Source of the DNA: Dehalococcoidia bacterium | GTDB lineage: Bacteria; Chloroflexota; Dehalococcoidia; Lucifugimonadales; UBA3495 | NCBI GenBank assembly: GCA_034423195.1 | Contig: DAOUIZ010000051.1 | Coordinates: forward strand, 56,174 to 120,173 | DNA length: 64,000 bases | Direction: 5' to 3' | In this document: positions 1 to 64,000 of the stretch, in pieces | How the letters are laid out: the number at the start of each line of letters is the position of its first letter | Numbering within the stretch: position 1 is the stretch's first letter | Made by a program: the position numbers and the translations under genes | The notes under the pieces: generated by a model | Seen by the model: the letters and a program-made list of their open reading frames with translations, nothing else | What the model was told of the DNA's origin: nothing | Database searches by the model: none

Positions 1-2723
1 GGGAGGTCCTCACCGACCGCATCGGCTTCTGGGTGGACATGGACGACCCCTACGTCACCCTGGAAAACGACTACATTGAAAGCGGCTGGTGGATCATCAA
101 GCAGCTTTGGGACAAGGGGCTCGTCTATCAGGGCCTGCGCGGCACTCCCCACTGCCCCCGCTGCGAGACCAGCCTCAGTTCCCACGAGGTCGCCCTTGGC
201 TACAAGGACGACACCCCCGATCCCTCTGTCTTCCCCAAGTTCCGGGTCAACACCTGGATTGACGGCTCCACCCTTGAAATCCCAACCTGTCTCCTTGCCT
301 GGACCACCACACCCTGGACCCTCCCCGGCAACACGGCTCTCGCCGTCGACGCCTCCGCCGAATACTCCGTCGTCGAGATGGAAGGCCCCAATGGGCCGGA
401 ACGCCTCGTTGTCGCCTCCGCCCTGGTCGAAAAGGCCATTCAGGGAGAGTACACCGTCGTCGCCACCGTCTCCGGCCACGACCTCGTCGGACTCACCTAC
501 CAACCCCTCTACGACCCCTTCCAGTACGGGGCCGATGTCCGCCATTTCGTCGAACAGGTCGGCGAGGACGGCGGCGCCGTCACCGTCCTCGAACCCTCCG
601 ATGGCTTCCAGCCCCGGGTTGTTGACGCCGACTTCGTTTCAATGGAGGACGGCACCGGCATCGTCCACATCGCCCCCGCCTTTGGCGACGAGGACCTGAA
701 CCTGGGCCGCAACCGCCTCCTCTCCTTCGTCCAGGAAGTCGACCTGCGCGGTGTCGTAACCGGCGATTACCCCTTCGCCGGCAAGTTCGTCAAGGACGCC
801 GACCCTCTCATCATGGCGGACCTGGAGGAACGCGGCCTCCTACACCACAAGGGGACCTACCGACACACCTACCCCTTCTGCTGGCGCTGCGACACCCCCC
901 TCCTCTACTACGCCAAGTCCTCCTGGTATATCCGCACCACCGCCGTCAAGGACCGCCTCGTCAGCGGCAACGACGCCATCAACTGGTATCCCGGATACAT
1001 CAAGGACGGCCGCTTCGGTGAATGGCTCCGCAACAACATCGACTGGGCCATCTCCCGCGAGCGTTACTGGGGCACCCCCATACCCATCTGGGAATGTCCC
1101 GATTGCCGCCGTCAGACCTGCGTCGGCAGCGTCGCTGAACTCGGAAAACACGCCTCCGCCGGTAGCCAGTCATCCGTGACCGGCCTCGACCTCCACCGGC
1201 CATTCGTGGATGACATAACCCTGGACTGCCCGGCCGAAGGGTGTCCCGGCATCATGCGCCGCATCCCCGAGGTAATGGACGCTTGGTTCGACTCGGGAGC
1301 CATGCCCTACGCTCAGTGGCACTACCCCTTCGACGACCCGTCCATGGACGACGACGGCCGCTTCCCCGCCGACTACATCTGCGAGGCCGTCGACCAGACC
1401 CGCGGCTGGTTCTACTCTCTCCACGCCCTCGGCACCCTCCTCAAGGACCAGCCTGCGTACGACAACGTCATCTGCCTCGGCCTCATCCTCGACGACCGGG
1501 GCCGCAAGATGAGCAAGCGCATCGGAAACGTCGTTGACCCCAACACGGTCCTTGACGCCACCGGCGCGGACGCCCTCCGCTGGTATCTCTTCACCGCCTC
1601 TCACCCCGGCGAACCCCGCCGCTTCTCCGACCGGCTCGTCAACGAGACCCTCCGCCGCGTCCTCCTCACCCTGTGGAACGTCTACTCCTTCTTCACCAAC
1701 TACGCCAACATCGACGGCTTCACCCCCGGCCAAATCCCGGCGGACTGGAAGCCCGAGAACGAGCTGGACCGCTGGATTCTTTCCGAGCTTAACCTCCTCA
1801 TCACCCAGGTCGACGACCACCTGGAAAACTACAGCCCCACCGACGCCGGCCGCCGCATCCAGGAGTTCATCGACGGCCTGTCCAACTGGTACGTCCGCCG
1901 CAGCCGCCGCCGCTTCTGGCGCAGCGAAAACGACGGGGACAAGCTCTCCGCCCACGCCACCCTCTACCAGTGCCTCGTCACCGTTGCCAAGCTCATGGCT
2001 CCTCTCGCGCCCTTCATGGCCGACGAGATCTACCAGAACCTGGTTCGGACTAACGACCCGGACGCCCCCGCCAGCGTTCACCTGGCCGCCTTCCCCGTCG
2101 CCGACGATTCCCTGGTGGATGGCCGCCTCATGGATGCCACCCGCCTGGCCATGCGCGTCTCCAGCATGGGACGCGCCGCCCGCTCCCGCGCCGGTCTCAA
2201 GGTACGCCAGCCCCTGCCCGCCATCGTCGTCAAGCCCCGCCTCGAAGAGGAGGAGCAGTACCTGGAATGGGTCGAGTCCCAGGTCCTTGAGGAACTAAAT
2301 GTCAAGGCCCTTCACGGCGTCTCCCACCGGCCCGGCCTTTTCGACGAAGCCCGCGCCGCTGCCGGGGAAAACACCGACGCCATCCTGTCCATCGGCGGCT
2401 ACTCCGTCAACCTGGAAGCCGGATACATGGTCGCCCTCGACGCCACGGTAACCCCGGAGCTTGCCCAGGAAGGGCTTGCCCGCGAGGTCGCCCACCGTAT
2501 CCAGAACCTCCGCAAGAGCGCCGGGTTCGACATCACCGACCGCATCGTCACCTACTACGAAGGGCCGGATGAGCTGGCCGCCGTCATGCAGGCCCACGGC
2601 CAGTACATCGGCGGAGAGACCCTGAGCGACGACCTTTCCCAGTCTCAACCCCCCGAAGATGCCCACTCCGAGACGCAGAAAATCGAGGGGATGGAAGTAA
2701 CCCTCGCCGTCCGCCGCGTCTAG
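1..2723 (+). CDS. ileS: isoleucine--tRNA ligase, 5' end cut by window edge
   Basis: Frame is open from base 3 (EVLTDRIGFWVDMDDPY). KMSKS loop present as GRKMSKRIGN. IleRS-typical WTTTPWTLPGN and WAISRERYWGTPIPIW. Stop at 2721-2723. Confidence 0.95.
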   Translation, partial: EVLTDRIGFWVDMDDPYVTLENDYIESGWWIIKQLWDKGLVYQGLRGTPHCPRCETSLSSHEVALGYKDDTPDPSVFPKFRVNTWIDGSTLEIPTCLLAWTTTPWTLPGNTALAVDASAEYSVVEMEGPNGPERLVVASALVEKAIQGEYTVVATVSGHDLVGLTYQPLYDPFQYGADVRHFVEQVGEDGGAVTVLEPSDGFQPRVVDADFVSMEDGTGIVHIAPAFGDEDLNLGRNRLLSFVQEVDLRGVVTGDYPFAGKFVKDADPLIMADLEERGLLHHKGTYRHTYPFCWRCDTPLLYYAKSSWYIRTTAVKDRLVSGNDAINWYPGYIKDGRFGEWLRNNIDWAISRERYWGTPIPIWECPDCRRQTCVGSVAELGKHASAGSQSSVTGLDLHRPFVDDITLDCPAEGCPGIMRRIPEVMDAWFDSGAMPYAQWHYPFDDPSMDDDGRFPADYICEAVDQTRGWFYSLHALGTLLKDQPAYDNVICLGLILDDRGRKMSKRIGNVVDPNTVLDATGADALRWYLFTASHPGEPRRFSDRLVNETLRRVLLTLWNVYSFFTNYANIDGFTPGQIPADWKPENELDRWILSELNLLITQVDDHLENYSPTDAGRRIQEFIDGLSNWYVRRSRRRFWRSENDGDKLSAHATLYQCLVTVAKLMAPLAPFMADEIYQNLVRTNDPDAPASVHLAAFPVADDSLVDGRLMDATRLAMRVSSMGRAARSRAGLKVRQPLPAIVVKPRLEEEEQYLEWVESQVLEELNVKALHGVSHRPGLFDEARAAAGENTDAILSIGGYSVNLEAGYMVALDATVTPELAQEGLAREVAHRIQNLRKSAGFDITDRIVTYYEGPDELAAVMQAHGQYIGGETLSDDLSQSQPPEDAHSETQKIEGMEVTLAVRRV

Positions 2724-2729
2724 CCGCTC

Positions 2730-3548
2730 ATGCCCGAGCTCCCCGAGGTCGAAAACACCCGGCGCTACCTGGCCGAAATCGGCCTTCCCGGCAAGACCAT
2801 CGCCCTCGCCACCATCGGCTGGGCCAACAGCGTCAGGAGCCCGTCCCTGGAGGATTTCGTTCTCGACCTGCCCGGAGGGACGGTCCAGGCAGTCAATCGC
2901 CGCGGCAAGTACCTTCTGGCCCCTTTGGACACCGGCCAGACCTGGGTCCTCCACCTCGGCATGACCGGCGGCCTCCGCATCCACCCCAGGCACCAGCCCT
3001 CTCCTTCCATGGTCCGCCACACCGTTGACTTCACCGACGGCACCCAGCTCCGCTTCATCGACCCCCGCAAGTTCGGACACCTCTGGCTCGTCGACGATCC
3101 CACCCAGGCCACCGGAAAAATGGGGCCGGAACCTCTGTCCGAAGACTTCAACGACGCTGTCCTTGCCGCCATCCTCTCCAACCGCACGGCCCCCATCAAG
3201 GCCCTTCTCCTGGAGCAGCACATCATTGCCGGGCTCGGCAACCTCTACGCCGACGACGCCCTCTACCGCGCCGGCATACACCCGGAGCGCCCTGCCTCCA
3301 GTCTCTCCCCGGATGAAATATCCCGCCTCCGGGATTCCATCGTACAAGCCCTGGAACACTCCCTGTCCCAGTATGACCAGGGCCGCCGCGACCACTGGCC
3401 CGACCCTCCCTTCGGCCTCTCTCCCTGGCTCATTCCCCGCTCACCGGATGCCCCCTGCGTCCGCTGCGGGAACGGGACAATGGAACAAACCAAGGTCCGC
3501 GCCCGCACCACCTTTTACTGTCCTATCTGCCAACCGCCCCCGCCCTAA
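2730..3548 (+). CDS. mutM: formamidopyrimidine-DNA glycosylase
   Basis: N-terminal MPELPEVE catalytic motif. C-terminal zinc finger CVRCG...CPICQ. 272 aa, typical Fpg length. Lies 6 nt after ileS. Confidence 0.93.
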   Translation: MPELPEVENTRRYLAEIGLPGKTIALATIGWANSVRSPSLEDFVLDLPGGTVQAVNRRGKYLLAPLDTGQTWVLHLGMTGGLRIHPRHQPSPSMVRHTVDFTDGTQLRFIDPRKFGHLWLVDDPTQATGKMGPEPLSEDFNDAVLAAILSNRTAPIKALLLEQHIIAGLGNLYADDALYRAGIHPERPASSLSPDEISRLRDSIVQALEHSLSQYDQGRRDHWPDPPFGLSPWLIPRSPDAPCVRCGNGTMEQTKVRARTTFYCPICQPPPP

Positions 3549-3730
3549 TACCTTCTTTCCCCGCGCCGATGGCCTGCCCTTCCCTCAACCGTCGTTTCCT
3601 GACAGTTGGCGGTTGACAGCCCCGCTGCCACAACACTAACGTTGGTAGAGCAAGCTATTCCGTCACCTCCTTGCTGGGGTTGCGTTTTGAATTTCGCTGG
3701 ACGTCCTTGTTCACTACAAACAAGCCCGGA

Positions 3731-3912
3731 ACGTTCAACAAAGGGAATGTCCCTCTGCCCACGTTCAAACATCGCAAAAATGTCCCGAAATGTCTCAGAG
3801 TGTCTCAACCACGCCCCGGTCGTGTCCCGGAAACGGCGCAAGCGGAGCCCAATTTGGCGCGAATGTCCCGTGGATTCAAGGAGTTTTGAGCACGAAAGCG
3901 CCAAAATGTCCC
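3731..3912 (+). promoter_or_regulatory. array of seven same-strand AATGTC[CT]C sites, helically phased
   Basis: TGTCCC or TGTCTC starts at 3748, 3781, 3791, 3801, 3823, 3864 and 3907. Spacings are 33, 10, 10, 22, 41 and 43 nt, close to multiples of 10-11. Two longer units ACGTTCAA-N-AATGTCCC at 3731-3753 and 3761-3786. Region is non-coding and about 50% GC. Confidence 0.5.
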
Positions 3913-3980
3913 ACAAGCAGAAAAACTGGGTTTCCTGTTGTTCTTGGCTGGTCTTGACACCCGCCCGGGCAGCCCGTTTA

Positions 3981-4009
3981 TTGACGTTGCCGCCACCACT
4001 GCGTACACT
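3981..4009 (+). promoter_or_regulatory. sigma70-like promoter for the fusion gene
   Basis: TTGACG (3981-3986), 17-nt spacer, TACACT (4004-4009). Implies a 5' UTR of about 160 nt before the ATG at 4176. Confidence 0.45.
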
Positions 4010-4175
4010 GGACAAGGCTGGATTTGGCCGCCTCCGCGCCGTTGGTGACGACTGAGCGGCCTTTCTTGTGCCTGCGACCACCCGGAAGCCTCGCGTTTCC
4101 GGTCCCGTCGGACGGTGTCTACCCGTCCCCCTTATCCGCATTACCCTCATGTACTCTTGCAAGAAGGTGAAAATC

Positions 4176-6245
4176 ATGGCGGGCTACCAGAAACATGAAG
4201 CGCAGGATTGGGCTTGGGAAAACCTGCGCGGGCAGTGGAGCACCCTCGTCACCCCTTTCACGCCCGACAAGTCCTTTGACGAAGACGGAATGCGCCGGAA
4301 CATCCGCCACATCCAGTCCCTCGGCACCCGCGGCGCCGGCTGCACCTGGGCCATGGGCGAGTTCTGGAGCCTCACCTTTGACGAGCGCAAGCATGTCATG
4401 TCCACCGTCGCCGATGAGTCCATCGGAAGGTGGCTGTCCGGCGCCCACGTCACCCACACCTCCACCCGCGAAATGCTGGCCCTCGCCGAACACGCCGAGC
4501 AGGTTGGAATCGACCTTCTCATGGTGGCCCCGCCCTACATGGTCGCCAAGACCGAGGACCAGGTCTTCGAGTACGTGAAACTGCTGGCCGACCACACGAA
4601 CCTGGCCATCATGTTCTACAACTCCCCCCAGTTCGGCTTCATCATGAGTCCCCAGGGACTGAACCGCCTCTGCCAGATTCCCAACGTTGTCGGCGTCAAG
4701 GAAGCCAGCTTCAACCAGCAGACCTCCATCGAGACCCACCTCCTGGTCGGCAAGAGGGCCATCATCAGCACCCCCGACGAGTGGATCTTCCCCAAGGCCC
4801 AGGAACTCGGCTTCCACCAGCAGGTCATGTTTGCCAACACCTCCGACTGGCGCTTCGACACCTCCGACGCCAACTACTACGTCCAGTTCATCGACCGCGC
4901 CACCAGCGGCGACCTCGACCTCGACTTCTACAACGCCCACCTCAAGGACCTCAAGGCCCTTTCCGACAAGTGGTGGGGCGGCACCGTCAAGAAGTACAAC
5001 GGCGTAATCCCCACCACCATGTGCAAGTATTGGGGCGAGCTTATGGGAATGGCCGGCGGCGGCGTCCGCCATCCCCTCATCGACATGACCGCCGACGAAA
5101 AGGCCGAGCTCAAGAGCGAGTTGACCCCGCTTATTCCTCAGCCGGAACCCGCACGGGTTCCCGCCCGCGCCCGGTCTCATGCCTCTTGGCTCAACGAGAA
5201 GAGCCAGCGCGAAGTCGACTTCTCCGGCATGATGCTCCTCGTCAGTGTCCAGAACATGGAGGAAGCCCTCGAAGCCGACCGCGGCGGCGCCGACATCATC
5301 GACGTCAAGAACCTCCAGGAAGCCCTCGTCGGCTCCGGCCACCCCGACCTGGTTGAAGCCGTCCGCGAGCGCATTCCCGAGGAAAAGCACGTCAGCGTCA
5401 CCCTCGGCGTCGTCCCCAACCAGGCTGGAACCGTCGCCATGGCTGTCCGCGCCGCCGGTATGCTCGACGCCACCTCCGTCAAGGTCGGATTCTGCGAGAC
5501 CGACTACGACTCGGCCCTGGAGGTCCTTCGCGAGTCCCGCCGCGCCCTCAAGGGATTTGACACCAAGCTCATCGGCTCTCTCTTCGCCGACAACCAACTC
5601 TTCGGCGGCCTCGAACCCCGCCAGATGGTCAAGCTTGCCCGCGAAAGCGAGTGCGACGGTTTCCTTATCGACACCCTGACCAAGGACGGCCGCAACCTCT
5701 TCGACTTCATCCCCGAGCCCGAACTCCGTGAGATGGTCATGGAAGCCAAGCAGTACGGCCTCAGCACCGCCCTATCCGGCCACCTCCGCCTCAGCGACCT
5801 TGACGAGCTCGCCCGGATTAACCCCGACATCGTCGGCGTCCGTGGCGCGGTCTGCCGCAGCGGCGAGCGGGAAGCCGCCGTCGCCGCCGAGGCCGTCGCC
5901 CACTTCAAGCACGAGCTCGACCTCCGCAAGACCGGCATCATCGACCCCCGCGCCAACGGCAACGGCCACAGCAACGGGATCGCCGCCGCACCCAACGGCT
6001 CCCACGCCGGGGGATGGGCCGTCGTCGACGGCCGGGGCAAGAACTGCGCCGGAGTCATCGCCGCTCTCACCCGCCAGATTGACAACGACGGCCACTCCTT
6101 CGTCGAAGCCATCCTCCACGACGCCCTGAACATCTACGACGTCCTCTACTGGGCCGAGCAGGCCGGCCACAAGCTCATCACCCAGCGCCGGGAGGATGGC
6201 GGCCTGGTCCGCGTCCTCATCCAACCCGGCGCCAACGGACGCTAA
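4176..6245 (+). CDS. tri-domain fusion: DapA/NAL-family class I aldolase + MfnB-like (DUF556) domain + TusA/SirA-like C-terminal domain
   Basis: ATG at 4176, 5 nt after RBS AAGAAGGTGA. N-terminal domain: AMGEFWSLTFDERK, MFYNSPQ and Schiff-base Lys context VVGVKEAS. Middle domain (from about 5229): LLVSVQNMEEALEADRGGADIIDVKN, KVGF, IDTLTKDGRNLFDF, ALSGH, DIVGVRGAVC. Tail (from about 6010): GKNCAGVIAAL. Confidence 0.8.
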   Translation: MAGYQKHEAQDWAWENLRGQWSTLVTPFTPDKSFDEDGMRRNIRHIQSLGTRGAGCTWAMGEFWSLTFDERKHVMSTVADESIGRWLSGAHVTHTSTREMLALAEHAEQVGIDLLMVAPPYMVAKTEDQVFEYVKLLADHTNLAIMFYNSPQFGFIMSPQGLNRLCQIPNVVGVKEASFNQQTSIETHLLVGKRAIISTPDEWIFPKAQELGFHQQVMFANTSDWRFDTSDANYYVQFIDRATSGDLDLDFYNAHLKDLKALSDKWWGGTVKKYNGVIPTTMCKYWGELMGMAGGGVRHPLIDMTADEKAELKSELTPLIPQPEPARVPARARSHASWLNEKSQREVDFSGMMLLVSVQNMEEALEADRGGADIIDVKNLQEALVGSGHPDLVEAVRERIPEEKHVSVTLGVVPNQAGTVAMAVRAAGMLDATSVKVGFCETDYDSALEVLRESRRALKGFDTKLIGSLFADNQLFGGLEPRQMVKLARESECDGFLIDTLTKDGRNLFDFIPEPELREMVMEAKQYGLSTALSGHLRLSDLDELARINPDIVGVRGAVCRSGEREAAVAAEAVAHFKHELDLRKTGIIDPRANGNGHSNGIAAAPNGSHAGGWAVVDGRGKNCAGVIAALTRQIDNDGHSFVEAILHDALNIYDVLYWAEQAGHKLITQRREDGGLVRVLIQPGANGR

Positions 6246-6277
6246 CCCCCGTCCGGCAACCAGGCGGAGCCTTCAAG

Positions 6278-6301
6278 CCCCCGGCCTTCCTTGGCCGGGG
6301 G
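6278..6301 (+). terminator. intrinsic terminator after the fusion gene
   Basis: Stem CCCCCGGCC, loop ttcctt, stem GGCCGGGGG, followed by TTATTG. Lies 33 nt after the stop codon. Confidence 0.6.
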
Positions 6302-6345
6302 TTATTGCAAGGTGCGTCCCCACAATCCCGGAGCATTCTCTATAC

Positions 6346-6373
6346 AAGGGGGTCTGGGGGACGAGTCCCCCAG
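6346..6373 (+). repeat. REP-like element, copy 1 (AAGGGGGTCTGGGGGACGAGTCCCCCAG)
   Basis: Same architecture as 10369-10397 and 10931-10960: a G5 run, T-Y-Y, then a GGGGGA/TCCCCC hairpin. Confidence 0.6.
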
Positions 6374-6400
6374 CGCAACCCCGTCCCTCCGCACTCCCCG

Positions 6401-6430
6401 TTGACCCTCTTTTCCACCCCACCCTATAAT
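6401..6430 (+). promoter_or_regulatory. sigma70-like promoter of the Mo-hydroxylase operon
   Basis: TTGACC (6401-6406), 18-nt spacer, perfect TATAAT (6425-6430). Lies 65 nt upstream of the ATG at 6495. Confidence 0.55.
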
Positions 6431-6494
6431 TGCGCCACTCTCCCCAGCCACCTACCCCCACTTCCCACCATGCGGGAAGGAAGGCAGAGGCAAT

Positions 6495-7418
6495 ATGCCC
6501 CGTTTCGAATACCTCGAACCCCAGACTCTCGAAGAAGCCCACTCCATGCTCCAGGAACACGGCAGCCGCGCCCGCATCGTCGCCGGCTGCACCGACTTCC
6601 TAGTCCGCTGGCGCACCGGCTTCTGGACCCCCGAGTTCGTGGTCAACCTCCTGCACATCCCCGGCCTGAACATGATTCGCTTCGATCCCACCGATGGACT
6701 GCGGATCGGCGCCCTCGTCACCATCCAGGACTTGGAGGACCACCCCGCCGTCCGTGAGCATTACCCAGCCCTCGCCACCGGCGCCACCTCCTTCGCCGGA
6801 GTCCAGGTCCGCAACCTGGCCACCGTCGGCGGCAACGTCTGCAACGCATCCCCCGCCGGGGATACCCTTCCCGCCCTCTTGGCTTTGGATACCCAATGCC
6901 GCATCAACGGCCCCGCCGGTGAGCGTTGGCTTCCCCTGGATGAACTATTCGCCGGCCCCGGCCGCACCAACCTGCAACCCGCTGAGATCCTGACGGAATT
7001 CCACCTGCCCGCGCCGCCGCCCAACAGCGGCTCCCTCTACATCAAGCACAGCCCCCGCGGCGCGATGGATATCTCCGCCGTAGGAGTCGCCTCTTGGGTA
7101 TCCCTGGAATCTCCCGGCGGTCCCTGCGTTGATGCCAGGATCGCCCTCGGCGCCGTTGCCCCCACCGTGATCCGCGTCCCATCCGCCGAAGCCGTGCTTC
7201 AGGGACAGACTCTCACCTCCGAAATCATCAACGCCGCTGCCGAGGAAGCCCAGCGCGTCGCCACGCCCATCGACGATGTTCGCGCCACCGGAAACTACCG
7301 CAGGTCCATCGTCGCCGTCCTTACCCGCCGCACTCTCCAGCACGCGGCAGCCATCGCCGGCGGCGCGGATACATCCTTCGCCGCCCAGCGCCGTCTCGCC
7401 ATTCAAACTGCTTTCTAA
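6495..7418 (+). CDS. xanthine dehydrogenase family, FAD-binding (medium) subunit
   Basis: CoxM/XdhB-like N-terminus FEYLEPQTLEEAHSMLQEHGSRARIVAGCTDF. ATVGGNVCNASPAGD motif. 307 aa. Confidence 0.9.
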   Translation: MPRFEYLEPQTLEEAHSMLQEHGSRARIVAGCTDFLVRWRTGFWTPEFVVNLLHIPGLNMIRFDPTDGLRIGALVTIQDLEDHPAVREHYPALATGATSFAGVQVRNLATVGGNVCNASPAGDTLPALLALDTQCRINGPAGERWLPLDELFAGPGRTNLQPAEILTEFHLPAPPPNSGSLYIKHSPRGAMDISAVGVASWVSLESPGGPCVDARIALGAVAPTVIRVPSAEAVLQGQTLTSEIINAAAEEAQRVATPIDDVRATGNYRRSIVAVLTRRTLQHAAAIAGGADTSFAAQRRLAIQTAF

Positions 7419-7477
7419 ACTACTCCCACTGACCCACTCCCACCGTTCCTGCCCTCGCGTGGCATAAGGAGACCGGA

Positions 7478-7951
7478 ATGAAGAAGCCCCTTCAGTTGAC
7501 CGTCAACGGAGAACTCCGCCAGATCTTCGTCGAAACTTACTATTCCCTCCTCGACACCCTCCGCGATGAGCTGCATCTCACCGGCGTCAAGAAGGGATGC
7601 GACGAAGGGGACTGCGGGGCCTGCACCGTATTCCTCAACGGCAAGCCCGTGACCTCCTGCATGGTTCTCGCCCACAACGCCCACGACTCCAGCGTCACCA
7701 CCATCGAGGGCCTGGGCTCGGTGGATTCCCTCCACCCCGTCCAGCAGGCCTTCGTCGACTACGGCGGCCTCCAGTGCGGCTTCTGCATCCCCGGCCTCAT
7801 AATGTCAGGAGCGGCCCTCCTGGACCGCAACCCCGATCCCACCGAAGAGGAAGTCCGCATCGCCATCGGAGGCAACCTCTGCCGCTGCACCGGATACTCC
7901 AAGGTGGTCCAGGCGATCCTCGCCGCCGCCGAAACCGCCCGTTCCCGCTGA
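7478..7951 (+). CDS. xanthine dehydrogenase family, (2Fe-2S) small subunit
   Basis: Plant-type cluster CDEGDCGACTV and second cluster QCGFCIPG...CRCTGY. RBS AAGGAG upstream. 157 aa. Confidence 0.92.
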   Translation: MKKPLQLTVNGELRQIFVETYYSLLDTLRDELHLTGVKKGCDEGDCGACTVFLNGKPVTSCMVLAHNAHDSSVTTIEGLGSVDSLHPVQQAFVDYGGLQCGFCIPGLIMSGAALLDRNPDPTEEEVRIAIGGNLCRCTGYSKVVQAILAAAETARSR

Positions 7952-7999
7952 CCCGAAACCCGGCGTCATCCCCAACCCTACCCGCCAAAGGAGACCGCG

Positions 8000-10282
8000 A
8001 TGGTTGAGTTCAAAGTCCTCGAGCAGAATCACCCCCGCGTCGACGGATTGGACAAGGTGACCGGCCGGGCCACCTACGCCGCCGACGTCTACCTCCCGGG
8101 GATGGCCTGGTGCAAGCTCGCCACCAGCACCCGGTCCCACGCCCGCATCGTCAGCATCGACGTTTCCCGGGCCCGCGAGCTACCCGGCGTCTACGCCGTC
8201 ATCACTGGCTCTGACTTCCCCGACATCCACTTCGGCTCCGGCGGCCTCAAGGACCGCTACGTCATGGCCCGCGACGAGGTCTACTACGTCGGCGAACCCA
8301 TCGCCGCCGTCGCCGCCGTCGACGAGATGACCGCCCAGGAAGCCGTCGACCTCATCCAGGTCGAATACGAGGACCTGCCCGTGGTGGTCGATGTCCTTGA
8401 CGCCCTCCGGGAAGGTTCCTCCACCGTCCATCCCGACCTCCCCGACTTCGAGGGATTCGGGTTCGCCCTCGGCGGAGAGAACGTCTGCACCCTCCTCGAC
8501 GCCGACCGGGGCGACGTGGACGCCGCCTTCCAGCAGGCCGACCTCGTCATCGAGGACACCTTCCGCAGCCAGGGCATCAACCAGGGCTTCCTTGAACCGA
8601 TGGCCTGTGTCGCCGGTGTCGAAGCCAACGGCCGCCTCACCGTCTGGGCCTCGACCCAGGGCCCCTACCAGGTCCGCGCCCAACTGGCTTCCGTGTTGGA
8701 TATGCCCCTCTCCAACATCCGGGTCATCCCCATGGAGCTGGGCGGCGGCTTCGGCGCCAAGCTGCGTCTTGCCTTCGAAGCCTACCCCGCCCTGCTGTCC
8801 ATGAAGACCGGACGCCCGGTCAAGCTGGTCAACACCCGCGAGGAGGTCTTCACCCTCAACGGTCCCCGCCTTCCCGTCGCCAACTACATCCGCTCCGGCG
8901 TCAACAGCGACGGAAAGATAATCGCCCGGGAAGCCTTCAGCGTCTTCGATGTCGGCGCCTACCTCGGCGCCGGCCCCAACTCCGGCGTCGGCCACGGATT
9001 GGGCGCCTACAACGTCCCCAACTTCCGTCTCCGCTCCTACGGCGTCTACACCAACAAGGTCTACGTCGGCTCCTACCGCGCCTCCGGCGTCGCCGACATG
9101 ACCTTCGCCGTCGAGTCCCACACCGACAACATCGCCCACAAGCTCGGCATGGACCCGGTCGAGTTCCGACGGATCAACTGCCTCCGGGAAGGCGACACCG
9201 CCGTCAACGGCTCCGCCATGCCCCGCAACGGCCTCCAGGAATGTCTCGACGCCCTCAAGGAGCGCCTTGACCTGCCGAAGAAGCTTGGCCAGCGCCGCGG
9301 TGTCGGCGTGGCCCTATGCGAGTGGCGCAGCGGCAGCGGCCCCTCCACGGCCTCGATAAGCGTCAACGAGGACGGTACCGTCAGCCTCCTCACCGGCTCG
9401 GTGGACATCTCCGGCAGCGACACCTCCCTGGCCGCCATCGCAGCCGAGACCCTCGGATTGCCCATGGAGCGCGTGATCGTCGCCAAGCGCGATACCGACC
9501 TCGCCCCCTTCACCGGCCCCAGCGGCGGCAGCCGCATCGTTTACAGCCAGGGAACCGCCGTCCAGCGCGCCGCCGAGGATGCCCGGGACAAGCTCATCGC
9601 CATCGCCGCCGACCGCTTCGGCGTCCCCGCCGATGCCCTCGCCTGCGAGGACGGAGCGGTGTTCGTCCAGGACAACCCGCCCCAGAAGCTGACCATCAGC
9701 CAGCTTGCCTCCATGAGTCTCAACTCCCGCGGCGGACCCATCATCGGCACCGCCTCCCTCTCCACCATGCCCTTCACCCCGGTTTACAGCGCCCACGGCG
9801 CCGAGGTCCTCGTGGATGAGGACACCGGCCAGGTCCGCGTCACCCGCTACGTTCAGGCCCAGGACGTCGGCACCGCCATCAACCCCATGGCCGTCGAAGG
9901 ACAACTCGACGGCGGAGCCGTCCAGGGCATCGGCCGCGCCCTCACCGAGGATATGCTCTTCGACCCCGAGACCGGCGCGGTGCGCAATCCCTCCTTTGCC
10001 ACCTACCTCATGCCGCTCGCTGTGGACCTTCCTGACATCGAGAACGTCCTCATCCGCGTCCCGGCTGAAGACGGTCCCTTCGGCGCCCGCGCCGTCGCCG
10101 AACCCCCCGGATTCGGGGCTCCCGCCGCCATCGCCAACGCCATCTACGACGCCGTCGGAGTCCGAATCAACGAAATGCCCCTGTCCGCCGAGCGCGTCCT
10201 CGCCGCCCTCCAGGGCCAGCCTGCCGCTGAAATCCCCATGGACGTGCAGGCTCTCAAGGAAGCCGAAGGACTCACCCCATAG
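8000..10282 (+). CDS. xanthine dehydrogenase family, molybdopterin-binding large subunit (not a form I CO dehydrogenase)
   Basis: 760 aa with aldehyde-oxidase/XDH a/b-hammerhead and MoCo-domain motifs (GGGFG, GSYRASG, EPPGFGAP). The CODH form I loop VAYRCSFR is absent. Confidence 0.9.
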   Translation: MVEFKVLEQNHPRVDGLDKVTGRATYAADVYLPGMAWCKLATSTRSHARIVSIDVSRARELPGVYAVITGSDFPDIHFGSGGLKDRYVMARDEVYYVGEPIAAVAAVDEMTAQEAVDLIQVEYEDLPVVVDVLDALREGSSTVHPDLPDFEGFGFALGGENVCTLLDADRGDVDAAFQQADLVIEDTFRSQGINQGFLEPMACVAGVEANGRLTVWASTQGPYQVRAQLASVLDMPLSNIRVIPMELGGGFGAKLRLAFEAYPALLSMKTGRPVKLVNTREEVFTLNGPRLPVANYIRSGVNSDGKIIAREAFSVFDVGAYLGAGPNSGVGHGLGAYNVPNFRLRSYGVYTNKVYVGSYRASGVADMTFAVESHTDNIAHKLGMDPVEFRRINCLREGDTAVNGSAMPRNGLQECLDALKERLDLPKKLGQRRGVGVALCEWRSGSGPSTASISVNEDGTVSLLTGSVDISGSDTSLAAIAAETLGLPMERVIVAKRDTDLAPFTGPSGGSRIVYSQGTAVQRAAEDARDKLIAIAADRFGVPADALACEDGAVFVQDNPPQKLTISQLASMSLNSRGGPIIGTASLSTMPFTPVYSAHGAEVLVDEDTGQVRVTRYVQAQDVGTAINPMAVEGQLDGGAVQGIGRALTEDMLFDPETGAVRNPSFATYLMPLAVDLPDIENVLIRVPAEDGPFGARAVAEPPGFGAPAAIANAIYDAVGVRINEMPLSAERVLAALQGQPAAEIPMDVQALKEAEGLTP

Positions 10283-10283
10283 C

Positions 10284-10297
10284 TTGTCCTTGGACAA
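10284..10297. promoter_or_regulatory. 14-bp palindrome TTGTCCTTGGACAA
   Basis: Perfect 6-bp inverted half-sites TTGTCC and GGACAA separated by 2 nt. Starts directly after the large-subunit stop codon. The half-site matches the TGTCC motif of the phased arrays. Confidence 0.3.
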
Positions 10298-10314
10298 CCG
10301 GCTCCCGTCAATAC

Positions 10315-10338
10315 AGGCCCGGTGTTTGTGCCGGGCCT
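10315..10338. terminator. GC hairpin between convergent genes
   Basis: Stem AGGCCCGG, loop tgtttgtg, stem CCGGGCCT. No clear U-tract. Confidence 0.35.
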
Positions 10339-10368
10339 CGTAGTTCCCCGGCAAGACCTGCCCGAATC

Positions 10369-10397
10369 CAGGGGGTTCGGGGGATGAATCCCCCGAC
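10369..10397 (+). repeat. REP-like element, copy 2 (CAGGGGGTTCGGGGGATGAATCCCCCGAC)
   Basis: Near-identical to 10931-10960 and in the same orientation. The two copies bracket the PPOX gene. Confidence 0.6.
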
Positions 10398-10420
10398 GGA
10401 CCCGGTCCTTGCCCCTCAGC

Positions 10421-10840
10421 TCACGCCGCCGTTCCATAAACCCTGCGTGGAACCACAATCACCGCCGACCGCCTGTCCTCCACCATCGCCGCGTCGTATT
10501 CGTCCCAGTTCGGATGCTCCTCTCCGGACGCCGTCCGGTAAACGTCCCTCAGCACGTCCCGGTACTCCTCGGCGGATGCGTTGTCCTGGGAAACAATCTC
10601 CGCCGATCCTTCCAGCACCACGAACCCCCACCAGCTCTCGTTGGATACCAGCAGCGAGCAGCGCGGGTCCCGGTGCAGGTTTACCAGCTTGGCCCGGTCG
10701 GCCGTCGTCGTAAACGCCACTCCCTCCCGGTACGGCCCGCAGCTGACGATGCTCATCTGCGCCGCCCCGTTCCGACGGAACGTCGTCAACACCCCCCGGT
10801 GCGTCTGTCCCAGAAACTCCCTCACCCTGTCGGTCAACAT
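10421..10840 (-). CDS. PPOX-class (pyridoxamine 5'-phosphate oxidase fold) oxidoreductase, probably F420-dependent
   Basis: Start chosen at MLTDRV, 7 nt after GGAGGA. GVLTTFRRNGAAQMSIV...AFTTTADRAKLVNLHRDPRCSLLV is typical of the Rv1155-like family. Confidence 0.75.
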   Translation of the reverse strand: MLTDRVREFLGQTHRGVLTTFRRNGAAQMSIVSCGPYREGVAFTTTADRAKLVNLHRDPRCSLLVSNESWWGFVVLEGSAEIVSQDNASAEEYRDVLRDVYRTASGEEHPNWDEYDAAMVEDRRSAVIVVPRRVYGTAA

Positions 10841-10930
10841 AAACCTATCCTCCATCCTGCGTGCTGTCTCCCCGCCGTGTCTATCGTGAACCCCGGCAGA
10901 CCTCGGAACACCATGTCGGACCCACAATTT

Positions 10931-10960
10931 CAGGGGGTTTGGGGGATGGAATCCCCCAAA
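10931..10960 (+). repeat. REP-like element, copy 3 (CAGGGGGTTTGGGGGATGGAATCCCCCAAA)
   Basis: See copies at 6346 and 10369. Confidence 0.6.
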
Positions 10961-11003
10961 GGGCCCCGTCCCCCGCTCTCAAACCTGCCGCGCCATCCCC
11001 GCC

Positions 11004-13589
11004 CTAGCTCAGGGAGAACGTCGAACCATCCTCATCCTTCTGGACTTCAATCCGCACCGGAAACATATCCTTCAGATCGTCCAGGTGGGTGATGACGATG
11101 ATTTTGTCGAACTCGTCCTGTATCGCGCTGATAACGTCCAGGATGCGTTCCCGTCCCGACCCGTCCTGCGTCCCGAACCCTTCGTCAATGAACAGCGTCG
11201 GCAGCGGCGCCCCCATCCGTTGCGCCAGCACCTTGGATAGCGCAATCCGCAGCGCCAGGTTCACCCGGAACGCCTCACCGCCGCTGTACATCTCGTAGCT
11301 GCGGGGCCCCAGCTCATCGCTGACGTTTATCTCCAGCGTCTCTATCGCTTCCCCCCGTCCGCTGCGCCGTTCCCTCTGCGTCTCCAGCTTCACGTGCATC
11401 CGGTTGTCCGTCATCCGCCCCAGGAGCAGGTTGGCCTCCTCCTCCAGCCGGGGAACCACAGTTTCTATCAGCATCGCCTGGACGCCCTGCCTCCCGAACG
11501 CAGTCACCAGCTCCTGGAAGATGCTCTGCTCCTTCTCGTGCTCCCTCAACCGCCCCGAGTGCTGCTCCACGTCCCTCTGGACCTCAGCCAGCCTCTGCAC
11601 CTGTCCCTCCAGGTAGCCCTTGCGGGCCTGGTAGGATGCCCGTTCCCCGTCCCGTGCCGCCGCTTCCTGCTGGGCTTCCTCCAGGCGGCGTTCCAACCCC
11701 GGGAATCCCTCCAGGGATGCCTCAATGGCGCTCACCCGGGCCTCCAATTCTGCCAGTTCGTCCTTCCGGCGGCCCAGCAACTCCCGTGTCCGGTCCAGCG
11801 CCTCCTGTTCATCGGGAAGCCGCTCCAGGGCCAGCGCCAGTTCCCGCGACCGCGCTTCAAACCCCTGCAGTTCCTGGATTTCCTGGTAACTGTTTCGCCA
11901 GTCGGATTCCCGGTACGGCACCTCCCTCAGCCGCCCTTCCACTTTGTCCAGTTCCCCCATCTCCACAACAGCGAACCCTCCCGACTCCAACTCGGCCCTG
12001 CCCCGCGCCAGCTGTGGCTTCAACCTCCCCACTTCCTCCTGGGCTGCGTGGGATTCGGCCAGTTGCCGCTCCAGGTCCTGCAGCCCCAGCTGGGCATCCC
12101 GCCTTTTCTTCTCCAGGGCCAACTCCCGGACCGGCAGCGCCTTCTCCACTTCTTCCTGCTCCCCCTCCAGCCCCCTTAGCCTGGATCGGGCAGCCCGGAA
12201 CATTTCCCTCAGCTCTTCAACTTGAGACTCGTACTGGCTTGCCAACCGTCCGCACCCGTCCATCCCCAGCGGCGTTCCGCACAACGGGCAGACCGCCCCC
12301 TCCTCCGTGGGTTGCGCCAGAAGGTCCAGCTTGCCGCGAATCTCCTTCCCTTCTCTTTCATAGTGTTCCACCAGTCCCCTGGTTTCGCCGATTTGCGTCG
12401 CCAGCCCCCGTTGCCGCTCCCTCTCTAGCGCTATCCCCTGGTCCTCCTTTGCTAGGGACGCCAGCTCCCTCCGCCGCTCCTCTGCGGCTGCCGCCAGCTC
12501 GTGTTCCCCCGACGCCTTCGGGACTAATTCCTCGTCGATTCGCCGCGCCAACTGCGCCAGCTCTCCCTCCGCTTGGACTCGCTTCAAGGCGATCTCCTGC
12601 GTTAGCTCCTCCTTCCTCTTGTTCAAGGCCTCGTAGATGCCCCTCAGCTCTTCCAGTGCCCGGAATCGTTCCTGCGCTTCCCGGAGACGCTTCAACCCAT
12701 CGTTGATTTCGTCGGCCTTCTCGGCGATAACCCGGGATTCCCTCAACCGCCGCTCCATGCCGGAAACCTGGGATTCCAACTGGCGGATTTCCAGGTTTGC
12801 CCCGCCCAGGTTCCTGCGCAGATCGTCAAGTTCGGCTTGCCGTCTCAGGCCCGCATCAACGGCCTTCCTGGCTTCCTCCTCGGCTCTCCTGGCCGCGCCC
12901 AGCCTGGCTTCCACGTTTTCCAGCTGCCTTGCCGCCAGCTCCAGCTCCGATGCCGGGTCTCCTATCTGCTCAATCTGGGACCGGCCCTGTTCCACCAGGG
13001 CGGCGCTCTGAGCTGTCCCCACTCGCGCCCCTTCCAGCCTTCTCCGGGCCCGTTCCTGGTAGGTATCGTAGGCTTGCAGGTCCAACAGCGATGCCAGGAC
13101 TGCTTTCCGTTCCGCCGGCGTCTTGCTCGTGAACTCGTCCGCCCGCCCCTGCATCAGGAACGCCGAGTTTATGAACGTCTCGTAGTCCATCCCCGCCAGT
13201 TGCTCGATTTTGGCCTGCGTCTCCCGGACCGTGTTCCCGCCAACGGGTTGGGCGTCCCCCCCGTTCAGCGACTGCAATTGCAGGTCCGTTGCCCCCGGAC
13301 GGTTCCGTCCCCTCGCCCGGGAATGGCTCCGGATCACCCGGAACAGGTCGCCCCGGGACAGGAACTCCAGCTCTACACGCGCTTCGGGAGCGCCATAGTT
13401 GATCAGCTCGTCCTGTGTGCGTCCTCGCGCCTTCCCCCACAGGCACCAGGTAATGGCATCCAGCAGCGCCGACTTCCCGTGCCCATTGTTCCCGCACAGG
13501 CAGGCCACGTGAACGCCTGTCAGGTCCAGCGTCGGAGCGCCCTCCCGGTAGGACAGGAAGTTCTTTACGGATAGCTTCACGGGGATCAT
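11004..13589 (-). CDS. sbcC: SbcC/Rad50-family ATPase with coiled coil and CxxC zinc hook
   Basis: Walker A CGNNGHGKSALLDAITW. Long Glu/Arg/Leu-rich coiled coil with a central hook VCPLCGTP. Signature YSGGEAFRVNLALR and Walker B LFIDEGFG. Confidence 0.88.
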   Translation of the reverse strand: MIPVKLSVKNFLSYREGAPTLDLTGVHVACLCGNNGHGKSALLDAITWCLWGKARGRTQDELINYGAPEARVELEFLSRGDLFRVIRSHSRARGRNRPGATDLQLQSLNGGDAQPVGGNTVRETQAKIEQLAGMDYETFINSAFLMQGRADEFTSKTPAERKAVLASLLDLQAYDTYQERARRRLEGARVGTAQSAALVEQGRSQIEQIGDPASELELAARQLENVEARLGAARRAEEEARKAVDAGLRRQAELDDLRRNLGGANLEIRQLESQVSGMERRLRESRVIAEKADEINDGLKRLREAQERFRALEELRGIYEALNKRKEELTQEIALKRVQAEGELAQLARRIDEELVPKASGEHELAAAAEERRRELASLAKEDQGIALERERQRGLATQIGETRGLVEHYEREGKEIRGKLDLLAQPTEEGAVCPLCGTPLGMDGCGRLASQYESQVEELREMFRAARSRLRGLEGEQEEVEKALPVRELALEKKRRDAQLGLQDLERQLAESHAAQEEVGRLKPQLARGRAELESGGFAVVEMGELDKVEGRLREVPYRESDWRNSYQEIQELQGFEARSRELALALERLPDEQEALDRTRELLGRRKDELAELEARVSAIEASLEGFPGLERRLEEAQQEAAARDGERASYQARKGYLEGQVQRLAEVQRDVEQHSGRLREHEKEQSIFQELVTAFGRQGVQAMLIETVVPRLEEEANLLLGRMTDNRMHVKLETQRERRSGRGEAIETLEINVSDELGPRSYEMYSGGEAFRVNLALRIALSKVLAQRMGAPLPTLFIDEGFGTQDGSGRERILDVISAIQDEFDKIIVITHLDDLKDMFPVRIEVQKDEDGSTFSLS

Positions 13590-13788
13590 CGTCAGGTCTC
13601 CCGAACGCGGTGGCTTCGGCCCGTCATCTCTGAAATTCTAACACCCCGCTTTCCCGCCGCCGCTGCAGCGTCCCGAACCTGCCCTGAACATGGTAAACTC
13701 CGGGTAGTCGGCTTCGAATAATCGAAAGCTGGTGCCGCTTTATGCAGTCCCCCAGCAGAAATTCTTGGCCGAACCGTCCAGCATAACG

Positions 13789-14559
13789 ATGGAAACCGCC
13801 GCAATTCCCATCATTGAAGCCGCCGACCTCCGCAAGACCTACGGCTCCCACCCGGCCGTGGACGGTGTCTCCTTCCACGTCCTACCCGGGGAAGTTTTCG
13901 GCATCCTCGGCCCCAACGGAGCCGGAAAGACCACCACCATCGAAATCCTGGAAGGAATGCGCCGTCCCGATAGCGGGACCGCTTTCGTCAACGGCATCAA
14001 CGTTGTCGATGACCCCCGCGGCGTCAAGTCCGTCATCGGAATCCAGCTCCAGTCCTCCGCCTTTTTCGACAAGCTTTCCCTTGCCGAAATTCTCTCCGTC
14101 TTTGCCTCCTTCTTCCGTCGCCGCGTTCAGCCGGCGGACATCCTCGCCCAGGTTGAAATGGAAGAACGCGCCAGGGCACGGTACAAGGACCTGTCTGGAG
14201 GCCAGAAGCAGCGTTTTTCCATCGCTGCCGCCCTCGTCAACGACCCGCCCATCCTTTTCCTCGACGAACCCACCACCGGCCTCGACCCCCAGTCCCGCCA
14301 TCACTTGTGGGAGCTCGTCCAGAAATTCCAGTCTCTGGGCAAGACCATCCTTTTGACCACTCACTACATGGAAGAAGCGGAGGAACTCTGCGACCGCGTC
14401 GCCATCATGGACCACGGTGAAATCGTCGCCCTGGACAACCCCGGCTCCCTCGTCGATGACCTCCTGGACCGTGGCTTCACCAAGCCTCACGTCGAACGCC
14501 AGGCCAACCTCGAAGACGTATTCCTTGACCTCACCGGCCGGCAGTTGCGGGACGGCTGA
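13789..14559 (+). CDS. ABC transporter ATP-binding protein
   Basis: Walker A GPNGAGKTT, signature LSGGQKQR, Walker B ILFLDEPT. Start trimmed to METAAIP. Confidence 0.9.
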   Translation: METAAIPIIEAADLRKTYGSHPAVDGVSFHVLPGEVFGILGPNGAGKTTTIEILEGMRRPDSGTAFVNGINVVDDPRGVKSVIGIQLQSSAFFDKLSLAEILSVFASFFRRRVQPADILAQVEMEERARARYKDLSGGQKQRFSIAAALVNDPPILFLDEPTTGLDPQSRHHLWELVQKFQSLGKTILLTTHYMEEAEELCDRVAIMDHGEIVALDNPGSLVDDLLDRGFTKPHVERQANLEDVFLDLTGRQLRDG

Positions 14560-14561
14560 CT

Positions 14562-15644
14562 TTGCTCTCCAACCCCACCCTCGTCCTCACCGTCGCCTCC
14601 ATGAAGATGTGGTTCCGCGACCGTCAGGCCCTCTTCTGGAACCTCTTCCTCCCCCTCCTCCTGATGGTCATCTTCGGCCTGTTCAACTTCGGCTCCTTCG
14701 GCCGGATTGACCTTGGCGTGGTTGACCACGCCGCCAACCGCGAGTCCCGCGCCCTCGTCGCCCTTCTCGAAGCCTCCGAGGGATTCAACGTCGCTCCCGG
14801 GGACAGCGAGGATTCCGAGATCCAGGCCGTTGGCGCTGGAAAGCGCGACCTCGTTCTGATTATCCCCGCCGACTTCACCGTTGAGGGCGACCCCATCCCC
14901 CTGAAAGTCCTCTACAACCAGGGCCGTCCCCGGGAATCCGAAGTCGGACAGGCCGTTCTGACCCGCATCCTCGACGAGATGACCTTCCAGTTCGGCGACG
15001 CCTCCCGGCTTTTCGTCTTTCACGCCGAGCCCGTGGACAGCCGACGCCTCCGCTACATCGACTTCCTGACCCCCGGGATCATCGCCCTGGCCATCATGCA
15101 GATGGGACTGTTCAGCGTCGCCTTCGCCTTCGTCCAGCTCAAGCGCCAGGGAATCCTCCGCCGCATGTTCGCCACTCCCGTCAGCCCGGCTTCTTTCCTC
15201 GTCTCCTACTCCGCCACCCGCCTCGTCGTCTCCATCATGCAGACCCTGGTACTCATCGGAGTGGCCATCCTCCTCTTCGACGTCCAGGTGGTCGGAAACA
15301 TCCTCTCCCTCCTGGCCGTTGCCCTCCTCGGCGGCGCCGTGTTCATCACCCTCGGATTCGCCGTCTCCGGCTGGGCTCGCACCGAGGAAGTTGCCGCCCC
15401 CTTGGCCAACGTCGTCTCCCTCCCCATGATGTTCCTGTCGGGAATTTTCTTTCCCCGCGAGGTCATGCCCGAATTCCTCCAGTCCATCACCGACTACCTG
15501 CCCCTGACCTACCTCGCCGACGCCATGCGCAGCATCTCCGTCGATGGCGCCGCCCTCTGGTCCCAGTGGTATAACCTGGCCGGACTCGCCGCCTGGCTCA
15601 TCGTCAGCTTCGCCCTTGCCGTCTGGCTCTTCCGCTGGGAATAA
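14562..15644 (+). CDS. ABC-2 type transporter permease
   Basis: 360 aa. One N-terminal TM helix, an extracytoplasmic loop, then five TM helices. Starts 2 nt after the ATPase gene. Confidence 0.85.
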   Translation: MLSNPTLVLTVASMKMWFRDRQALFWNLFLPLLLMVIFGLFNFGSFGRIDLGVVDHAANRESRALVALLEASEGFNVAPGDSEDSEIQAVGAGKRDLVLIIPADFTVEGDPIPLKVLYNQGRPRESEVGQAVLTRILDEMTFQFGDASRLFVFHAEPVDSRRLRYIDFLTPGIIALAIMQMGLFSVAFAFVQLKRQGILRRMFATPVSPASFLVSYSATRLVVSIMQTLVLIGVAILLFDVQVVGNILSLLAVALLGGAVFITLGFAVSGWARTEEVAAPLANVVSLPMMFLSGIFFPREVMPEFLQSITDYLPLTYLADAMRSISVDGAALWSQWYNLAGLAAWLIVSFALAVWLFRWE

Positions 15645-15748
15645 CCCGTTCCCGGCCCTGTCCTCCCGGCCCCCTGCTGACAATTGCCCCTTTCCACATC
15701 CCCACCCCTTGGGCTAACATGGTAATAGAGAGAATTGCTCTGAAGTCT

Positions 15749-15925
15749 CGGTAGCGCCGCAGGGCTATCGCATGAAGTCTGACTCGCCCATTTCACCTCC
15801 TCTCCCGTCATTCCCGCGCAGGCGGGAATCCAGACCCCCGTCGTCCATTCCCCGCAATGTGGTGTTTACCATTCACTGGAAATCTGACCAAACTGGCACT
15901 CATGCGATAGCCCTCGGTAGCGCCG
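15749..15925. mobile_element. MITE-like non-autonomous element (154 bp) with flanking direct repeats
   Basis: Perfect 15-bp terminal inverted repeats AGGGCTATCGCATGA (15761-15775) and TCATGCGATAGCCCT (15900-15914). 11-bp direct repeats CGGTAGCGCCG at 15749-15759 and 15915-15925. Internal palindromic hairpin ATTCCCGC-gcag-GCGGGAAT at 15810-15829. No ORF inside. Confidence 0.45.
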
Positions 15926-16014
15926 TCCCTTCCCTGAACCAATGGGGCAAAATGATGCAAAAAGTAGCAGAGAATTTTCCCGCTCCCAACCCGTCTCTCC
16001 CCTTGGATCAGGGC

Positions 16015-16133
16015 GGACAAACCCGGACACAACCGTGACATTTCCCTGACAAACCCGGACAAAACCCGGACAATCCAGCCCCTCGGCCGGACCCGCTCCA
16101 CGCTCAAATGTCCCGAAATGTCCGCTTTTGTCC
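16015..16133. promoter_or_regulatory. opposed phased arrays of TGTCC-type sites (six reverse, three forward)
   Basis: [GT]GACA starts at 16015, 16025, 16036, 16047, 16057 and 16068 (spacings 10, 11, 11, 10, 11). After 41 nt, TGTCC starts at 16109, 16119 and 16129 (spacings 10, 10). 17-mer AAATGTCCCGAAATGTC (16106-16122) is identical to 3778-3794. Confidence 0.5.
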
Positions 16134-16204
16134 GGGTTTTCAGCCTCTTGGCCCGAACACCCTTCCCGCTGCCTTCAACGGAAGGCAGCCCCGGCCCGTT
16201 TTCC

Positions 16205-16234
16205 TTGACAACCCTTCGGGCACACTCATAAAAT
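16205..16234 (+). promoter_or_regulatory. sigma70-like promoter of the HMGL-like gene
   Basis: TTGACA (16205-16210), 18-nt spacer, TAAAAT (16229-16234). Preceded by hairpin CTGCCTTC-aacg-GAAGGCAG. Confidence 0.5.
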
Positions 16235-16331
16235 CCCGGCAATCGGCCGCAGGAAAACGGCCGCGCATTGGGCCTTGCCCGGATTCCCAGCCCCGTGTAA
16301 CCGCAAAAAACATACCCCCAAGGAGAAGCTT

Positions 16332-17516
16332 ATGAACCGCTGGCCTACGGTCCACTACAAGGAAGAAGGCATGCGTGAAGGCATGCAGATTGAGGACTCC
16401 AACATCGCCGTCGACGACAAGATCGAGCTCCTCGACGCCCTCTCCGAAACCGGCCTTCAGCAGATCGTCGTTGGCTCTTTCGTCAGCCCCAAGTGGACCC
16501 CCCAGATGGAACGCATCGACGAGATTGTCAGCCGGTTCACCCCCCAGCCCGGCGTCACCTACACCGCCTTGGCTCTCAATGCCCGCGGCGTCGAGCGCGC
16601 CCGCGCCTACTCTCCCCCTCTGACCATCGAGCGGGACGGGTTCCCCCGCCTCAACTGCCACATGTGCGACGTCTTCACCCGCCGCAACACCAACCGCACC
16701 CAGATGCAGGAAATGGAGCGCTGGCCCCAGATAGTCGCCCAGGCCCAGGAACTCAACATCAAGGAAGCCGGCATCGGCTGCAACGCCAGTTGGGGCTCCA
16801 ACTTCCTCGGCGGGTTTCCCGTCGACAGCCTCATGACCCTGTTCGAAAAGCAGCACGGGATGTGGGACGAGGTCGGCATCAACGTCGTAAGCTGCTCCAT
16901 GGGCGACCCCATGAGCCACTGCCGCCCCGACAAGGTTGAAGAGAGCCTGTACCGGGTCAAGGAGCGCTGGCCGGAAATCAACCACTTCCGCCTGCACCTC
17001 CACAATGGCCGCAACATGGCCCTTCCCTCCGCCTACGCCGCTCTCCGCACCCTCGGCCCCGAGGACACCCTCGAACTGGACGGCACCATCGGCGGATACG
17101 GCGGCTGCCCCTACTGCGGCAACGGCCGCGCCACCGGCATGGCTCCCACCGAGGACCTCCTCCACATGATGGAGGACATGGGCATCCCCACCGGCGTCGA
17201 TATCGACAAGCTCATCGACTGCGTCTGGATGGCCGAGCGCATCCTCGGGCGGGAACTCTACGGCCATGTGTCCAAGGCCGGCCCCCGGCCCAGGACTCCC
17301 GACCAGCTCTACGATATGAACATGCCCTTCGTGGAGACGCTGGAGCAGGCCCGCCACTTCAAGACCGGACCCGGCGCCTACGAAGGCGGCATCTACCCCT
17401 ACCGCGAGCCCATCACCAGCCCCTACCGCGACCGGGTGGAAGCCGGACAGCCGGCCTTCGACGACGCCAACGGCGACTTCCCCTGGAAGCAGGACTGGTT
17501 CCCCGCCAAGGACTAA
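16332..17516 (+). CDS. HMG-CoA-lyase-like (pyruvate carboxyltransferase/DRE-TIM) family lyase
   Basis: ATG 5 nt after AGGAGAAG. N-terminal EEGMREGMQ motif (equivalent of the E-x-R-D-G-x-Q motif). HLHNGRN metal site. 394 aa, longer than a canonical HMG-CoA lyase. Confidence 0.8.
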   Translation: MNRWPTVHYKEEGMREGMQIEDSNIAVDDKIELLDALSETGLQQIVVGSFVSPKWTPQMERIDEIVSRFTPQPGVTYTALALNARGVERARAYSPPLTIERDGFPRLNCHMCDVFTRRNTNRTQMQEMERWPQIVAQAQELNIKEAGIGCNASWGSNFLGGFPVDSLMTLFEKQHGMWDEVGINVVSCSMGDPMSHCRPDKVEESLYRVKERWPEINHFRLHLHNGRNMALPSAYAALRTLGPEDTLELDGTIGGYGGCPYCGNGRATGMAPTEDLLHMMEDMGIPTGVDIDKLIDCVWMAERILGRELYGHVSKAGPRPRTPDQLYDMNMPFVETLEQARHFKTGPGAYEGGIYPYREPITSPYRDRVEAGQPAFDDANGDFPWKQDWFPAKD

Positions 17517-17541
17517 CCCGCCAAACCCCACAGCAGCTAAC

Positions 17542-17573
17542 GGGGCCGCCGGTTTCTGCAGACCGGCGGCCCC
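17542..17573 (+). terminator. 12-bp GC hairpin after the HMGL-like gene
   Basis: Stem GGGGCCGCCGGT, loop ttctgcag, stem ACCGGCGGCCCC. No U-tract. Confidence 0.45.
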
Positions 17574-17647
17574 ATCATACCGGCAATCCAGCCATCGTCC
17601 GGTGTATAATGACCATGCCTTGGTGATTGCGCTGATATGGTTTCATT

Positions 17648-17950
17648 ATGAATAAGCGAAAAGTTCCTGCCTCTAAACCCAACCGTAGAAGAACATATCG
17701 GATCAGACTGGGGCGTGGCGGTGCTCACAAGGTCACTTGCACCAAGGCGAGGTCTCTCGGATTCCTCGACGGTGTAGCTCGAATTTTCGACTTCACAGGA
17801 TCTTTGAACACGCGCCGTTACAGGGGTTCAGGATTCGAGGCCGATGCCGCCGCCCTCCGCTCAGACTGGATCGCTGTCGGTAATGACCTTCGTTCCGCAA
17901 TGGGCTGGTACGAAATCGAGGAAGGCATCGTCAGGAAATCACCCAAGTAG
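17648..17950 (+). CDS. hypothetical small basic protein in an AT-rich patch
   Basis: 100-aa ORF. One 60-nt line counted at about 38% GC. Basic N-terminus, C-terminal DAAALRSDWIAVGNDLRSAMGWYE. No family recognised. Confidence 0.45.
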   Translation: MNKRKVPASKPNRRRTYRIRLGRGGAHKVTCTKARSLGFLDGVARIFDFTGSLNTRRYRGSGFEADAAALRSDWIAVGNDLRSAMGWYEIEEGIVRKSPK

Positions 17951-17992
17951 GCGATGAATTCCGAACCTGAGGGATTTTATCCCGACTCCGAG

Positions 17993-18020
17993 AATCAGCC
18001 TGTCCAACGGCAGGCTGATT
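17993..18020 (+). terminator. intrinsic terminator-like hairpin
   Basis: Stem AATCAGCCTG, loop tccaacgg, stem CAGGCTGATT, followed by TGGTTTCC. Confidence 0.5.
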
Positions 18021-18133
18021 TGGTTTCCGAACAGCGTTCCAGGTTCAAGCGACAGGAAATAATCGTAGACGAACATCTCCCCTCCGAACCATAGTCAACG
18101 CCTTCCCAATCGCTTTGTAAAAGGATAACGCCA

Positions 18134-18715
18134 ATGACCACCACCCCCACCGACCCCAACCAGGTCCGCCTGACCGGAGAAAACTCCTTCATCCGGTTGC
18201 ACGCCGAGGAGGGCGGGCCAATGCTCACCCGGGTCAGCCACTGGAGGGTGCTCTACTCTCCCGCCGGTCCCGGCCACGTCCTCTACCTGAAGAGCGACAT
18301 GCTCGAGGATCAGGTGCTGGTCTACTCCGACAACATCGCCCTCGCCCGCTGGCTCCAGGGAGAGATCGAGTCTCTCCTCTTCCCCGAGTTCGCAGACCTG
18401 TCCCTTCCCGTCGTAGACGCCGAGTTCTCCAAGTCCGGGGACGGGCGCTCATTCTGGACGGAAAAGGTGGAGTCGGAAGAGGACACCATCCTTCTGACCT
18501 GGCACGACTTTGGCGAACCCTTCATGCTCCGCGTCGAGGCCGGCAGCGTTCCCGGCCGACCCCACGGCGTGTACAGCTGCTTCATTCCGGCCCACCAGGC
18601 CCAGATTACCTTCAACGGCGTGGTTGCGGCGGGAAGACCCCTCCCCGAAGCCCGGGGCGACAAGGAGAGCAGTTCCGCCTGCCTTGCGTGGTCGGAAACC
18701 TGGGTAAGGCCCTAA
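18134..18715 (+). CDS. hypothetical protein
   Basis: 193-aa ORF with genome-typical codon bias. No motif recognised. Confidence 0.55.
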   Translation: MTTTPTDPNQVRLTGENSFIRLHAEEGGPMLTRVSHWRVLYSPAGPGHVLYLKSDMLEDQVLVYSDNIALARWLQGEIESLLFPEFADLSLPVVDAEFSKSGDGRSFWTEKVESEEDTILLTWHDFGEPFMLRVEAGSVPGRPHGVYSCFIPAHQAQITFNGVVAAGRPLPEARGDKESSSACLAWSETWVRP

Positions 18716-19440
18716 CCGCCCCGGCCGTTCCCGCCGGACCGGAGCGGCTCTTTGGCCAGGGCCAGTCCCCATACCTTCGCGGCTCCGGCGTCCTTGAGAG
18801 CGGCGGCGCAGGCGAAAAGGGTGCTGCCAGTGGTGATAACGTCGTCCAGCAGCAGCACCCTCAAACCCGCAGCATCCGCCGTGGCCTCGAATGCCCGCGC
18901 CACGTTTCGGACCCGTTCTTCGCTGCTCGCCGACTCAACCTGGGGGCGGGAGTTTTCCACCCTCCGCAGCAACCCTTCGTTCACCGGCAGTCCGGTCCGG
19001 TTGGACAACTCCCGGGCCAGCAAGGTCGCCTGGTTATAGCCCCGGCTGCGCATCCGCCTGGGATGCAGCGGCACTGGCGCCAGCACCAGTTGGTTCTCTG
19101 GCCACCTGGCTATGAAGCCGGCCAGCAGTTCGCCCAGCGCGGGCGCCGCGGCCCGCATGTGCTGGTACTTGAAACGGTGGACCAGCTTCCGAAGCGGTTC
19201 TTCCAGCAGAAAGGGAGCCCGCACCCCGTCGATAACCGGCCCGGTGGCGGCGCACCGGGGACACGATCCGTTGAAGCCCGGATCGGCGCACAACGGGCAG
19301 AACGGGCGCTCAAGCCTCGCCAAGCCTGAAACGCATTCCGGGCATAGGACTTTCCCTTCCTTCCCGCAACCGGCGCATTCCATCGGAAAGACCAGGTCGA
19401 GGGCGGACCGGGAAAGGCTCTGGAGCCATGCGTTGACCAT
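18712..19440 (-). CDS. ComF-family phosphoribosyltransferase-domain protein
   Basis: Start trimmed to MVNAWLQ. N-terminal double zinc ribbon CAGCG..CPEC...CPLC..CPRC. PRTase loop VLLLDDVITTGSTL. Confidence 0.85.
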   Translation of the reverse strand: MVNAWLQSLSRSALDLVFPMECAGCGKEGKVLCPECVSGLARLERPFCPLCADPGFNGSCPRCAATGPVIDGVRAPFLLEEPLRKLVHRFKYQHMRAAAPALGELLAGFIARWPENQLVLAPVPLHPRRMRSRGYNQATLLARELSNRTGLPVNEGLLRRVENSRPQVESASSEERVRNVARAFEATADAAGLRVLLLDDVITTGSTLFACAAALKDAGAAKVWGLALAKEPLRSGGNGRGG

Positions 19441-19480
19441 TGTTACCGGCCCTTGCCGCGCCCCATCGAAAGCCATCGGC

Positions 19481-19996
19481 TCAACCCGGGGGGTTGCCTT
19501 CCGCCCAACGCTCCAGGATGAGCCGGTCGCGGGGAAAAGCCAGGTCCGGCAGGGCATCCAGGGAAAAGAATCCGATGTCCAGGGCCTCTTCTCCGGCGGC
19601 CAGTTCGCCTCCTGTTTCCCGGGCGGCAAAAGCCGCGACGATGACGGGATGCCCCCGCTCGGAAAAAAGGCCGACCAGCCCGTCGATTTCCACCCGCAGA
19701 CCCGTTTCCTCCCATACTTCCCGTGCAGCGGCTTCCTCCACCACCTCTCCCCGGTCGACGTATCCTCCCGGCATGCTCCACTGGCCGTAGCCGGGTTGGT
19801 TTCCCCGCTTTATCAGGAGCACTCGGCCCTCCCGCTCCACCACCGCCGTCGCGGCGATCTTGGGGTCGAAGTAGACCACTCTGCCGCATTCGGGACACAC
19901 GGGACGGTGGGTTCCGCCGGACTCCCGCACCTGCAGGGACCCGGCGCAATTCGGACAATATCGGTCTCCTGGCTGCATGGGCGTTGAGCTTAACAC
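19481..19996 (-). CDS. NUDIX hydrolase with N-terminal zinc ribbon
   Basis: CPNC...CPEC ribbon, then Nudix box GGYVDRGEVVEEAAAREVWEETGL. Alternative start at the ATG at 19978. Confidence 0.85.
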   Translation of the reverse strand: MLSSTPMQPGDRYCPNCAGSLQVRESGGTHRPVCPECGRVVYFDPKIAATAVVEREGRVLLIKRGNQPGYGQWSMPGGYVDRGEVVEEAAAREVWEETGLRVEIDGLVGLFSERGHPVIVAAFAARETGGELAAGEEALDIGFFSLDALPDLAFPRDRLILERWAEGNPPG

Positions 19997-20080
19997 GCAC
20001 CCTTGAGTTTGCCAAAATCCCCGTTTTCCGGCCGGGTCTGCTCTTGGGACACGCCCAAGGATTGGGGTACCTTAACACCG

Positions 20081-20752
20081 ATGTTTACACGCAAAGCGGG
20101 GAGCGGCAATCTTCGGACAGCTCTGCTGGGGGTAGTCCTGGTTTCCGTCGCCGCCCTGGTTGGGACTGGCTTCGGGGGTCTGGTCTTCGGAGACTTGGGC
20201 GAGTTTCAGCAGAGAATCATGTGGTCTGCCGTTGTGGGGGTGCTCTTTGGCTCGGTCGGCCTTCTAAGCACGGTCGGGTTCTTCCAGCGGCGTTTCCCAT
20301 ACTTCTTCCCGGTCGGGTTTGCCATCTCGTGTGCCGCCGCATCGCTGGCTTTGGCCCTGGTTTGGGGCTCCTCGGGGCCGGGAGGTGTCGCCTGGAAACT
20401 GGCCACCACGGCAGCCATCGTCGCGGTTACCGCCTCCCACGTGGCCTTCCTCGCCACCTTTCCTTCCCGCCGGACCTGGGTCTGGGCCTGCCGGAGCGTG
20501 GCCATGCTGATCGCCATAGGCGTTGGATTCCTGGTGATTGGAGCGCTTTGGGGCGGTGGGGCCGGAGGGAACGCCGGCGTGTACTATGCCTGGTTGGCCA
20601 CAGCCTTGATCCTGGATGTCCTCGGGACCGTCGGCGTTATTTTGTTGTCCCGGCGGTTCGGCAGCCTCCGTCCACAGAGGGCAACTCGGGAAACCACCAG
20701 TCGTTTCCCCGGAACCCGAGGTTCCGCCGGAGCACCGGGCCCCTCCTTTTAA
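20081..20752 (+). CDS. hypothetical polytopic membrane protein
   Basis: Start trimmed to MFTRKAG. About six hydrophobic segments. No family recognised. Confidence 0.55.
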   Translation: MFTRKAGSGNLRTALLGVVLVSVAALVGTGFGGLVFGDLGEFQQRIMWSAVVGVLFGSVGLLSTVGFFQRRFPYFFPVGFAISCAAASLALALVWGSSGPGGVAWKLATTAAIVAVTASHVAFLATFPSRRTWVWACRSVAMLIAIGVGFLVIGALWGGGAGGNAGVYYAWLATALILDVLGTVGVILLSRRFGSLRPQRATRETTSRFPGTRGSAGAPGPSF

Positions 20753-20776
20753 CCCGCTGCCTTGGTTGTCGTCCCT

Positions 20777-21724
20777 TCAGCCTTCGTGCCTTCTCAGGAA
20801 TTCATCCACTTCGTCCCGGGTCGGCATCGCCTCCTGGGCGCCGGTCCTGGTGACCGATAAGGCTCCTACGGCCGAGGCCACTTTCACGGCCTCCCAAAGT
20901 TCCCTGCCTTCGGTCAACGCCACAGCCAGCCCTCCGTTGAACGCGTCCCCGGCTCCAACCGAGTCCACGGCGGAAACAGGGAAGGCCGGCTGGAAGTCGG
21001 AACCTGCCGCAGTGGCTGTGTAGGCTCCCTGCTCTCCCAGGGTGATGATGGCGCACTGTACTCCTTGATAGAGGAGGGCCGCCGCGGCGTCGGTGGCTGA
21101 TTGTCGGTCCTTGACGGGAAACCCGGCCAGCGCCTCCGCCTCCGTTTCGTTTGGCGTGGCGATGGTGCAGCGCGACAGGAGACCGTCTGGCATCTGCCGC
21201 ACTGGGCCCGGGTCCAGGACCACCGCCTTGCCCTGGTCCGCGGCGGTTTCGGCCACTCGCCTCGACAGCGCCATGGACACTTCCAGTTGCAGCAGCACCG
21301 TGGAGCAGTAGGGAAGCAGCCGCTCAACCTGCTGGTATTCCTCCTCCCCACAGGTGTCGTTGGCGCCCAGCACCTGGACGATCTGATTCTGGCCGGAAGA
21401 GTCTACGTTTATCACGGCAATCCCCGAGCTGGTGTCGGACCGGCCGACCGCGGAAACGTCCACCCCGCTGTTTTCCAACGCTTCCAGCAGTTGCCCGCCG
21501 AAGGCGTCGGTTCCCACCCTGCCCACCATGAACACCTGTCCGCCCATCCGCGCGGCCGCCACCGCCTGGTTGGCCCCTTTCCCGCCCGGGTAGGTCAGGA
21601 AGCGGTCGCCCACCACCGTTTCCCCGGGGCTGGGAAAGCGGTCGGAAACCGTCACCAGGTCCATGTTGATGCCCCCGAGCACCAGGATGCCCCGACCCGC
21701 CCCTTGTTTCATTCCTGTCTCCAT
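20777..21724 (-). CDS. rbsK: ribokinase
   Basis: PfkB family: GGKGANQAVAAARMG, NETEAEAL and DSVGAGDAFNGGLA motifs. Confidence 0.88.
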   Translation of the reverse strand: METGMKQGAGRGILVLGGINMDLVTVSDRFPSPGETVVGDRFLTYPGGKGANQAVAAARMGGQVFMVGRVGTDAFGGQLLEALENSGVDVSAVGRSDTSSGIAVINVDSSGQNQIVQVLGANDTCGEEEYQQVERLLPYCSTVLLQLEVSMALSRRVAETAADQGKAVVLDPGPVRQMPDGLLSRCTIATPNETEAEALAGFPVKDRQSATDAAAALLYQGVQCAIITLGEQGAYTATAAGSDFQPAFPVSAVDSVGAGDAFNGGLAVALTEGRELWEAVKVASAVGALSVTRTGAQEAMPTRDEVDEFLRRHEG

Positions 21725-21894
21725 CAGGTTCTGCGGATTTCACTCCAGGCCAACCTAGCACCGGCGGTTACGCCGGTCAACAATCCCCGGCCTCCCCGAA
21801 TCCATCCCCATCTGCCGTGCTATAATCCCCCAAATGCCTTCCTGGATAGGAAGGCACGAATTTCGTGCCCCACCACCGTTTCCGAGAGTAGAAA

Positions 21895-23109
21895 ATGACT
21901 TCGGCGTTGGAGAACATCAGGGTAGTAGACCTCACCCGTACTCTGGCGGGCCCCTTCTGCACCATGATGCTGGGAGATATGGGCGCCGATGTCGTCAAGA
22001 TCGAGGAACCCGAACGCGGCGACGAAACCAGGGGTTGGACTCCCTTCTGGAACGGGGAAAGCACCCAGTTCGTCTCCTTCAACCGCAACAAGCGCAGCGT
22101 CTCGGTCAACCTCAAGGAGAAGGAGGGGGTGGAGATTATCCACGCCCTCGCCGCCCGGGCCGACGTCATGACCGAGAGCTTCCGCGCCGGGGCACTGGAC
22201 CGGATGGGGCTGGGCTACGAGGCCATCAGCAAGATTAAGCCCGACATCATCTATTGCTCTATATCCGGCTACGGCCGGACCGGGCCCATGGCCCAGAAGC
22301 CCGGCTATGACCTGCTGATTCAGGCCTACAGCGGCCTGATGAACCTCACCGGCGACCCAGACGGAATGCCGATGCGGGTGGGTTTTTCCCTAGTCGACCT
22401 CTTCACCGGCATGATGGCCTTCGGCTCCATAATGACGGCCCTGTACCACCGGCAACAGACCGGCCAGGGCCAATGGATTGAAGCCGCCCTTCTGGACGGC
22501 CAGGTGGCCGCGCTGAGCTACCACGCCGCCGCCTACCTGGCCACCGGCAACGAACCCCAGCGGATGGGTTCCGGGCACCCCAGCCTGGTCCCCTACCAGA
22601 GCTTTCCCGCCTCCGACGGCTTCTTCATCGTTGGTGTCGCCAACCAGGGCCTGTGGACCCGGTTCTGCAACGGCATTGGCCGCCCGGACCTGCTGGAGGA
22701 CCCGCGCTTCCTCACCAACGACGACCGCGTTGCCCACCGCTCGGAATGTGTACAGGTCCTCAGCGAAATTTTCCAGGCGGACACCGTCGCCCACTGGGTC
22801 GAGGTGATTACCGAAGCCGGCGTGCCCTGCGGTCCCATCAACCGGGTTTCCGATGTCGTCGCGGACCCTCAGGTGTTGGCCAGGGGGATGATCGCCGACA
22901 TAACCCACCCCAACGTCCCCGGCCTGCGGGTGCCCGGTTCCCCCCTCAAGCTGACCGAAACGCCGCCGTCCGTGCGCCACCACCCGCCCCTCCTCGGACA
23001 GCACAACCGGGAAGTGTTGGAGGAATTGGGATACGCCTCCGCCGAAATCGCCCGCCTGGAGAAAGGCGCCGTCATAGGTCCCCTTAACGGCGCCGCCGAC
23101 GGACATTAG
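21895..23109 (+). CDS. CaiB/BaiF family (class III) CoA-transferase
   Basis: IRVVDLTRTLAGPFCTMMLGDMGADVVKIE N-terminus. Catalytic-Asp context FSLVDLFTG. 404 aa. Confidence 0.9.
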   Translation: MTSALENIRVVDLTRTLAGPFCTMMLGDMGADVVKIEEPERGDETRGWTPFWNGESTQFVSFNRNKRSVSVNLKEKEGVEIIHALAARADVMTESFRAGALDRMGLGYEAISKIKPDIIYCSISGYGRTGPMAQKPGYDLLIQAYSGLMNLTGDPDGMPMRVGFSLVDLFTGMMAFGSIMTALYHRQQTGQGQWIEAALLDGQVAALSYHAAAYLATGNEPQRMGSGHPSLVPYQSFPASDGFFIVGVANQGLWTRFCNGIGRPDLLEDPRFLTNDDRVAHRSECVQVLSEIFQADTVAHWVEVITEAGVPCGPINRVSDVVADPQVLARGMIADITHPNVPGLRVPGSPLKLTETPPSVRHHPPLLGQHNREVLEELGYASAEIARLEKGAVIGPLNGAADGH

Positions 23110-23240
23110 ATGAGGGAATTACACGGAATTTCAGGCGAACTAGGGGTTAGAAGCAATAGATGGTTGGGCTGTGAAGAAGCCAACTGGCAGTAGCCTGTTC
23201 AGCGGTCAACCAGGAGAGAATTATTAGTAATAAAGTCCTC

Positions 23241-23864
23241 TTGGCAATGCTCGCAATCAACGTTGTGGTGATGCTGGTGGTAGCTGGAATCGCTTATAAG
23301 GCCTTGGAGTCTATCAGTGAGATTCCCAACATCGTTCAGCAATCCCTGCCGGTGGTTTCTGAAGCTCCAAACCTTCGTGAATCATCCTTGCCATCAGTCA
23401 TTTCCGAGAAATCGGGCAAGACCGAGATCAACGGTTCGGTCGAAGCAAAGCTTAATCCAACCCAGGTTCCCACTATGGAGCAGGTCAAGCTAGAGGAAAA
23501 ATCTGAAGCGAGTCCTGCAAACGAACAATCGTCTAGGTTACTACCCGGCGCGTACGAATGGGCGAAAATCATTGTGGTTTACGTTCTGAATAAGGACGTG
23601 ACCATTGGATTCAGGCGTTCGTCGGAAAGTTCTGGGAATTCCTGTTGCGACCAAGACGAGCAGGTCTTGTTCGACCTGACAGACTCCGACCATCAAAAGA
23701 ATTTGTTGGCTTTGATGAGAAACTACGGAATAGGTGACGATTTAAGCCATGTGCATCTCCTTTTAGGCAAGGATGTAATCGTCAAATCTGAAGAGCGCCG
23801 AGAACCAGATGGAGGCCGGTATGTCGAGCGAACCCTGATTGCGCCGCTCTCGGGGACGCCGTGA
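23241..23864 (+). CDS. hypothetical membrane-anchored protein in an AT-rich islet
   Basis: 207-aa ORF. One line counted at about 47% GC. Single N-terminal TM helix, Ser/Glu/Pro-rich linker, C-terminal globular part. Start uncertain (TTG at 23241 or ATG at 23247). Confidence 0.5.
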   Translation: MAMLAINVVVMLVVAGIAYKALESISEIPNIVQQSLPVVSEAPNLRESSLPSVISEKSGKTEINGSVEAKLNPTQVPTMEQVKLEEKSEASPANEQSSRLLPGAYEWAKIIVVYVLNKDVTIGFRRSSESSGNSCCDQDEQVLFDLTDSDHQKNLLALMRNYGIGDDLSHVHLLLGKDVIVKSEERREPDGGRYVERTLIAPLSGTP

Positions 23865-23988
23865 CGGAGTTGGTGGCTTGGCACAAGCTCAGCGTACATG
23901 CTGTGGATGTCTAAAATTCCGTCACATGGTTCCTAGCTGGTTAGGCCCACGGGTCTTTAGCTAAAGTACCCTGCCCAGGGAGATTACC

Positions 23989-24735
23989 TTGACCAACCGG
24001 AAATCCATCCGCCTGATCCATACCTCCGACACCCACCTTGGGGACGAATGGAGCGCCGAGCTGGCGGAACGCGCCCTGGCCACTGTCGTTGCCAGCGTTC
24101 CCTCTCTGGGAGGGGATGCGCTGCTCCTCGTCGGCGACGTCTTCGACCACGCCCGGGTGTCCGATGCGACCCTGGTGTACTTCCTGGAACAGATAGCGAA
24201 AGCCGGCGTCCCGGCGATCGTCCTTCCCGGAAATCACGACCTGTACGGAGAGTACTCCCTCTATCTGAGAGAACCCTTTTCCCACAGCCCTCCCAACCTG
24301 CACATCCTGTCCCGGGAAGACGGGGAACGGCTCACCTTTCCCGGCTTGACCCTGGACGTCTGGGGACGGGCCATGTTTTCCCACACCCCGGAGTTCCGGC
24401 CGTTGCTGGGGATGCCTGCCGCCGCCCCTGACCGGTGGCTGGTTGCCCTGGCCCACGGTCACTACCATTTCGACTATGACACCGACCGCCGGTCCGCGCC
24501 CATCATGCCCTCGGAAGTCGCCGCGGCCCCCTGCCATTACCTGGCCCTCGGCCACTGGGAGCGTCATGTGGACGTTTCCCAGGGTGGGACAACCGCCGTC
24601 TACTCCGGGTCCCCGCTGGGAGCTTTGCACAGCAACGATTTCGTCAATGTCACCGTCGCCGACCTGGACCCGGATTCGGGCGTCCGGACCCGGCAGGTGA
24701 GCCTGCCCATGGCCGCCCAGGTTTCCGCGGACTGA
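23989..24735 (+). CDS. calcineurin-like metallophosphoesterase (SbcD/Mre11-like core, short form)
   Basis: IHTSDTHLG, LLLVGDVFDH and VLPGNHD motifs. TTG start. Confidence 0.8.
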   Translation: MTNRKSIRLIHTSDTHLGDEWSAELAERALATVVASVPSLGGDALLLVGDVFDHARVSDATLVYFLEQIAKAGVPAIVLPGNHDLYGEYSLYLREPFSHSPPNLHILSREDGERLTFPGLTLDVWGRAMFSHTPEFRPLLGMPAAAPDRWLVALAHGHYHFDYDTDRRSAPIMPSEVAAAPCHYLALGHWERHVDVSQGGTTAVYSGSPLGALHSNDFVNVTVADLDPDSGVRTRQVSLPMAAQVSAD

Positions 24736-24807
24736 CGCCACCCGTCCCAAACCGGAACGAAACATAACTTCCGCTACCCAACCTCCGCCGACCAAGGAGA
24801 ACGCTCC

Positions 24808-25683
24808 ATGCAGAAGCTGACCCGGGACAACATAATTTACTTCCTGGAGCCGGGCACTCCCCCCGCCGTCACCCTCGAATCCGGGGAGGAGCTCATGGTC
24901 GAGACCTGGGACGCTTTCGAAGGCGTCCGCGACCCCCGGGTCCTCGAGGAAAAGTCCTTGAAGGGCCCGGCCATTGGCCCCATCCACGTCAACGGCGCTG
25001 AGCCCGGCGACGCGCTGCGCGTCGAGTTCCTCAGCATCGTGCCCAAGGAGGACCCGGCCCACATGATCATGCCCGGCCGGGGATTCCTGGAGGAAGAGTT
25101 CACCGAGGCTTATCCCACCGTGATGCGCCTGGAGGACGGAAACATCGTCCTGCCCAGCGGCCTCAAACTCCCCCTGTGCCCGTCCATGGGATTGGTGGCT
25201 ACCACTCCCACCTACCGCCAGAGCACCGCCAGCGACAGCGGCCCCTACGGCGGCGACATCGACATGAAGGAGCTGGTGGAAGGCAGCACCTTGTTCCTGC
25301 CCGTCTTCGTTCCCGGCGGAATGCTGGCCATGGGAGACTGCCACGCCGTCGTCGGGGATGGCGCCGTGGCCGGCACCGGCGCCGAATGTTCCTCGGACAC
25401 CCACATCCGCGTTACCGTCGAAAAGGGGATGAACATTTCAGGGCCCCGGGCCATCACCCCCGACCACTACGTCGTGCTGTCCCACGGAGAAGAGTTGGGG
25501 CCGGCCATGAAGCAGGCCGTCCGGGACATGGTGGACTTTCTCGTCGAGGAGAAGGGCATGGCTCCCTACGACGCCTACACCCTGTGCAGCCTGGCCGGGG
25601 ATATCCGCGTGTCGCGGACCTTCCGCCCCATCAGCCCGGTGAAGATGATGCTCTCGCGCCAAGCCCTGGAGCAGCTGGACTGA
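24808..25683 (+). CDS. acetamidase/formamidase family amidohydrolase
   Basis: FmdA/AmdA-like: GPIHVNGAEPGDAL, GGDIDMKEL, MGDCHAVVGDG. RBS AAGGAGAA upstream. Confidence 0.85.
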   Translation: MQKLTRDNIIYFLEPGTPPAVTLESGEELMVETWDAFEGVRDPRVLEEKSLKGPAIGPIHVNGAEPGDALRVEFLSIVPKEDPAHMIMPGRGFLEEEFTEAYPTVMRLEDGNIVLPSGLKLPLCPSMGLVATTPTYRQSTASDSGPYGGDIDMKELVEGSTLFLPVFVPGGMLAMGDCHAVVGDGAVAGTGAECSSDTHIRVTVEKGMNISGPRAITPDHYVVLSHGEELGPAMKQAVRDMVDFLVEEKGMAPYDAYTLCSLAGDIRVSRTFRPISPVKMMLSRQALEQLD

Positions 25684-25708
25684 ACCCTGTGGGCGCCCGT
25701 CCCCGGCG

Positions 25709-26482
25709 TTACATGACCGAGTAACCGCCGTCCACCGTGATTACCGCCCCGGTGATGTAGTCCGAAGCCGAGCTTGCCAGGAAGACGGCGGTTCCCTGCA
25801 ACTCCTTCGGGTCGCCCCAGCGGCCGGTGGGGATGCGCCGGCAGATAAGGTCGTAACGCTCCGGCTGCGTTGCCGGGACCGCCTCGGTAAGCTCCGTCAT
25901 GAACCATCCCGGCAGGATGGCGTTCGACTGGATGTTGTCCTTGGCCCACGCTACCGCGAGGCTCTTGGACAGCTGCACGACGCCTCCCTTGCTGGAAGAG
26001 TAGGGCGCTCCGCTGCCGCCGCCGCCGAAGATGGAAAACATCGACCCGATGTTGATCAGCTTTCCGCCTCCCCGCTCTTTCATTGCGGGGTACACCGCCC
26101 TGGCAGCCAGGAACGCCGCCCGCAGGTTGACGTCCAGCACGTGGTCCCACTCGTCGGCGGACAGGTCCTGGGGTTCCTTACGCATGGTGACCCCGGCGTT
26201 GTTTACCAGGATGTCGATGTGCCCGAAGGCTTCCAGGGTCTGCGTCACCATCGCGTCAATCTCGGATTCGCGAGTCACGTCCACCGGAATCCCCAAGGCC
26301 CGGGAACCCTCCGCTTCGATTTGGGCCAGCGCCGATGCCGTCTTGTCCGGGTTGCGGGCCGCCACCACAATGTCGGCTCCCGCTGCGGCCAATCCGGTCG
26401 CCATTGCCAGCCCCAGGCCCCCGTTTCCTCCCGTTACGATGGCCACCTTGCCTTCCAGGTCGAACAATTTGCTCGCGTCCAT
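25709..26482 (-). CDS. SDR-family oxidoreductase (KduD/gluconate 5-dehydrogenase-like)
   Basis: TGGNGGLG cofactor motif, NNAG, catalytic YSSSK. Confidence 0.9.
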   Translation of the reverse strand: MDASKLFDLEGKVAIVTGGNGGLGLAMATGLAAAGADIVVAARNPDKTASALAQIEAEGSRALGIPVDVTRESEIDAMVTQTLEAFGHIDILVNNAGVTMRKEPQDLSADEWDHVLDVNLRAAFLAARAVYPAMKERGGGKLINIGSMFSIFGGGGSGAPYSSSKGGVVQLSKSLAVAWAKDNIQSNAILPGWFMTELTEAVPATQPERYDLICRRIPTGRWGDPKELQGTAVFLASSASDYITGAVITVDGGYSVM

Positions 26483-26694
26483 ATCGGTTGCCTCCTTCGG
26501 CGTCAGGAACGGCCGGTCTCGGGAAAGACTCTAACACATCCGGGGAAACGGCTGAGGATTATGCGTCTGGAGTTTGGCGCTGCCGGACTCCCCGGAGGGA
26601 CGCATCCTCTATCCGGGAGCTATGATCGGTTTTCATCGGGGAAATGTCCGTTTTTCGTCACCCTCATTGCTTATTTGGAAAGGAGATTTTCAGC

Positions 26695-26724
26695 TTGACA
26701 CCCGAAAATTCTTTATGATACGTT
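26695..26724 (+). promoter_or_regulatory. sigma70-like promoter of hppA with extended -10
   Basis: TTGACA (26695-26700), then TGaTACGTT (26716-26724). GAAATGTCCGTTTTTCGTCA at 26641-26660 lies about 50 nt upstream and resembles 16115-16133. Confidence 0.4.
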
Positions 26725-26741
26725 GCCCACGCTCCAAAACC

Positions 26742-26765
26742 GGGCCCTGAACAGGGCCTTTTCTT
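26742..26765 (+). promoter_or_regulatory. terminator-like hairpin in the hppA leader
   Basis: Stem GGGCCCT, GAAC loop, stem AGGGCCT, then TTTCTT. Ends 18 nt before the ATG at 26783. No upstream gene on this strand needs a terminator here. Confidence 0.35.
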
Positions 26766-26782
26766 AATCCTGAGAGGTATCC

Positions 26783-28861
26783 ATGATTTCCATTATCGTA
26801 GCCTTGGTCGGCGGTGGGCTGGCCCTGGCCTTCGCCGCCGTCACGGCCATGCGGGTCTTGAAGGCCGACCCGGGTAACGAGACCATGACCTCCATCGGCG
26901 ACGCCATCAGGCAGGGAGCCGGAGCGTTTCTTCGCCGCGAGTACACCTCGCTGCTGCCCTTTGCCGCCGTGGTTGCCGTGGTCCTGGCCATCCTGGACTA
27001 CACCGTTTTCGATCACGGCCTGGCGGTCCCGGCGACCGCCATTTCCTACGTCGTCGGCACCATCTGTTCCGCCAGCGCTGGTTTCATCGGAATGAACATC
27101 GCGGTGCGGGCCAACGTCCGTACCGCCGCCGCTGCCATGACCGGCCTGAACCCCGCCCTGCGGGTTGCCTTCTCCAGCGGCACCGTGATGGGCGTCACCG
27201 TCGTCGGCATAGGTCTGCTGGGAGTCACCATCCTCTACCTCATCTTCCAGGACATCAGCGTGGTTGCGGGCTTCGGATTCGGGGCCAGCTCCATCGCCCT
27301 CTTTGCCCGCGTCGGGGGAGGCATCTTCACCAAGGCCGCCGACGTTGGATCCGACCTCGTCGGGAAGGTTGAAGCCGGAATCCCCGAGGATGACCCCCGC
27401 AATCCCGGGGTCATCGCCGACAACGTGGGCGACAACGTCGGCGACGTGGCCGGCATGGGCGCCGACCTCTTCGAGTCATACGTTGGCAGCATTATCTCCA
27501 CCGTTGCCCTGGCGGCGGCCAGCGCCACCGCCTTCCAGGTATTTGGCGACGCCGCGGTCTTCCCCATGCTGCTGGCCGGAGTGGGCATCTTGGCCGCCAT
27601 CCTGGGCACCTTCATCGTGCGGAGCGGCGAACAGGCCGATTTCGAGCGGCTGTTGTGGTCCCTGCGCTACGGCATATTTGCGGCGGGCGCCCTGCTCATT
27701 GTGTTTGCCGCCGTCCTGACCATCACCCTTACCCAGAACTGGTGGTGGTTCGGATGCGTCGTGGCCGGCCTGCTGGCCGGGACCATCATCGGCTTGGCCA
27801 CTGAATACTACACATCGTACAGCTACAGTCCGACGAAGAAGGTTTCCCAGTCATCCCAGACCGGCGCGGCCACCGTCATCATTAGCGGGATAGCCACCGG
27901 AATGATGAGCACCCTCATCCCCGTCGTTTGCGTGTCCGTCGCTATACTCCTGGCCTACTGGTTCGCCGGGTTCTACGGCGTTGCCCTGGCCGGGGTCGGC
28001 CTTCTTTCCACCCTCGGAATCACCCTGGCCACCGACGCCTACGGCCCGGTCGCTGACAACGCCGGCGGCATCGCGGAACAGGCCAACCTGGAACCCCAGG
28101 TACGGGAGAGGACCGATGCCCTCGATGCCCTGGGCAACACGACGGCTGCCACCGGCAAGGGTTTTGCCATCGGCTCCGCCGCGTTGACCGCCCTGGCGTT
28201 GCTGGCCGCCTACTCGGTTAACGCTGACCTGATTACCCTGGATGCTGATGGCAGGCTGGCGGCCGGAGGCGAGGGCATCAACGTCCTCCGTCCGCAAATC
28301 CTGGTGGGTCTCGTCATCGGGGCCATGCTGCCCTTCATTTTCTCGGCCCTCACCATGCAGGCGGTGGGCCGGGCCGCCCAGGGAATAGTAGATGAAGTCC
28401 GGCGCCAGTTCCGTGAAATCCCCGGTCTGATGGAGGGAACTGCCAAGCCCGATTCAGCCCGGTGCGTGGACATCAGCACCCGTAGTGCCTTGCGCGAGAT
28501 GGTCGTCCCCGGCATCATGGCGGTTCTCGCCCCCATTGCCACAGGGTTCATCCTCGGCGAGGCTGCCCTGGCGGGAATGCTCATCGGATCGGTCGCTTCC
28601 GGTTTCATGCTGGCCATCATGATGGCCAGCGCCGGCGGGTCCTGGGACAACGCCAAGAAATACGTCGAGCTGGGCAACTTTGGCGGCAAGGGTTCCGACG
28701 CTCACAAGGCCGCTGTTGAGGGCGATGTCGTGGGCGACCCCTTCAAGGACACCTCCGGGCCTTCCCTGAACATCCTGCTCAAGCTCATGGCCATCGTATC
28801 CCTGGTTTTCGCCCCCGCCTTCGTCGCAGTCACCCCGTTGATTGACTTCCTGCTCGGCTAG
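26783..28861 (+). CDS. hppA: membrane-bound ion-translocating pyrophosphatase, K+-dependent type
   Basis: [19 protein letters not shown] and [31 protein letters not shown] has Ala at the K+-dependence position. 692 aa, polytopic. Confidence 0.95.
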
Positions 28862-28884
28862 CAACCCACCGGAGCTAAAACCAC

Positions 28885-28910
28885 GACGGCCCGCTGAATT
28901 GCGGGCCGTC
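28885..28910. terminator. bidirectional terminator hairpin
   Basis: Stem GACGGCCCGC, loop tgaatt, stem GCGGGCCGTC, followed by TCTCTCTTTGGG. Lies between convergent hppA and the phosphoesterase gene. Confidence 0.6.
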
Positions 28911-28961
28911 TCTCTTTGGGCCGGTTGCCGGTGTGAGATAGGGGAACGAAGGCTTCCTCGT

Positions 28962-29516
28962 TCAGGCCAGTTGTATGATCTGCGGGTACACCGCCCCGTC
29001 GGTAATCTCCAGCATCCCCAACGTCCCCAGGGATCCCGGCGAATGGCGCCGGCCGGGATAGGTGGGACTCCCCGGGTTCAGGAACAGGACTCCGCCGTAG
29101 TGGCAGATAAGCTCCTCGTGGGTGTCCCCGAACAGCAGGACATCCACCCGCTCCCCGAATCTCTTCTCCAGCCGGGCTGCGATATCCCCTTCGGGAAAGG
29201 CCAGCATCGTGCCGTCGCCGCTCGTTGTAATCCCGGTGGAAGGCCATTGGATGTCATGGACCATACCGATGTTGACCCCCTCCACGGTCACCACCCGGGT
29301 CGTGAAGGCCAGCCGTTCCCCCGTTTCCGTGGGGTCCTCATATCCCCGGACCGCCAGCACCGGAGCGACGGTTTCCAGGTAGTCCAGGACCCCCAGGCAT
29401 TCCAGGTCGCCGCAGTGCAGGATAAGGTCTGCGTCTTGCAGACCGCGCAGCACCGGCTCGGGCAGGTCCCGCCCGCTGCCGGCGGAATGGGTGTCGGATA
29501 TGACGCCAATCTTCAA
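28962..29516 (-). CDS. YfcE/MJ0936-family metallophosphoesterase
   Basis: MKIGVISDTHS, ILHCGDL and GMVHD motifs. 184 aa. Confidence 0.85.
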   Translation of the reverse strand: MKIGVISDTHSAGSGRDLPEPVLRGLQDADLILHCGDLECLGVLDYLETVAPVLAVRGYEDPTETGERLAFTTRVVTVEGVNIGMVHDIQWPSTGITTSGDGTMLAFPEGDIAARLEKRFGERVDVLLFGDTHEELICHYGGVLFLNPGSPTYPGRRHSPGSLGTLGMLEITDGAVYPQIIQLA

Positions 29517-29531
29517 CGGGCTGGCTCCCCG

Positions 29532-30575
29532 TTAAACTCCGCCGGAATCCGGCGCCAGCGCCTCCAGCGTCCGCATGATGGCGGTCTCGGACGAGCCGTG
29601 GGGAAATGCCACCACTGGCATATCCGCCCCCGCGTCCCGGAATCCCTGCAGCTTCCGCCGGCAGGCGGAAGCGTCCCCCAGAACGGCGATGTTGTCCAGC
29701 ATGTCCTCGGTGACCAGGGACGCGGCCTTGGCCCGGTCCCCCTCTGACCACGCCGCCCTGATGGCCTCGGCCTCGGATTCGTACCCGTAGCGGCAGAACA
29801 GGTTGAAGTAGTAGGTCCCCATCCCCCCGACGTAATAGGCCATGTGCCCCCGGACATTGGCCTCGGCTCTGGCCAGTTCCTCCGGATCATCGGTGGCGTA
29901 GCAGAGGATTTGCGGCGCGACGGTGAGCTGGCTGACCGACCGGCCGACCCGTTCCGCCGCATCGCCGACAGCGCCTTTCATTTCCGGCAAATGGCCCCGG
30001 TGCGTCCATACCGGCAGCCAGCCGTCGGCCAGTTGCCCGGTCAATTCCAGGTTCCGCGGCCCCAGGCTGGCCAGGAAAATCGGGACACTCTCCTGCACAG
30101 GGGAGGTCGCCATGCGGAAACGGGCCAGTTGGAATATCTCGCCTTGGTGGTTGACTCGCGAACCCGCCAGGGCTTGCCGGATGATCTCGATATACTCCCG
30201 GGTCCGTTGCAGGGGGCGCTGGAATCCGACGCCGTGCCAGTCCTCGATGACTATCCGCCCGCTGGTGCCCAGTCCCAGGGTTGCCCTCCCTTTGGAGATC
30301 TGGTCCAGGGAAGCTATACTCTGGGCGATCATCGCGGGCGTCCGGCTGAACACGGTGACAATCCCTGTCCCCAGGCGGAGCCTTTCCGTATGGCAGGCCA
30401 GCATCGTCAGGATGGTGAAGGCGTCGCGGCCCCACGACTCCCCGGTAAAGAAAGTGTCGTAGCCTAGGGCCTCCGCCTTCTGAGCCACCGAAATCAGTTC
30501 CTCGTCGGTGGAGTCCTGGCGGCTGCTGAAGGCTAGGCCGGTGCGTTCCGTTGGCATAAGGTTAACTTCGTCCAC
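29532..30575 (-). CDS. LLM-class (luciferase-like) flavin/F420-dependent oxidoreductase
   Basis: AEALGYDTFFTGESWGRDAF...LRLGTGIVTVFSRTPAMIAQSIASLDQISKGRATLGLG is typical of the family. Alternative ATG start at 30557. Confidence 0.85.
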   Translation of the reverse strand: MDEVNLMPTERTGLAFSSRQDSTDEELISVAQKAEALGYDTFFTGESWGRDAFTILTMLACHTERLRLGTGIVTVFSRTPAMIAQSIASLDQISKGRATLGLGTSGRIVIEDWHGVGFQRPLQRTREYIEIIRQALAGSRVNHQGEIFQLARFRMATSPVQESVPIFLASLGPRNLELTGQLADGWLPVWTHRGHLPEMKGAVGDAAERVGRSVSQLTVAPQILCYATDDPEELARAEANVRGHMAYYVGGMGTYYFNLFCRYGYESEAEAIRAAWSEGDRAKAASLVTEDMLDNIAVLGDASACRRKLQGFRDAGADMPVVAFPHGSSETAIMRTLEALAPDSGGV

Positions 30576-30650
30576 GTCCTGGCAAAAATTGGCCGGTGCT
30601 GCTCTTGGAGGGGCCGGTGATGAATCCCGAAGGGTGGACGGGACGCCGGA

Positions 30651-31226
30651 TCAGTTCCTGTTTTCCCACAGGCTGAAATAGTCCGGGGACTCACTGGCCA
30701 GCGCTTCGGAAAGTTCCATCTGGTTGACCTCCTGCAGCGCCTGGTTTTCCTGCCGCACCAGCCGCAGCAGGATGTCCTTCCATTCTTCCATCCGCGGCTG
30801 GTCGGGAAAGGTTCCGAGCAATTCCTGCACGGAGTCGATCAGCTTCTCGGAATGCATGGCCAGGGCTCCCCCGCTGATTACGAACACCACAATCGACGGG
30901 ACCTCCTCTTCATCCTCGTAGTCAATCCCCAGCCGGTCCAGAATGCAGTTCATGGCCACCGCCCGGATCGTCTCCTCCAGCCGTAGCGGCAGGTTCATCA
31001 GGTGCGCGAAGGGAAACTGGTTCTCCTGGCGCACCGTGAACGAAAATTCCTGCTCCAGCGTTTCGTAGAAGGTCTCTCCAAACACCTGCCCGGTTTCCAG
31101 CAGGGTCACCGCCGGGGTGCCCAGCCTCAGGTCAATCACCAGGAATTCCCTCAGATGGGGAAAGATATAAATCTGGATGTCAGGATGCTCCCCCTCGGGA
31201 AGGTACCCCTTGAACATATCATCCAT
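30651..31226 (-). CDS. hypothetical protein
   Basis: 191-aa acidic ORF. No motif recognised. Confidence 0.5.
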   Translation of the reverse strand: MDDMFKGYLPEGEHPDIQIYIFPHLREFLVIDLRLGTPAVTLLETGQVFGETFYETLEQEFSFTVRQENQFPFAHLMNLPLRLEETIRAVAMNCILDRLGIDYEDEEEVPSIVVFVISGGALAMHSEKLIDSVQELLGTFPDQPRMEEWKDILLRLVRQENQALQEVNQMELSEALASESPDYFSLWENRN

Positions 31227-31405
31227 GGGAAGTCGCCCTCCTATTCATCCCAACCTCCAGCGAAACGCCAACCCGTTAAGTAACAATGCGGCGGAAGTGA
31301 TGGCCCAACTCCGGTTCCCCCATTTGCCCGCTGGTGGAGAGAACCGTTCTCCTGCCGGGCACCGGCATCACCCGGGAAGCCTCACCCTGCCGCCGGCTTC
31401 AGCCC

Positions 31406-32896
31406 CTAGAGCAAGCTCCCAATGTCTTCCAGTTGCCGCGTCAGCCAGTGCCGGATGTCTCCTTCCTGCACCTTCCTGGACAGCGCCTCCGCCCGGACCC
31501 GCCTCTCCTCGGAAGACATGGTAATCGCCTGGTACAGGGCGTCCGTCGTCCCTTCCACGTCCGTTGGCGCCACCGCCAACGCCTCCCCGGCCATCTCGTT
31601 ATAGGCCCCGCTGGTCTCGGACAGGACCACCACCCCATCCCTGGTATTCACTACCGGCCCTTCCTTGGCCACCAGGTTCATCCCGTCGATGATCGGATTC
31701 ACCAGCAGCACGTCGTACAGCTTCATCCCGGCGATGGCTTGAGTGTAGTTGTTCTCCATGAACGGCCGGATTGGCTGCCAGTCCTGCGTTCCGTGGTTGT
31801 GGTTGACCTGGTTGATCAGACCCTCGATCTCCTCCATGTACCTCTGGTACTGCCGGATGTGGGTCCGGGACGGCACCAGGAACGCCCAGAAAGTCACCTT
31901 CCCGTGCAGCTCCGGGTGGCGGGAGAGGAGCAGATCGTAGGCCCGGAACCCCCTGATTACGTTCTTGTTGGGCTCGGCCCGGTCAATGCGGACAATCGTC
32001 GCCTCGTTCAGGTAGGGCCGCAGCCGACCTTCGTATTCCGTGGCCCTGGGAGAGTTGGCGATCCGCCGCACCTCCTCCACGTTTATCGAAGTCGGATAGA
32101 CCCCCACCCGGGTGCGCTGGTCTTCCAGCAGGACCTCGTTCCTGGACCGGTCCACCTCCGCCCCCGGAAGGAACTCCTCGACCGAATCAAGGAAACTCTG
32201 CCGGTCCTGGGGGGTCTGGAAGCCCACCATATCCGCGTGGCAAAGCGCGGCGCAGACGCTGCGCACCATGAACCTCGGCACCATCTGCCAGTACCGGGGA
32301 GTCGGCCAGGGAATGTGTACGTAGTGGTGGATCAACGCCCCGGGAAGCTCCTTCCGGACCATCTCCGGCAGGAGGTACATGTGATAGTCCTGGACGACCA
32401 CCACCGGCGGTTTGCCGCTCTCCCTGGCTTCTTCCACCACCTGCTTGGCGAAGGCCTGGTTTACCGGAACGTACCCGGTCTCCCAGGCGTTGTGGACGCT
32501 TGCGTCCACCGTCGGGTTGTAGGGAGGGTTCCACATATAGTGCTGCAGGAACCACAACAGCGGGTTGCACACCACGTTGTAGTACTTGTGGTACACCCGA
32601 CGCGGCGTCACCACGTAGCGCAGGTCAATCTTGTGGTTGGGCAGCGGGGACTTGACCTTTGGCCCCGCTCCGTTGTTGGAAACGGCCCGGTCTCCCTCTC
32701 CCATGGCGCTGGAAATCCAGGTGAACGGAGCGGTCTGCGCCAGGACGTTCAGGGCGGTGACAATGTTTCCGCTGCCGCGGCGCGGTTCGGGACGGCCTTC
32801 CGGGGAAACATGGAATTCCACCGGGCCCCGGTTGCTGGCCACAATCAACGACCGGTGCGCCAGTATCTCTTCGCACAGCTGATTCAAGTCAGCCAT
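31406..32896 (-). CDS. otsA: alpha,alpha-trehalose-phosphate synthase (GT20)
   Basis: LIVASNRGP N-terminal motif, VQDYHMYLLP, and a GMNLVAKEG-type C-terminal motif. Start trimmed to MADLNQL. Confidence 0.9.
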   Translation of the reverse strand: MADLNQLCEEILAHRSLIVASNRGPVEFHVSPEGRPEPRRGSGNIVTALNVLAQTAPFTWISSAMGEGDRAVSNNGAGPKVKSPLPNHKIDLRYVVTPRRVYHKYYNVVCNPLLWFLQHYMWNPPYNPTVDASVHNAWETGYVPVNQAFAKQVVEEARESGKPPVVVVQDYHMYLLPEMVRKELPGALIHHYVHIPWPTPRYWQMVPRFMVRSVCAALCHADMVGFQTPQDRQSFLDSVEEFLPGAEVDRSRNEVLLEDQRTRVGVYPTSINVEEVRRIANSPRATEYEGRLRPYLNEATIVRIDRAEPNKNVIRGFRAYDLLLSRHPELHGKVTFWAFLVPSRTHIRQYQRYMEEIEGLINQVNHNHGTQDWQPIRPFMENNYTQAIAGMKLYDVLLVNPIIDGMNLVAKEGPVVNTRDGVVVLSETSGAYNEMAGEALAVAPTDVEGTTDALYQAITMSSEERRVRAEALSRKVQEGDIRHWLTRQLEDIGSLL

Positions 32897-33029
32897 TCCA
32901 GTCCTCGCTCGGACCCGGCGCCCGTATCGGTCCAGTGGTAGGCCATTCCGCATTTCTGGCCCTTACCCACCGGTAAACGTCATTTGAACGCCCGTATCAG
33001 GACGCGTTCAATCCCTTCGTACTCAATTC

Positions 33030-33058
33030 AGATTATCTGCCGCCCATGGGGTTGTCAA
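33030..33058 (-). promoter_or_regulatory. sigma70-like promoter of otsA
   Basis: On the minus strand: TTGACA (33058-33053), 17-nt spacer, TAATCT (33035-33030). Confidence 0.45.
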
Positions 33059-33167
33059 GCAAATCCTCCGGCCCGGCCCTGCCGGAAAACCGGAGCAATA
33101 CCATGCTGCCGCAGGGACAATCCCTCCCGGTTCATCCCCCTTCTGACAGCCTCATCGCGGCGGGTTA

Positions 33168-33944
33168 TCAGGTTGCGGTTCTCCCGCTCCGGGCCAGGTT
33201 CAGGATAACGGCTGGCACCTCCGACAGGTTGGACACCGACGCGTCGGGGTGGCATTCCGGCGGGACCTCGTCGGGCCGCTCCGAGAAGCCCGCGATCCAG
33301 ACTGCCCGCATCCCCACCTTCTTGGCCCCGAAGATGTCATGGACGAATTGGTCCCCGATATGCGCCGACTCCCCGGGCGCCGCCTCCAGTTGCTCCAGGG
33401 TCGAGGTGAAGGGGATAGCCCCCGGCTTGCACTGTTGCAGTTCGTCCGAAAAGGTCAGAACGTCGAAGAATTCGATCATTCCGTGTTGCCGCAGGAACTC
33501 CCGGAACGTGACCCCCGGCGTCATCGCCGTGTTGGAAATCAACCCCATCCGAAACCCCTGCTCCTTCAGGCCGGCCAGGACGTCCATGGCCGCCGGGTGC
33601 GGCTCGGGCGGCAGGTCCAGGAAGGCGTCGGAATAGACGTGCTGTATCTCCCGGATGACATCCTCTTCCAGCCGGTCCGGCAGTCCCTCGTCGATGCTGC
33701 GGATGAACCTGTCCACCTGCTCCGGGAAGCTCAGGTCCCGGTGCTGTTCCCGGACCTGCCGGCAATAAAGGATGCAGTCCTGGTACGCCTGTCGGATCCG
33801 GTCCATGCCATGAGATTCCCCAACCCGGCGGAGGGCGGCATCCGTCCCCGTCAGGCGCATTTCGCTCCTCGTGCGCCCGCGCTCCGGCGTGTCCAGCAAG
33901 AGCGTCTGCCATAAATCGAAGGTTACGGTGGTTAATTCGCCCAA
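33168..33944 (-). CDS. HAD-superfamily hydrolase (subfamily IA)
   Basis: Motif I TFDLWQTLL, motif II ISNT, motifs III/IV HIGDQFVHDIFGAKKVGMRAVWI. TTG start. Confidence 0.8.
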   Translation of the reverse strand: MGELTTVTFDLWQTLLLDTPERGRTRSEMRLTGTDAALRRVGESHGMDRIRQAYQDCILYCRQVREQHRDLSFPEQVDRFIRSIDEGLPDRLEEDVIREIQHVYSDAFLDLPPEPHPAAMDVLAGLKEQGFRMGLISNTAMTPGVTFREFLRQHGMIEFFDVLTFSDELQQCKPGAIPFTSTLEQLEAAPGESAHIGDQFVHDIFGAKKVGMRAVWIAGFSERPDEVPPECHPDASVSNLSEVPAVILNLARSGRTAT

Positions 33945-33990
33945 CTTGCCCGCCCCCGCAGCTTCCCTGGTCGTCTTGACAGTCCCTGCC

Positions 33991-35412
33991 CTAGATCGGC
34001 GGCCTTCTCCGGTGCCAGTCCGTTGCCTGCTCGTAGGCGTGCGCGGTTCTCAACACCGTGGCTTCGTCGAAAGCCCGTCCCGCCAGTTGAAGCCCGATGG
34101 GCAGCCCATCCTGGGAAAATCCGCATGGCACCGAGATTGCCGGCGACCCGGTGATGTTGTACGGTCGGGTGTACTGGGTCAATGCCGCCGTTGTTCCGAT
34201 GGATACTTCGCCGGCCTGGACCTCCTGGGCCAGGATTTGCGGTGCCGTCACCGGCTCCGTGGGTCCCGCCAGCAGGTCCACCGTCTCGAACAGCCGCCGG
34301 ACCGCCCGGTTGAACTCCGACCTTCCCTGCTGCGCCTTGAGATAGTCCGCCGCTGACACGAACAGCCCCGCCTCCAGCCGCAGCCGCACCGGCGGGTAGA
34401 TTTTGTCAGCGTCCCGTTTCAGCAGGTCCCGGTGGCAGGCCGAGGCCTCCGACATCAACACCGTCCCGGAAACCGCCTGGGCATACTCGAACATGGGAAA
34501 ATCAACTTCCGAGACCGTTGCTCCCAGCTCTTCCAGCAGCCCAACCGCTTCACGGACCGCCTGTCCCACCCCGGGGTCCAGGGGAGCGGTGAAATACTCC
34601 CTGGGAACGCCAATCCGCAGGCCCTCGATGTCCCCGGTCAGGGCCGCCGTGTAGTCGGGTACCTCAACCCTGGCCGATCCGGGGTCTTCCGGGTCGTATC
34701 CCGCCACCGTGTTCATCACCAGGGCGGCGTCTTCCACCGTCCTCACCATCGGACCGGGATGGTCCATGCTCCACGACAGCGGGGTCAACCCCGACCGGCT
34801 GACCAGCCCGTAGGTGGGCTTCAGGCCGACGATTCCGCACAGGGCCGCCGGAATCCTGACCGACCCTCCCGTATCGCTTCCCATTGCTATGGTGCATTGT
34901 CCTGCGGCGGGCGCCGACCCCGAGCCGCCGCTTGACCCACCCGTGATCATCTCCGGGTTCCAGGGATTATGCATGTGCCCGTAGTCCGCGTTCTCCCCGG
35001 TGGGGCCGTAGGCGAAGGGGTGCATGTTCAGCTTGCCCAGCAGGATAGCTCCTGCCTGGTGAAACCTGGCTGCCACGGTGCAGTCCCGGTCCGGCAGGTA
35101 GTTGTCGAAAATTCGGGAACCGGAAGTCGTTCTGACCCCGGCCGTGTTGTACAGGTCCTTCAACCCAACCGGGATGCCGTGCAGCGGCCCCCGGTAGTTG
35201 CCCCTGAGGATCTCGGCCTCCGCCCTTCTGGCCGAAGCCTTGGCCTCCTCCGCCAGCAGGGTGATGAACGAGTTGAGGACGCCTTCGGTGGCGCCGATGC
35301 GTTCCAGGTGGGCGTCAATCACCTCCACCGGGGAAACTTCCCGGTTCTGAATCAGGGGGGCCAGTTGCCCCGCGCTGGCGTAGCAAAGTTCGAGGCCGTC
35401 CATATCCCTCAC
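33991..35412 (-). CDS. amidase-signature (GatA/AtzE-like) amidohydrolase
   Basis: Gly/Ser-rich signature ITGGSSGGSGSAPAAG, GSDTGGSVRIPAA, and Lys in GIPVGLKD. 473 aa. Confidence 0.9.
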   Translation of the reverse strand: MRDMDGLELCYASAGQLAPLIQNREVSPVEVIDAHLERIGATEGVLNSFITLLAEEAKASARRAEAEILRGNYRGPLHGIPVGLKDLYNTAGVRTTSGSRIFDNYLPDRDCTVAARFHQAGAILLGKLNMHPFAYGPTGENADYGHMHNPWNPEMITGGSSGGSGSAPAAGQCTIAMGSDTGGSVRIPAALCGIVGLKPTYGLVSRSGLTPLSWSMDHPGPMVRTVEDAALVMNTVAGYDPEDPGSARVEVPDYTAALTGDIEGLRIGVPREYFTAPLDPGVGQAVREAVGLLEELGATVSEVDFPMFEYAQAVSGTVLMSEASACHRDLLKRDADKIYPPVRLRLEAGLFVSAADYLKAQQGRSEFNRAVRRLFETVDLLAGPTEPVTAPQILAQEVQAGEVSIGTTAALTQYTRPYNITGSPAISVPCGFSQDGLPIGLQLAGRAFDEATVLRTAHAYEQATDWHRRRPPI

Positions 35413-35606
35413 CCCTCCCGATTGGCAATGAACGCCATGTCCGGCTCCGCGTTGCTGGTGTCCATCTCCCTCAGCGCGGCCAGTCCCCGGAGAGCGTTAT
35501 CTACATAGGGGAACAGTTCTTCCATGTGCGGGTCTTCGGTATTCAGTCCTGCCTCTCCCGCCAGGTACAGGAACGTTTCCCAGGATAGCTGGTCCGGTTC
35601 GGCCAT
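35409..35606 (-). CDS. small acidic protein translationally coupled to the amidase (GatC/AtzG-like candidate)
   Basis: 65-aa ORF whose TGA overlaps the amidase GTG (GTGA). Size and position match the small partner subunits of AtzE-type amidases. Confidence 0.55.
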   Translation of the reverse strand: MAEPDQLSWETFLYLAGEAGLNTEDPHMEELFPYVDNALRGLAALREMDTSNAEPDMAFIANREG

Positions 35607-35817
35607 CGTTCCTCCGTGTCAACGCCGTGCTTTACCCTTCGCCGGAAGAAAACCCCTTGAAGATCGGCGCACCGTCCTCCAATTATTGCCGACCCTCTCT
35701 ATCATAGCAACCGCCCCCTCTTCCATCCGGCTTGTCCCTCCGCGTCAATTGATATACTCGGAAGACTCCGCCGCCCCGAGTCTGTTCCTGCGGCGCCCCA
35801 CCGGAGAAGATGATGCC

Positions 35818-36600
35818 GTGATTTGCCCATACTGCCAGACATCCATCCCATCCCGGTCAAGCTACTGCCCAATGTGCGGCTCCGCGCAGTTCGCCCGTCC
35901 GGTTGGCCTTCCTGGTCCCGGGAGCGGTGCGACGTGGGGCTTGATGTGGCTGGGGATCGGGCTGCTCGTGGTGTTGGTCGCCGGCTTGTCCATCGCGGCG
36001 GCTATCGTCCTCATCTTGGGTGAAGGCCATCTGGCGTGGGCCGCCGTCCTGGGCAGCCTCGCCCTCGGGGTGGTGATGCTGGGGACCTCCGGGTTCATTG
36101 CCGGGGCGGGGCAGGGGTTTGCCCTTCGTCCCCTGGGGCTTTCCCTCTCCGTCTCCTCACCGCTCCGGGCCTTCGCCTGCGCCGCTCTGGCATTGGGCGG
36201 AAGCCTGGGGTTCACTGCGGGCTATTCCTGGGTTGTCACCACCCTGGACTTTGCCGCGCTGGTGCCGCCGGACATTCCTTCCGGGTTGTTCCTTCCGGGC
36301 CCGGCCGCCCTCTTGACCATTGCCGCCCTGGCCTTCTGGACCCCTCTCACCGAGGAGGCGTTCTTCCGTGGATTCGTCTTCGGCGGATTGGCGGAACGGT
36401 TCGGGTTCGTTTGGGCCTCCCTCGCCAGTGCGGCCGTGTTCAGCCTCTTCCATGCCGACCCTGGCGTGTTGCTCCCCATATTCGTCACCGGCCTCTTGCT
36501 GGCATGGCTCTACCGGCAGACCCGCTCCCTGTGGCCCGCGGTGGCGGCCCACGCGGCCCAGAACGGCATTGCCCTGTCGGCCACGCTCTGGTTTCAGTAG
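35818..36600 (+). CDS. CPBP-family (CAAX) intramembrane protease with N-terminal zinc ribbon
   Basis: GTG start 8 nt after GGAGAAG. CPYC...CPMC ribbon. CPBP motifs TEEAFFRG, FSLFHAD, AAHAAQN. The long ORF-track N-terminal extension is rejected. Confidence 0.75.
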   Translation: MICPYCQTSIPSRSSYCPMCGSAQFARPVGLPGPGSGATWGLMWLGIGLLVVLVAGLSIAAAIVLILGEGHLAWAAVLGSLALGVVMLGTSGFIAGAGQGFALRPLGLSLSVSSPLRAFACAALALGGSLGFTAGYSWVVTTLDFAALVPPDIPSGLFLPGPAALLTIAALAFWTPLTEEAFFRGFVFGGLAERFGFVWASLASAAVFSLFHADPGVLLPIFVTGLLLAWLYRQTRSLWPAVAAHAAQNGIALSATLWFQ

Positions 36601-36727
36601 ACAAGGCCAACACGGTCGTTTACATTGGCGCCACCATCTTGGGCGCCATGCACATCACGGGAACTCCGGGGCCGGTAAGGCGTTCAACCTCCACAACCGG
36701 CCCGACTGGTTTTGGGAAGCAGGCCAA

Positions 36728-37528
36728 TTGATTGAACGAGACCGCATCAAAGAGACCTTTCAGAGAATCCGGGACGAAGACCGGACCGGCCTGATATTGT
36801 TCCTCACCCCCGGCTACCCCGACTGGGATGCGACCCGCGAGTTGGTCCCGGCCCTCGTCGAGGCCGGCGCCGACGCCATTGAGCTGAGCATTCCCTTCAG
36901 CGACCCGCTGGCCGACGGCCCCGTAATCCAGGAGTCCACCTTCCTGGCCCTGGAACGGGGGGTGACCCCTCCCGACTGTCTGGAGCTGGTGTCCGATTTG
37001 CGGGACCAGGTGCCCGACACTCCCCTGGTCCTAATGACCTACTACAATCTCATCCTGAGCTATGGAATCGGCCGTTTCGCTTCCGATGCCTCCGCCGTCG
37101 GCGTGGACGGGTTGATTGGAGTGGACATACCCATTGGCGAGACCCGTCCACTGGAAGAGGTGTGCCGGCCCAGGGGCGTCCACCTCGTCCCGCTCCTTGC
37201 CCCCACCAGCACCGAGGCCAGCGTCGAGGAATCCGCCCGGAGCGCCACCGGGTTCATCTATTGCGTCAGTTTGACCGGCATTACCGGCGAACGCGACCAG
37301 GTGTCTACCCGGAGTTTCGAGCTTCTCGACCGGGTACGCGCGTATTCCGACGTCCCCCTGGCTGTCGGATTCGGCATCTCCCGCCGCGAGCATGTCGAAG
37401 CCGTCTGCCGCCACGCCGACGCCGCCGTCGTCGGTAGCGCCCTTGTTCGGGTGATGCTAGAATCCCCCCGGGAACAGTTGGTTTCCCGGGCCGTCGGGTT
37501 GTGTCGGGAGTTGGCGGGCCGGGGATGA
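36728..37528 (+). CDS. trpA: tryptophan synthase alpha chain
   Basis: GADAIELSIPFSDPLADGPVIQ and YCVSLTGITG motifs. TTG start gives 266 aa. No trpB is adjacent. Confidence 0.88.
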   Translation: MIERDRIKETFQRIRDEDRTGLILFLTPGYPDWDATRELVPALVEAGADAIELSIPFSDPLADGPVIQESTFLALERGVTPPDCLELVSDLRDQVPDTPLVLMTYYNLILSYGIGRFASDASAVGVDGLIGVDIPIGETRPLEEVCRPRGVHLVPLLAPTSTEASVEESARSATGFIYCVSLTGITGERDQVSTRSFELLDRVRAYSDVPLAVGFGISRREHVEAVCRHADAAVVGSALVRVMLESPREQLVSRAVGLCRELAGRG

Positions 37529-37598
37529 CGGCTGACTGGGTGTGCGCGGACCGCCGCGCCGGTTAACTCCACTTCATACTGGGAGGCGCCGAACAACG

Positions 37599-37976
37599 AT
37601 GGCAGCTTGTCTGGGAATCAGGGGTGCGACCAGGGCGGACGAAAACACCGACGTCGCCATCTACGCCGCCACCCGGGAACTGCTGGCGGAGGTCATCGAA
37701 GCCAACAGTTTGGAGGAGGACAACGTCGCCGCCGTCTACTTCACCGTTACCCCGGACCTGAACGCAGCTTTCCCGGCTGCCGCGGCACGCCAGTTGGGTT
37801 GGAACAGCACCGCCCTCATGTGCGCCACCGAAATTCCCGTCCCGGACAGTCTCCCCCGCTGTGTCCGCATCATGGTGCTGTACAATACCGAAAAGTCGAA
37901 GGACGAGATAGTAAACGTCTACCTCCACGGCACCGAAGCCCTACGCATGCACGGCCTCGAAACCACCCCGTCATAA
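37599..37976 (+). CDS. aroH: AroH-class monofunctional chorismate mutase
   Basis: GIRGATRADENT..., FTVTPDLNAAFPA and CVRIMV align with the B. subtilis AroH pattern. ATG lies 12 nt after GGGAGG. Confidence 0.88.
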   Translation: MAACLGIRGATRADENTDVAIYAATRELLAEVIEANSLEEDNVAAVYFTVTPDLNAAFPAAAARQLGWNSTALMCATEIPVPDSLPRCVRIMVLYNTEKSKDEIVNVYLHGTEALRMHGLETTPS

Positions 37977-38003
37977 CCCCCCCGGCCTCTTCCTTCATAC
38001 GCC

Positions 38004-39233
38004 TCACTCCTCCTCCACCAACCCCTGGGCGTACTCCAGCAGCTCCCTCTGCCGTTCCTCGCCGACACTCCGGTTCTCCAGGAAAAGCTTTAACGCCTGC
38101 ATGGGTTGAAGGTCTTCAGCCTCGTCTCCGGCCAGCCTCGTCCTTCTGTCCCCGGTCACTTCCCGGTTGATGGCCGCGATGAAGTGGGCTCCGGCCAGGG
38201 ATTGTCGCAGTTCCTGCTCCCTCAGCAGCGGCGCAGCTTCCGGAGGCAGCGAAATCCGTACCCGCACAACCGCATCGTCCGTGCTCGTGGACGCGATCCT
38301 TCGGAGAGCGGTTCCCGTTGGGTCCGGGTCCCCGGGCTCGATCCTCACATCGACCGTCGCGAATTTGCGTGCCTGGACATCGTGGAACTGGAAGTCAACC
38401 ATCCTCTGTCCCTGGGGTAGGTCCGGGTCCAGGTCAATCACGCAGTACCCCTTTCGGTCCCCTTCCTCGCTGAAGTCCACTCGCTGGATGCTTCCTGAAT
38501 AGACCACCATGGGCGGGTCCCGCCTCAGCACCTGGTGCTTGTGGATATGTCCCAGCGCCACGTATTCCAATTGGGGCCGGTGAACGGTGCTGACCAGCAG
38601 CGTGTGATCCTGCCCGAGCATCATGGACCGTTCCGTACCCACGACGGCCCCATTCATGGTGGCATGGGCCGTGAGAATTGCCGGCACGCCTGGATCAAGA
38701 TCGTCGATTCGGTCGTAGATGGCCCGGGTCAACCGGTCCTCCAGCATCTCCCGCACTTCGTCTATGGACAGGCCCCGGGTCTCCTCCCTGCTCAGGATCG
38801 CGCCCCGCCGCGGCCAGGGCACGGCCACTATCTGGAGCGGCCCGCTGCGGGTGGCGACGGTGGTTGTCTCCAGCCTGTCCCCCACGAACACATTCGGCAC
38901 GTCGAGGACCGGGAATATCTCCACCGCGGTAGCCCGGCTGGCCGCGTTGGGAAGGTCGTGGTTGCCAACCAGCAGGAATGTTGGTATCCCCGCCTCCGAG
39001 AGGGTTCTCAGCCTGCGGGCGAACTCCCGCTGGTGTGTCTGCGAGGGGTCTCTTCCCTTGTAGATGTCTCCGGCGAACAGCACGAGGTCCGCCCGGTTGT
39101 GCAGGGCGAAGTCCACCACTTCATCCAGCGCCCCGAGGAAGTCCAGCAGCCTCGTGGACAACCCTGTGGCCGGGTCTATGGTGCCGTAGTTCTCCACCCC
39201 CAGGTGTAAATCTGATGTGTGAACAATGCGCAT
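38004..39233 (-). CDS. sbcD: exonuclease SbcD (Mre11-type nuclease)
   Basis: MRIVHTSDLHLG, LVLFAGDIYKG, LLVGNHD and GHIH motifs. Start trimmed to MRIVH. Confidence 0.9.
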   Translation of the reverse strand: MRIVHTSDLHLGVENYGTIDPATGLSTRLLDFLGALDEVVDFALHNRADLVLFAGDIYKGRDPSQTHQREFARRLRTLSEAGIPTFLLVGNHDLPNAASRATAVEIFPVLDVPNVFVGDRLETTTVATRSGPLQIVAVPWPRRGAILSREETRGLSIDEVREMLEDRLTRAIYDRIDDLDPGVPAILTAHATMNGAVVGTERSMMLGQDHTLLVSTVHRPQLEYVALGHIHKHQVLRRDPPMVVYSGSIQRVDFSEEGDRKGYCVIDLDPDLPQGQRMVDFQFHDVQARKFATVDVRIEPGDPDPTGTALRRIASTSTDDAVVRVRISLPPEAAPLLREQELRQSLAGAHFIAAINREVTGDRRTRLAGDEAEDLQPMQALKLFLENRSVGEERQRELLEYAQGLVEEE

Positions 39234-39361
39234 CAGTGGCCCCTGTCCTCCCCTTGACCTCCCGCCAATCTCCTGCAATCAGCCTGCTTGCAGCGGAATA
39301 TACCGGACTCCCACCGGTTTGGTAAGGTCTCCCGGGGCGGCCTGGACAGCCCCGGCCCGCG

Positions 39362-39390
39362 TTGACAAGATTTCATTGCCTGCCTAGAAT
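39362..39390 (+). promoter_or_regulatory. sigma70-like promoter
   Basis: TTGACA (39362-39367), 17-nt spacer, TAGAAT (39385-39390). Confidence 0.5.
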
Positions 39391-39438
39391 CGAAAATCGA
39401 TGAGCCCGACACAACGAAAAGTTAGGTAATCAATCGCT

Positions 39439-40137
39439 ATGACGTTGATGCGGCAGCTGTTTTCCCTTCAGGAATTGGACTTGGCTCTGGACAGTGTGCG
39501 GAGCCGGAAAGCCCGGGCCGAAGAAGAGTTGGAAACCAGGTTGACCCTTGGCAAGATCGAGCAAGGTATCGAAGAGGAGCAGGCCAAGCTGGAGGAAGTC
39601 CAGGCTACCCATCGGGACCAACAGTTGGAGGCCGAAACCCTCCGGGAGCGCGTCGGCCACCTGGAAACCCAGTTGTTTGGCGATACCGCCAATCCCAGGG
39701 ACCTGGAGGTTCTGCAGCTTGAGGTCAACAACGTGAGGGCCCAGGTTGACCAGAAGGACTTGCAGCTTCTCGAACTCTCCGTTCGCGCCGACGATGGCCG
39801 GCGCCGCATTTCCGCGTTGCAGGAAGAATTGACCGAGGCCCGGGAGTCCTGGGAACTGCGCCAGGCTGAACTCCTGGAGGAAGTTGCCGTCTTGGCTGAG
39901 GAGGAAACCGGCTTGGCGGCACAGCGCACCGAGCTGGCCCAAACCCTCGATCAAGCCGAGGTCATGAAATACGACACCCTGCGCCGCAGCAAGGGAGGCA
40001 CCGCCGTCGCCAAGGTGGAACGGGGTTTGTGCCAGGGTTGCCGGATGTCCCTCCCCACCCAGCATTTGCAGCGGGTTCGCTCTGGCCGCTATACCGTCAA
40101 CTGCAGCAGTTGCGGAAGGATGCTCTTCCCCGGATAG
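39439..40137 (+). CDS. COG1579-type coiled-coil protein with C-terminal C4 zinc ribbon
   Basis: Long heptad-like Leu/Glu/Gln region, then CQGCRM...CSSCGRMLF. Confidence 0.8.
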   Translation: MTLMRQLFSLQELDLALDSVRSRKARAEEELETRLTLGKIEQGIEEEQAKLEEVQATHRDQQLEAETLRERVGHLETQLFGDTANPRDLEVLQLEVNNVRAQVDQKDLQLLELSVRADDGRRRISALQEELTEARESWELRQAELLEEVAVLAEEETGLAAQRTELAQTLDQAEVMKYDTLRRSKGGTAVAKVERGLCQGCRMSLPTQHLQRVRSGRYTVNCSSCGRMLFPG

Positions 40138-40176
40138 CCCCCTCCCAGAGGGTGCGTGGCAAATACTCGGTGCCAT

Positions 40177-40296
40177 CCCGTCATTCCAGCGCCGGGCTCC
40201 GTGCGACAGCCGCTGGCGTTCAGACAAGCCTGCCCCCGCGCAGGCGGGGTTGCCTTGCGCCGACGGGGAGTCGCGACAAGGGGATCCAGACCCCCG
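40177..40296 (+). repeat. diverged, expanded copy of the core of the 15.8-kb element
   Basis: Shares CGTCATTCC ... CCGCGCAGGCGGG ... ATCCAGACCCCCGTC with 15807-15843, but extra sequence is inserted on both sides of the gcag-loop hairpin. Confidence 0.4.
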
Positions 40297-40454
40297 TCTG
40301 GTCCCCGTTCCGTGCGTTTCCAACTTCGGACAGTGCGTTCTCATACTCTTCAAGCGGCAATCTCTCCTCCAGAGACTGGTCTACCCTCCTTTCGGTTGTC
40401 GTGTCCCCCGGCAGATAAAGGCTTGGCCGAAATTTTTACTTTTCTCAAATTCTT

Positions 40455-40483
40455 TTGACCCTCTCCCTCCCTTGTGCTAAAGT
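40455..40483 (+). promoter_or_regulatory. sigma70-like promoter of rnpB
   Basis: TTGACC (40455-40460), 17-nt spacer, TAAAGT (40478-40483). Ends about 5 nt before the predicted P1 helix. Confidence 0.5.
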
Positions 40484-40487
40484 CCTT

Positions 40488-40970
40488 GGCGGGGAGTCGG
40501 CGGGACCGGGTGGCCGCCGTCTCGTAGGATCGGGAGACCGGTCCGGCGGGAGGGAGGAAAGTCCGGGCTCCACCGGACAGGGTGCTGGGTAACTCCCAGG
40601 CTTCCGGCAGCGCCGGGAGACGGAAAGTGGCACAGAAACATACCGCCTCCAGTTCGAAATGGGAATGGGACAGGGGCTTACTCGAGCAACGGCGGGGACT
40701 GGCGGTAAGGGTGAAATCGGACGGTAAGAGCGTCCGGCCGTTGGCGGCGACGCCGCGGCGGCCAAACCCCACCTGGAGCAAGGCCGAATAGAGGGGCTAT
40801 GGGTGTCCGGCCCGCCCCCGGGTTGGCTGCTCGACCCCGATGGCAACATCGTACCCCTTTGGTGGTTTCCGTCATCCCCCTGGATGGCGGAGGGCTAGAT
40901 AGATGGTCACCACTCCGGCTCCGTGAGGGGCCGGGGGTTACAGAACCCGGCTTACAGGTCTCTCCGGCTC
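40488..40970 (+). ncRNA. rnpB: RNase P RNA, bacterial type A
   Basis: Universally conserved blocks present: GAGGAAAGTCCGGGCTCC, ACAGAAACATACCGCC, GGTAAGGGTGAAA, GGAGCAAGGCCGAATAG, GGCTAGATAGATGG, ACAGAACCCGGCTTAC. P1 pairing GGGGAG (40491-40496) with CTCTCC (40960-40965). End coordinates are accurate to about 10 nt. Confidence 0.9.
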
Positions 40971-41127
40971 CCTTCTTGCCAACTGGCCCGTGTCCATCGG
41001 GATGGCAACCGGAATAGCAACGATGACCGTGCCGCCGGGTTCGGCTCCGGCAGACTCGTACCCGGTGCCGGTTTCCCTAATTTCTAATGTAGATGTAGAT
41101 GCGCCCGCGCACCTAGGAGGAACATTT

Positions 41128-41898
41128 ATGGTCCGCCCCAACCGAACCAAGGCAAAACTCCTGGCCGGCGAAGTGGCCCTGGGAGCCAACCTGAATTTCT
41201 ATGCTCCCATCATCGCCGAACTTTACGGGGTGATGGGGTTCGACTGGATTTGGATTGACTGTGAGCATGGCTCGTCCAATGACTCCGAATCCGAAAACGT
41301 CATCCGGGCTGCGGAGCTCTACGATCTCACTCCCATTGTGCGGGTTCCCAACGCCGAGCCGTCAACCCTTCTCCGGTTCCTGGACCGCGGCGCCCAGGGG
41401 CTCATCGTTCCCCATATTTCCACGAAGGAGGAAGCCGAGGCTGTCGCTCGCGCCTCTCACTACCATCCCATGGGCGACCGCAGCAGTGCGACTGGCGGCC
41501 GCACCAACCGCCTGGGCAGCGGTCTTTCTCCGGCCCAATACTACGAAGCCGCCAACCGGGAAACCCTCATTATCACCATGATTGAAACCCCCGAGGCGGT
41601 GGACAACGCCCGCGACATTGCCTCCGTCCCCGGGGTTGACGCCGTCCTGGTGGGCAGCAGCGACCTCACCCAGGCCATGGGGATGCCCGGCCCCGCCGAG
41701 GTAGACGCGGCCATAGACCGGGTGATCGCCGCGGCCAAGTCTGCCGGCAAGGTGGTTGGCGTGGCCGGCGCGGGAATGACCGTCACCAACCTCGACCGCT
41801 ACAAACACTTTGCCTCTCAAGGCGTCCAGCTGCTGTCCGCCGGAGTCCAGGACTTCATCCGGCAAAGCGGAGGAGAGTTCCTTGCTGCCCTCCGTTAG
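41128..41898 (+). CDS. HpcH/HpaI-family aldolase/lyase
   Basis: ATG 7 nt after AGGAGG. FDWIWIDCEHG, IVRVP and GLIVPHI motifs. Confidence 0.88.
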   Translation: MVRPNRTKAKLLAGEVALGANLNFYAPIIAELYGVMGFDWIWIDCEHGSSNDSESENVIRAAELYDLTPIVRVPNAEPSTLLRFLDRGAQGLIVPHISTKEEAEAVARASHYHPMGDRSSATGGRTNRLGSGLSPAQYYEAANRETLIITMIETPEAVDNARDIASVPGVDAVLVGSSDLTQAMGMPGPAEVDAAIDRVIAAAKSAGKVVGVAGAGMTVTNLDRYKHFASQGVQLLSAGVQDFIRQSGGEFLAALR

Positions 41899-42075
41899 GA
41901 TGGTTTGCTAAGAGCCTTTGTTTAGAAGCGTTTGTTTCGCTCTGCCCCGACCTTGGGGGCCTTCTCGGCGGCGGAGCTCTTCTCCCTCCCTCCGGGATGA
42001 GAAGGCCGCACTCACCGCAGTCGTTCAACCCGCCCCTGTCGAGGAACGTTCAACCCTCATCGGGGTCTCATTCTG

Positions 42076-42103
42076 TTGAGTCCGGTTGGCGCTGTGATAT
42101 AAT
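42076..42103 (+). promoter_or_regulatory. sigma70-like promoter of the nuo operon
   Basis: TTGAGT (42076-42081), 16-nt spacer ending in TGa, perfect TATAAT (42098-42103). Confidence 0.5.
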
Positions 42104-42139
42104 CCCGGCGCATTCCCGAAGGCCATTGGTGTACCGCCT

Positions 42140-42526
42140 ATGATCGAAGACTACCTGCGCCAGTACGGTCTCATTGCCATCTTCGGCGTGTTGGCCATCC
42201 TGGTACCGGCGGGTATGCTTCTGGTGTCCCTGTTGGCCTCCAGGGTGGGGCTCCGTCCCAGTAATCCCACGGCGGTCAAGTCCGAAACCTACGAATGCGG
42301 CGTGGAGGCTCTCGGAGGGCCCTGGAACCAGTTCAACTTCCGCTATTACATGTTCGCCATCCTGTTCGTAATCTTCGACGTGGAGGTGGTGTTCCTCTAC
42401 CCTTGGGCAACCAAATTCCTCAAGCTGGAACTGTTCGCCCTGATCGAGATGGCCGTGTTCGTGCTGATCCTGCTGGCCGGCTGGGCCTACGCCTGGCGGA
42501 AGAAGGACCTGGAGTGGCGCAGCTAG
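42140..42526 (+). CDS. nuoA: NADH-quinone oxidoreductase subunit A
   Basis: 128 aa, three TM helices, YECG and FDVE motifs. Confidence 0.92.
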   Translation: MIEDYLRQYGLIAIFGVLAILVPAGMLLVSLLASRVGLRPSNPTAVKSETYECGVEALGGPWNQFNFRYYMFAILFVIFDVEVVFLYPWATKFLKLELFALIEMAVFVLILLAGWAYAWRKKDLEWRS

Positions 42527-43168
42527 TTGCGCCAACCCCGTTTTATGGTTGATTTGACCTACAATTCGGAGCCATTGCCGTCCCGTACCTGGGACATAGA
42601 CCGCGCCGAAGGCCAGTCCGTCTCGGACCTTATCGCCGCTTCCACGGCTCCCCTGGAAGTGCCCTTCATCGAGGTCCCCGACGACCTCAAGGGCAACCTG
42701 GTGGTTACTTCCATTGACGCCCTGGTCAACTGGGGCAGGAAGTCGGCCCTGTGGCCGGTGGCCTTCGGCTTGGCCTGCTGCGCCTTCGAGATGATGGCCA
42801 CCGCCATGGGACGCTTCGACATCGCCAGGTTTGGGATGGAGGCCTTTCGCGCCTCCCCGCGCCAGGCCGACCTGATGATCGTGGCCGGCACCGTCACCTG
42901 GAAGATGGCCGTCCCCATCAAGCGCATATACGACCAGATGGCCGATCCCAAGTGGGTAATATCAATGGGAGTCTGCGCCACCAGCGGCGGGCCCTACTTC
43001 GGTTCGTACAGCGTCGTTCCAGGCGTGGACCATATCATCCCCGTCGACGTCTATGTCCCCGGGTGCCCTCCCCGGCCCGATGCCCTGCTTTACGGCATCA
43101 TGGAGCTCCACGAGAAAATCAAGAAACAGCAGAACCTGGCCCGCCGAACCGGGAACAGTGGTTCCTGA
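42527..43168 (+). CDS. nuoB: NADH-quinone oxidoreductase subunit B
   Basis: N2-cluster motifs [17 protein letters not shown] and CPPRP. TTG at 42527 or ATG at 42545. Confidence 0.93.
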
Positions 43169-43611
43169 TGACTGTTGCTGCCCTTTCCGGCGAACACCTC
43201 CGGCAGCGCCTGTCCGAGCTTTCGCCTGCGCCGGTGGAAGCCGCGGACGGCGGAGCCGTGTGGGTATCCCCGGAGAGCGTCGGCGACGTGGCAAGGTTCC
43301 TGCGGGATGACCCGGACCTGGATTTTCAGTTCCTCAACTCCATCAGCGCCGTCGATTTTGTCGATCACTTCCAGGTCGTGTACCATCTGACCTCCTTGTC
43401 CCTGGAGCACACCGGCGTTGTCAGGACCAGGCTTTACGGGCGGGACGATTTGACGCTCCCGTCGGTCTACAACGTCTGGCGCGGGGCGGACTTCCAGGAA
43501 AGGGAAATCTGGGACCTGATGGGAATCAGGTTCGACGGCCATCCCAACATGAAGCGCATTCTGCTGTGGGAGGGCTTTGAGGGCCATCCTCTGCGCAAGG
43601 ATTACCTTTAG
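43168..43611 (+). CDS. nuoC: NADH-quinone oxidoreductase subunit C
   Basis: ATG overlaps the nuoB stop (TGATG). FQEREIWDLMGIRFDGHP motif. 147 aa. Confidence 0.9.
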   Translation: MTVAALSGEHLRQRLSELSPAPVEAADGGAVWVSPESVGDVARFLRDDPDLDFQFLNSISAVDFVDHFQVVYHLTSLSLEHTGVVRTRLYGRDDLTLPSVYNVWRGADFQEREIWDLMGIRFDGHPNMKRILLWEGFEGHPLRKDYL

Positions 43612-43634
43612 GTAGCCTCGGAAAGCCGGGCGTT

Positions 43635-44804
43635 GTGACTTCCGTTTATCCTGATGAACCTTCTTCCCCCAACACCCTCCGGGCCGACAACCCCATGACC
43701 ATCCGCACCGAACCCATGACGGTCAACGTGGGGCCCCAGCACCCCAGCACTCACGGGGTGTTCCGGTTGCGCATCACCTTCGACGGGGAGGAGATTCTGG
43801 AAGTTGAGCCCGTCCTTGGCTACCTGCACCGGGGAACGGAAAAGCTGGCCGAAGAGCGCAACTACGTCCAGGTCGTCACCCTCACCGACCGGCTGGACTA
43901 CACCTCCTCCATGATCAACAACCAGGCGTACTGCCTTGCGGTGGAAAAGCTTCTTGGCGTGGAACCCCCGCCCCGGGCCAAATTCCTCAGGACCCTGGTT
44001 GCCGAACTGCAGCGCATCGCCAGTCACTTGGTGGCGGTGGGGTTCTTCATCCAGGAGCTGGGCGCCTTCGGCACCCCCCTGATGTATACCTTCCGCAGCC
44101 GCGAGCGCATCCTGGACCTGTTCGAGATGCTTTGCGGGGCCCGCATAACGGTCAGCTATATGCGTCCCAGCGGAGTGTTCTCCGACGCTCCCCCGGATTT
44201 CTGGCCTGCGCTGGCCCGGTTCCTCGATGACTTCCGCGGGGAGTTTGAAGAGCTGGAACAACTGCTGCTGGAAAATGAAATCCTGGTGGCCCGCACCCGG
44301 GGAGTCAGCCCGCTGCCCGCCGGACTGGCCATCAACTCCTCGGTCTCCGGCCCGGTGCTGCGCGCGGCGGGCGTTCCGTGGGATTGGCGGAAGATGGACC
44401 CCTATGACGCCTACGATCAGGTGGAGTTCGATGTTCCGGTGGGCACTCAGTCCGACAACTACGACCGCTTTTGGGTCAGGATGCAGGAAGTACGCCAGAG
44501 TCTTCGCATAATTGACCAGTGCGTCGAGCGGATCGAGCCAGGCCCCGTGCGTTTGTCCGGCCTTCCCCTGGTGGTGCGCCCCGAACCCGGCGCCGAGGCC
44601 TACGGCCGGGTGGAAGCGTCGAAGGGCGAACTGGGGTTCTACCTGATCAGCGACGGGGGGATTTCTCCTTACCGGTGCAAAATCCGCTCCCCGTCCCTGA
44701 TTAATCTGACCGTGACCGAACACCTCCTGGTGGGATGGAAACTGGCCGATATGATAGTCTCGCTGGGCAGCGTGGACATCAACATGGGTGAGGTTGACCG
44801 GTGA
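43635..44804 (+). CDS. nuoD: NADH-quinone oxidoreductase subunit D
   Basis: GPQHPSTHGVFRL and GYLHRGTEKL motifs. 389 aa. Confidence 0.94.
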   Translation: MTSVYPDEPSSPNTLRADNPMTIRTEPMTVNVGPQHPSTHGVFRLRITFDGEEILEVEPVLGYLHRGTEKLAEERNYVQVVTLTDRLDYTSSMINNQAYCLAVEKLLGVEPPPRAKFLRTLVAELQRIASHLVAVGFFIQELGAFGTPLMYTFRSRERILDLFEMLCGARITVSYMRPSGVFSDAPPDFWPALARFLDDFRGEFEELEQLLLENEILVARTRGVSPLPAGLAINSSVSGPVLRAAGVPWDWRKMDPYDAYDQVEFDVPVGTQSDNYDRFWVRMQEVRQSLRIIDQCVERIEPGPVRLSGLPLVVRPEPGAEAYGRVEASKGELGFYLISDGGISPYRCKIRSPSLINLTVTEHLLVGWKLADMIVSLGSVDINMGEVDR

Positions 44805-46036
44805 GTTGTCGTCTGTCCAGCGACAACATCCTGTTTGAGAACGCCCTGTACCGGGTGGTCTATGACGCGGCCGGCTTGTTCCTGCCCTGCTGGCTGGCCT
44901 ACGTGGCGGCGGGCCTGGTGATGATGCTTATCCTGGTCAACGGCGTGCTGCTGGGATCTGGTATCGTTACCTGGCTGGAACGCCGGGTGTTGGGACGGCT
45001 GCAGAACCGCGTGGGTCCCAACCGCTGGGGGCCTTTCGGCATCCTCCAGCCCATCGCGGACCTCGCCAAGCTGCTCACCAAGGAAGACCTGGTCCCGGCG
45101 GGAGCCGACCGGCTGGTGTTCAACCTGGTGCCGTTGGTGATGATGGCTCCCCTGCTGTTGATGACTGCCGTAATCCCCTTCAACAGGAACACCGCCCTCG
45201 CCGACCTGAACGTCGGGGTGCTGTTCATCCTCGCCGTCAGTTCCCTGAGCACCCTGGCCGTTATCATGGCCGGCTGGTCATCCAACAACCGCTACGCCCT
45301 GTTCGGGGCCGCCCGGTCGGTGGCCGTACTCATCAGTTACGAGATACCGGTGGTGTTGTCGCTCCTCGGCGTGGTCATCGTGGCCGGTTCCATGTCGCTG
45401 GGAGACATCGTTGGCGCGCAAACGGTGCCCTTCCTGCTGGTGCAGCCCCTGGCGCTGTTTGTTTTCCTGGCGGGAATGTCGGCGGAGTTGAACCGCACGC
45501 CCTTTGACGTGGCCGAAGCCGAGTCGGAGATTATCGCCGGCTACCATACCGAGTACAGCGGAATCAAGTTCGCCCTGATTTTTGCCACGGAAACCGGGGC
45601 GATGATCGTGGTGTCCGCCACTATCTGCACCCTCTTCCTGGGAGGCTGGCACGGCCCCTTCCCCAGCTACCTGGGCTGGCTCTGGTTCCTGCTCAAGACC
45701 CTGCTGATAATCTTCGTCTTCATCTGGATCAGGGCCACCTATCCCCGGCTGAGGGTAGACCAGATAATGGCGTTTTCCTGGAAGTTCCTGCTTCCGTTGA
45801 GCCTGATTAACCTGGCGGCCACCGCTATCCAGGTGTATTTCCTGCGCGGCCCGGACGGAGCCTTATCCAGCGGCGATCTCTGGCTGATGGCCGCGATCAA
45901 CATCGTTCTCGCGGCGGTCTGCATCTTCGTTTTCGGGGACATCGTGCGGGTAAAGTCCCGCCGTGGACGCCGGGCGGTGGGTACGGCCCAGACGTCAGTT
46001 ACGGGCGCGGCCCAAGCTGGGCGGGAGGTGAGTTAA
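44801..46036 (+). CDS. nuoH: NADH-quinone oxidoreductase subunit H
   Basis: GTG overlaps the nuoD stop (GTGA), so no nuoE/F/G can lie between them. RVGPNRWGPFGILQPIADL and PFDVAEAESE motifs. Confidence 0.93.
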   Translation: MSCRLSSDNILFENALYRVVYDAAGLFLPCWLAYVAAGLVMMLILVNGVLLGSGIVTWLERRVLGRLQNRVGPNRWGPFGILQPIADLAKLLTKEDLVPAGADRLVFNLVPLVMMAPLLLMTAVIPFNRNTALADLNVGVLFILAVSSLSTLAVIMAGWSSNNRYALFGAARSVAVLISYEIPVVLSLLGVVIVAGSMSLGDIVGAQTVPFLLVQPLALFVFLAGMSAELNRTPFDVAEAESEIIAGYHTEYSGIKFALIFATETGAMIVVSATICTLFLGGWHGPFPSYLGWLWFLLKTLLIIFVFIWIRATYPRLRVDQIMAFSWKFLLPLSLINLAATAIQVYFLRGPDGALSSGDLWLMAAINIVLAAVCIFVFGDIVRVKSRRGRRAVGTAQTSVTGAAQAGREVS

Positions 46037-46627
46037 GTGTACGGAATGGGAATGGCCCGGGGTCTGCTGGTAACCCTGCGCAACCTGACGAAGAAGCCCT
46101 TCACGGTTGCCTATCCCGAGGAGCGGCTGCAGCAGCATCCCCGGTTTCGCGGAGAGGAGTTCGTCTGGTACGAGGAGCGCTGCACCGGCTGTGCGTCATG
46201 CGCCAAGTATTGTCCGCTCGGGATAATCAAGATTGTCACGGAACCCAGCGGGACCGCTCCCAGGCAGGGCGACAAGTACCGGCTGGAAGTGTTCGACATC
46301 GAGATTCAGCGCTGCATGTTCTGCGGGCTCTGCGTGGAGGCCTGCCCCTACGATTGCCTGTACATGGGCAGCGGTTTCGAGCAGGGCAAGTACAGCCGCA
46401 AGGACATGGTGATCCATGTGGACCAGTTGAGGAATTCCGACAAGCATCCCAGCACCTACTTCCGGCCCCAGCTGGAAGCGTCGGGATACAATCCCAGGGG
46501 AGGGCGTCCCCTGGACTGGAAGGAGGTTGGCCGGGAGGGGTGGCGCTGGCACCTCCGGGAAAAGACCGGTAAGCGGCTCGAAAACCTTCCCCATGGTCCA
46601 GACGCCGGGCCGGAGGACGTGGGCTAA
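46037..46627 (+). CDS. nuoI: NADH-quinone oxidoreductase subunit I
   Basis: Two ferredoxin-type motifs: CTGCASCAKYCP and CMFCGLCVEACP. Confidence 0.93.
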   Translation: MYGMGMARGLLVTLRNLTKKPFTVAYPEERLQQHPRFRGEEFVWYEERCTGCASCAKYCPLGIIKIVTEPSGTAPRQGDKYRLEVFDIEIQRCMFCGLCVEACPYDCLYMGSGFEQGKYSRKDMVIHVDQLRNSDKHPSTYFRPQLEASGYNPRGGRPLDWKEVGREGWRWHLREKTGKRLENLPHGPDAGPEDVG

Positions 46628-47215
46628 GTGCTTTTCCAGGACGTGGTTTTCTGGGCGCTGTCCGTAGTGGCGATTGCCGGTGCTGTCGGGGTGGTGCTGG
46701 TCCGGGACTTGTTCCGGGCGGCCCTCTTGCTGGCATTGGTGTTCGTCACGGTGGCCGGATTTTTCGTCCTGATGAGCGCCGAGTTCCTGGCCACGGTGCA
46801 AGTCCTGATTTACGTCGGCGCCATCTCCATCCTGTTCGTTTTCGCCGTGATGCTGACCCGGGACGTCCGGCGCGGCAACCTGCCCAACCGTCTCCAGATT
46901 CCCGCCGTCGTTCTCCCTGTTCTGTTGCTGGCAGCTATGGTCGTCACCATCATGGCTACGGACTGGCAGTTCATCCCGGAGGACGCCCGGGCCAGGGCGG
47001 ACTTGGTGCAGACTCAGTCGGTCAGCGTAGTTTCCGAGGCTGACCTGGAAGGAGCGGGTTTTGCTTCACCGGAAGAAGCCCGCGACGCCCGGGAAGCCGG
47101 GTTGGCGGACCTGCTGGTCGGCGACTTCGTTCTGGCTTTCGAGGCGGTTTCGGTGTTGCTCTTGGCGGCCCTCATCGGGGCGCTGGCGCTGGCGCGCGGG
47201 CGCCAGGGGGCCTAG
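46628..47215 (+). CDS. nuoJ: NADH-quinone oxidoreductase subunit J
   Basis: Position in the operon. TM profile with VQVLIYVGAISILFVF. Confidence 0.88.
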   Translation: MLFQDVVFWALSVVAIAGAVGVVLVRDLFRAALLLALVFVTVAGFFVLMSAEFLATVQVLIYVGAISILFVFAVMLTRDVRRGNLPNRLQIPAVVLPVLLLAAMVVTIMATDWQFIPEDARARADLVQTQSVSVVSEADLEGAGFASPEEARDAREAGLADLLVGDFVLAFEAVSVLLLAALIGALALARGRQGA

Positions 47216-47217
47216 CC

Positions 47218-47547
47218 GTGTCCCTGGAATCCATGCTCATTGTCGCCGCCGTGCTCTTTTGCATCGGGCTTTACGGCGCGCTGGCCCGGAGCAACGTCAT
47301 TGCCGTCCTGATGTCCATCGAGCTGATGTTCAACGGCGTCAATCTGACCTTTGTCGCGATGGGACGTTACCTTGCGCCCCAGGCCCTCCAGGACACCATC
47401 GCCAGCGTTCTGACCGGGCAGGTGTTCGCCGTCTTCGTAATATCCGTGGCCGCCGCCGAGATCGCCCTCGGCCTTGGGATTGTGTTTGCCATGTACCGCA
47501 GCAGCCAGTCGGTCGACCTGACCGACGCCGCCAGGTTGAGACACTGA
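47218..47547 (+). CDS. nuoK: NADH-quinone oxidoreductase subunit K
   Basis: 109 aa, three TM helices, conserved Glu in MSIELMFNGVNL and AAAEIALGL. Confidence 0.9.
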   Translation: MSLESMLIVAAVLFCIGLYGALARSNVIAVLMSIELMFNGVNLTFVAMGRYLAPQALQDTIASVLTGQVFAVFVISVAAAEIALGLGIVFAMYRSSQSVDLTDAARLRH

Positions 47548-47665
47548 CATGCCCGGGAAGGTCTGCATTCTGGTGTTGAAGCGGGGCAGGGAACCGGGCA
47601 CTGCCCTGCCGGAAGCCGCCGATTCCGGCGGGTACGGGTCCGGGCTGCGGGTCGGAATTTAGAAT

Positions 47666-47860
47666 ATGTGGGTCGAATTCAAGCGGGCTCCCAACCTGAT
47701 GATGGCCGAAATGTGGAAAGACGTCCTGGAAGGGGAAGGCTTGCCCACGCGGATTCTTCCTGAAGGGGACATCCGGGACTGGGCCGAGCTGGTGCCTTTC
47801 CGCGTCTACGTGCCCAAGGGACGGGAGCACGTGGCCGAAGAGATACTGAGGAAGCTGTAG
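47666..47860 (+). CDS. small DUF2007-like protein inserted in the nuo operon
   Basis: 64-aa ORF. NLMMAEMWKDVLEGEGLPTRI resembles the DUF2007 N-terminal pattern. Its stop abuts the nuoL ATG (TAGATG). Confidence 0.55.
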   Translation: MWVEFKRAPNLMMAEMWKDVLEGEGLPTRILPEGDIRDWAELVPFRVYVPKGREHVAEEILRKL

Positions 47861-49915
47861 ATGATCGCCGAGTGGGTCGTCTGGCTCGTCTTCCTCCTTC
47901 CGCTGGCCGCGTTTGCCATCATTTCGCTGGTGATAAGGCCCTTCCTGGACCGCTTCTCCCTGCTCAGCGGGCTTCTTCTATCCGCCAGCCTGCTGGTCTC
48001 GTTCCTGATCTCGGTCTGGCTGCTGTGGCAGAACGCCCACGGGATGCACCTGGAGTACGAACCGCACCTGTGGCTGGACCTGGGGAACTCCAGCATTTCC
48101 TTCGGCCTGCTTCTGGACCCGGTCACCACGGTGATGCTGGTCGTTGTGACCGGAATCAGCCTCCTGGTCCAGGTCTATTCGCTGGGATACATGAAGGACG
48201 ATCCCGGCTTTTCCCGATATTTCGCCTACATGGCACTGTTCACCGCCTCGATGCTGGGGCTGACCCTGGCCAGCAACATCGTCCAGCTCTACTTCTTCTG
48301 GGAGCTGGTCGGCATCTCGTCCTATTTGCTCATCGGGTTCTGGCACCACCGGCCGGCGGCCGCCGCAGCCGCCAAGAAGGCGTTCATCATCACCCGCGTC
48401 GGCGACGTCGGGTTCCTGATGGCCATCATCTACCTGTTCGTCCAGGGGGATGAATTCGCCGCCGCCGGGATGAACTCGCTGCATATCCCCCACATCCTCG
48501 AAGCTGCCGCGGTCAGCGGGATCGGGTTCGGGGTCTATTCCCTGCCCCTGGTGGCCCTGGGCATCTTCGCCGGGGCCGCCGGCAAGTCAGGCCAGTTCCC
48601 CTTCCATACCTGGCTGCCGGACGCGATGGAGGGCCCGACGCCCGTCAGCGCGCTGATTCACGCCGCGACGATGGTCGCCGCCGGCGTTTTCCTCGTCGCC
48701 CGGTTCTACCCCCTGTTCGAAGCCTCGCGGGAGGTCATGACCGTCGTGGCGCTGGTGGGGGCGTTCACCGCCTTCATGGCGGCGACCATGGGGCTGGTGA
48801 TGAACGACATTAAGCGGGTCATGGCCTACTCCACCGTCAGCCAGTTGGGCTACATGATGGCGGCCCTGGGAGTGGGCGCGTTCCCCGCCGCCCTGTTCCA
48901 CCTCTTCACCCACGCCTTCTTCAAGGCCCTGCTGTTCCTGGGAGCGGGTAGCGTCAACCACGCCGCCGGGACCTTCAACATGCGCTACATGGGCGGCCTG
49001 GCCCGCCAGATGCCCTGGACTTACGCAACGACGCTGGCCGGGGCATTGAGCCTCGTGGGCGTGGTCCCATTTGCCGGTTTCTGGAGCAAGGACGAGATTA
49101 TCGCCGGAGCGTCCCTGGCGGGGAATGTCATCGACCCCGGGCTGGGGATGGTCGTTTACGCCCTGCTGCTGGCTGGTGTCTTCCTCACCGGACTGTACAC
49201 CTTCCGGATGGTTTACCTCACCTTCCACGGCCGGTTCCGTGGCGGCGGCGTCCAGGAACTGCTGGACGCCAGGCAAACCGGCCAACCGCCGTCGTCCGGG
49301 GTGTCCGAGCATGTGCATCTCGCCGAGTCCCCGGCCGTCATGGTGGTGCCGCTGGTGATACTCGGGTTTGCCGCGGTGGTCGTCGGTTACCTCGTCAATC
49401 CCCAGTGGGTTGAAAGCTTCCTCATGATTCCCAAGCATTGGATCACCGAGTACGTGGCGGAGGCTCTCGTTTTCAGTCACCCCGAGCTGCACGACTTCGA
49501 CATCCTGACGGCGGCGGTTTCCACGGCGGTGGCGTTGGCCGGCATAGCGGTAGCATCCGTTCTTTACATAAGAGTCACGCGGTCGATTGAAGGCGATCTC
49601 AGGGAGCCGATGGAGCGCGGGGGGTTCCTCCACAAGCTGGTCGCCCAGAAATACTACATGGACGCTCTGTATGAAGCCCTGCTGGTCCGAAAAGTGTTCT
49701 ACGGGTGGTTTGTTGCAGCGGCGGACTGGATAGACCGGAATATCGTGGATGGACTGGTAGACCTGGCCGGCAGCGCGACCCGTTCCGTGGGCCGGGTCAC
49801 CGCCCAGTTCCAGACCGGGCAGGTCCAGTTCTACGGCGCCTTCCTCCTGATGGGCGTCATCGTCATCGTGGTCGGATACTTCGTTTTCGGCCGGCCGGGA
49901 CCGGGTTCGCCGTGA
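47861..49915 (+). CDS. nuoL: NADH-quinone oxidoreductase subunit L
   Basis: 684 aa antiporter-like subunit. WELVGISSYLLIGFW and SGQFPFHTWLPDAMEGPTPVSALIHAATMV motifs. Confidence 0.94.
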   Translation: MIAEWVVWLVFLLPLAAFAIISLVIRPFLDRFSLLSGLLLSASLLVSFLISVWLLWQNAHGMHLEYEPHLWLDLGNSSISFGLLLDPVTTVMLVVVTGISLLVQVYSLGYMKDDPGFSRYFAYMALFTASMLGLTLASNIVQLYFFWELVGISSYLLIGFWHHRPAAAAAAKKAFIITRVGDVGFLMAIIYLFVQGDEFAAAGMNSLHIPHILEAAAVSGIGFGVYSLPLVALGIFAGAAGKSGQFPFHTWLPDAMEGPTPVSALIHAATMVAAGVFLVARFYPLFEASREVMTVVALVGAFTAFMAATMGLVMNDIKRVMAYSTVSQLGYMMAALGVGAFPAALFHLFTHAFFKALLFLGAGSVNHAAGTFNMRYMGGLARQMPWTYATTLAGALSLVGVVPFAGFWSKDEIIAGASLAGNVIDPGLGMVVYALLLAGVFLTGLYTFRMVYLTFHGRFRGGGVQELLDARQTGQPPSSGVSEHVHLAESPAVMVVPLVILGFAAVVVGYLVNPQWVESFLMIPKHWITEYVAEALVFSHPELHDFDILTAAVSTAVALAGIAVASVLYIRVTRSIEGDLREPMERGGFLHKLVAQKYYMDALYEALLVRKVFYGWFVAAADWIDRNIVDGLVDLAGSATRSVGRVTAQFQTGQVQFYGAFLLMGVIVIVVGYFVFGRPGPGSP

Positions 49916-51462
49916 TTGTCCAGTTCAGCGGCCTGATGACCGCCACTGTCTTCCTGCCCGCCATCGGAGCGCTGGCGATTCTGTTCCTCTTGCGCGGGGA
50001 CTCGGCCGTGCGCCGGTTCGCCGCGGTGGTGGCCCTGGCCGATCTCCTGCTGGCTGGATACGTCTTCGCCGTGAACCTGCCCGGCGGTGAGACCACCCGT
50101 TCGCTGCTCACGGATCGGGTGGACTGGATCGTCACCGACAAGTTCGCCGCCAGTTATTTCCTCCATGCGGACGGGTTGAGCGCCCCCCTGATTCTCCTGA
50201 CCGGGATGCTGGGCCTGTGCGCCGTCCTGGTTTCGTGGAGCGTCACCGTCCGGGTCAAGGAGTATTTCGTCTGGCTGCTGGTCCTGCAGACCGCGGTGAT
50301 GGGGGTGTTCGCCGCCAACGACCTGTTGCTGTTCTTCCTTTTCTGGGAGCTGGAACTGGTCCCCATGTACATGCTCATCTCCACCTGGGGAACGGGACGC
50401 CGGGAATACTCGGCGATGAAGTTCCTGATATTTACCATCCTCGGCAGTGCGGCCATGCTGGTGGCGATAGTGGCGGTGTTCATCAACTTTGAACCCGCCC
50501 ACCTGTGGCTGGCATCCCCCCCGGGTTCCCTCCAGGCCGCCGGATCGCTGGCGGTCCCTATGGCGGCTGTCTTCTGGCTGTTCTTCATAGCTTTCGCCAT
50601 CAAGCTGCCGGTCTGGCCGGTCCACACCTGGCTTCCCGACGCCCACACCGACGCCCCGACCGCCGCCAGCGTCATGCTGGCGGGAGTGATGCTGAAGATG
50701 GGCGGTTACGGTCTTCTCCGCATCAACGCGGGGCTATTCCCTGAGCACACGGCGGAGTTCGCCTGGTTTCTGATGCTGCTGGGGGTGATCAGCGTCCTCT
50801 ACGGCGCGGTGGTCACTCTCCGCCAGACCGACCTGAAGCGGCTGATTGCCTATTCCAGCGTCAGCCACATGGGGCTGGTGCTCTGCGGAATCGCCTCGGT
50901 GGGGATAACGTCCGGCGAGTTGAGCCCGGCCGGGTTGAATGGAGCGGCGATGCAGCTCTTCACCCACGGCACCATCACCGGGCTGCTCTTCGTCTGCGTG
51001 GGTCTGGTTTACGAGCGCACCCACACCCGCTATATTCCCGACCTCGGGGGTCTTGCCAACCGGATGCCCCGGGTCACCATCGCCTTCCTCATTGCCGGGT
51101 TCGCCTCGCTGGGCCTCCCTGGGTTGAGCGGCTTTGTATCGGAAATTCTGGTGTTCTTCGGGGCCTTTGCCGCCTTCCCCTGGATGACCGCCCTGGCCGT
51201 GCTGGGCATTATCCTGGCCGCGGGATACATTCTGTGGATGGTGCAGCGGACCCTGTTCGGACCCCGCAGAGAGCAGTTTGACCGGCTTCCCGACGCGACC
51301 TGGCTGGAGACGGTCCCCCTGGCCCTTCTCGTCATCGCCATCGTGGTGGTGGGAGTCTTCCCGGGGTTCCTGGTGAATATGTTTGAGACGGAGCTGGAGT
51401 CCACGGCCAATGCGATACAGTCCCTGCGCCAGACCGCCTCGGCGCACCTGGCGGGCCCCTAG
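49912..51462 (+). CDS. nuoM: NADH-quinone oxidoreductase subunit M
   Basis: GTG overlaps the nuoL stop. FFLFWELELVPMY and WLPDAHTDAPTAASVMLAGVMLKMGGYG motifs. Alternative ATG at 49936. Confidence 0.92.
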   Translation: MIVQFSGLMTATVFLPAIGALAILFLLRGDSAVRRFAAVVALADLLLAGYVFAVNLPGGETTRSLLTDRVDWIVTDKFAASYFLHADGLSAPLILLTGMLGLCAVLVSWSVTVRVKEYFVWLLVLQTAVMGVFAANDLLLFFLFWELELVPMYMLISTWGTGRREYSAMKFLIFTILGSAAMLVAIVAVFINFEPAHLWLASPPGSLQAAGSLAVPMAAVFWLFFIAFAIKLPVWPVHTWLPDAHTDAPTAASVMLAGVMLKMGGYGLLRINAGLFPEHTAEFAWFLMLLGVISVLYGAVVTLRQTDLKRLIAYSSVSHMGLVLCGIASVGITSGELSPAGLNGAAMQLFTHGTITGLLFVCVGLVYERTHTRYIPDLGGLANRMPRVTIAFLIAGFASLGLPGLSGFVSEILVFFGAFAAFPWMTALAVLGIILAAGYILWMVQRTLFGPRREQFDRLPDATWLETVPLALLVIAIVVVGVFPGFLVNMFETELESTANAIQSLRQTASAHLAGP

Positions 51463-51474
51463 CGGCGGCTGGTA

Positions 51475-52998
51475 ATGACTGTCCACGACCTATATCTCCT
51501 ATCGCCTATGCTGGCCCTGGCCGCCTTGGGCATCCTCGTGATTCTGCTGGACCTGGTGGTTCCCCGCCGGACGCCGGTACAGGCCCTGGCCTTCGCCGGA
51601 CTGGCCGTCCCCGCCTTTCTCGTGGTGGCGCAGCTGGTCGACCTGGACCGCTCCGCCGTCGCCAACCTGGTGGGCGATGGCAGCGTCCTCGTATCCACCC
51701 TGTCGGTGGACCGCTTTTCAGCCTTCTTCGGCCTGGTCGTCCTGGCCTGCGCCGCCGTCGTCATCCTGGGTTCCACCGACTATCTCCAGTTCATCGACCG
51801 GAACCACGGCGAGTTCTTTGGGCTGATTCTGCTGTCCGCCGCCGGAATGATGCTGATGGTGGCCGCCACCGAACTGATAACCATCTACGTCGCGCTGGAG
51901 TTGACCACCCTTCCTCTCGCGGCCCTGGGCGCATTGCTGATGAGCTCCCGCTCCGCCGAAGCCGGAATGAAGTTTCTCATCATCGGCGCCATCAGCTCGG
52001 CCATTATGCTGTACGGCATGGCCCTCATCTTCGGCTACACCGGAAGCACAACCCTCACGGGGATTGCGGCCGGCATATCCGAGAGCGCGGGGCAGATTTC
52101 AGGACAAGCCACCGGCGGAGGCCTTCCCGCCGGCAGTTACGCCCCGCTGCTGGGAATGGTCCTGCTGGTGGTGGGGTTCGGATTCAAGCTCTCCGCCGTG
52201 CCCTTCCAGATGTGGGTGCCCGATGTCTACGAGGGAGCTCCGACGCCCGTGGTTGCGTTCCTTTCCGTCGCCAGCAAGGCGGCGGCCTTCGGGCTGGTCC
52301 TGCGGTTCTTCTACACCGGACTCGGGGAAATGGACCTGGACTGGGGACTCTTGCTGGCCATCCTTGCCGCTGCTTCCATGACCGTGGGAAACCTGGCCGC
52401 CATCGCCCAGTCCAACATCAAGCGCCTGCTGGGGTACAGCACCATCGCCCATGCCGGGTACATCCTCATTGGAGTGGCGGCTGTCGCCCAGGGCGGTGAG
52501 ACGACCGGCCCCAACAGCGTGCTGTTCTACGTGGCGGCCTACGCGGCAACCAATCTCACCGCCTTTATTGCCATCATCCTCGTCAGCAGCCGGGTCCAGA
52601 GCGACCGCATTGATGATTACGCCGGCCTGGTGCGGCGGGCCCCGCTGCTGGCGGTGGCCTTGACGCTGGCCCTGGTGGCCCTCATCGGAGTCCCGCCGAC
52701 CGGCATATTCGTGGCGAAAATCTATGTGTTCACGGCGGCGGTGAACTCCGGGTTGACCTGGCTAGCGGTCCTGGGGGTGGTCAACAGCGTCGTATCAGCC
52801 TACTACTACGTCCGGGTGATACGGGTCATGTTCACCGGCGAAGCGGAGTCCCAGGAACGGATCCCCACCGCGCTGGCCGGACGCTTCGCCCTGCTGGTTG
52901 CCGCCGCCGTAGTGGTCTGGCTGGGCGTGCTTCCCAACCCGGTGCTGGCCGCGGCGGAAAGCGCGGTGTCGTCCATCCCGGGAATCGGATTGCGGTAG
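51475..52998 (+). CDS. nuoN: NADH-quinone oxidoreductase subunit N
   Basis: FKLSAVPFQMWVPDVYEGAPTPVVAFLSVASK motif. 507 aa. Confidence 0.92.
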   Translation: MTVHDLYLLSPMLALAALGILVILLDLVVPRRTPVQALAFAGLAVPAFLVVAQLVDLDRSAVANLVGDGSVLVSTLSVDRFSAFFGLVVLACAAVVILGSTDYLQFIDRNHGEFFGLILLSAAGMMLMVAATELITIYVALELTTLPLAALGALLMSSRSAEAGMKFLIIGAISSAIMLYGMALIFGYTGSTTLTGIAAGISESAGQISGQATGGGLPAGSYAPLLGMVLLVVGFGFKLSAVPFQMWVPDVYEGAPTPVVAFLSVASKAAAFGLVLRFFYTGLGEMDLDWGLLLAILAAASMTVGNLAAIAQSNIKRLLGYSTIAHAGYILIGVAAVAQGGETTGPNSVLFYVAAYAATNLTAFIAIILVSSRVQSDRIDDYAGLVRRAPLLAVALTLALVALIGVPPTGIFVAKIYVFTAAVNSGLTWLAVLGVVNSVVSAYYYVRVIRVMFTGEAESQERIPTALAGRFALLVAAAVVVWLGVLPNPVLAAAESAVSSIPGIGLR

Positions 52999-53186
52999 GA
53001 AGAGCTTACGGCGGAGGCGGTTTGTCCCCGCCGGTTGGAGCATATCCACATTTATCCGGCCCTGTCGAGTTTGAATACGCAAAGGGAAAGTGCTAGACTC
53101 CCCCTGTTTGTCCCCGGCGGAGGAGCGCCGCGGGTGCCTTTCGCCATCCCACGCAGCCACCATTTCGCCGGGCCGTTGAGTCCTCA

Positions 53187-54053
53187 ATGAAGACTGTAGG
53201 CTTGATATACAACGCGGGGATTCCCGAGGCGCTGGACCTGGGCAGCGCCATAATCAATGAGCTGTCCCTGGAAAAGAACAGCTGGATGTCCCCGGCGGAA
53301 AACCTGGACCTGCTCCGGGAACGGGTGCCGGAGACCGACCTGGTGATTACCGCCGGCGGGGATGGAACGATCCTGCGGGCGGTGAAGGTCACGGCTCCAA
53401 CGGGCATTCCCATCGTTGGGATCAACATGGGCCGGCTCGGCTTCATGACGGAGCTGCAGGTCCACGACGCCTTGGAGCGGCTTCCCCTGTACCTCGACGG
53501 CGGCTGTCGCGTTGACGAGCACAACATGGTGCAGGCCCGGCTTTTCCGCGGCTCCAACGGTTCCCGCGAGGTGCTTGGACCGTTCCCGGCGTTGAACGAC
53601 GTGGTGTTGGGCCGGGGTTCCATCTCCCGGGTGGTCACCATCCGAACTTCGGTGGACGGCGCAGATGTGGCGTCCCTGCGGGCCGACGGCATCATCCTTT
53701 CAACGGCCACCGGCAGCACCGGATACAGCCTGGCGGTGGGCGGCCCAATCATGGACCCGTTGTCCGAGTCGCTGGTATTGAAGCCGATTGCGGCCCACGT
53801 TGGCCTTTCCGCCGCCCTGGTGCTGGCCCCGGCTGCCCGGGTTGGATTGCACCTAGAGGGCCTGCAGCCCGCGGTGATGAGCGTCGATGGGTATGTGGAT
53901 CTTGAGGTCAGCCCCGGAGATTGGGTCGAGATCGAGCAAAGCCCCCTCCGCGCCCGCTTCCTGCGGGCCAATCCCAAGAACCATTTCTACGCCACCATCA
54001 CCCGCCGCCTGGGATTCAGCATCAGGGGCCAGGGAGGGTTGGACCGTGTCTGA
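53187..54053 (+). CDS. nadK: NAD kinase
   Basis: GGDGTILRA, GINMGRLGFMTE and TGSTGYSLAVGGPI motifs. Confidence 0.92.
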   Translation: MKTVGLIYNAGIPEALDLGSAIINELSLEKNSWMSPAENLDLLRERVPETDLVITAGGDGTILRAVKVTAPTGIPIVGINMGRLGFMTELQVHDALERLPLYLDGGCRVDEHNMVQARLFRGSNGSREVLGPFPALNDVVLGRGSISRVVTIRTSVDGADVASLRADGIILSTATGSTGYSLAVGGPIMDPLSESLVLKPIAAHVGLSAALVLAPAARVGLHLEGLQPAVMSVDGYVDLEVSPGDWVEIEQSPLRARFLRANPKNHFYATITRRLGFSIRGQGGLDRV

Positions 54054-54600
54054 TAATGCAGGCTCTTTGACCGAGACCACGCTTTCCAGCGAGGTCATGT
54101 ACCGGGGCCGTATCCTCAACCTGCGGGTGGATACCGTCCAGCTTCCCTCAGGACGGATTGCGGCCCGTGAGGTGGCCGAGCACAGCGACTCTATCTGCGT
54201 GGTCCCCATCGACGACGACGGCAATATCGTCATGGTGCGCCAGTTCCGTACCCCCACCGGCGGGCCGCTGCTGGAGCTCCCGGCCGGCGGCGTGGAGCCG
54301 GGCGAAATCTCCGGCGAGACCGTTCAGCGGGAGTTGCAAGAGGAGATCGGCCACCGGGCCGCTGACATTCAACGCCTTACGGGATTCTGGCTGGCCCCCG
54401 GCTGGTGCGACGAGTTCATGCACGCCTACCTGGCGACGGGCCTGACGCCCTCGAAACTCCCCGGGGACGACGACGAGAACATCGCCGTGGAGCGGGTATC
54501 CTTCCCCCAGGCCCTGGATTTCATCGCTGATGGGACCATCAGCGACGCCAAGAGCATCGCCGGTCTGTTGCTGGCAATGCGGGTTTTGGGGGACAATTAG
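54046..54600 (+). CDS. NUDIX hydrolase (ADP-ribose pyrophosphatase-like)
   Basis: GTG overlaps the nadK 3' end. YRGRILNLRVDTV N-terminus and Nudix box GGVEPGEISGETVQRELQEEIG. Confidence 0.85.
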   Translation: MSDNAGSLTETTLSSEVMYRGRILNLRVDTVQLPSGRIAAREVAEHSDSICVVPIDDDGNIVMVRQFRTPTGGPLLELPAGGVEPGEISGETVQRELQEEIGHRAADIQRLTGFWLAPGWCDEFMHAYLATGLTPSKLPGDDDENIAVERVSFPQALDFIADGTISDAKSIAGLLLAMRVLGDN

Positions 54601-54687
54601 CCCCGGTTCGCCGGGAATATCGCAAGCCACTCCCTGGACCCACCCGGTGGCGGGCAGCGGAAGAGAAATAGGTAGAACGAGGAAAAA

Positions 54688-56367
54688 ATGCTGGAGCACG
54701 ATGTACTTGTGGTCGGGGCCGGCCTGGCTGGAATGAGGGCGGCTATCGCCGCCCGGGCCGGCGGGGCCGATGCCGCGATTATCAGCAAGGTCCATCCGGT
54801 CAGGAGCCACTCCAACGCGGCCCAGGGCGGAATCAACGCCGCCCTGACCGACCGGGGAGACGACTGGGAAGACCATGCCTACGACACCATCAAGGGCAGC
54901 GACTTCCTGGGCGACCAGGACGCCATCGAGGTGATGTGCCGGTCCGCCGGTCAGTCCCTCATCGACATGGAGCACATGGGCGTCACCTTCAACCGGGACG
55001 ACGAGGGCCGGTTGGGCACCCGCGCCTTCGGGGGACAGCGGCGCGCCCGCACCTTCTTCGTGGGCGACTTTACCGGCCAGGCCCTCCTCCACGTCATGTT
55101 CGAGCAGCTTATCAAGTCGGGAGTGCGCCGCTACGAGGAATGGTTCGTCACCTCCCTCATCATGGAGGACGGACAGGTTGCCGGGGTGACTGCCCTGGAG
55201 CTTCGCACCGGGCAGCTCCATGCCATTCGCGCCAAGTCGGTCATATTCTGCACCGGCGGTTGCGGGCGGCTGTTCGAGCCCAGCACCAACGCCCTCATCG
55301 TCACCGGCGACGGAATGTCCCTCGCCTACAACGCCGGAGCCCGCCTGATGGACATGGAGATGGTCCAGTACCATCCCACCACCATCGCCGGCAACGGGGT
55401 CTTGTTGTCCGAAGCCGCCCGGGGCGAGGGCGCTTACTTGCGGGACAAGAATGGGGAGCGGTTCATGGAGAAATACGCTCCCAACATGATGGAGCTGGCT
55501 TCCCGCGACGTGGTTTCCCGCGCCGAGCAGACCGAGATTAACGCCGGCAACGGGATCGACGGTTGTGTGCTGCTCGACTGCACCCACCTGGGCGAGCAGT
55601 TGATAATGGAAAAACTCAGCCAGATCCGGGAGCTGGGCATCGACCTCACCGGGCGTGACATGATCCGGGAGCCCGTGCCCATCCGCCCGGGGATGCATTA
55701 CATAATGGGCGGAATCAAGACCGACATCGACGGCCTGACCAACGTTCCGGGAGTCTACGCCGCCGGCGAGTGCGCCAACGTCAGCGTCCACGGCGGGAAC
55801 CGCCTCGGCGCCAACTCCCTCCTGGACACCATCGTGTTCGGAGAGCGGTCCGGCGACCACGCCGCCGCATCAGCGAAGATCGTGCCCTTCATCGACTTCA
55901 ACGAGGACGAGGTGGTCTCCCGGGAGCAGCGCCGTCTCCAGGACATGCTGGACCGGCCCGACAACGGCGACCGCTGGGGCAAGATCCGTCTGGAAATGGG
56001 CGACTCCATGAACCGCAACGTGGCGGTCTTCCGCACCAAGGAAGGCATCGAGGAAACCATCCAGGAGCTTCAGGACCTCAAGGAGCGCTACGGAAGCGTT
56101 CCGGTCCACAACAAGGGCCGGGTGTTCAACACCGACCTGGTTTTCGCCCTGGAACTCGGCTTCATGCTGGACTGCGCCGAAGCCATCGCGGTCAGCGCTT
56201 TGGAGCGCCGCGAAAGCCGCGGGGCCCAGTTCCGCACCGACTACCCGGCCCGCGACGACGATAACTGGCTGAAGCACATCGTGGTCACCAAGGGAGAACT
56301 GGGGCCCGAGTTGTCCGACCTCCCCGTGACCATCACCAAGTGGACGCCCGAAGAGAGGAAATACTGA
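54688..56367 (+). CDS. sdhA: succinate dehydrogenase/fumarate reductase flavoprotein subunit
   Basis: VVGAGLAGMRAA dinucleotide fold. Covalent-FAD His context RSHSNAAQGG. HYIMGGI motif. Confidence 0.94.
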   Translation: MLEHDVLVVGAGLAGMRAAIAARAGGADAAIISKVHPVRSHSNAAQGGINAALTDRGDDWEDHAYDTIKGSDFLGDQDAIEVMCRSAGQSLIDMEHMGVTFNRDDEGRLGTRAFGGQRRARTFFVGDFTGQALLHVMFEQLIKSGVRRYEEWFVTSLIMEDGQVAGVTALELRTGQLHAIRAKSVIFCTGGCGRLFEPSTNALIVTGDGMSLAYNAGARLMDMEMVQYHPTTIAGNGVLLSEAARGEGAYLRDKNGERFMEKYAPNMMELASRDVVSRAEQTEINAGNGIDGCVLLDCTHLGEQLIMEKLSQIRELGIDLTGRDMIREPVPIRPGMHYIMGGIKTDIDGLTNVPGVYAAGECANVSVHGGNRLGANSLLDTIVFGERSGDHAAASAKIVPFIDFNEDEVVSREQRRLQDMLDRPDNGDRWGKIRLEMGDSMNRNVAVFRTKEGIEETIQELQDLKERYGSVPVHNKGRVFNTDLVFALELGFMLDCAEAIAVSALERRESRGAQFRTDYPARDDDNWLKHIVVTKGELGPELSDLPVTITKWTPEERKY

Positions 56368-56370
56368 CCG

Positions 56371-57333
56371 ATGGACGTGACAGTCAAGATCAAGCGATTC
56401 GACCCGGACGCCGACCAGCCCCGCGTCGAATGGCAGGAATACCAGCTATCCGTCGACGAAAACGCCACCGTGCTGGACGCGCTGATAGTCATCCGCGAGG
56501 AGATTGACGGCACCCTCAGCCTCCGTTGCTCCTGCCGCAGCTCCATCTGCGGCTCCTGCGCCATGCGGATCAACGGCCATGCGGGCCTGGCCTGCAAGAC
56601 CAAGGCATCCGAATCCATGGACGAAAACGGCGTGATAGTCGTTGAGCCCGCCGGAGTCATGGGGCAGCTCAAGGACCTGGTCGTGGACTTCGACCTGTTC
56701 TGGCGGAAAATCGAGCAGGTCGAACCCTTCCTCCAGCCCCAGGGGCCGGAGCCGGAATCCGAGTACATCGCCTCCAACGAGTCCATGCTCCACCTCTCCG
56801 GTGTCACCGCCTGCATCATGTGCGGTGCCTGCGTTTCCGACTGCACCGTGCTGGAAGTCGATCCCACCTTTCTGGGCCCGGCTGCCTTGGCCAAGGCTTA
56901 CCGCTTCACCGCCGACCCTCGCGACGGCGACGATAACGGCGTGTCCCGGGAACGCCTTGCCGCCCTCGGCGAGGTTTCCGGGATGTGGGACTGCACCCGT
57001 TGCAGCGAGTGCGTCCAGGCCTGTCCCAAGGGCGTTGCTCCCATGGACCGCATCATGGCCCTGCGCGACCAGGCCATGGAGGCCGGCTTCTCCAACAGCA
57101 ACGGCGCCCGCCACGCCAACTCGTTCACCGAATCCGTCGGGAAGAACGGCCGCCTGGACGAGCTGAAGCTGCCCATCCAGTCCGTCGGAGGCGTCACCAA
57201 CATCCCGGCCATGCTGAGCTATCTGCCGGTGGGTCTGCGTGCCCTCACCCACGGCAAGGTTCCCTTCCGGCATCACGTCGTGGCCGATGCGGACACTGTC
57301 CGCCGCCTGTTCGAGGAACTGGATCAGTCCTGA
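56371..57333 (+). CDS. sdhB: succinate dehydrogenase iron-sulfur subunit, all-Cys third cluster motif
   Basis: CRSSICGSCAMRINGHAGLAC (2Fe-2S) and CIMCGACVSDC. Third motif is CTRCSECVQACP (C-x2-C-x2-C-x3-CP), not the classical C-x5-C-x3-CP. Confidence 0.9.
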   Translation: MDVTVKIKRFDPDADQPRVEWQEYQLSVDENATVLDALIVIREEIDGTLSLRCSCRSSICGSCAMRINGHAGLACKTKASESMDENGVIVVEPAGVMGQLKDLVVDFDLFWRKIEQVEPFLQPQGPEPESEYIASNESMLHLSGVTACIMCGACVSDCTVLEVDPTFLGPAALAKAYRFTADPRDGDDNGVSRERLAALGEVSGMWDCTRCSECVQACPKGVAPMDRIMALRDQAMEAGFSNSNGARHANSFTESVGKNGRLDELKLPIQSVGGVTNIPAMLSYLPVGLRALTHGKVPFRHHVVADADTVRRLFEELDQS

Positions 57334-57338
57334 CTCAT

Positions 57339-57370
57339 CGCGGATACCCAAACCCGCGGATACCCAAACC
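57339..57370 (+). repeat. perfect tandem duplication, 2 x 16 bp (CGCGGATACCCAAACC)
   Basis: Copies at 57339-57354 and 57355-57370, in the sdhB to CCG-gene spacer. Confidence 0.8.
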
Positions 57371-57403
57371 AAGGAACGACCCTACCAACAACCGGAGGCC
57401 AAA

Positions 57404-58288
57404 TTGAAGTACGCTTTCTATCCCGGGTGCGTCTCCCAGGGCGGAGCGCCCGAGCTCTATCCCGCGGCGACCACCATCTGCCAGCGGCTGGGCATCGAGC
57501 TGCAGGAAATCCGCTCCTGGACCTGCTGCGGCGCGGGAGTCATGCAGGAAAAGAACCAGCTTTTCGGGGATGTTCTCAACGCCCGCAACCTGGCCAAGGC
57601 CGAGCGCGACGGCCTGACCATCATGACCATCTGCAGCACCTGCCAGGGCGTCATCAGCCAGGCCAACAAGCGGATGCAGGACGACCCGGAGTACCTGGCC
57701 CGGATTAACACCCACCTGGCTGAGGAAGGCCTGGAATACCGGGGCACCGCCCAGATCAAGCACCTGCTCTGGATACTCATCGAGGACTACGGCCTGGACC
57801 AGCTCACCGGGCACCTGACCCGTTCTCTCAACGGGCTGCGGATCGCTCCCTTCTACGGCTGCTACATCGTCCGCCCCACCGAAGCCCTGGGCATCGAGGA
57901 GCACCCGGAACGCCAGACCTCCCTGGAAACCCTGATTCAGACCCTGGGGGCCACCGCCGTGGACTTCGAGGGCAAGACCCGCTGCTGCGGGTTCCCCATC
58001 CTGACCATCAACGAGCGGAACTCCATGGCCATGGTGGGCAAGCACACCTCCGAGGCCAAGGACTTGGGCGCGGATGCCATGGTCACGCCCTGCCCCCTGT
58101 GCCACCTCAACCTGGACGGCTTCCAGCCCAAGGCCGCCAAGCAGGCCCAGCGCAGCATCGACTTGCCCATCCTTCACCTTCCCCAGCTGATCGGCCTCGC
58201 CATGGGTATCCCCGGAGAGGACCTTGGCCTCAAGAAGCACATCATCAGCACCACCCCATTGCAGGTGAAGCTGGGCGCTGCGCGCTAG
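57404..58288 (+). CDS. CCG-domain (HdrB-like) subunit of a non-classical succinate:quinone oxidoreductase
   Basis: TTG 5 nt after GGAGG. Two CCG motifs (WTCCGAG, RCCGFP), plus CSTCQ and CPLCH. Confidence 0.8.
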   Translation: MKYAFYPGCVSQGGAPELYPAATTICQRLGIELQEIRSWTCCGAGVMQEKNQLFGDVLNARNLAKAERDGLTIMTICSTCQGVISQANKRMQDDPEYLARINTHLAEEGLEYRGTAQIKHLLWILIEDYGLDQLTGHLTRSLNGLRIAPFYGCYIVRPTEALGIEEHPERQTSLETLIQTLGATAVDFEGKTRCCGFPILTINERNSMAMVGKHTSEAKDLGADAMVTPCPLCHLNLDGFQPKAAKQAQRSIDLPILHLPQLIGLAMGIPGEDLGLKKHIISTTPLQVKLGAAR

Positions 58289-58300
58289 TATTTGTCCGAA

Positions 58301-58326
58301 CCCGGATACCAAACCCGGATTCCAAA
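58301..58326 (+). repeat. tandem 2 x 13 bp (CCCGGATACCAAA, CCCGGATTCCAAA)
   Basis: Lies directly after the CCG-gene stop. Related to the 57339 repeat and to the AAACCCGGACA units at 16051-16072. Confidence 0.7.
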
Positions 58327-58356
58327 CGGTCCTCTCTGCAACCGGAGAGGGCCGTT
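58325..58356 (+). terminator. terminator-like hairpin after the sdh cluster
   Basis: 12-bp stem AACGGTCCTCTC / GAGAGGGCCGTT (one G-U pair) with an 8-nt loop. Weak U-tract. Confidence 0.45.
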
Positions 58357-58379
58357 TGGGTGGTGTCCCAAAAGGCGGG

Positions 58380-58408
58380 TTGAGATTATTCCACATAAGG
58401 AATATACT
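58380..58408 (+). promoter_or_regulatory. higBA promoter with embedded palindromic operator; predicts a leaderless mRNA
   Basis: TTGAGA (58380-58385), 17-nt spacer, TATACT (58403-58408). GTG start lies only 5 nt after the -10. Palindrome TATTCC-N6-GGAATA at 58387-58404. Confidence 0.5.
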
Positions 58409-58413
58409 TAGTC

Positions 58414-58773
58414 GTGGCTTGGGAAGTGGAGGTCACGGACCAGTTCGGCCGGTGGTGGCATGAACTTTCCGAAGGCCAACAGGACGCCGTGGCCGCGAAA
58501 GTCGGGTTGCTGGAAGAGCTTGGGCCCAACCTGCCGTTTCCGCACTCTTCCGATGTCAGGGGTTCGCGTCATGGACAAATGCGGGAGCTTCGGGTGCAAC
58601 ACGCCGGAAGGCCGTTGCGTATCCTGTACGCTTTCGATCCCAGGAGGACATCCATCCTGCTCATCGGGGCTGACAAGACTGGGAATCCCCGCTTCTACGT
58701 CGAATATATCCCGGTCGCGGATCGGCTCTATGATGACCATCTCCAGGAACTGCATAGGGAAGGACTAATCTAA
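58414..58773 (+). CDS. higB: type II toxin, RelE/ParE superfamily (HigB/Gp49-like)
   Basis: 119 aa. MRELRVQHAGRPLRILYAFDPRRTSILLIGADKTG matches the family core. The toxin gene comes first. Confidence 0.8.
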   Translation: MAWEVEVTDQFGRWWHELSEGQQDAVAAKVGLLEELGPNLPFPHSSDVRGSRHGQMRELRVQHAGRPLRILYAFDPRRTSILLIGADKTGNPRFYVEYIPVADRLYDDHLQELHREGLI

Positions 58774-59129
58774 TGAGTGGACGACGCCCGTTTCGCGAAC
58801 TGACCACGGGTTTTTCCCCGGAGCGCAACCGCCGCATTGAATTGGAGAAAGCGCAGCTCTTGGCTGAAATGCCGCTCCACGAGTTGCGGTTGGCGCGGGA
58901 GTTGACCCAGAATGAACTGGCTCAGAAGCTATCTGTGAATCAACCGGCCATAGCCAAGATGGAACGGCGGGCGGACATGTACGTCTCCAGCCTGCGCTCC
59001 TACGTCGAAGCTATGGGAGGGAAGCTGACGATAGTGGCCGAGTTCCCGGAAGGCTACGTCCCGATTACGAACTTCTCCAGCGTGGGGACGGAAGAAGGTG
59101 AGGCAGCCGGCGAAGGAGCGGTCTCTTAA
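58773..59129 (+). CDS. higA: XRE-family HTH antitoxin (HigA-like)
   Basis: ATG overlaps the toxin stop (TAATG). HTH LTQNELAQKLSVNQPAIAKMERR. Confidence 0.8.
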   Translation: MSGRRPFRELTTGFSPERNRRIELEKAQLLAEMPLHELRLARELTQNELAQKLSVNQPAIAKMERRADMYVSSLRSYVEAMGGKLTIVAEFPEGYVPITNFSSVGTEEGEAAGEGAVS

Positions 59130-60424
59130 CCTCGAAGCGCAGGAACCACCTGCCGGAACGCCTCCACCGTCTTTTCCACGTCCTCCGAGGTGTGGGCCAG
59201 CGAAGGGTAGAACTTGTTGGGCCAGCTCTTCAGGATACCCTGCCGGAGCATTCCCTGGTTGAATCTGGCCATCATGCCGGCATCTGCTGCCAGGGTATCC
59301 CGGTAGTTGTGGACCGGCTGCTCGCTGAAATAGACGTCGAATATCGTGTCATCACCGCAGCTTTGCACCGGGATGCCGTTCTCGTTGCAGGCCCCCACCA
59401 GGGCCTCCCGCACCTGTCGGCCGGTCTCCCGCAGCCTTTCGTAGACCCCGTCCTTCCTCATTTCCGCCAGCGTGGCCAGCCCGGCGGCGCAGGCCACCGG
59501 ATTGCCGTTGAGCGTCCCGATCTGGTTGACGTAATGGTCCGCGTCGGCCTCCCCCGCATCGTACACTGACATGATGTCGGAACGTCCCAGCACCGCGGCC
59601 AGCGGGTAGCCCCCGCCCATGATCTTCCCCACGGCGCAAAGGTCCGGTACCACCTCGTACCGTTCCTGCGCTCCACCGTAGGCCAACCGGAAGGACGTGA
59701 CCACCTCGTCGAAGACCAGCGGGATGCCATGACGGCGGGTTACCTCCCGCAGGCCGGAGAGGAAGCCAGGTTCGGGAGCGATGACCCGTTGCAGCGGCTC
59801 CACGATCACCGCCGCCAGTTCATCCCGGTGGGCCTCGATGATGGTGGTTGTCGTCTCCAGGTCGTTGAAGGGAGCGATCAGCATCAGGTCCTGCAGCGCC
59901 TGTGGGATGCCGGCCGTGTTGATGAAGGCCGAAGGATACTCCGCCGACGCCGGCGGGGTCACGCTCATCAGGGCGTAGTCGCTGGTCCCGTGGAATCCCC
60001 CTTCAAACTTGAGCACCTTTTCCTTCCCGGTGAAGGAGCGGCAGATCCGCATGGCCTGGAAGCAGGCATCGGTCCCGCTGGTGGTGAACCGCACCCGCTC
60101 GGCGCAGGGAACGGCCCGGCACAGCTCCTCGGCCAGCAGGACGGCCTTCTCGTTGGTAGTGAAAAAGGTGCTGCCCTTTCCGACGGCCTCCACCACCGCC
60201 TCCACCACCGTCGGGTGGGCGTGCCCCAGGATCATCGGGCCGGACCCCATCAGCCAGTCGACGTATTCGTTGCCGCTGACGTCCCAGATGCGGGAACCCC
60301 GGCCCTCCTTCGCCAAAAACCGCAGGTCCTCGGGAAAGCTGGTATTCCCCCCGGTCCCGCCGGGGAAGTATTGGGCCGCCTTGTCCAGTAATTGCCTCTC
60401 CCGCGGTAGGGAGTTTCCCATCAA
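59126..60424 (-). CDS. class III PLP aminotransferase, glutamate-1-semialdehyde aminomutase-like paralogue
   Basis: DEVVTSFRLAYGGAQERY..PDLCAVGKIMGGGYP with the PLP Lys. The N-terminus PGGTGGNTSF differs from the HemL PGGVNSPVRAF. Confidence 0.85.
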   Translation of the reverse strand: MMGNSLPRERQLLDKAAQYFPGGTGGNTSFPEDLRFLAKEGRGSRIWDVSGNEYVDWLMGSGPMILGHAHPTVVEAVVEAVGKGSTFFTTNEKAVLLAEELCRAVPCAERVRFTTSGTDACFQAMRICRSFTGKEKVLKFEGGFHGTSDYALMSVTPPASAEYPSAFINTAGIPQALQDLMLIAPFNDLETTTTIIEAHRDELAAVIVEPLQRVIAPEPGFLSGLREVTRRHGIPLVFDEVVTSFRLAYGGAQERYEVVPDLCAVGKIMGGGYPLAAVLGRSDIMSVYDAGEADADHYVNQIGTLNGNPVACAAGLATLAEMRKDGVYERLRETGRQVREALVGACNENGIPVQSCGDDTIFDVYFSEQPVHNYRDTLAADAGMMARFNQGMLRQGILKSWPNKFYPSLAHTSEDVEKTVEAFRQVVPALRG

Positions 60425-60433
60425 TGCGCCTCT

Positions 60434-60841
60434 CTATTGTTGTTTCTTACTGATTTCTTCGACTTGTTTCACGGGGTCACCGACCGACACATTAGCCGAG
60501 CCTTCTCTATATTGATGCTCCCCGGCTGTCCGAATCGTTTTCACCTTTGTTACATATCGAGGAAATGGGACGACAGTCGACAAGCTAGCTGCGAAGTTAG
60601 CCTCTTCATAAGTATCGAATGTCCTGCCTATGGAAAACTGGGGTTCTGTTTGGACAATTTCAACCGTTATTTTTGAACGGGTCAATTGACCTAGATTAGC
60701 CTTGGTGTCGGGGTCAACCACATAGATCTCTGGCTCCAAAACATCGAACCTCATTCGGTCCGACACCCCGTGTTCAGACCCCTTGTTGATGATCAATTCC
60801 CTAGTATTAAGGATTTTGGCGACCTTGCCCTCAATTGCCAT
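60434..60841 (-). CDS. hypothetical soluble protein (AT-rich module, gene 2)
   Basis: 135-aa ORF. Lines counted at about 42-53% GC. Motif LIINKGSEHGVSDRMRFDVLE resembles a segment of the upstream gene product. Confidence 0.55.
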   Translation of the reverse strand: MAIEGKVAKILNTRELIINKGSEHGVSDRMRFDVLEPEIYVVDPDTKANLGQLTRSKITVEIVQTEPQFSIGRTFDTYEEANFAASLSTVVPFPRYVTKVKTIRTAGEHQYREGSANVSVGDPVKQVEEISKKQQ

Positions 60842-60844
60842 GTC

Positions 60845-61462
60845 TCAGTCTCTCCAAGTCCTCATAAGAATGTCCAACCAGTGCAATAAGTCCTCCCCGG
60901 GAATCTCTCTCCTTATTATAACTCCACTGGGCGGGGACGGGTCTGATCGCATTCGCCGTTCCAAGTCGTCCCAGAACTCGGGCCTTACCCTGTCAAAAAC
61001 CGAGCAGACACAATGACCAGCATGAACTTCAGACGCTTGTAACACGCCCCACGCGGCCTGATCAGCTGTGTTGAGGACTATGAACTGATGCCCTGGCGAA
61101 ACCCCGTCCGCCGAGCCAATTGCTAACCCAACCCCAATATCGTCTCCAATCTGCGTTATTGCGGTCCATTCGACTGCGATGGTTTGGGCTGCAATCGCTC
61201 TCGCCACTCCTTTAGTGATGATCCACGCTATTACCAGCTTCATCAGCCAGGGAACAGTTTTGGTGATGAAATAGAACAGCGGAATTATTGCGGCTGAGAT
61301 CCCTGTCGCAGCCAGGACTGCCAAGGCAACAGCGTAACCGGTGTCCCTACCGGACGATGTGTTGCCCGTGTGGATGCCCAGGAAAAGAGGAACAGCTATC
61401 GCAAGGGCTACACCCAACAATGCCAGGAAGGGTAGCCAGGTTGTTTTGAGGAAAAGGAACAC
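60845..61462 (-). CDS. hypothetical membrane protein (AT-rich module, gene 1)
   Basis: 205-aa ORF. Three N-terminal TM helices, then GLAIGSADGVSPGHQFIVLN...EVHAGHCVCSVF. Separated from gene 2 by 3 nt. Confidence 0.55.
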   Translation of the reverse strand: MFLFLKTTWLPFLALLGVALAIAVPLFLGIHTGNTSSGRDTGYAVALAVLAATGISAAIIPLFYFITKTVPWLMKLVIAWIITKGVARAIAAQTIAVEWTAITQIGDDIGVGLAIGSADGVSPGHQFIVLNTADQAAWGVLQASEVHAGHCVCSVFDRVRPEFWDDLERRMRSDPSPPSGVIIRREIPGEDLLHWLDILMRTWRD

Positions 61463-61597
61463 TTAACCCGCTGGTTTTTCGTGCGGGCCAGGGGTCAGTA
61501 GGGAGACTTCACCTGATAAAGGGGATGGCCCAGACGACCGCGCACGGACGATCTGGGCCAGGTTTGCTCTGGATAAACGTTGTTGCAAAGCCCGGGA

Positions 61598-62539
61598 CTA
61601 CCCTTCCGCCTTCGAGTTCCGCATCACCTCCACCAGTTCCTGGACGCTGGCCGCGGAGCGTTCCAGGGCTGCCTGCTCGTCGTCCGTCAGCGTGATTTCA
61701 ATGACCTTCTCCAAGCCGCCCGCTCCCAGCTTGACCGGGACGCCTACGCACAGCCCATTGATGCCGTACTCCCCTTCCAGGTAGGCGCAGGCCGGCAGGA
61801 TCCGCTTGCGGTCCAGCAGCACCGCCTCGACCATCTGGGTGATGGACGCCGACGGAGCGTAGTAGGCGCTCCCTTGCTTCAGGAGGGCCACGATTTCCCC
61901 GCCGCCCTGGCGGGCCCGCTCCACCAGCCGCTGGATGTCGTCGTCGTCCAGCAACTCGCTGATGGGAATGCCGCCGACGGTGGTGTAGCGGACCAGGGGC
62001 ACCATGTCGTCCCCGTGTCCCCCCAGGACATAGGCCTGGACATCATCTACCGAAACGTCCAGCTCCTGGGCGATGAAGGTGCGGAAGCGGGCTGTATCCA
62101 GCACACCGGCCATCCCGAAGACCCGGTTGCGGGGAAAGCCGCTGGACTCGAAGACGTTCTGCACCATGGCGTCCAGCGGATTGGTGACCGCGATGATGAT
62201 GGTGTCCGGGGAGTATTTCACCACCTCCTCGGTAACGGCGGAGGTGATCTTCATGTTGGTCAGCAGGAGGTCGTCCCGGCTCATCCCTGGCCTGCGGGCG
62301 ATTCCCGCAGTGATGACCACCACGTCGGACCCGGCGGACTCCGCGTAGCCATTGCTCCCGATGATGCTGGCGTCCGAGCTGATTACCGGGCCCGACTCGA
62401 GCATGTCGAGGGCCTTGCCCTGGGGCAGGTCCTCAACCACGTCCACGAGGACGACGTCGGCGTATCCCAACTGGTGAATCCGCTGAGCGGTGGTGGCGCC
62501 GACGTTGCCTGCGCCGACTACGGTTACCTTGCTGCGCAT
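61598..62539 (-). CDS. mdh: malate dehydrogenase (LDH-like type)
   Basis: [34 protein letters not shown] and GGHGDDMVP motifs. Confidence 0.93.
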
Positions 62540-62704
62540 CTGGTTAGTGCTCCTCTTTCCTTCGTCTCGGTTCTGGATTGGCCTGGCTTTCTAATCCGTT
62601 TCTTCAACGGTTGTCCCGCCCAAGGGAAAGGGGCTTTCCGCCCCCCATCCCCCGGACGCCGGTCGGGCCGGCCGGGAACTGCGCCTCGGCCGGCCGGATT
62701 GTCG

Positions 62705-64000
<1,296 letters not shown>

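Follow-up and report, generated by a model that had tools for sequence, protein, structure and literature searches.

A dispersed family of helically phased TGTCYC arrays linked to orphan small-terminase-like genes in a SAR202 genus

Between a formamidopyrimidine-DNA glycosylase gene (fpg/mutM, 2730-3548, plus strand; Pfam PF01149 and PF06831) and a gene for a DapA-type aldolase fused to an MfnB (4-HFC-P synthase) domain (4176-6245, plus strand; PF00701 and PF04476), the window, by which we mean the whole 64-kb stretch of DNA analysed here, carries seven copies of TGTCCC or TGTCTC on a single strand. Do these repeats form an operator for the gene downstream, or do they belong to something else?

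Seven phased sites in one intergenic spacer

All seven TGTCYC sites were recovered on the plus strand where an earlier note had placed them, starting at 3748, 3781, 3791, 3801, 3823, 3864 and 3907, with successive gaps of 33, 10, 10, 22, 41 and 43 bp. The earlier note held that such an array does not arise by chance, and counting bears this out. The whole window contains 81 TGTCYC on both strands against a chance number of 83 +/- 9, a chance-level count that predicts about 0.1 sites per strand per 165 bp rather than seven, and first-order Markov simulations of the window (200 runs) gave at most two to four same-strand sites per 165 bp. The sites also face one side of the helix as proposed, with a phase coherence of R = 0.94 at 10.5 bp compared to 0.27 at 10.0 and 0.42 at 11.0. 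AA precedes most of them (five of seven, giving AATGTCYC), the duplicated ACGTTCAA-N-AATGTCCC unit is found at 3731-3753 and 3762-3786, and the spacer is AT-richer than its surroundings (GC 0.54-0.58 versus about 0.65). The open reading frames overlapping the array had been called non-coding, with which we agree: they have no Pfam match, and a period of 10-11 nt is no multiple of three.

The remaining local feature, a -35/-10 pair at 3981-4009 (plus strand, TTGACG-17-TACACT), was the only sigma-70-like match in the spacer and lies with the array 74 bp upstream of it. The earlier note had suggested cooperative binding by a winged-helix or response-regulator-type activator, and several features fit a gene-specific upstream activating site of the OmpR-PhoB or another winged-helix class: direct repeats in 10.5-bp phase, an A-tract after each, and a position 5' of a sigma-70-like promoter. 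In the E. coli Pho box, TGTCA-like hexamers followed by an A/T spacer recur with an 11-bp period on one helical face, and the window array resembles Pho-box and other OmpR-PhoB operators in having direct repeats with a 10-11-bp period on one face. It differs from them in having no -35 overlap with a regulated promoter, no functional coherence and no link to a response regulator.

Comparison of orthologous spacers separates the array from this promoter. Within the fpg-dapA/mfnB spacer, the array and the sequence around it occur only in the two closest relatives (L001/G005 and L059/G004) and are absent from four more distant species of the genus (L002, L003, L004 and L006). In those same four species both the downstream gene and its TTGACG-17-TACACT promoter are kept, which argues against an activating site that serves the promoter. 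The promoter is the gene's own and lies outside the inserted DNA. We propose that an element inserted between fpg and the dapA-mfnB fusion, upstream of that gene's older promoter, before this species and its two closest relatives diverged.

A dispersed element with a promoter-like head

The suggested genome-wide search gave the opposite of a refuting outcome, with TGTCYC strongly enriched and phased at other loci. AATGTCYC clusters occur at 15 loci in the 3.27-Mb genome, and an iterated nhmmer profile found 18 full copies of what we call type A (the window copy and 17 others), about 27 related copies and about 14 sites with the head region alone, for a family of roughly 45-60 loci in this genome. 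Judged from sequence comparison, the seven sites are part of a dispersed element family and not a local operator, and this enrichment points to a family linked to genes for proteins resembling small terminases (TerS) rather than to a gene-specific site. Phased triplets of TGTCYC are present in seven of eight genomes of the genus and in none of 33 other genera, and the reversed control gave none. As at the window locus, filled and empty sites of other family copies differ among species.

The window copy matches the type A profile over 3596-3942 (plus strand; C51:59769-60115, E 2e-84), and alignment of the copies makes the array the right half of this ~350-bp element, which has its own promoter-like head upstream. 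We refer to the head as P1 (3599-3642, plus strand, putative promoter). It comprises CTGACA at 3599-3604, a -35 TTGACA at 3613-3618, a conserved C-rich 18-nt spacer and a -10-like TAACGT at 3637-3642, and its consensus over 54 loci is CTGACAnTTGnCCnTTGMCA-ACCCCGCTGCCG..-TAnCnT, in which inspection shows no evident Cheo-type LexA box. A variable leader follows (3643-3730, plus strand, from the alignment of copies), in the position that is occupied in related type B copies by a left array of GGACAAAA units. Next come two ACGTTCAA(A) boxes (3731-3738 and 3762-3769, together spanning 3731-3770, plus strand) that flank the first TGTCCC at 3748-3753 and correspond to the family's CACGCTCAAA box, which precedes the right array. 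The array core (3779-3828, plus strand) reads AATGTCCC, AATGTCTC, GTGTCTC and GTGTCCC in steps of 10, 10 and 22 bp. A sixth site, again AATGTCCC (3862-3869, plus strand), is kept in L001 and L059, and the element closes with the tail that type A copies share, TTTTGAGCACGAAA-N7-AAAATGTCCCACA (3884-3915, plus strand), which includes the seventh site at 3907-3912.

The window holds a second family member, of type B, at 15675-16134 (plus strand; nhmmer match C51:71848-72305). Its parts are P1 at 15676-15722, a nested small MITE at about 15740-15925, a GCAnCAAAAT array at 15945-15980, a left array of GGACAAAC/GACATTT units at 16014-16075, the CACGCTCAAA box at 16100-16109 and a right array of AAATGTCCCGAAATGTCCGCTTTTGTCCG at 16107-16134.

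P1 was missed by the consensus promoter scan, its -10 being too weak at three of six matches to TATAAT. It nonetheless behaves as a reused promoter pattern, with near-identical copies before non-homologous genes at the 54 loci, and it also precedes all TerS-like genes, the prohead-protease/capsid operon and the gene for the large terminase (TerL). Among orthologous copies, a set of few and related sequences, P1 identity was 88.5% compared to 78.9% for the rest of the element (p = 2e-6), and over the same few related sequences the hexamers reached 85.7% compared to 78.9% elsewhere in the element (p = 0.003). We infer that P1 has promoter activity.

Downstream of the copies the next gene is co-directional in 43 of 46 cases, and the upstream gene points in the same direction in 26 and the opposite direction in 21. 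The downstream genes are functionally unrelated housekeeping and catabolic genes, encoding L21, FtsH, TrpRS, ThrC, ThiG, SelA, dehydrogenases, monooxygenases and others. An activator reading can draw on the second promoter-like -10 that many other copies have 60-150 bp downstream of the array. Against it, the same array stands before more than 40 unrelated genes that form no coherent regulon, it is always accompanied by its own P1 head, and it is linked to TerS-like genes and not to response regulators. In view of the unrelated downstream genes and the insertion history we reject a Pho-box/response-regulator regulon. The iterons that the earlier note had offered as an alternative fare no better: the flanks here are fpg and dapA-mfnB with no rep gene, and at least 45 loci in a 3.27-Mb genome are incompatible with replication origins. 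A gene-specific activating site or an iteron array is thus very unlikely, and what survives of the activator proposal is a non-random, phased arrangement that fits cooperative binding by a winged-helix or other HTH protein, without service to the promoter at 3981-4009.

The spacing of the units speaks to the molecule that is read. Neighbouring WWTGTCYC sites across the genome are separated by quantised gaps of 10 (29 times), 11 (11 times), 21-22 (three times), 33-34 (four times) and 43-45 bp (six times), and copies have five to eight units with the consensus CCAAAA-TGTCYC-AAAA whose number and spacing vary freely. An alternative in which P1 drives a ~300-nt RNA, a non-coding RNA gene or cis leader whose AAUGUCYC repeats (GGACAAAA in type B) are bound by an RNA-binding protein, titrate it, or attenuate read-through into the gene downstream, would account for a promoter-like head 100-150 bp 5' of the array, for T-rich runs after the tail in many copies and for the strong co-orientation with the downstream gene; GGACAAAA and UUUUGUCC could moreover pair in type B copies. 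Gaps that keep to multiples of about 10.6 bp, even at 43-45 bp, reflect the geometry of duplex DNA and argue against recognition at the RNA level, as does the freedom of unit number and spacing between copies. Searching 3300-4400 against Rfam at E <= 10 returned only noise, the presumed P1 transcript had no stable fold (no better than shuffles, z = +0.62), and the linked protein is an HTH DNA binder by prediction, with a recognition helix that co-varies with the repeat word. We regard an RNA element as improbable.

A second DNA-level alternative dispenses with a dedicated protein and takes the arrays as intrinsically curved, phased A-tracts or generic nucleoid-protein sites. All three array types do have A/T tracts in helical phase in a 64% GC genome, and work on SF6 and SPP1 argues that bent DNA rather than repeat words is recognised (PMC4737164). 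The best-conserved part of the unit is instead the GC-rich hexamer, with TGTC-C present in 100% of 109 sites compared to 45-67% at the flanking A positions, and the hexamer changes with the recognition helix of the linked protein. Curvature by itself is a highly improbable explanation.

Mobility raises the further alternative that a transposase recognises the repeats as subterminal sites in a non-autonomous transposon, the element being purely selfish and of no use to the host. Presence/absence polymorphism among close relatives agrees with this, and on C24, C27, C23 and C2 the type A copy forms part of a ~640-bp unit framed by terminal inverted repeats GAAACTATCTCAAGACC; the C24 copy, compared with an empty CTAG site, shows a TTAG duplication of the CTAG target. 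Inverted ends, TGCGACAAAA ... TTTTGTCGCA with TG..CA termini, enclose the cores of type B copies, whose left and right arrays face opposite ways like those of Tn7/Mu-type ends, and the Pfam family nearest to the TerS-like protein is named 'HTH of insertion element transposase'. Aligned to the copies that bear terminal repeats, the window copy has no recognisable terminal inverted repeat or target-site duplication. The terminal repeat bears no relation to TGTCYC, the genome yielded no cognate DDE transposase with arrays on its flanks, and the 43/46 orientation bias together with the extra conservation of P1 and the hexamers indicates function or strong filtering. A purely selfish MITE is accordingly an unlikely account, one that overlaps our preferred model, since copies that spread by hitch-hiking in MITEs could still be bound by the TerS-like protein. 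We also considered Tn7/Mu-like ends, suggested by the TGTGGGACA-like terminus and the inverted arrays. The four rve matches in the genome are an IS21-like pair, an element inside a restriction-modification island and two contig-edge fragments; no array-flanked rve-type transposase was found in the genome, and this version is kept only as a minor rival.

TerS-like genes and the arrays before them

One full type A copy directly precedes a small HTH gene of the TerS-like class on contig C15 of G000 (30362-30790, minus strand), with its tail ending 38 nt 5' of the start codon. We call this the master copy. Orthologues of the C15 protein in the two closest relatives (92% identical in G005, 80% in G004) carry the same array. 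The association extends to the whole set: in eight genomes of the genus, with two to seven TerS-like paralogues each, all 24 paralogues have P1 and an array abutting the gene start. Repeats across the promoter and start of a terS-type gene, the arrangement of a pac-like site, are therefore found at the C15 master and at the 24 paralogues, and the window copy is a solo one.

The repeat word changes together with the predicted recognition helix of the adjoining protein. The helix RNTLRRW is paired with GCAGCA arrays (G000:C46 and G005b), RSTLNRW with GGGACA (G007b, G001b and G006g), RATLHRW with GCGACA (G004b), RRTIHRW with TGTCYC and RSTIHRW with ATGACA. The array word of the C23-type paralogue is GACAAAA/TGTCSS. 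Relative to the G000:C46 protein, G007b is 80% and G004b 72% identical. At the C15 locus G007 has an allele of only 42% identity with a different array; the G007 genome nevertheless has 21 TGTCYC arrays, which makes a one-protein-one-array rule imperfect. We withdrew one argument for recognition at the DNA level, the orientation of TGTCCC versus GGGACA relative to P1: the array types all align as AAATG plus 4-5 variable bases in the same orientation, so TGTCCC and GGGACA need not be one inverted site.

The linked protein, of about 135 residues, resembles a small terminase homologue with moderate scores. It matches five terminase-small-subunit families in PHROGs (phrog_2538 at E 5e-9 and four others ranging to 1e-2), and its AlphaFold2 model combines a three-helix HTH with two long helices (pLDDT 79). 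The best structural matches were 2ao9, a protein of the B. cereus prophage phBC6A51, the NV1 TerS 7joq and many viral TerS models, with Foldseek E-values against the PDB of about 0.05. Pfam gave only a below-threshold match, to PF13022, and the C15-type HTH had weak matches to HTH_17, MerR and excisionase. An HTH-plus-coiled-coil layout is also found among IS accessory proteins. The TerS-like genes are orphans: none has TerL adjacent, TerL lying elsewhere on C61, a separation that leaves a packaging role speculative. A gene of about 95 residues usually follows, for which Pfam and PHROGs gave no match.

The genome also carries phage head-tail genes in detached pieces, with protease, capsid, adaptor, tail terminator and tail tube clustered and TerL and portal in another cluster. 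The portal gene is single-copy and follows the host phylogeny across the family. P1 heads both head-tail clusters in this genome, and it heads TerL in G005 and G007. Upstream of TerL in other genera P1 was not detected, and its limitation to the closest species makes it no ancient feature of the head-tail set. The element may thus be tied to a vertically inherited head-tail gene set resembling a gene transfer agent (GTA).

A candidate docking module and its known counterparts

We consider it probable that an oligomeric TerS-like protein docks on the seven sites or wraps them, and that their array has spread through the genome as a solo promoter/operator or pac-like module. The window element would be a solo copy of a regulatory region that normally lies 5' of an orphan TerS-like HTH gene in this SAR202 genus, in which P1 and a variable leader precede AAATGTCYC units set 10-11 bp apart, or at whole multiples of that spacing, so that they face one side of the helix. 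On this phased array, bent by its A-tracts, a TerS-like oligomer is predicted to dock head-to-tail or to wrap the DNA, the likely cognate being the C15-type paralogue with the recognition helix RRTIHRW. Modes of this kind are provided by the small terminases of SPP1 and SF6 at pac and by BldC/Xis-type winged-HTH proteins on direct repeats. At the master copy the TerS-like protein may autoregulate its own gene, because P1 and the start codon flank the array. Where the module stands alone, at 45-60 loci, P1 could read through into the downstream gene under TerS-like control, the array could act as a pac-like landing pad, or both. Binding of the array and its physiological output are in each case what protein and repeat patterns predict.

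Two characterised systems resemble this model. In SPP1, the direct repeats of pac extend over the promoters and the beginning of terS, and it is bent DNA that the ring of weak HTHs picks out; in the SPP1/SF6 model about 100 bp of bent DNA is wrapped by the HTH ring, with autoregulation possible (PMC4737164). Like SPP1/SF6 pac and its G1P protein, the system described here places short direct repeats, with AT runs in phase with the helix, over the promoter and start of a terS-type gene; G1P has an N-terminal HTH and a helical oligomerisation domain, and the present protein has its matches among TerS PHROGs and TerS-like folds. Unlike the phage systems, the gene is chromosomal and an orphan, without an adjacent TerL and in two to seven paralogues per genome, and its promoter-plus-array module has been copied to some 45-60 further loci without the gene. 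SF6 TerS is reported to be nearly sequence-independent, whereas the repeat word here seems to be read specifically and changes along with the recognition helix. The operators of BldC contain a variable number of AATTxxxxC direct repeats, on which the protein assembles head-to-tail in cooperative multimers, bending the DNA (PMC5859096). Streptomyces BldC, a MerR/Xis-like winged HTH, shares with our system a variable count of 9-10-bp repeats that join an AT tract to conserved G/C positions (AAAATGTCYC here). It is a 68-residue winged HTH without an oligomerisation domain, in contrast to a ~135-residue protein with two long helices and TerS matches, and its sites form a developmental regulon, compared to a dispersed, mobile module with its own putative promoter.

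The dispersal itself also has a precedent in the reused, putatively mobile promoters described by Nijveen, Matus-Garcia and van Passel, in which similar promoter regions stand before non-homologous genes and are gained and lost among relatives (PMC3575422). The present family likewise stands before non-homologous genes and is gained and lost between relatives. It differs in that the unit adds a long phased operator-like array, the master copy is joined to a probable binding protein, and part of the family rides in a MITE bounded by terminal inverted repeats.

Like RcGTA-type gene transfer agents, the genome has detached head-tail gene pieces, a system known here from genes alone. To our knowledge, no described GTA relies on specific pac sites for packaging or has dispersed arrays. 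It is conceivable, though we hold it to be doubtful, that the host owns a GTA-like system in which rapidly diversifying orphan TerS-like proteins, each with its own repeat word, use about 50 modules seeded before chromosomal genes, either as landing pads from which neighbouring host DNA is packaged into the vertically inherited head-tail particles or as a terminase-derived regulon fired together with particle production. What connects the arrays to the head-tail set here is the shared P1 head, together with TerS homology. If true, dedicated, dispersed and co-evolving recognition sites would be described here for a GTA-type system for the first time.

Oligomeric HTH proteins that bind phased direct-repeat arrays are familiar from other systems. 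What is unusual here is that a promoter head with its array has multiplied to about 45-60 loci in a 3.3-Mb genome, that master copies precede orphan genes of small-terminase type, that repeat word and recognition helix change together among close species, and that the same putative promoter head stands on a vertically inherited set of phage head-tail genes. Should the predicted binding be true, either a packaging-specificity protein would have been recruited as a global regulator by way of mobile operators, a new route, or the arrays would be the first evidence of a GTA-like system choosing its cargo. SAR202 bacteria are among the most abundant bacterial groups in the deep ocean and in association with sponges, and we know of nothing reported on their gene regulation. 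A candidate pair of protein and site for SAR202 would be useful in itself.

The phased array and its dispersed relatives

We located all seven TGTCCC or TGTCTC hexamers on the + strand where the earlier note had placed them, starting at 3748, 3781, 3791, 3801, 3823, 3864 and 3907, in the spacer that separates fpg/mutM (2730-3548) from a DapA-MfnB fusion gene (start codon ATG at 4176). As the hexamers occur at chance level in the whole window (81 observed versus 83 ± 9 expected), only about 0.1 would be expected per 165 bp of one strand, and the biggest comparable cluster in 200 Markov simulations was 2-4. The seven starts were phase-coherent at a 10.5-bp period (R = 0.94) and incoherent at 10.0 and 11.0, indicating that the sites share one face of B-DNA, as had been claimed. 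The spacer is also reduced in GC, in line with the AT-richness reported for it, and the proposed -35/-10 pair, TTGACG-17-TACACT at 3981-4009, was recovered as its sole sigma-70-like consensus match. An RNA-level function was weighed as an alternative, and the spacer had no match in Rfam.

A genome-wide check of the motif revealed AATGTCYC clusters (at least 3 same-strand sites) at 15 loci in this fragmented metagenome-assembled genome of a SAR202/Dehalococcoidia bacterium (3.27 Mb, 64% GC, 76 contigs; genes were called with a simple ORF/GC3 caller written for the analysis), making the window array one of a dispersed family. Gaps between neighboring WWTGTCYC words are quantised across the genome at 10 (29 times), 11 (11 times), 21-22 (3 times), 33-34 (4 times) and 43-45 bp (6 times), and the unit has the consensus CCAAAA-TGTCYC-AAAA. 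Beyond the motif, the cluster loci have a layout in common: a conserved promoter-like head (P1, 3599-3642 in the window copy), then a variable segment, a box resembling CACGCTCAAA, the array itself and a tail, TTTTGAGCACGAAA..AAATGTCCCACA. Iterated nhmmer profiles identified 18 full-length copies of this type A element, with the window copy at 3596-3942, and about 27 copies of a type B element, in which a left array of GGACAAAA/GACATTT units comes after P1 and is itself followed by CACGCTCAAATGTCCCGAAATGTCCGnTTTTGTCSSCA. At about 14 more sites, P1 stands by itself or is combined with a third type of array, (GCAnCAAAAT)3-GGAAAATTTTCC.

The window also contains a type B member at 15675-16134, upstream of an HMG-CoA-lyase-like gene. 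Its arrays are opposed, the left one having six GGACAA/GACATT units and the right one three (A/T)3TGTCC units; a GCAnCAAAAT array follows P1, and a small MITE-like insert (~15740-15925; inverted ends CTCGGTAGCGCCGCAGGGCTATCGCATGA...TCATGCGATAGCCCTCGGTAGCGCC, ATTCCCGCGCAGGCGGGAAT hairpin) is nested between P1 and the arrays. Elsewhere in the genome, a very abundant CCTTAGACAAGTTAC-containing intergenic repeat, whose words occur in ~70-110 copies (e.g. C62:11090-11200 and C59:53560-53630), represents the most enriched intergenic 8-mer family.

Element and downstream gene share a strand in 43 of 46 copies; upstream genes are divided between 26 on the same and 21 on the opposite strand. Downstream genes have no common function, and include those for ribosomal protein L21, FtsH, TrpRS, threonine synthase, ThiG, SelA, a MarR regulator, a prohead protease and a large terminase (TerL), as well as many dehydrogenases, hydrolases and monooxygenases. 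The family is therefore not a pathway regulon, and the orientation of its elements is either selected or targeted.

Insertion history and constraint

Synteny of fpg with dapA/mfnB is kept in related species, and the window element is found in the orthologous spacer only in the two closest genomes of the genus (L001 in G005 and L059 in G004; downstream protein 96% and 95% identical). It is absent from the orthologous spacer at L002, L003, L004 and L006 (downstream protein 83-89% identical), all of which conserve the ttgTTGACG..17..TACACT promoter. The array thus arrived upstream of an older, self-sufficient promoter, which is evidence against the activator part of the earlier note's response-regulator or iteron reading.

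Other copies vary in their occupancy across the genus. At the C24 site, G005 has the element and G004 and G007 do not; at the C27 site, G005 and G007 have it and G001, G002, G003, G004 and G006 do not; and G004 lacks it at both the C23 and the C2 site. The type B copy on C29, which again precedes a conserved -10 (TGTTATACT), is present in G007, and its site is empty in both G004 and G005. Four type A copies are held in a ~640-bp unit ending in terminal inverted repeats GAAACTATCTCAAGACC, with a TTAG duplication of a CTAG target, and this unit is a MITE carrying the P1-array module. A purely selfish MITE was considered as an explanation for the elements; at the window copy, no MITE ends of the ~640-bp type were recognisable. 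Members with GAAACTATCTCAAGACC termini lie at C24:44860-45470, C27:6780-7357, C23:77248-77810, C38:12117-12290, C59:13389-13502 and C66:41845-41965, in a short form of 100-160 bp and the ~640-bp form with the module; at C24, where the 4-bp TTAG duplication is seen, the empty site reads CTAG, an IS5-like YTAR target.

Of the 8 genomes of the genus, 7 contain triple phased TGTCYC sites, which were absent from all 33 other genera examined in the family and order. When orthologous copies are compared across species, identity is 88.5% for P1 and 85.7% for the hexamers, versus 78.9% for the remaining element (Fisher p = 2e-6 and 0.003, respectively, in a small data set).

TerS-like proteins and their array words

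Two copies overlap a called ORF at their 3' side, both encoding small HTH proteins, and a third HTH paralogue sits behind a P1-only site. Pfam returned only sub-threshold HTH matches (HTH_23/28/29/17, MerR, PF13022), and five PHROGs families of terminase small subunits (TerS) matched, the best over most of the length (phrog_2538, E 5e-9). An AlphaFold model (pLDDT 79) places two long helices after a three-helix HTH, and its best structural matches are 2ao9 (a protein of the B. cereus prophage phBC6A51), 7joq (the small terminase of NV1) and many predicted TerS proteins of viruses. Together these results give moderate, not strong, support for a TerS-like protein. The family has 20,031 mostly unnamed metagenome representatives at E <= 1e-3, and in other organisms the gene is chromosomal and orphan, as for the copies on C46 and C23. 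A ~95-aa gene without Pfam or PHROG matches is conserved after it in several lineages (C46:11415-11705 and C23:90329-90616 in this genome; L127:3399-3683 and L130:3417-3698 elsewhere), overlapping its end by 4 bp in loci from other organisms. In one protein from a public collection (P0020, 1312 aa), 16 separate segments match the TerS-like profile, so that it forms a giant tandem array of the HTH module.

A search of the genus identified 24 paralogues in 8 genomes, and all 24 are preceded by P1 and an array of 3-10 units abutting or overlapping the gene start. Within this genome, the paralogue on C15 has a type A array (TGTCYC), that on C23 type B and that on C46 a GCAGCA type. The same TGTCYC array and tail accompany the C15 orthologues of G005 (92%) and G004 (80%), and the 24 dispersed arrays of G001 are of the GGGACA type, the word preceding its paralogue G001b. 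Across paralogues, the recognition helix co-varies with the array word: RNTLRRW with GCAGCA (C46, G005b), RSTLNRW with GGGACA (G007b, G001b, G006g), RATLHRW with GCGACA (G004b), RGTLHRW with GCCACA (G003a), RRTLHRW with G(G/T)CCCA (G006a-e), RRTIHRW with TGTCYC (C15 group) and RSTIHRW with ATGACA (G002 and G007 alleles at the C15 locus). As the C46 protein is 80% identical to G007b and 72% to G004b, this co-variation holds between close homologues, and we regard it as the best evidence available for the arrays being binding sites of the TerS-like proteins. One exception is G007, which has many TGTCYC arrays yet lacks an RRTIHRW-type gene in its assembly. Beyond the genus, the same P1 is found in a SAR202-like genome together with arrays built on another word, GAGACA/TCTCAAA.

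The C15 locus, syntenic in G002, G007 and G001 (L103, L106, L107, L109), adjoins an FMN-dependent dehydrogenase gene. Its TerS-like gene and array differ sharply by species (protein identity 42-46% in G002 and G007 versus 80-92% in G004 and G005), suggesting cassette replacement or very fast co-evolution.

Phage-derived genes and a proposed role

Two detached phage-gene clusters lie on C61, each headed by P1. The first (28961-35422) encodes a prohead protease, major head protein, head-tail adaptor, tail terminator, major tail protein and a 685-aa protein without a match, and the second (56503-60737) encodes TerL and a portal. The portal occurs as a single copy in 8 of 8 genomes of the genus and in 19 of the 34 sampled genera, with identity that tracks relatedness, the signature of a domesticated, GTA-like set, as these genes may be. 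In G005 and G007, too, P1 precedes TerL; in more distant genera it was not detected at this position. P1 is thus not a general housekeeping promoter: of its 54 occurrences, nearly all accompany arrays, TerS-like genes or phage-derived operons. By inspection, the P1 consensus of this genome shows no evident LexA-type box. The TerL ORF as called (C61:56671-58590) has an N-terminal extension with a Cys4 zinc-ribbon and an HTH_23 domain, which tblastn found in G005 and G007 only, with no match in the more distant relatives that were sampled. The extension may serve as an integral module for DNA recognition.

There are precedents for such an arrangement. In the intrinsically bent SPP1/SF6 pac region, direct repeats span promoters and the terS start; in the published model the DNA wraps around a ring of weakly binding HTH domains, which would protect it at regular intervals and might also regulate genes (PMC4737164). 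BldC-type wHTH proteins bind head-to-tail on variable numbers of AATTxxxxC direct repeats and bend DNA (PMC5859096). In agreement with both, each copy here has 5-8 A-tract and TGTCYC units in 10.5-bp phase, and at the master copy the units sit between the promoter-like P1 and a terS-like start codon. Promoter modules are also known to spread to unrelated genes (PMC3575422).

Based on these precedents, we propose that the cognate TerS-like protein docks as an oligomer on the phased array; curvature alone was weighed as an alternative. At the master copy before the C15 gene, docking would autoregulate the TerS-like gene. At a solo copy such as 3596-3942, docking would control read-through from P1 into the gene downstream and, alternatively or additionally, might flag the locus as pac-like for the head-tail set. 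A transcriptional role is favored by the strict co-orientation of copies with genes and by the retention of P1; TerS homology and the P1 common to the capsid and terminase operons keep a packaging role in play.

What the first reader, a model, noticed from the sequence alone, without database searches (positions are those of the whole stretch)
4176..6245. One ORF fuses a DapA-type aldolase, an MfnB-type domain and a TusA-like tail
The 689-aa ORF runs without a stop through three recognisable modules.
- About 4176-5100: a dihydrodipicolinate synthase/N-acetylneuraminate lyase-family class I aldolase. It has GEFWSLTFDERK, YNSPQ and the Schiff-base lysine context GVKEAS.
- About 5229-5940: a domain matching the methanofuran enzyme MfnB, which is 4-(hydroxymethyl)-2-furancarboxaldehyde-phosphate synthase (DUF556). 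It has GGADIIDVKN, KVG, D-T-x-x-KDG-x-x-LFD and DIVGVRGAxC.
- About 6010-6242: a TusA/SirA-like fold whose usual CPxP motif is changed to C-A-G-V.
I do not know this architecture from any characterised protein. No other mfn genes and no H4MPT pathway genes are in the window. Two class I aldolase chemistries on one chain suggest a dedicated condensation pathway from triose phosphates plus a 2-oxoacid. The gene is monocistronic, with its own promoter, a 160-nt leader and its own terminator. It sits behind the phased-repeat array and directly upstream of a non-CODH Mo-hydroxylase operon.
Basis: partly seen in the sequence, partly recalled or inferred. Interest (0 to 1): 0.72.

Follow-up and report, generated by a model that had tools for sequence, protein, structure and literature searches.

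The report
Three-enzyme fusion tied to quinone synthesis
This is a real, strongly conserved gene of marine SAR202 bacteria that fuses two aldolase-type enzymes to a small cysteine-bearing domain; in related organisms the same three parts are separate neighbouring genes, sometimes inside the operon that makes the respiratory quinone, so it probably belongs to an undescribed part of quinone biosynthesis rather than to methanofuran synthesis.

Summary
Window 4176-6245 (+) is one 689-aa gene with three modules:
- a DHDPS/NAL-type class I aldolase;
- a complete MfnB-type barrel with all four MJ1099 catalytic residues;
- a TusA-fold tail whose cysteine is invariant but whose CPxP motif is replaced.

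**It is not an assembly artefact.** All 80 genome loci fetched, almost all Dehalococcoidia/SAR202, carry the uninterrupted ORF. All three modules are conserved and the two linkers are not.

**New finding.** Elsewhere the three modules are separate adjacent genes, either MfnB-like > TusA-like > DHDPS-like or DHDPS-like > MfnB-TusA. They are 50-66% identical to the window modules. The window's MfnB module is only 39% identical to true MfnB. So this is one conserved three-part enzyme system.

**Context.**
- In two Dehalococcoidia-type lineages (L077, L176) the unit sits inside the UbiD(MqnL)-UbiA-UbiX-UbiE/MenG operon.
- In a third lineage (L081-L083) it is followed by UbiD-UbiA.
- In a fourth the DHDPS-like gene abuts a MenA-like prenyltransferase.
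- No mfn or H4MPT genes were seen in any fetched stretch.

**Best reading.** It is a ring-precursor synthase for a prenylated quinone, built from triose phosphate plus a 2-oxo acid. This rests on gene context only; substrates, product and the cysteine's role are unknown. The link to the downstream Mo-hydroxylase is not universal.

The parts
3981..4009 (+). Promoter-like site TTGACG-17-TACACT, which would give a leader of about 160 nt
   Evidence: 9 of 12 consensus matches; consensus match only. The leader is conserved only in L001 and L059. No Rfam hit.
4163..4170 (+). Shine-Dalgarno-like GAAGGTGA, 5 nt before ATG 4176
   Evidence: An SD-like purine run (GAAGGTGA in the closest relatives, GGAGGC in others) precedes the ATG in all ten loci printed. 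This supports 4176 rather than GTG 4068 as the start.
4176..6245 (+). Complete coding sequence, 689 aa plus stop: the DHDPS-like / MfnB-like / TusA-like fusion
4176..5135 (+). Module 1 (aa 1-320): DHDPS/NAL-superfamily class I aldolase barrel plus C-terminal helices. Schiff-base Lys175 (4698-4700) and Tyr148 (4617-4619) are kept. The Thr44/Thr45, Tyr107 and Arg138 equivalents are Ala59/Met60, Met122 and Gln152.
   Evidence: Pfam E 2e-29. dapA equivalog scores 84 bits against cut-off 206. Alignments to DapA structures. Foldseek TMt about 0.8. Invariant residues.
5136..5228 (+). Linker 1 (aa 321-351), variable and low-confidence. It coincides with the gene boundary in split orthologues.
   Evidence: Conservation about 0.33 against 0.74-0.81 in the modules. 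pLDDT below 50 at aa 324-332. Split genes end and start here.
5229..5921 (+). Module 2 (aa 352-582): MfnB-type (4-HFC-P synthase family) TIM barrel with Asp376, Lys378 (5307-5309), Lys436 (5481-5483), Asp499 and Lys503
   Evidence: Pfam E 2e-58, full length. phmmer to MJ1099 (4rc1) at 3e-45, with D25/K27/K85/D151 aligned. Foldseek TMt 0.88, 39% identity. Residues invariant. NCBIfam MfnB equivalog cut-offs not reached.
5922..6011 (+). Linker 2 (aa 583-612): a helix, then a Gly/Asn-rich variable stretch
   Evidence: Conservation 0.43. pLDDT below 50 at aa 595-612.
6012..6227 (+). Module 3 (aa 613-684): TusA/SirA-fold domain. Invariant Cys624 (6045-6047) starts helix 1. The motif is DGRGKNCAGV in place of the canonical CPxP.
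6277..6302 (+). 10-bp GC hairpin (GCCCCCGGCC/GGCCGGGGGU) followed by UUAUUG, 32 nt after the stop: a terminator-like structure with a weak U tract
   Evidence: -40 kcal/mol for 6246-6320, z -3.25. Not picked up by the consensus terminator scan.

Best explanation
**What is shown.** The gene encodes a single-chain version of a conserved three-component enzyme system. The components are an MfnB-like class I aldolase/cyclase, a DHDPS-like Schiff-base aldolase, and a TusA-fold domain with one invariant cysteine. Other lineages encode them as two or three adjacent genes. The fusion is real. The three modules are co-inherited. The Schiff-base lysines (K175, K378), the MfnB catalytic set and Cys624 are strictly conserved.

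**What is inferred from families.** The MfnB-like module condenses triose phosphates (glyceraldehyde-3-P/DHAP) into a reactive C6 aldehyde, either 4-HFC-P or a close variant. The DHDPS-like module forms an enamine from pyruvate or another 2-oxo acid on Lys175 and adds it to that aldehyde. As in DapA, this leaves a ring-forming 2-oxo-acid or carboxylate product. The TusA-like cysteine serves as a third catalytic or carrier site, either as a sulfur relay or by covalently holding an intermediate.

**What is inferred from gene context.** The product is an aromatic or heteroaromatic carboxylic acid that feeds the UbiA-type prenyltransferase, the UbiD/UbiX decarboxylase and the UbiE/MenG methyltransferase. 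On this reading the system supplies the head-group precursor of the membrane quinone of these respiring Chloroflexota. It is not part of methanofuran biosynthesis.
For: **Fusion is real and constrained.**
- 80 of 80 loci are intact. Modules are conserved (0.74/0.81/0.75) and linkers are not.
- Only one full-length representative exists among 1.84 billion clusters at 50% identity.

**Rosetta-stone evidence.**
- L081-L083: separate MfnB (246 aa), TusA (75 aa) and DHDPS-like (324 aa) genes in a row.
- L084, L086/L087, L173/L174, L176: DHDPS-like followed by MfnB+TusA.
- Of 42 further loci with at least 2.5 kb on both sides, 34 have both partners within 3 kb.
- Split proteins are 50-66% identical to the window's enzyme modules, and L081's stand-alone TusA is 31% identical to the tail. 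The window's MfnB module is 39% identical to MJ1099.
- The variant Cys motif is shared by all TusA-like orthologues.

**Catalytic residues.**

**Quinone context.**
- L077: UbiD-UbiA-UbiX-fusion on one strand, tightly spaced with overlapping ORFs. Its UbiD scores 612.7 bits on the equivalog 'menaquinone biosynthesis decarboxylase' TIGR03701, cut-off 495.9.
- L176: UbiD-UbiA-UbiX-[DHDPS-like]-[MfnB/TusA]-UbiE/MenG-cupin. The cluster UbiD-UbiA-UbiX-UbiE(-cupin) seen in three other homologue contigs (L177-L179) lacks the insert.
- L081-L083: the trio is followed by UbiD (top hit TIGR03701, below cut-off) and an MqnP-like UbiA (also below cut-off), with UbiX nearby.
- Seven loci have a MenA-like prenyltransferase (below cut-off) next to the DHDPS-like gene.

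**Need for a quinone.** The window itself encodes complex I and a succinate:quinone reductase.

**Literature.** A 2026 survey reports many Chloroflexota lineages as apparently devoid of known quinone pathways (PMC13386864).
Against: - No biochemical data exist for any member.
- In 79 of 80 loci with the fused gene, including this window, no UbiA/UbiD/UbiX lies within 10 kb. There the conserved neighbours are housekeeping genes: ThiD, IleRS, Fpg, SbcC.
- Carbon arithmetic is awkward. 4-HFC-P (C6) plus pyruvate (C3) does not give 1,4-dihydroxy-6-naphthoate (C11), the known MqnP substrate.
- Menaquinone contains no sulfur, so a sulfur-relay role for the TusA-like Cys would be unexplained.
- The DHDPS-like module lacks the Thr/Tyr proton relay of DapA/NAL, so its competence as an aldolase is not certain.
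- A peat-metagenome lineage couples the trio to an acyl-CoA synthetase rather than to quinone genes.
- I could not test whether trio-bearing genomes lack the known early menaquinone genes (men, or mqnA-E).
Confidence: 0.45

Rival explanations
1. It is the first enzyme of a methanofuran- or methylofuran-type cofactor pathway. The MfnB module makes 4-HFC-P for a C1 carrier, and the other two modules are accessory.
For: - Full-length PF04476 match with all MJ1099 catalytic residues and the same fold.
- H4MPT/methanofuran-linked genes have been reported in some Chloroflexi (PMC5020050).
- One Actinomycetota-labelled locus (L079) has a class III aminotransferase two genes downstream. This could stand in for MfnC.
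Against: - No mfnA/C/D/E/F, formylmethanofuran dehydrogenase or H4MPT genes turned up among the window genes scanned or the loci flanks annotated.
- The NCBIfam MfnB equivalog models score 197 and 185 bits against cut-offs of 341 and 304.
- Trio-type MfnB-like proteins are 59-65% identical to each other across distant lineages but only 39% to MJ1099.
- SAR202 papers describe folate-linked C1 oxidation, and none mentions methanofuran.
- This reading does not explain the obligatory DHDPS-like and TusA-like partners or the quinone-operon context.
Confidence: 0.08
2. It makes a sulfur-containing small molecule unrelated to quinones, such as a thio-substituted furan or thiophene, or a thiazole-like heterocycle. 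The TusA-like Cys delivers persulfide sulfur to the aldolase product.
For: - The Cys is invariant at the TusA persulfide position in the fused and the stand-alone forms, and the fold is TusA-like.
- Conserved synteny with ThiC/ThiD (thiamine pyrimidine branch) 3-8 kb upstream in SAR202.
- NifU_N lies next to the gene in L079.
- From general knowledge: thiazole synthase ThiG is also a Schiff-base TIM barrel using a pyruvate/G3P-derived sugar and a sulfur carrier.
Against: - The CPxP motif typical of sulfur-relay TusA proteins is missing in the whole group.
- No cysteine desulfurase, rhodanese or ThiF/MoeB-type partner recurs among 212 neighbours.
- ThiD is separated from the gene by IleRS and Fpg, so that synteny looks inherited rather than operonic.
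- The operon-level links are to UbiD/UbiA/UbiX/UbiE.
Confidence: 0.17
3. It is a catabolic or salvage enzyme of furan, sugar-acid or triose metabolism. For example, a KD(P)G-aldolase-like module plus a triose-phosphate-condensing module, with neighbours resembling the furoate/HMF degradation enzyme classes. The TusA-like tail would be structural or regulatory.
For: - The recurrent neighbours are enzyme classes that also occur in the furfural/HMF pathway (my own knowledge). These are a three-subunit XDH-family Mo-hydroxylase in SAR202, an AMP-forming acyl-CoA synthetase plus an aldehyde dehydrogenase in the peat lineage, and UbiD/UbiX decarboxylases.
- There is a weak NCBIfam hit to archaeal KD(P)G aldolase.
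Against: - L077's UbiD passes the equivalog cut-off for the menaquinone decarboxylase. It is flanked by UbiA, and in L176 by UbiE/MenG. These have no role in furan catabolism.
- The aldehyde dehydrogenase is a P5C dehydrogenase equivalog on the opposite strand.
- The Mo-hydroxylase is absent from many loci and is separately transcribed.
- 66-96% identity to the window protein across the 80 genome loci fetched suggests a housekeeping biosynthetic role rather than a niche catabolic one.
Confidence: 0.12
4. The fusion is an assembly or gene-calling artefact that joins separate genes.
For: Split versions of the same genes do exist in other lineages.
Against: - The uninterrupted ORF is present in all 80 independent genome loci fetched, including records titled 'chromosome'.
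- It is also present in more than 120 protein clusters from ENA, JGI, NCBI and Logan.
- The linkers vary in sequence and length but stay in frame.
Confidence: 0.01

Closest known systems
MfnB, 4-(hydroxymethyl)-2-furancarboxaldehyde-phosphate synthase (MJ1099; PDB 4rc1/4u9p; Pfam PF04476)
   Same: TIM-barrel fold (TMt 0.88). The full-length profile matches. Asp25, Lys27, Lys85 and Asp151 are all conserved, so Schiff-base chemistry on triose phosphates is likely.
   Different: - Only 39% identical, and below the NCBIfam equivalog cut-offs.
- Always partnered with, or fused to, a TusA-like and a DHDPS-like protein.
- No methanofuran or H4MPT context was found.
- Found in aerobic SAR202, a Planctomycetes-labelled MAG and soil/peat metagenome contigs of unknown taxonomy.
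DapA / N-acetylneuraminate lyase / KD(P)G aldolase family (Pfam PF00701)
   Same: Barrel plus C-terminal helical domain. The Schiff-base Lys (K175) and the catalytic Tyr (Y148) are conserved. By analogy, it attacks an aldehyde with a 2-oxo-acid enamine.
   Different: - The Thr44/Thr45 motif GTTGE is W-A-M-G-E. Tyr107 is Met. Arg138, which binds aspartate semialdehyde in DapA, is Gln.
- Family-specific motifs: GEFWSLT, FYNSPQFG, KEASFN, QQVMFANTSDWRFD, KYWGELMG.
- dapA, nanA and KdgD equivalog cut-offs are all missed.
TusA/SirA/YedF/YeeD sulfur-carrier family (Pfam PF01206; PDB 3lvj, 1dcj, 3hz7, 1pav)
   Same: Beta-alpha-beta-alpha-beta-beta fold. The Cys sits at the N-terminus of helix 1. The motif D-x-x-G-x-x-C precedes it, and a D-x-x-x-W-x-x-x-x-G-H stretch follows.
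   Different: - CPxP is replaced by C-A-G-V (C-[KT]-G-[AV]-I in stand-alone orthologues).
- The window domain is below the Pfam cut-off.
- No desulfurase or Dsr/Hdr partner was seen.
Early steps of menaquinone biosynthesis (MqnA/E/B/C/D of the futalosine route; MenF/D/H/C/E/B of the classical route)
   Same: If the context inference is right, this system occupies the same logical place. It would deliver a ring carboxylate to the UbiA-type prenyltransferase, the UbiD/UbiX decarboxylase and the MenG/UbiE methyltransferase.
   Different: No sequence relationship. It uses aldolase chemistry from central C3 units instead of chorismate-derived chemistry. The product is unknown and may not be a naphthoate.
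GriI/GriH-type aromatic ring synthesis (3-amino-4-hydroxybenzoate from aspartate semialdehyde plus DHAP). Recalled from my own knowledge, not tested here.
   Same: A precedent for building a benzoic-acid-type ring from C3/C4 primary metabolites with a class I aldolase, bypassing shikimate.
   Different: Different aldolase family and a different partner enzyme. No TusA-like component. It works in secondary metabolism.

Membership tests
MfnB / 4-HFC-P synthase (PF04476) | Full-length match to the family profile above the curated cut-off | tested here: met
   198.3 bits against 22.4, profile positions 1-227 of 228.
MfnB / 4-HFC-P synthase (PF04476) | Catalytic Asp25, Lys27, Lys85 and Asp151 of MJ1099 | tested here: met
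   They align to D376, K378, K436 and D499. These are invariant in 53 homologues.
MfnB / 4-HFC-P synthase (PF04476) | Same function as MfnB by NCBIfam equivalog models | tested here: not met
   NF002573 scores 197 against 341. NF002575 scores 185 against 304.
MfnB / 4-HFC-P synthase (PF04476) | Pathway context: other mfn genes, formylmethanofuran dehydrogenase or H4MPT enzymes | tested here: not met
   None among the window genes scanned or the loci flanks annotated. Whole genomes could not be scanned.
MfnB / 4-HFC-P synthase (PF04476) | Formation of 4-HFC-P from glyceraldehyde-3-phosphate | not testable with these tools
   Needs an enzyme assay.
DHDPS/NAL class I aldolase superfamily (PF00701) | Profile match, barrel fold, Schiff-base Lys and catalytic Tyr | tested here: met
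   102.6 bits against 22.1. K175 and Y148 align to K161 and Y133. TMt 0.75-0.82 to DapA/NAL structures.
DapA (4-hydroxy-tetrahydrodipicolinate synthase) proper | Thr44-Tyr107 proton relay, Arg138 for aspartate semialdehyde, and the equivalog score | tested here: not met
   The equivalents are A59/M60, M122 and Q152. TIGR00674 scores 84 against 206.
TusA/SirA family (PF01206) | Profile match above the curated cut-off | tested here: inconclusive
   The window domain scores 16.5 against 28.6. PF01206 is on record for about 25 of 120 homologues, unmarked for L081's stand-alone TusA gene and marked weak for L171/L172. A broad profile hits the SirA-like protein 1pav at E 0.0011. A profile of the fused domains alone hits nothing.
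TusA/SirA family (PF01206) | Two-layer beta-alpha-beta-alpha-beta-beta fold with Cys at the start of helix 1 | tested here: met
   Domain model pLDDT 85.8. TM 0.71-0.75 to 3lvj_C, 1dcj, 3hz7 and 8k1r_B, though Foldseek E-values are only 0.03-0.05. C624 is invariant.
TusA/SirA family (PF01206) | Cys-Pro-x-Pro motif | tested here: not met
   The motif is C-A-G-V here and C-[KT]-G-[AV]-I in stand-alone orthologues.
TusA/SirA family (PF01206) | Accepts persulfide sulfur | not testable with these tools
   Needs biochemistry.
Prenylquinone (menaquinone-type) biosynthesis gene set | Co-location with UbiA/MqnP, UbiD/MqnL, UbiX/MqnM and UbiE/MenG | tested here: inconclusive
   Met in L077, L176 and L081-L083. 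A MenA-like gene is adjacent in 7 loci. Not met in this window or in 79 of 80 fused-gene loci.
Prenylquinone (menaquinone-type) biosynthesis gene set | Genome lacks the known early steps (men, mqnA-E) while having the late steps | not tested
The only indirect support is the survey statement that many Chloroflexota lack known quinone pathways.

The most novel reading that the evidence does not exclude
The MfnB-like, TusA-like and DHDPS-like proteins together form a previously unrecognised early pathway for a respiratory quinone head group. It would be built from triose phosphates and a 2-oxo acid instead of chorismate. It would operate in SAR202 and other Dehalococcoidia, a Planctomycetes-labelled MAG and several uncultured soil and hot-spring lineages. 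The product would be either a third route to the menaquinone ring or the ring of a new, possibly O- or S-heterocyclic, prenylquinone. This would explain why many respiring Chloroflexota appear to lack any known quinone pathway.
Probability: 0.3. Interest if true: 0.92.

Novelty: new variant of a known kind. Interest (0 to 1): 0.78.

Why it matters
SAR202 bacteria are among the most abundant heterotrophs of the deep ocean and of sponge microbiomes. They respire: complex I and succinate:quinone reductase genes lie in this very window. Yet a 2026 survey found that many Chloroflexota have no recognisable quinone pathway.

Here is a strongly conserved gene of unknown function present in at least 118 species representatives in GTDB. 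Its three modules travel together across phyla, and in several lineages they sit between the quinone prenyltransferase/decarboxylase genes and the methyltransferase gene. That makes it a concrete, testable candidate for the missing steps.

Whatever the product, it shows that MfnB-type chemistry, known only from methanofuran synthesis, has a second, widespread use outside C1 metabolism. It also gives a clean Rosetta-stone case linking a TusA-fold protein to aldolase chemistry.

Tried and rejected
- **Riboswitch or conserved leader.** Rfam scan of 3400-4300 at E up to 1 found nothing. The upstream 260 nt aligns only with the two nearest relatives.
- **Mo-hydroxylase as an obligatory partner.** It is downstream in only about 50 of 80 loci and replaced by DUF1326 in 13. 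It has its own promoter-like site. Its best family hits (4-hydroxybenzoyl-CoA reductase alpha, XdhA) are far below cut-off.
- **Methanofuran pathway.** No supporting genes or literature.
- **Thiamine link via ThiC/ThiD synteny.** Considered. The genes are separated by IleRS and Fpg and never form an operon with the fusion.
- **Furan-catabolism (Hmf-like) reading of the neighbours.** Weakened by the MqnL equivalog score, the UbiA and UbiE genes, and the aldehyde dehydrogenase being a P5C dehydrogenase.
- **Neighbour enrichment.** 138 further neighbours of split orthologues showed no other recurrent Pfam family.
- **C-terminal domain against PDB sequences.** A profile of the fused C-terminal domains alone gave no TusA hit.
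- **P0274/P0131-type stand-alone DHDPS-like proteins.** P0274's locus shows no MfnB partner in the 12.7 kb held, of which only 1.7 kb lies downstream. They appear to be paralogues.
- **Supplementary tables of the quinone survey.** No SAR202 or Dehalococcoidia entries in the text held.
- **Taxonomy of the 48%-GC three-gene lineage (L081).** Could not be established.


Full report
**1. Observation**

The ORF listed as 4068-6245 (+) starts at an upstream GTG. The ATG at 4176 is the likely start. It follows GAAGGTGA, and an SD-like purine run precedes the ATG in every one of the ten loci printed, although the rest of the leader is not conserved. This gives 689 aa.

Its codon-position GC (0.64/0.42/0.87) is that of the window's real genes. 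The overlapping antisense ORFs show the inverse pattern.

Pfam results:
- PF00701 (DHDPS), aa 18-316, E 2e-29.
- PF04476 (4-HFC-P synthase), aa 354-577, E 2e-58, over the whole profile.
- PF01206 (TusA), aa 616-683, sub-threshold at 16.5 bits against a cut-off of 28.6.

**2. The fusion is real and constrained**

- A word-indexed search of 5.8 billion proteins returned more than 120 clusters at 90% identity. All are 67-95% identical to the window protein and nearly all are full length, with the same two or three Pfam domains. None carries a functional name beyond 'DHDPS family' or 'UPF0264'.
- A scan of one genome per GTDB species found 118 relatives. Almost all of the 80 loci kept are Dehalococcoidia or SAR202 MAGs, some of them records titled 'chromosome'.
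- All 80 fetched loci carry an uninterrupted 675-735 aa ORF. Identity to the window residue averages 0.74, 0.81 and 0.75 in the three modules but 0.33 and 0.43 in the two linkers.
- An exhaustive HMMER search of 1.84 billion representatives at 50% identity found a single full-length representative, P0121. Everything else was a fragment or a one- or two-module relative.

The architecture is therefore common within one clade, tight in sequence, and uncharacterised.

**3. The modules**

*MfnB-like module.*
- It aligns to MJ1099 (PDB 4rc1) at E 3e-45.
- Asp25, Lys27, Lys85 and Asp151 match D376, K378, K436 and D499. All are invariant in 53 homologues.
- The AlphaFold model (mean pLDDT 73.6) superposes on MJ1099 with TMt 0.88 at 39% identity.
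- It fails the NCBIfam MfnB equivalog cut-offs: 197 against 341.

*DHDPS-like module.*
- It keeps the Schiff-base lysine (K175 in GVKEAS) and the catalytic tyrosine (Y148).
- GTTGE has become W-A-M-G-E. Tyr107 is Met and Arg138 is Gln.
- It fails all DapA, NanA and KdgD equivalog cut-offs.
- It is a Schiff-base enzyme of the superfamily, but not DapA.

*C-terminal module.*
- A separate model (pLDDT 85.8) has a beta-alpha-beta-alpha-beta-beta fold.
- Its best whole-domain matches are TusA (3lvj_C, TM 0.75/0.81), YhhP, a SirA-like protein and YeeD. The Foldseek E-values are weak because the domain is small.
- Cys624 opens helix 1 and is invariant.
- A profile that includes the stand-alone orthologues hits the SirA-like protein Ta1170 at E 0.0011, with the cysteines aligned.
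- The canonical CPxP is absent from the whole orthologous group.

**4. Surroundings in the window**

- Upstream lie IleRS and Fpg. Then comes a 627-nt intergenic region of lower GC.
- That region holds a promoter-like site at 3981-4009 and two pairs of 10-nt-phased AAATGTCCC-like motifs.
- It has no Rfam hit and is conserved only in the two closest relatives.
- Downstream there is a 10-bp GC hairpin at 6277-6302 with a poor U tract.
- A good promoter-like site follows at 6401-6430.
- Then comes a three-subunit XDH-family Mo-hydroxylase. Its best family matches (4-hydroxybenzoyl-CoA reductase alpha, XdhA) are far below cut-off.
- The other window genes I scanned with Pfam, about 40 of the likely genes, are housekeeping. 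They include complex I, a succinate:quinone reductase with a CCG subunit, MDH, IDH and an H+-pyrophosphatase. None is an mfn or H4MPT gene.

Across the 80 SAR202 loci, the block ThiD-IleRS-Fpg-fusion-...-PNPOx-like-SbcC is conserved. The Mo-hydroxylase is present in about 50 loci. DUF1326 takes its place in 13. I read this as inherited synteny, not as a functional link.

**5. The decisive evidence: split orthologues**

Stand-alone relatives of the DHDPS-like module were found by profile search. Their genomic places were then read.

- In a 48%-GC lineage the order is HxlR | MfnB-like (246 aa) - TusA (75 aa) - DHDPS-like (324 aa) - UbiD - UbiA, with UbiX nearby.
- In a Planctomycetes MAG and in several long marine contigs with SAR202-like gene order, a DHDPS-like gene is immediately followed by a 321-326 aa MfnB+TusA gene.
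- A metagenome scan with an alignment of these orthologues gave 80 more loci. Together with the contig look-ups L081-L174, 94 loci encode a DHDPS-like protein and 42 of them have at least 2.5 kb on both sides. Of those 42, 34 have both an MfnB-like and a TusA-like coding region within 3 kb, mostly in the order MfnB > TusA > DHDPS-like.
- The split enzyme proteins are 50-66% identical to the window modules, and L081's stand-alone TusA is 31% identical to the tail. The window's MfnB module is only 39% identical to MJ1099.
- All TusA-like partners carry the same variant motif, VDGT..C[KT]G[AV]I ... DVPSRIDV.AWA.RKGH.

The three modules are thus a conserved functional unit that has been fused in one SAR202 clade. 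The fusion junctions coincide with the variable linkers.

**6. What the unit is linked to**

| Locus | Arrangement |
|---|---|
| L077 (Dehalococcoidia MAG OZ250168.1) | UbiD-UbiA-UbiX-fusion, one strand, tightly spaced with overlapping ORFs |
| L176 (780-kb contig) | UbiD - (DUF559) - UbiA - UbiX - DHDPS-like - MfnB/TusA - UbiE/MenG - cupin |
| L177, L178, L179 (contigs of close UbiD homologues) | UbiD-UbiA-UbiX-UbiE(-cupin), without the insert |
| L081-L083 | Trio followed by UbiD and UbiA, with UbiX nearby |
| Seven loci of a 45-54%-GC lineage | MenA-like prenyltransferase divergently adjacent to the DHDPS-like gene; no MfnB or TusA within about 5-10 kb |
| L087, L173, L174, L175 | UbiD-UbiA-UbiX cluster about 9 kb or more from the split pair |

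- L077's UbiD scores 612.7 bits on TIGR03701, 'menaquinone biosynthesis decarboxylase' (cut-off 495.9). Its UbiA is of the MqnP/'ubiA_other' type.
- In L176 the pair sits exactly between the UbiX and UbiE genes of the conserved quinone operon.
- In L081-L083 the UbiD has TIGR03701 as its top hit but below cut-off. The UbiA is MqnP-like, also below cut-off.
- Homologues of this UbiD are numerous; the few that carry a source name are from Chloroflexi, Dehalococcoidia or SAR202, and NCBI names them menaquinone biosynthesis decarboxylase.

Other recurrent neighbours:
- An AMP-forming acyl-CoA synthetase, 13 loci of a peat lineage.
- A zinc-ribbon membrane protein.
- Heme o synthase, or a cox operon, in four loci.

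No other Pfam family is enriched among 138 further neighbours.

**7. Interpretation**

*Shown.*
- A real fusion.
- A conserved three-part system.
- Intact Schiff-base and MfnB catalytic residues, and an invariant cysteine.
- Operon-level association with quinone late-step genes in at least three lineages, plus a MenA-like neighbour in a fourth.

*Inferred.*
- The MfnB-like module condenses triose phosphates to a reactive aldehyde.
- The DHDPS-like module adds a 2-oxo-acid enamine, as DapA does. This leaves a carboxylate on a newly formed ring.
- The product is then handed to UbiA, UbiD/UbiX and UbiE.

All recurrent partner enzymes (UbiA, UbiD, the acyl-CoA synthetase, and possibly the 4-hydroxybenzoyl-CoA-reductase-like Mo enzyme) act on aromatic carboxylic acids or their CoA esters. 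This fits a carboxylate product. A 2026 survey notes that many Chloroflexota appear devoid of known quinone pathways and suggests undiscovered quinones (PMC13386864). This window encodes quinone-dependent respiratory complexes.

*Weak points.*
- The evidence is gene context only.
- 79 of 80 fused-gene loci, including this window, have no quinone gene within 10 kb.
- C6 plus C3 does not give the C11 naphthoate expected for MqnP.
- Menaquinone has no sulfur, so the role of the TusA-like Cys is unexplained.
- The DHDPS-like module lacks the usual proton relay.
- I could not check whether the known early menaquinone genes are absent from these genomes.

**8. Rivals**

- *Methanofuran or methylofuran synthesis.* The catalytic residues support it. 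It is undercut by the missing pathway context, the failed equivalog test, the separate orthologous group and the literature.
- *A sulfur-containing metabolite unrelated to quinones.* It stays possible because of the invariant Cys and the ThiC/ThiD synteny. No sulfur-mobilising partner recurs.
- *A catabolic, Hmf-like reading of the neighbours.* It is weakened by the MqnL equivalog, the UbiA and UbiE genes, and the P5C-dehydrogenase identity of the aldehyde dehydrogenase.
- *An artefact.* Excluded.

**9. Verdict**

- Its contextual claims (Mo-hydroxylase, leader, repeats) do not generalise.
- The system is an uncharacterised variant built from known enzyme families.
- The most novel reading, a new early route to a respiratory quinone head group in Chloroflexota and other phyla, is not excluded. 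I rate it at about 0.3.

Noticed in passing
window 3774-3807 and 3890-3923 (within the 3549-4175 intergenic region): Two pairs of 10-nt-phased AAATGTCCC/AAATGTCTC-like motifs, plus an 11-nt inverted repeat (3850-3860 / 3898-3908), in a 56%-GC spacer. No Rfam hit. Conserved only in the two nearest relatives. Possibly binding sites for a regulator.
   Followed up: partly
window 6495-10282: Three-subunit XDH-family Mo-hydroxylase (FAD, 2Fe-2S and Mo subunits). Its best NCBIfam matches are 4-hydroxybenzoyl-CoA reductase alpha (547 bits against cut-off 995) and XdhA. It is not a CO dehydrogenase and its substrate is unknown. It follows the fusion in about 50 of 80 SAR202 loci and is replaced by DUF1326 in 13.
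   Followed up: partly
window 54688-58288: A succinate dehydrogenase-like flavoprotein, a 2Fe-2S/4Fe-4S subunit and a CCG/HdrB-like subunit: a non-classical succinate:quinone reductase. Together with the complex I genes at 42527-52998, this implies a membrane quinone.
   Followed up: no
L177 10001-14916, L178 10001-15495, L179 10001-15997: Operon UbiD(MqnL)-UbiA-UbiX-UbiE/MenG on three contigs carrying close homologues of L077's UbiD. A small cupin follows in L177 and L178. Small toxin-antitoxin or nucleotidyltransferase genes are often inserted between UbiD and UbiA. No MqnA/C/D/E-type genes within 10 kb.
   Followed up: partly
L091, L093-L095, L104, L120, L140: A 45-54%-GC lineage from JGI metagenome contigs of undetermined source. 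Here the DHDPS-like orthologue sits beside a MenA-like prenyltransferase and an MFS transporter, with no MfnB or TusA gene within about 5-10 kb.
   Followed up: partly
L101, L110, L118, L127, L149, L159, L171, L172 and others (13 loci): Peat- and soil-metagenome lineage in which MfnB-TusA-DHDPS is followed by a 580-aa AMP-forming acyl-CoA synthetase (MbcS-like, below cut-off). Often a small membrane protein, a convergent P5C dehydrogenase and a 2Fe-2S/FAD oxidoreductase follow.
   Followed up: partly
L084 1-7502; L096, L098, L102: The trio lies next to a cytochrome c oxidase operon (SCO1, COX1-4, heme o synthase) in a Planctomycetes MAG. It lies next to a heme o synthase gene in three peat contigs. 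This is another respiratory-chain association.
   Followed up: no
window 4119-5597 (-) and other long antisense ORFs: Long 'shadow' ORFs lie opposite real genes (up to 492 aa) with GC1 above GC3. This is typical of 65%-GC DNA. They are not genes.
   Followed up: yes
L079 7876-9777: In the one Actinomycetota-labelled locus, the fused gene (735 aa) is followed by a NifU_N/IscU-like gene and a class III aminotransferase.
   Followed up: no

Follow-up and report, generated by a model that had tools for sequence, protein, structure and literature searches.

The window analysed here, meaning the whole 64-kb stretch of DNA, is core chromosome with 63% G+C from an uncultured marine SAR202 (Dehalococcoidia) bacterium. 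It carries ileS, fpg, a DHDPS/MfnB-like fusion gene with a three-subunit molybdenum hydroxylase, sbcC, an ABC-2 exporter and an HMGL-like gene, together with genes for a family III CoA-transferase, an H+-pyrophosphatase, trpA, the RNase P RNA, nuo, sdh, mdh and icd. A spacer of 687 bp separates the ABC-2 permease gene (14562-15644, plus strand) from the HMGL-like gene (16332..17516, plus strand) and houses the repeat array that is the subject of this study. The presumed regulated gene is the latter, whose 394-aa product matches the Pfam HMGL-like domain (E = 8.7e-18), matches HMG-CoA lyase only below threshold and reaches no NCBIfam cut-off. Its SAR202 relatives are labelled 'citramalate synthase' by NCBI. 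In total, 206 relatives with 82-98% identity were recovered, which belong to Dehalococcoidia, Chloroflexota or SAR202-cluster MAGs wherever a lineage is named, and no database record was found for the exact protein of the window. A Pfam scan of the ~45 called genes of the window, which left ~10 other GC3-passing ORFs outside its scope, detected no DNA-binding regulator domain.

The 16-kb array is composed of nine units of 10-11 bp in two opposed arms, each unit combining a TGTC[CA] core with a short G/C stretch and an A/T tract. The distal (left) arm (16015..16072, minus strand) contributes six of these. On the plus strand their [GT]GACA words start at 16015, 16025, 16036, 16047, 16057 and 16068, with spacings of 10, 11, 11, 10 and 11, and the segment 16015-16072 reads CGGACAAACC CGGACACAACCG TGACATTTCCC TGACAAACCC GGACAAAACCC GGACAATCC; on the minus strand each unit runs from TGTC[CA] through 2-3 G/C into an A/T tract (the TGTCCGGGTTT type). 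Tandem Repeats Finder independently describes positions 16014-16073 as 5.6 copies of an 11-bp unit. After a gap of 41 bp, start to start, follows the proximal (right) arm (16109..16133, plus strand) with the three TGTCC units TGTCCCGAAA, TGTCCGCTTT and TGTCCGGGTT, which start at 16109, 16119 and 16129, an exact 10-bp spacing. An initial annotation of this DNA had listed the six and the three sites at just these positions, and every one of its coordinates is correct when read from the sequence. It had also called the arms convergent, a term that depends on the convention: they do converge if the unit is read as an A-tract followed by GGAC, as is done for the Streptomyces regulator BldC, and they point apart if it is read as TGTCC.

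This 130-bp stretch holds nine TGTC[CA] sites, counting both strands, and the next richest stretches in the window hold four. The maximum in 300 first-order Markov shuffles of the window was 3-6 sites, as against the nine observed. All nine fall in a single helical phase, as the annotation had proposed, with a Rayleigh R of 0.93-0.94 at a period of 10.3-10.5 bp. The array is real, exceeds chance, is helically phased and is restricted to one clade.

Downstream of the array lies a sigma-70-type promoter of the HMGL-like gene, TTGACA-18-TAAAAT (16205..16234, plus strand), which agrees with the consensus at 11 of 12 positions and is the best such match of the promoter scan in the region. Both this promoter and the 5' leader are invariant in the three closest genomes (L001, L002 and L003). 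In two of the three, conservation sets in about 10 bp upstream of the -35 hexamer, and in L001 and L002 the DNA further upstream is unrelated. Counted from the start of the -35 hexamer, the proximal sites start at -76, -86 and -96 and the distal ones at -137, -148, -158, -169, -180 and -190; the array itself ends 72 bp before the intact hexamer. The 76-bp distance between the last site and the promoter, which the annotation had given, is thereby confirmed.

A sister array (3748..3912, plus strand) occurs at 3.7 kb, upstream of an operon (4176..10282, plus strand) whose gene content was assigned with Pfam and NCBIfam. Its first gene encodes a fusion of DHDPS with a 4-HFC-P-synthase (MfnB-like) domain, and it is followed by those for the FAD, 2Fe-2S and molybdopterin subunits of an enzyme of the xanthine-dehydrogenase/CO-dehydrogenase family; the same gene order is seen in L380 and in L506-L509. 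Comparison of relatives identifies the conserved promoter of this operon as TTGACG-17-TACACT (3981..4009, plus strand), which is invariant or nearly so in all of them, including the array-less L383, L381 and L510. The sites of the sister array, all in forward orientation, are TGTCCC at 3748, 3781, 3823, 3864 and 3907 and TGTCT at 3791 and 3801. Their spacings of 33, 10, 10, 22, 41 and 43 conform to one helical phase with R = 0.94-0.95 at 10.5-10.6 bp, and they start at -74, -117, -158, -180, -190, -200 and -233 from the start of the -35 hexamer. The TGTCC at 3907 thus starts 74 bp before a conserved -35 element, and hence the comparison of 74 with 76 bp that had been drawn between the two loci holds.

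The agreement between the two loci goes beyond the nearest site. At a period of 10.5 bp the mean phase relative to the respective -35 hexamer is 9.2 in one array and 9.4 in the other, and the 24 distinct site positions pooled over all genomes give R = 0.87, a value that none of 20,000 random sets matched. Both arrays are in a common register with their own -35 hexamers.

Six genomes possess the sister array, namely that of the window and those represented by L507, L506, L509, L508 and L380, whose fusion genes have 92.8-96.5% nucleotide identity to that of the window. At the five sites common to all six, 27 of 29 core columns are invariant, as against 107 of 207 other columns (Fisher p = 1e-5, for sites that were picked for their presence in all six genomes). 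The contrast is weaker if a variable cluster of 10-bp repeats within the array, the B cluster, is included (27 of 40 core columns vs 107 of 196; p = 0.16). Between the window and L380 alone, 39 of 40 core positions are identical as compared to 96 of 134 spacer positions (p = 2e-4). The invariant positions are the GTCC(C) cores, whereas the A/T tracts vary (CGAAA, CAAAG, GCTTT, GGGTT, CACAA, CTCTG). The copy number of the B cluster ranges from 0 to 7 across genomes, that is, from a remnant to seven units, with TGTCCCAAAG present five times in L380. The proximal site always starts at -74 despite four indels between it and the -35 hexamer. In L508 and L380 an extra unit is found at -84, and the distal sites that otherwise start at -117 and -158 start at -128 and -169, a displacement of one helical turn. 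The sister array lies within a fully syntenic intergenic region. As far as sequence comparison goes, it is the sister array rather than the 16-kb array that carries the stronger evidence.

The 16-kb array has a much narrower record. We fetched 80 orthologous loci. Close relatives were hidden by the 90% clustering when HMGL homologues were searched, and additional genomes were obtained via proteins clustered with the fusion protein. The array is present in three genomes only, those of the window, L507 and L003, and the last is the only one with it among the 80 fetched loci. In L507, the nearest relative (fusion gene 96.5% identical in nucleotides), all nine cores are kept and the right arm is identical. 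Three substitutions separate it from the window: one falls shortly upstream of the first unit and two lie within a spacer of the left arm. Unit 1 now has the same spacer as unit 2, a pattern resembling conversion. In L003 the array has about 91% identity to that of the window, has lost exactly one 11-bp unit and has three mutated cores: two of these are in the left arm, and in the right arm two cores are kept and the third shows T -> C. Around the first two proximal units, the window and L003 agree without exception over thirty nucleotides. In all, 35 of 39 core and 68 of 81 spacer positions are identical between these two (p = 0.58), and the cores are therefore no better conserved than the spacers. 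In L504/L506, L508, L509 (the genome of L001) and L510, ffh follows the ABC-2 gene and the array is absent. It sits where synteny with L001, L002, L504 and L509 ends. Its presence in L507 and L003 and its absence from the other genomes compared place it at a synteny junction and confine it to one sub-lineage. The comparative support for the 16-kb array itself is thin.

The two arrays are linked by a module, CCACGCTCAAATGTCCCGAAATGTC (16096..16122, plus strand), which is common to the 16-kb array and the B cluster of the 3.7-kb array and includes an exact 17-mer at 3778 and 16106. An extended match is seen with the 3.7-kb region as it occurs in L506, L508 and L509, and beyond CCACGCTCAAATGTCCCGAAATGTC the two loci have no other similarity. 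The shared module is homologous past the repeat core and is probably a local copy. That it is the sole similarity between the loci points to an origin of the 16-kb proximal arm by copying from the sister array, which would be the older of the two, and to growth of the distal arm by inverted amplification of the TGTCCGGGTTT unit. We found no further arrays of the motif in the 64-kb window, and none in the clade DNA (~90 kb, non-redundant) or the loci of other SAR202 genomes (~690 kb) that were scanned. The annotation had noted that its interpretation would fall if the segment were a fragment of a dispersed repeat; in the DNA scanned, the array is confined to these two related loci, unlike a MITE or other dispersed repeat, for which terminal inverted repeats, a target-site duplication and numerous copies scattered over unrelated positions would be expected. 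An upstream word, CACGCTCAA, was also considered as a recurrent partner of the core outside the clade and was seen at a single phage locus (L082), probably by chance.

We think it reasonably probable that these repeats are a lineage-specific operator array to which an HTH-type protein, encoded elsewhere than in the window, binds cooperatively. What favours this explanation is the helical quantisation of the sites even over gaps of 22-43 bp, the register shared with two promoters, the indels that preserve phase and the invariant cores amid drifting spacers. Such features are expected of double-stranded DNA sites contacted on one face by a protein that acts at a promoter, and are not expected of slippage, RNA or curvature alone. 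We accordingly infer protein binding, a broad family for the binder and co-regulation of both operons. The annotation had envisaged a nucleoprotein assembly site or upstream array, of a kind shared with the 3.7-kb locus, and this part of its proposal agrees with all of the comparative evidence (the register, the -76 and -74 positions, the phase-preserving indels and the invariant sister cores). Its other suggestion, an iteron cluster, finds no support: the surroundings are core chromosome (ileS, fpg, sbcC, nuo, sdh and the RNase P RNA), no replication gene is found among them, the 16-kb array is G+C-rich and has neither a DnaA box nor an AT-rich unwinding element, and the DNA shows no plasmid or phage similarity.

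In the most likely mechanism, a sequence-specific helix-turn-helix or winged-helix protein, supplied from outside the window, would bind one protomer per helical turn and spread cooperatively along the array. The bound protein could then modulate the promoter, from about -76 to -190, through contact with the RNA polymerase or by making the upstream DNA bend or loop. It would also act at the sister array before the DHDPS/MfnB-fusion operon, and hence we propose that the two operons are co-regulated. Gain or loss of 10-11-bp units from strain to strain would change the occupancy. Among the observations that speak against an operator are the opposite orientation of the distal sites in the two loci and the positions of -76 and beyond, which are far upstream for a simple activator.

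Among the alternatives, the one that survives best, which we still regard as unlikely, is a functionless minisatellite, whose units spread by replication slippage with local inversion or duplication and whose phasing is nothing other than the unit length. It accounts for the differences in unit count among close genomes (the 0-7 copies of the sister B cluster, the single 11-bp unit lost in L003), for the conversion-like identity of the first two spacers in L507, for cores that decay as fast as spacers in L003 and for the occurrence in a narrow clade at a synteny breakpoint. Slippage does not explain, however, why isolated sites 41-43 bp apart occupy the same lattice, why two unlinked arrays have an identical register to their -35 hexamers, or why in six genomes the -74 site stays fixed across four indels and the sister cores are invariant amid drifting spacers. 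Somewhat less probable again is that intrinsic curvature is the functional property, with phased A/T tracts bending the DNA either without any dedicated factor or via a general nucleoid protein. Nearly every unit at 16 kb does contain an A3-4 or T3-4 tract in helical phase, and recognition of the BldC type is itself in part a readout of shape (PMC5859096). At the sister locus, however, it is the GTCC(C) cores that are invariant and the A/T tracts that vary. For the 16-kb array taken alone either a minisatellite or curvature by itself could suffice; both fit the sister-array data poorly.

A further alternative, which we consider slightly more doubtful than curvature, is that the opposed arms pair as a long imperfect hairpin and that the repeats are secondary to it; the structure would form either in RNA, in the 3' part of the ABC-transporter transcript, or in DNA, as a cruciform or palindromic mini-element. 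A folding energy of -53.1 kcal/mol was obtained for the plus-strand RNA (z = -4.05 vs shuffles). In its 28-pair outer helix, the window and L003 differ by two double changes that are compensatory and by two replacements of A-U with G-U, and no pair is broken. Yet three substitutions in L507 break pairs in this same helix, a shuffle control was unremarkable (109 of 500), the inner helices are not conserved, and the two double changes are 7 nt apart and could stem from a single template-switch event. Moreover, the sister array has no inverted arm, quantisation to helical turns over gaps of 22-43 bp makes no sense for RNA, the plus strand has no U-tract terminator and Rfam returned no known structured RNA at the gathering score or at E <= 1. 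The evidence for a conserved hairpin is therefore mixed and not significant. Last, a relic or site of a mobile element at a rearrangement junction (iterons, integrase-arm sites or sites of a recombination directionality factor) is very improbable: very similar TGTCC arrays do accompany integrases, HTH_17 Xis-like genes, primases and late activators in phage and mobile-element contigs, and the array does sit exactly where synteny with L001, L002, L504 and L509 ends, but no integrase, replication, transposase or phage gene was found among the genes scanned in the 64-kb window, BLAST against 72,556 plasmid and 50,697 phage records gave no similarity, DnaA boxes and an AT-rich unwinding element are wanting, the sister array is in a fully syntenic region, and both arrays are locked to promoter phase.

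Returning to the operator array, a more far-reaching version, to which we attach a low probability, is that the two arrays constitute a promoter-anchored lattice of 10.5 bp. Whole-turn units gained or lost in natural populations would tune its occupancy, and its reader would be a small winged-helix protein that forms filaments (BldC/Xis-like) or some other oligomerising regulator, as yet undescribed in Chloroflexota. Were this so, the lattice would be an evolvable rheostat coupling the citramalate-synthase-like gene to the aldolase/Mo-hydroxylase operon. SAR202 bacteria are abundant uncultured marine Chloroflexota, and to our knowledge nothing has been established experimentally about the control of their transcription. 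The arrays offer a concrete and testable cis-element: a TGTCC/GTCCC core, a proximal site 74-76 bp upstream of the -35 hexamer and every site on the same face of the helix. Natural copy-number variants and two candidate target operons are at hand, and the array DNA could be used as bait for the regulator or as a search pattern to define the regulon.

Similar-looking arrays in viral and metagenomic DNA bear on how much the core word itself can tell. The shared 17-mer matched 8 viral contigs, most of which have more phased TGTCC copies, and composition-matched 17-mers of period 10 gave 2 and 1 matches. Four TGTCC words at 10-bp spacing occur at 112 loci or more, but the control words show comparable counts (60 for GTCTC x4 and at least 117 for CTGCT x4), which disposes of a specific and widespread TGTCC motif of phages; phage DNA is rich in 10-bp arrays whatever the word, with no more than a modest enrichment of TGTCC. 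In viral contigs, arrays of four to six TGTCC adjoin DUF1492/Sigma70_r4 genes, HTH_17 genes and integrases. A home-made HMM placed HTH_17 genes no more than 1.5 kb away at 4-6 of 113 TGTCC loci and at 8 of 60 GTCTC loci, so that they are not specific neighbours of TGTCC arrays. Given the counts for the control words and the HTH_17 genes beside control arrays, the core word does not identify a protein family. A metagenome scan for TGTCCC x3 yielded at least 120 loci in very mixed contexts, with no SAR202-like locus next to a candidate regulator among the matches listed.

Several known systems of repeated sites were compared with the arrays. Replication iterons, with units of 17-22 bp about 22 bp apart by a rep gene, do not match units of 10-11 bp in a window in which no rep gene was found. 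MraZ operators, which precede mraZ and the dcw cluster, have the consensus TGGGN repeated at least three times with spacers of 5 nt; the 16-kb units reverse-complement to CCGGACA and the window has no mraZ. The Pho box of the OmpR/PhoB-family response regulators resembles the arrays in its TGTCA core, its 11-bp period and its occurrence as several tandem boxes, and response regulators of this kind bind phased sites cooperatively. It consists, however, of paired 7-bp repeats of the CTGTCAT type that replace the -35 element, whereas TTGACA and TTGACG are present here with the nearest site 74-76 bp upstream, and what lies downstream is the gene of an HMGL-like enzyme or an aldolase-fusion/Mo-hydroxylase operon as opposed to phosphate-starvation genes. 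For the DosR box TTSGGGACTWWAGTCCCSAA of the NarL/LuxR family, the half-site consensus AGTCCCSAA (PMC2275270) matches TGTCCCGAA here. The DosR/NarL box is nonetheless a 20-bp palindrome with GGGAC/GTCCC half-sites 4-6 bp apart; the sister sites are all direct, and the nearest opposed pair at 16 kb is 41 bp apart.

Closer parallels are found among regulators that line up on phased direct repeats. The phage Ltr activators bind direct repeats, of which 3-6 at 10-bp spacing are needed for activation (PMC3753634). This group comprises RinA, ArpU, LtrA/Sigma70_r4, LtrB/DUF1492 and LtrC, which have HTH domains like that of sigma region 4, and many viral contigs indeed carry TGTCC x4-6 directly after a DUF1492/Sigma70_r4 gene. 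The phage array, however, abuts the -10 element and replaces the -35 element, while in the 16-kb array the -35 element is intact and the nearest site starts 76 bp before it. An Ltr late promoter was rejected, since the array follows an ABC-2 permease gene, there is no ltr-like gene, and the intact -35 hexamer lies 72 bp past the array. The recombination directionality factors (Xis of lambda, L5 and Pukovnik, Cox of P2, and RdfS) are likewise small winged-helix proteins that form filaments on phased direct repeats, with about one protomer per 10 bp for RdfS and Xis (PMC11963761). Xis and RdfS share the fold of BldC, some members of the group double as transcription regulators, and four phage loci (L160, L192, L084 and L087) have TGTCC arrays beside int and HTH_17 genes. 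In contrast to the arrays described here, which are tied to the promoters of metabolic genes, the sites of these factors lie in attP or beside int/xis.

A further comparison is with BldC of Streptomyces, a MerR-like winged-helix protein of 68 aa (Pfam HTH_17; PDB 6AMA/6AMK) that binds units of TGTCCGAAT head-to-tail at about one protomer per turn (PMC5859096). It both activates and represses (PMC5859096, PMC6428758), and its recognition relies in part on the shape of AT-rich minor grooves (PMC5859096). Binding at BldC-family operators is cooperative and distorts the DNA. As in the arrays described here, BldC sites are variable numbers of short direct repeats upstream of promoters (at whiI, from -50 to -80), and the whiI units TGTCCGAAT/TGCTCGGAT and the optimised (TGTCCGAAT)n differ little from TGTCCCGAAA and TGTCCGCTTT. 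Our units read as an A/T tract, CCC/CG and GGAC(A), as in AATTCGGAC, but the BldC consensus AATT(N3-4)(C/G) is so loose that GC-rich DNA with A-tracts fits it easily, and it does not discriminate. Using tblastn with BldC (a query verified against PDB 6AMA) and a phage HTH_17 protein, we found no BldC/HTH_17-like ORF in the window or in L001-L088, which cover a small part of the genome. The systems also differ in that BldC units measure 9-10 bp and those here 10-11 bp, in the phylum and in the opposed arms seen at 16 kb, which are undescribed for BldC. Phased direct-repeat operators are thus already known as a class, and the 16-kb array is most likely a lineage-specific example with an unusually clear geometry.

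The gene for the ABC-2 permease (14562-15644, plus strand) is followed by the HMGL-like gene (16332-17516, plus strand) in the window, in its nearest relative L507 and in L003, a close relative. The same permease gene is instead followed by ffh in three relatives (L504, L509 and L510), and the 271-bp tail of a fourth, L508, carries the same downstream sequence as these. In two further close relatives, L001 and L002, the neighbors of the HMGL promoter differ from those in the window. Comparison with L001, L002, L504 and L509 places the breakpoint of synteny at about 16190-16200, some 10 bp ahead of the HMGL-like gene's -35 hexamer. Downstream of this promoter, the 5' leader of the gene contains a hairpin at 16244-16263 (CGGCCG-caggaaaa-CGGCCG), which is without an Rfam match; the leader, hairpin included, is nearly invariant across L001-L003.

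On the permease side, a segment 3' of the ABC-2 gene at 15944-15983, GGGGCAAAATGATGCAAAAAGTAGCAGAGAATTTTCCCGC, is recognizably kept in L504, L508, L509 and L510, although the next gene there is a different one (ffh). A scan places a weak terminator-like hairpin on the minus strand at 15984-15966, and the segment may act as a 3'-end element or encode a small RNA. Between the permease gene and the array of nine phased TGTC[CA] sites (16015-16133) there is also an insertion resembling a MITE, about 150 bp long and within 15747-15925. Two direct copies of a 13-bp sequence, CTCGGTAGCGCCG, flank it at 15747-15759 and 15913-15925. Its ends are inverted repeats of 14 bp, GGGCTATCGCATGA (15762-15775) and TCATGCGATAGCCC (15900-15913), with a hairpin, ATTCCCGCGCAGGCGGGAAT, between them. 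The window and L507 share this insertion and L003 is without it; short fragments related to it recur in the window at 40176-40298. The window further codes for a bacterial class A RNase P RNA at 40498-40970 (208.5 bits).

The gene at 4176-6245, downstream of the sister array (3748-3912), specifies a DHDPS-family aldolase fused to a 4-HFC-P synthase (MfnB-like) domain and is followed by the genes of a Mo-hydroxylase. The same two-domain pairing is found in at least 501 homologs, mainly from Dehalococcoidia/SAR202 assemblies. In L381 (1-9532) and L382 (1-9571), relatives at 88% fusion-protein identity, the place of fpg directly upstream of the fusion gene is occupied by a region comprising a complete type I-E CRISPR-Cas locus, CRISPR repeats and an RHH/ParE toxin-antitoxin pair. 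In related SAR202 genomes (L383, L504, L508, L509 and L510), a REP-like palindrome, (A)GGGGGTTTGGGGGAT(G/T)(A/C)ATCCCCCAAC(G), turns up repeatedly between genes, in several intergenic regions; it is absent from both array regions of the window. L510 has several ORFs each in place of intact ileS and Mo-hydroxylase genes (5794-8908 and 13284-16086), which are either pseudogenes or frameshifts of the long-read assembly.

Phased TGTCC-type sites also occur in metagenomic and viral contigs. Four metagenome contigs (L470, L477, L483 and L500) share a recurrent module of three TGTCCC(A/G)AAA units followed, after 5-8 bp, by AAAAGAT(C/G)GTTATT; a G+C-rich hairpin comes next in L470 and L500 at least, and these two contigs have more than one copy of the module each. 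It looks like a promoter in which the array replaces the -35 element. A family of viral contigs with a G+C content of about 54-59% (L104, L118, L126, L130, L133, L142, L153, L161, L186 and L187) displays two convergent arrays, with four TGTCC sites separated by about 25-38 bp from four GGACA sites. At the two loci examined, in L104 and L126, these lie at the end of an ORF of about 815 aa, which we judge from its N-terminal sequence to be primase-polymerase-like, and a small ORF near the L104 arrays looks like a ribbon-helix-helix protein. The convergent arrays of these viruses are possibly an origin or an operator.
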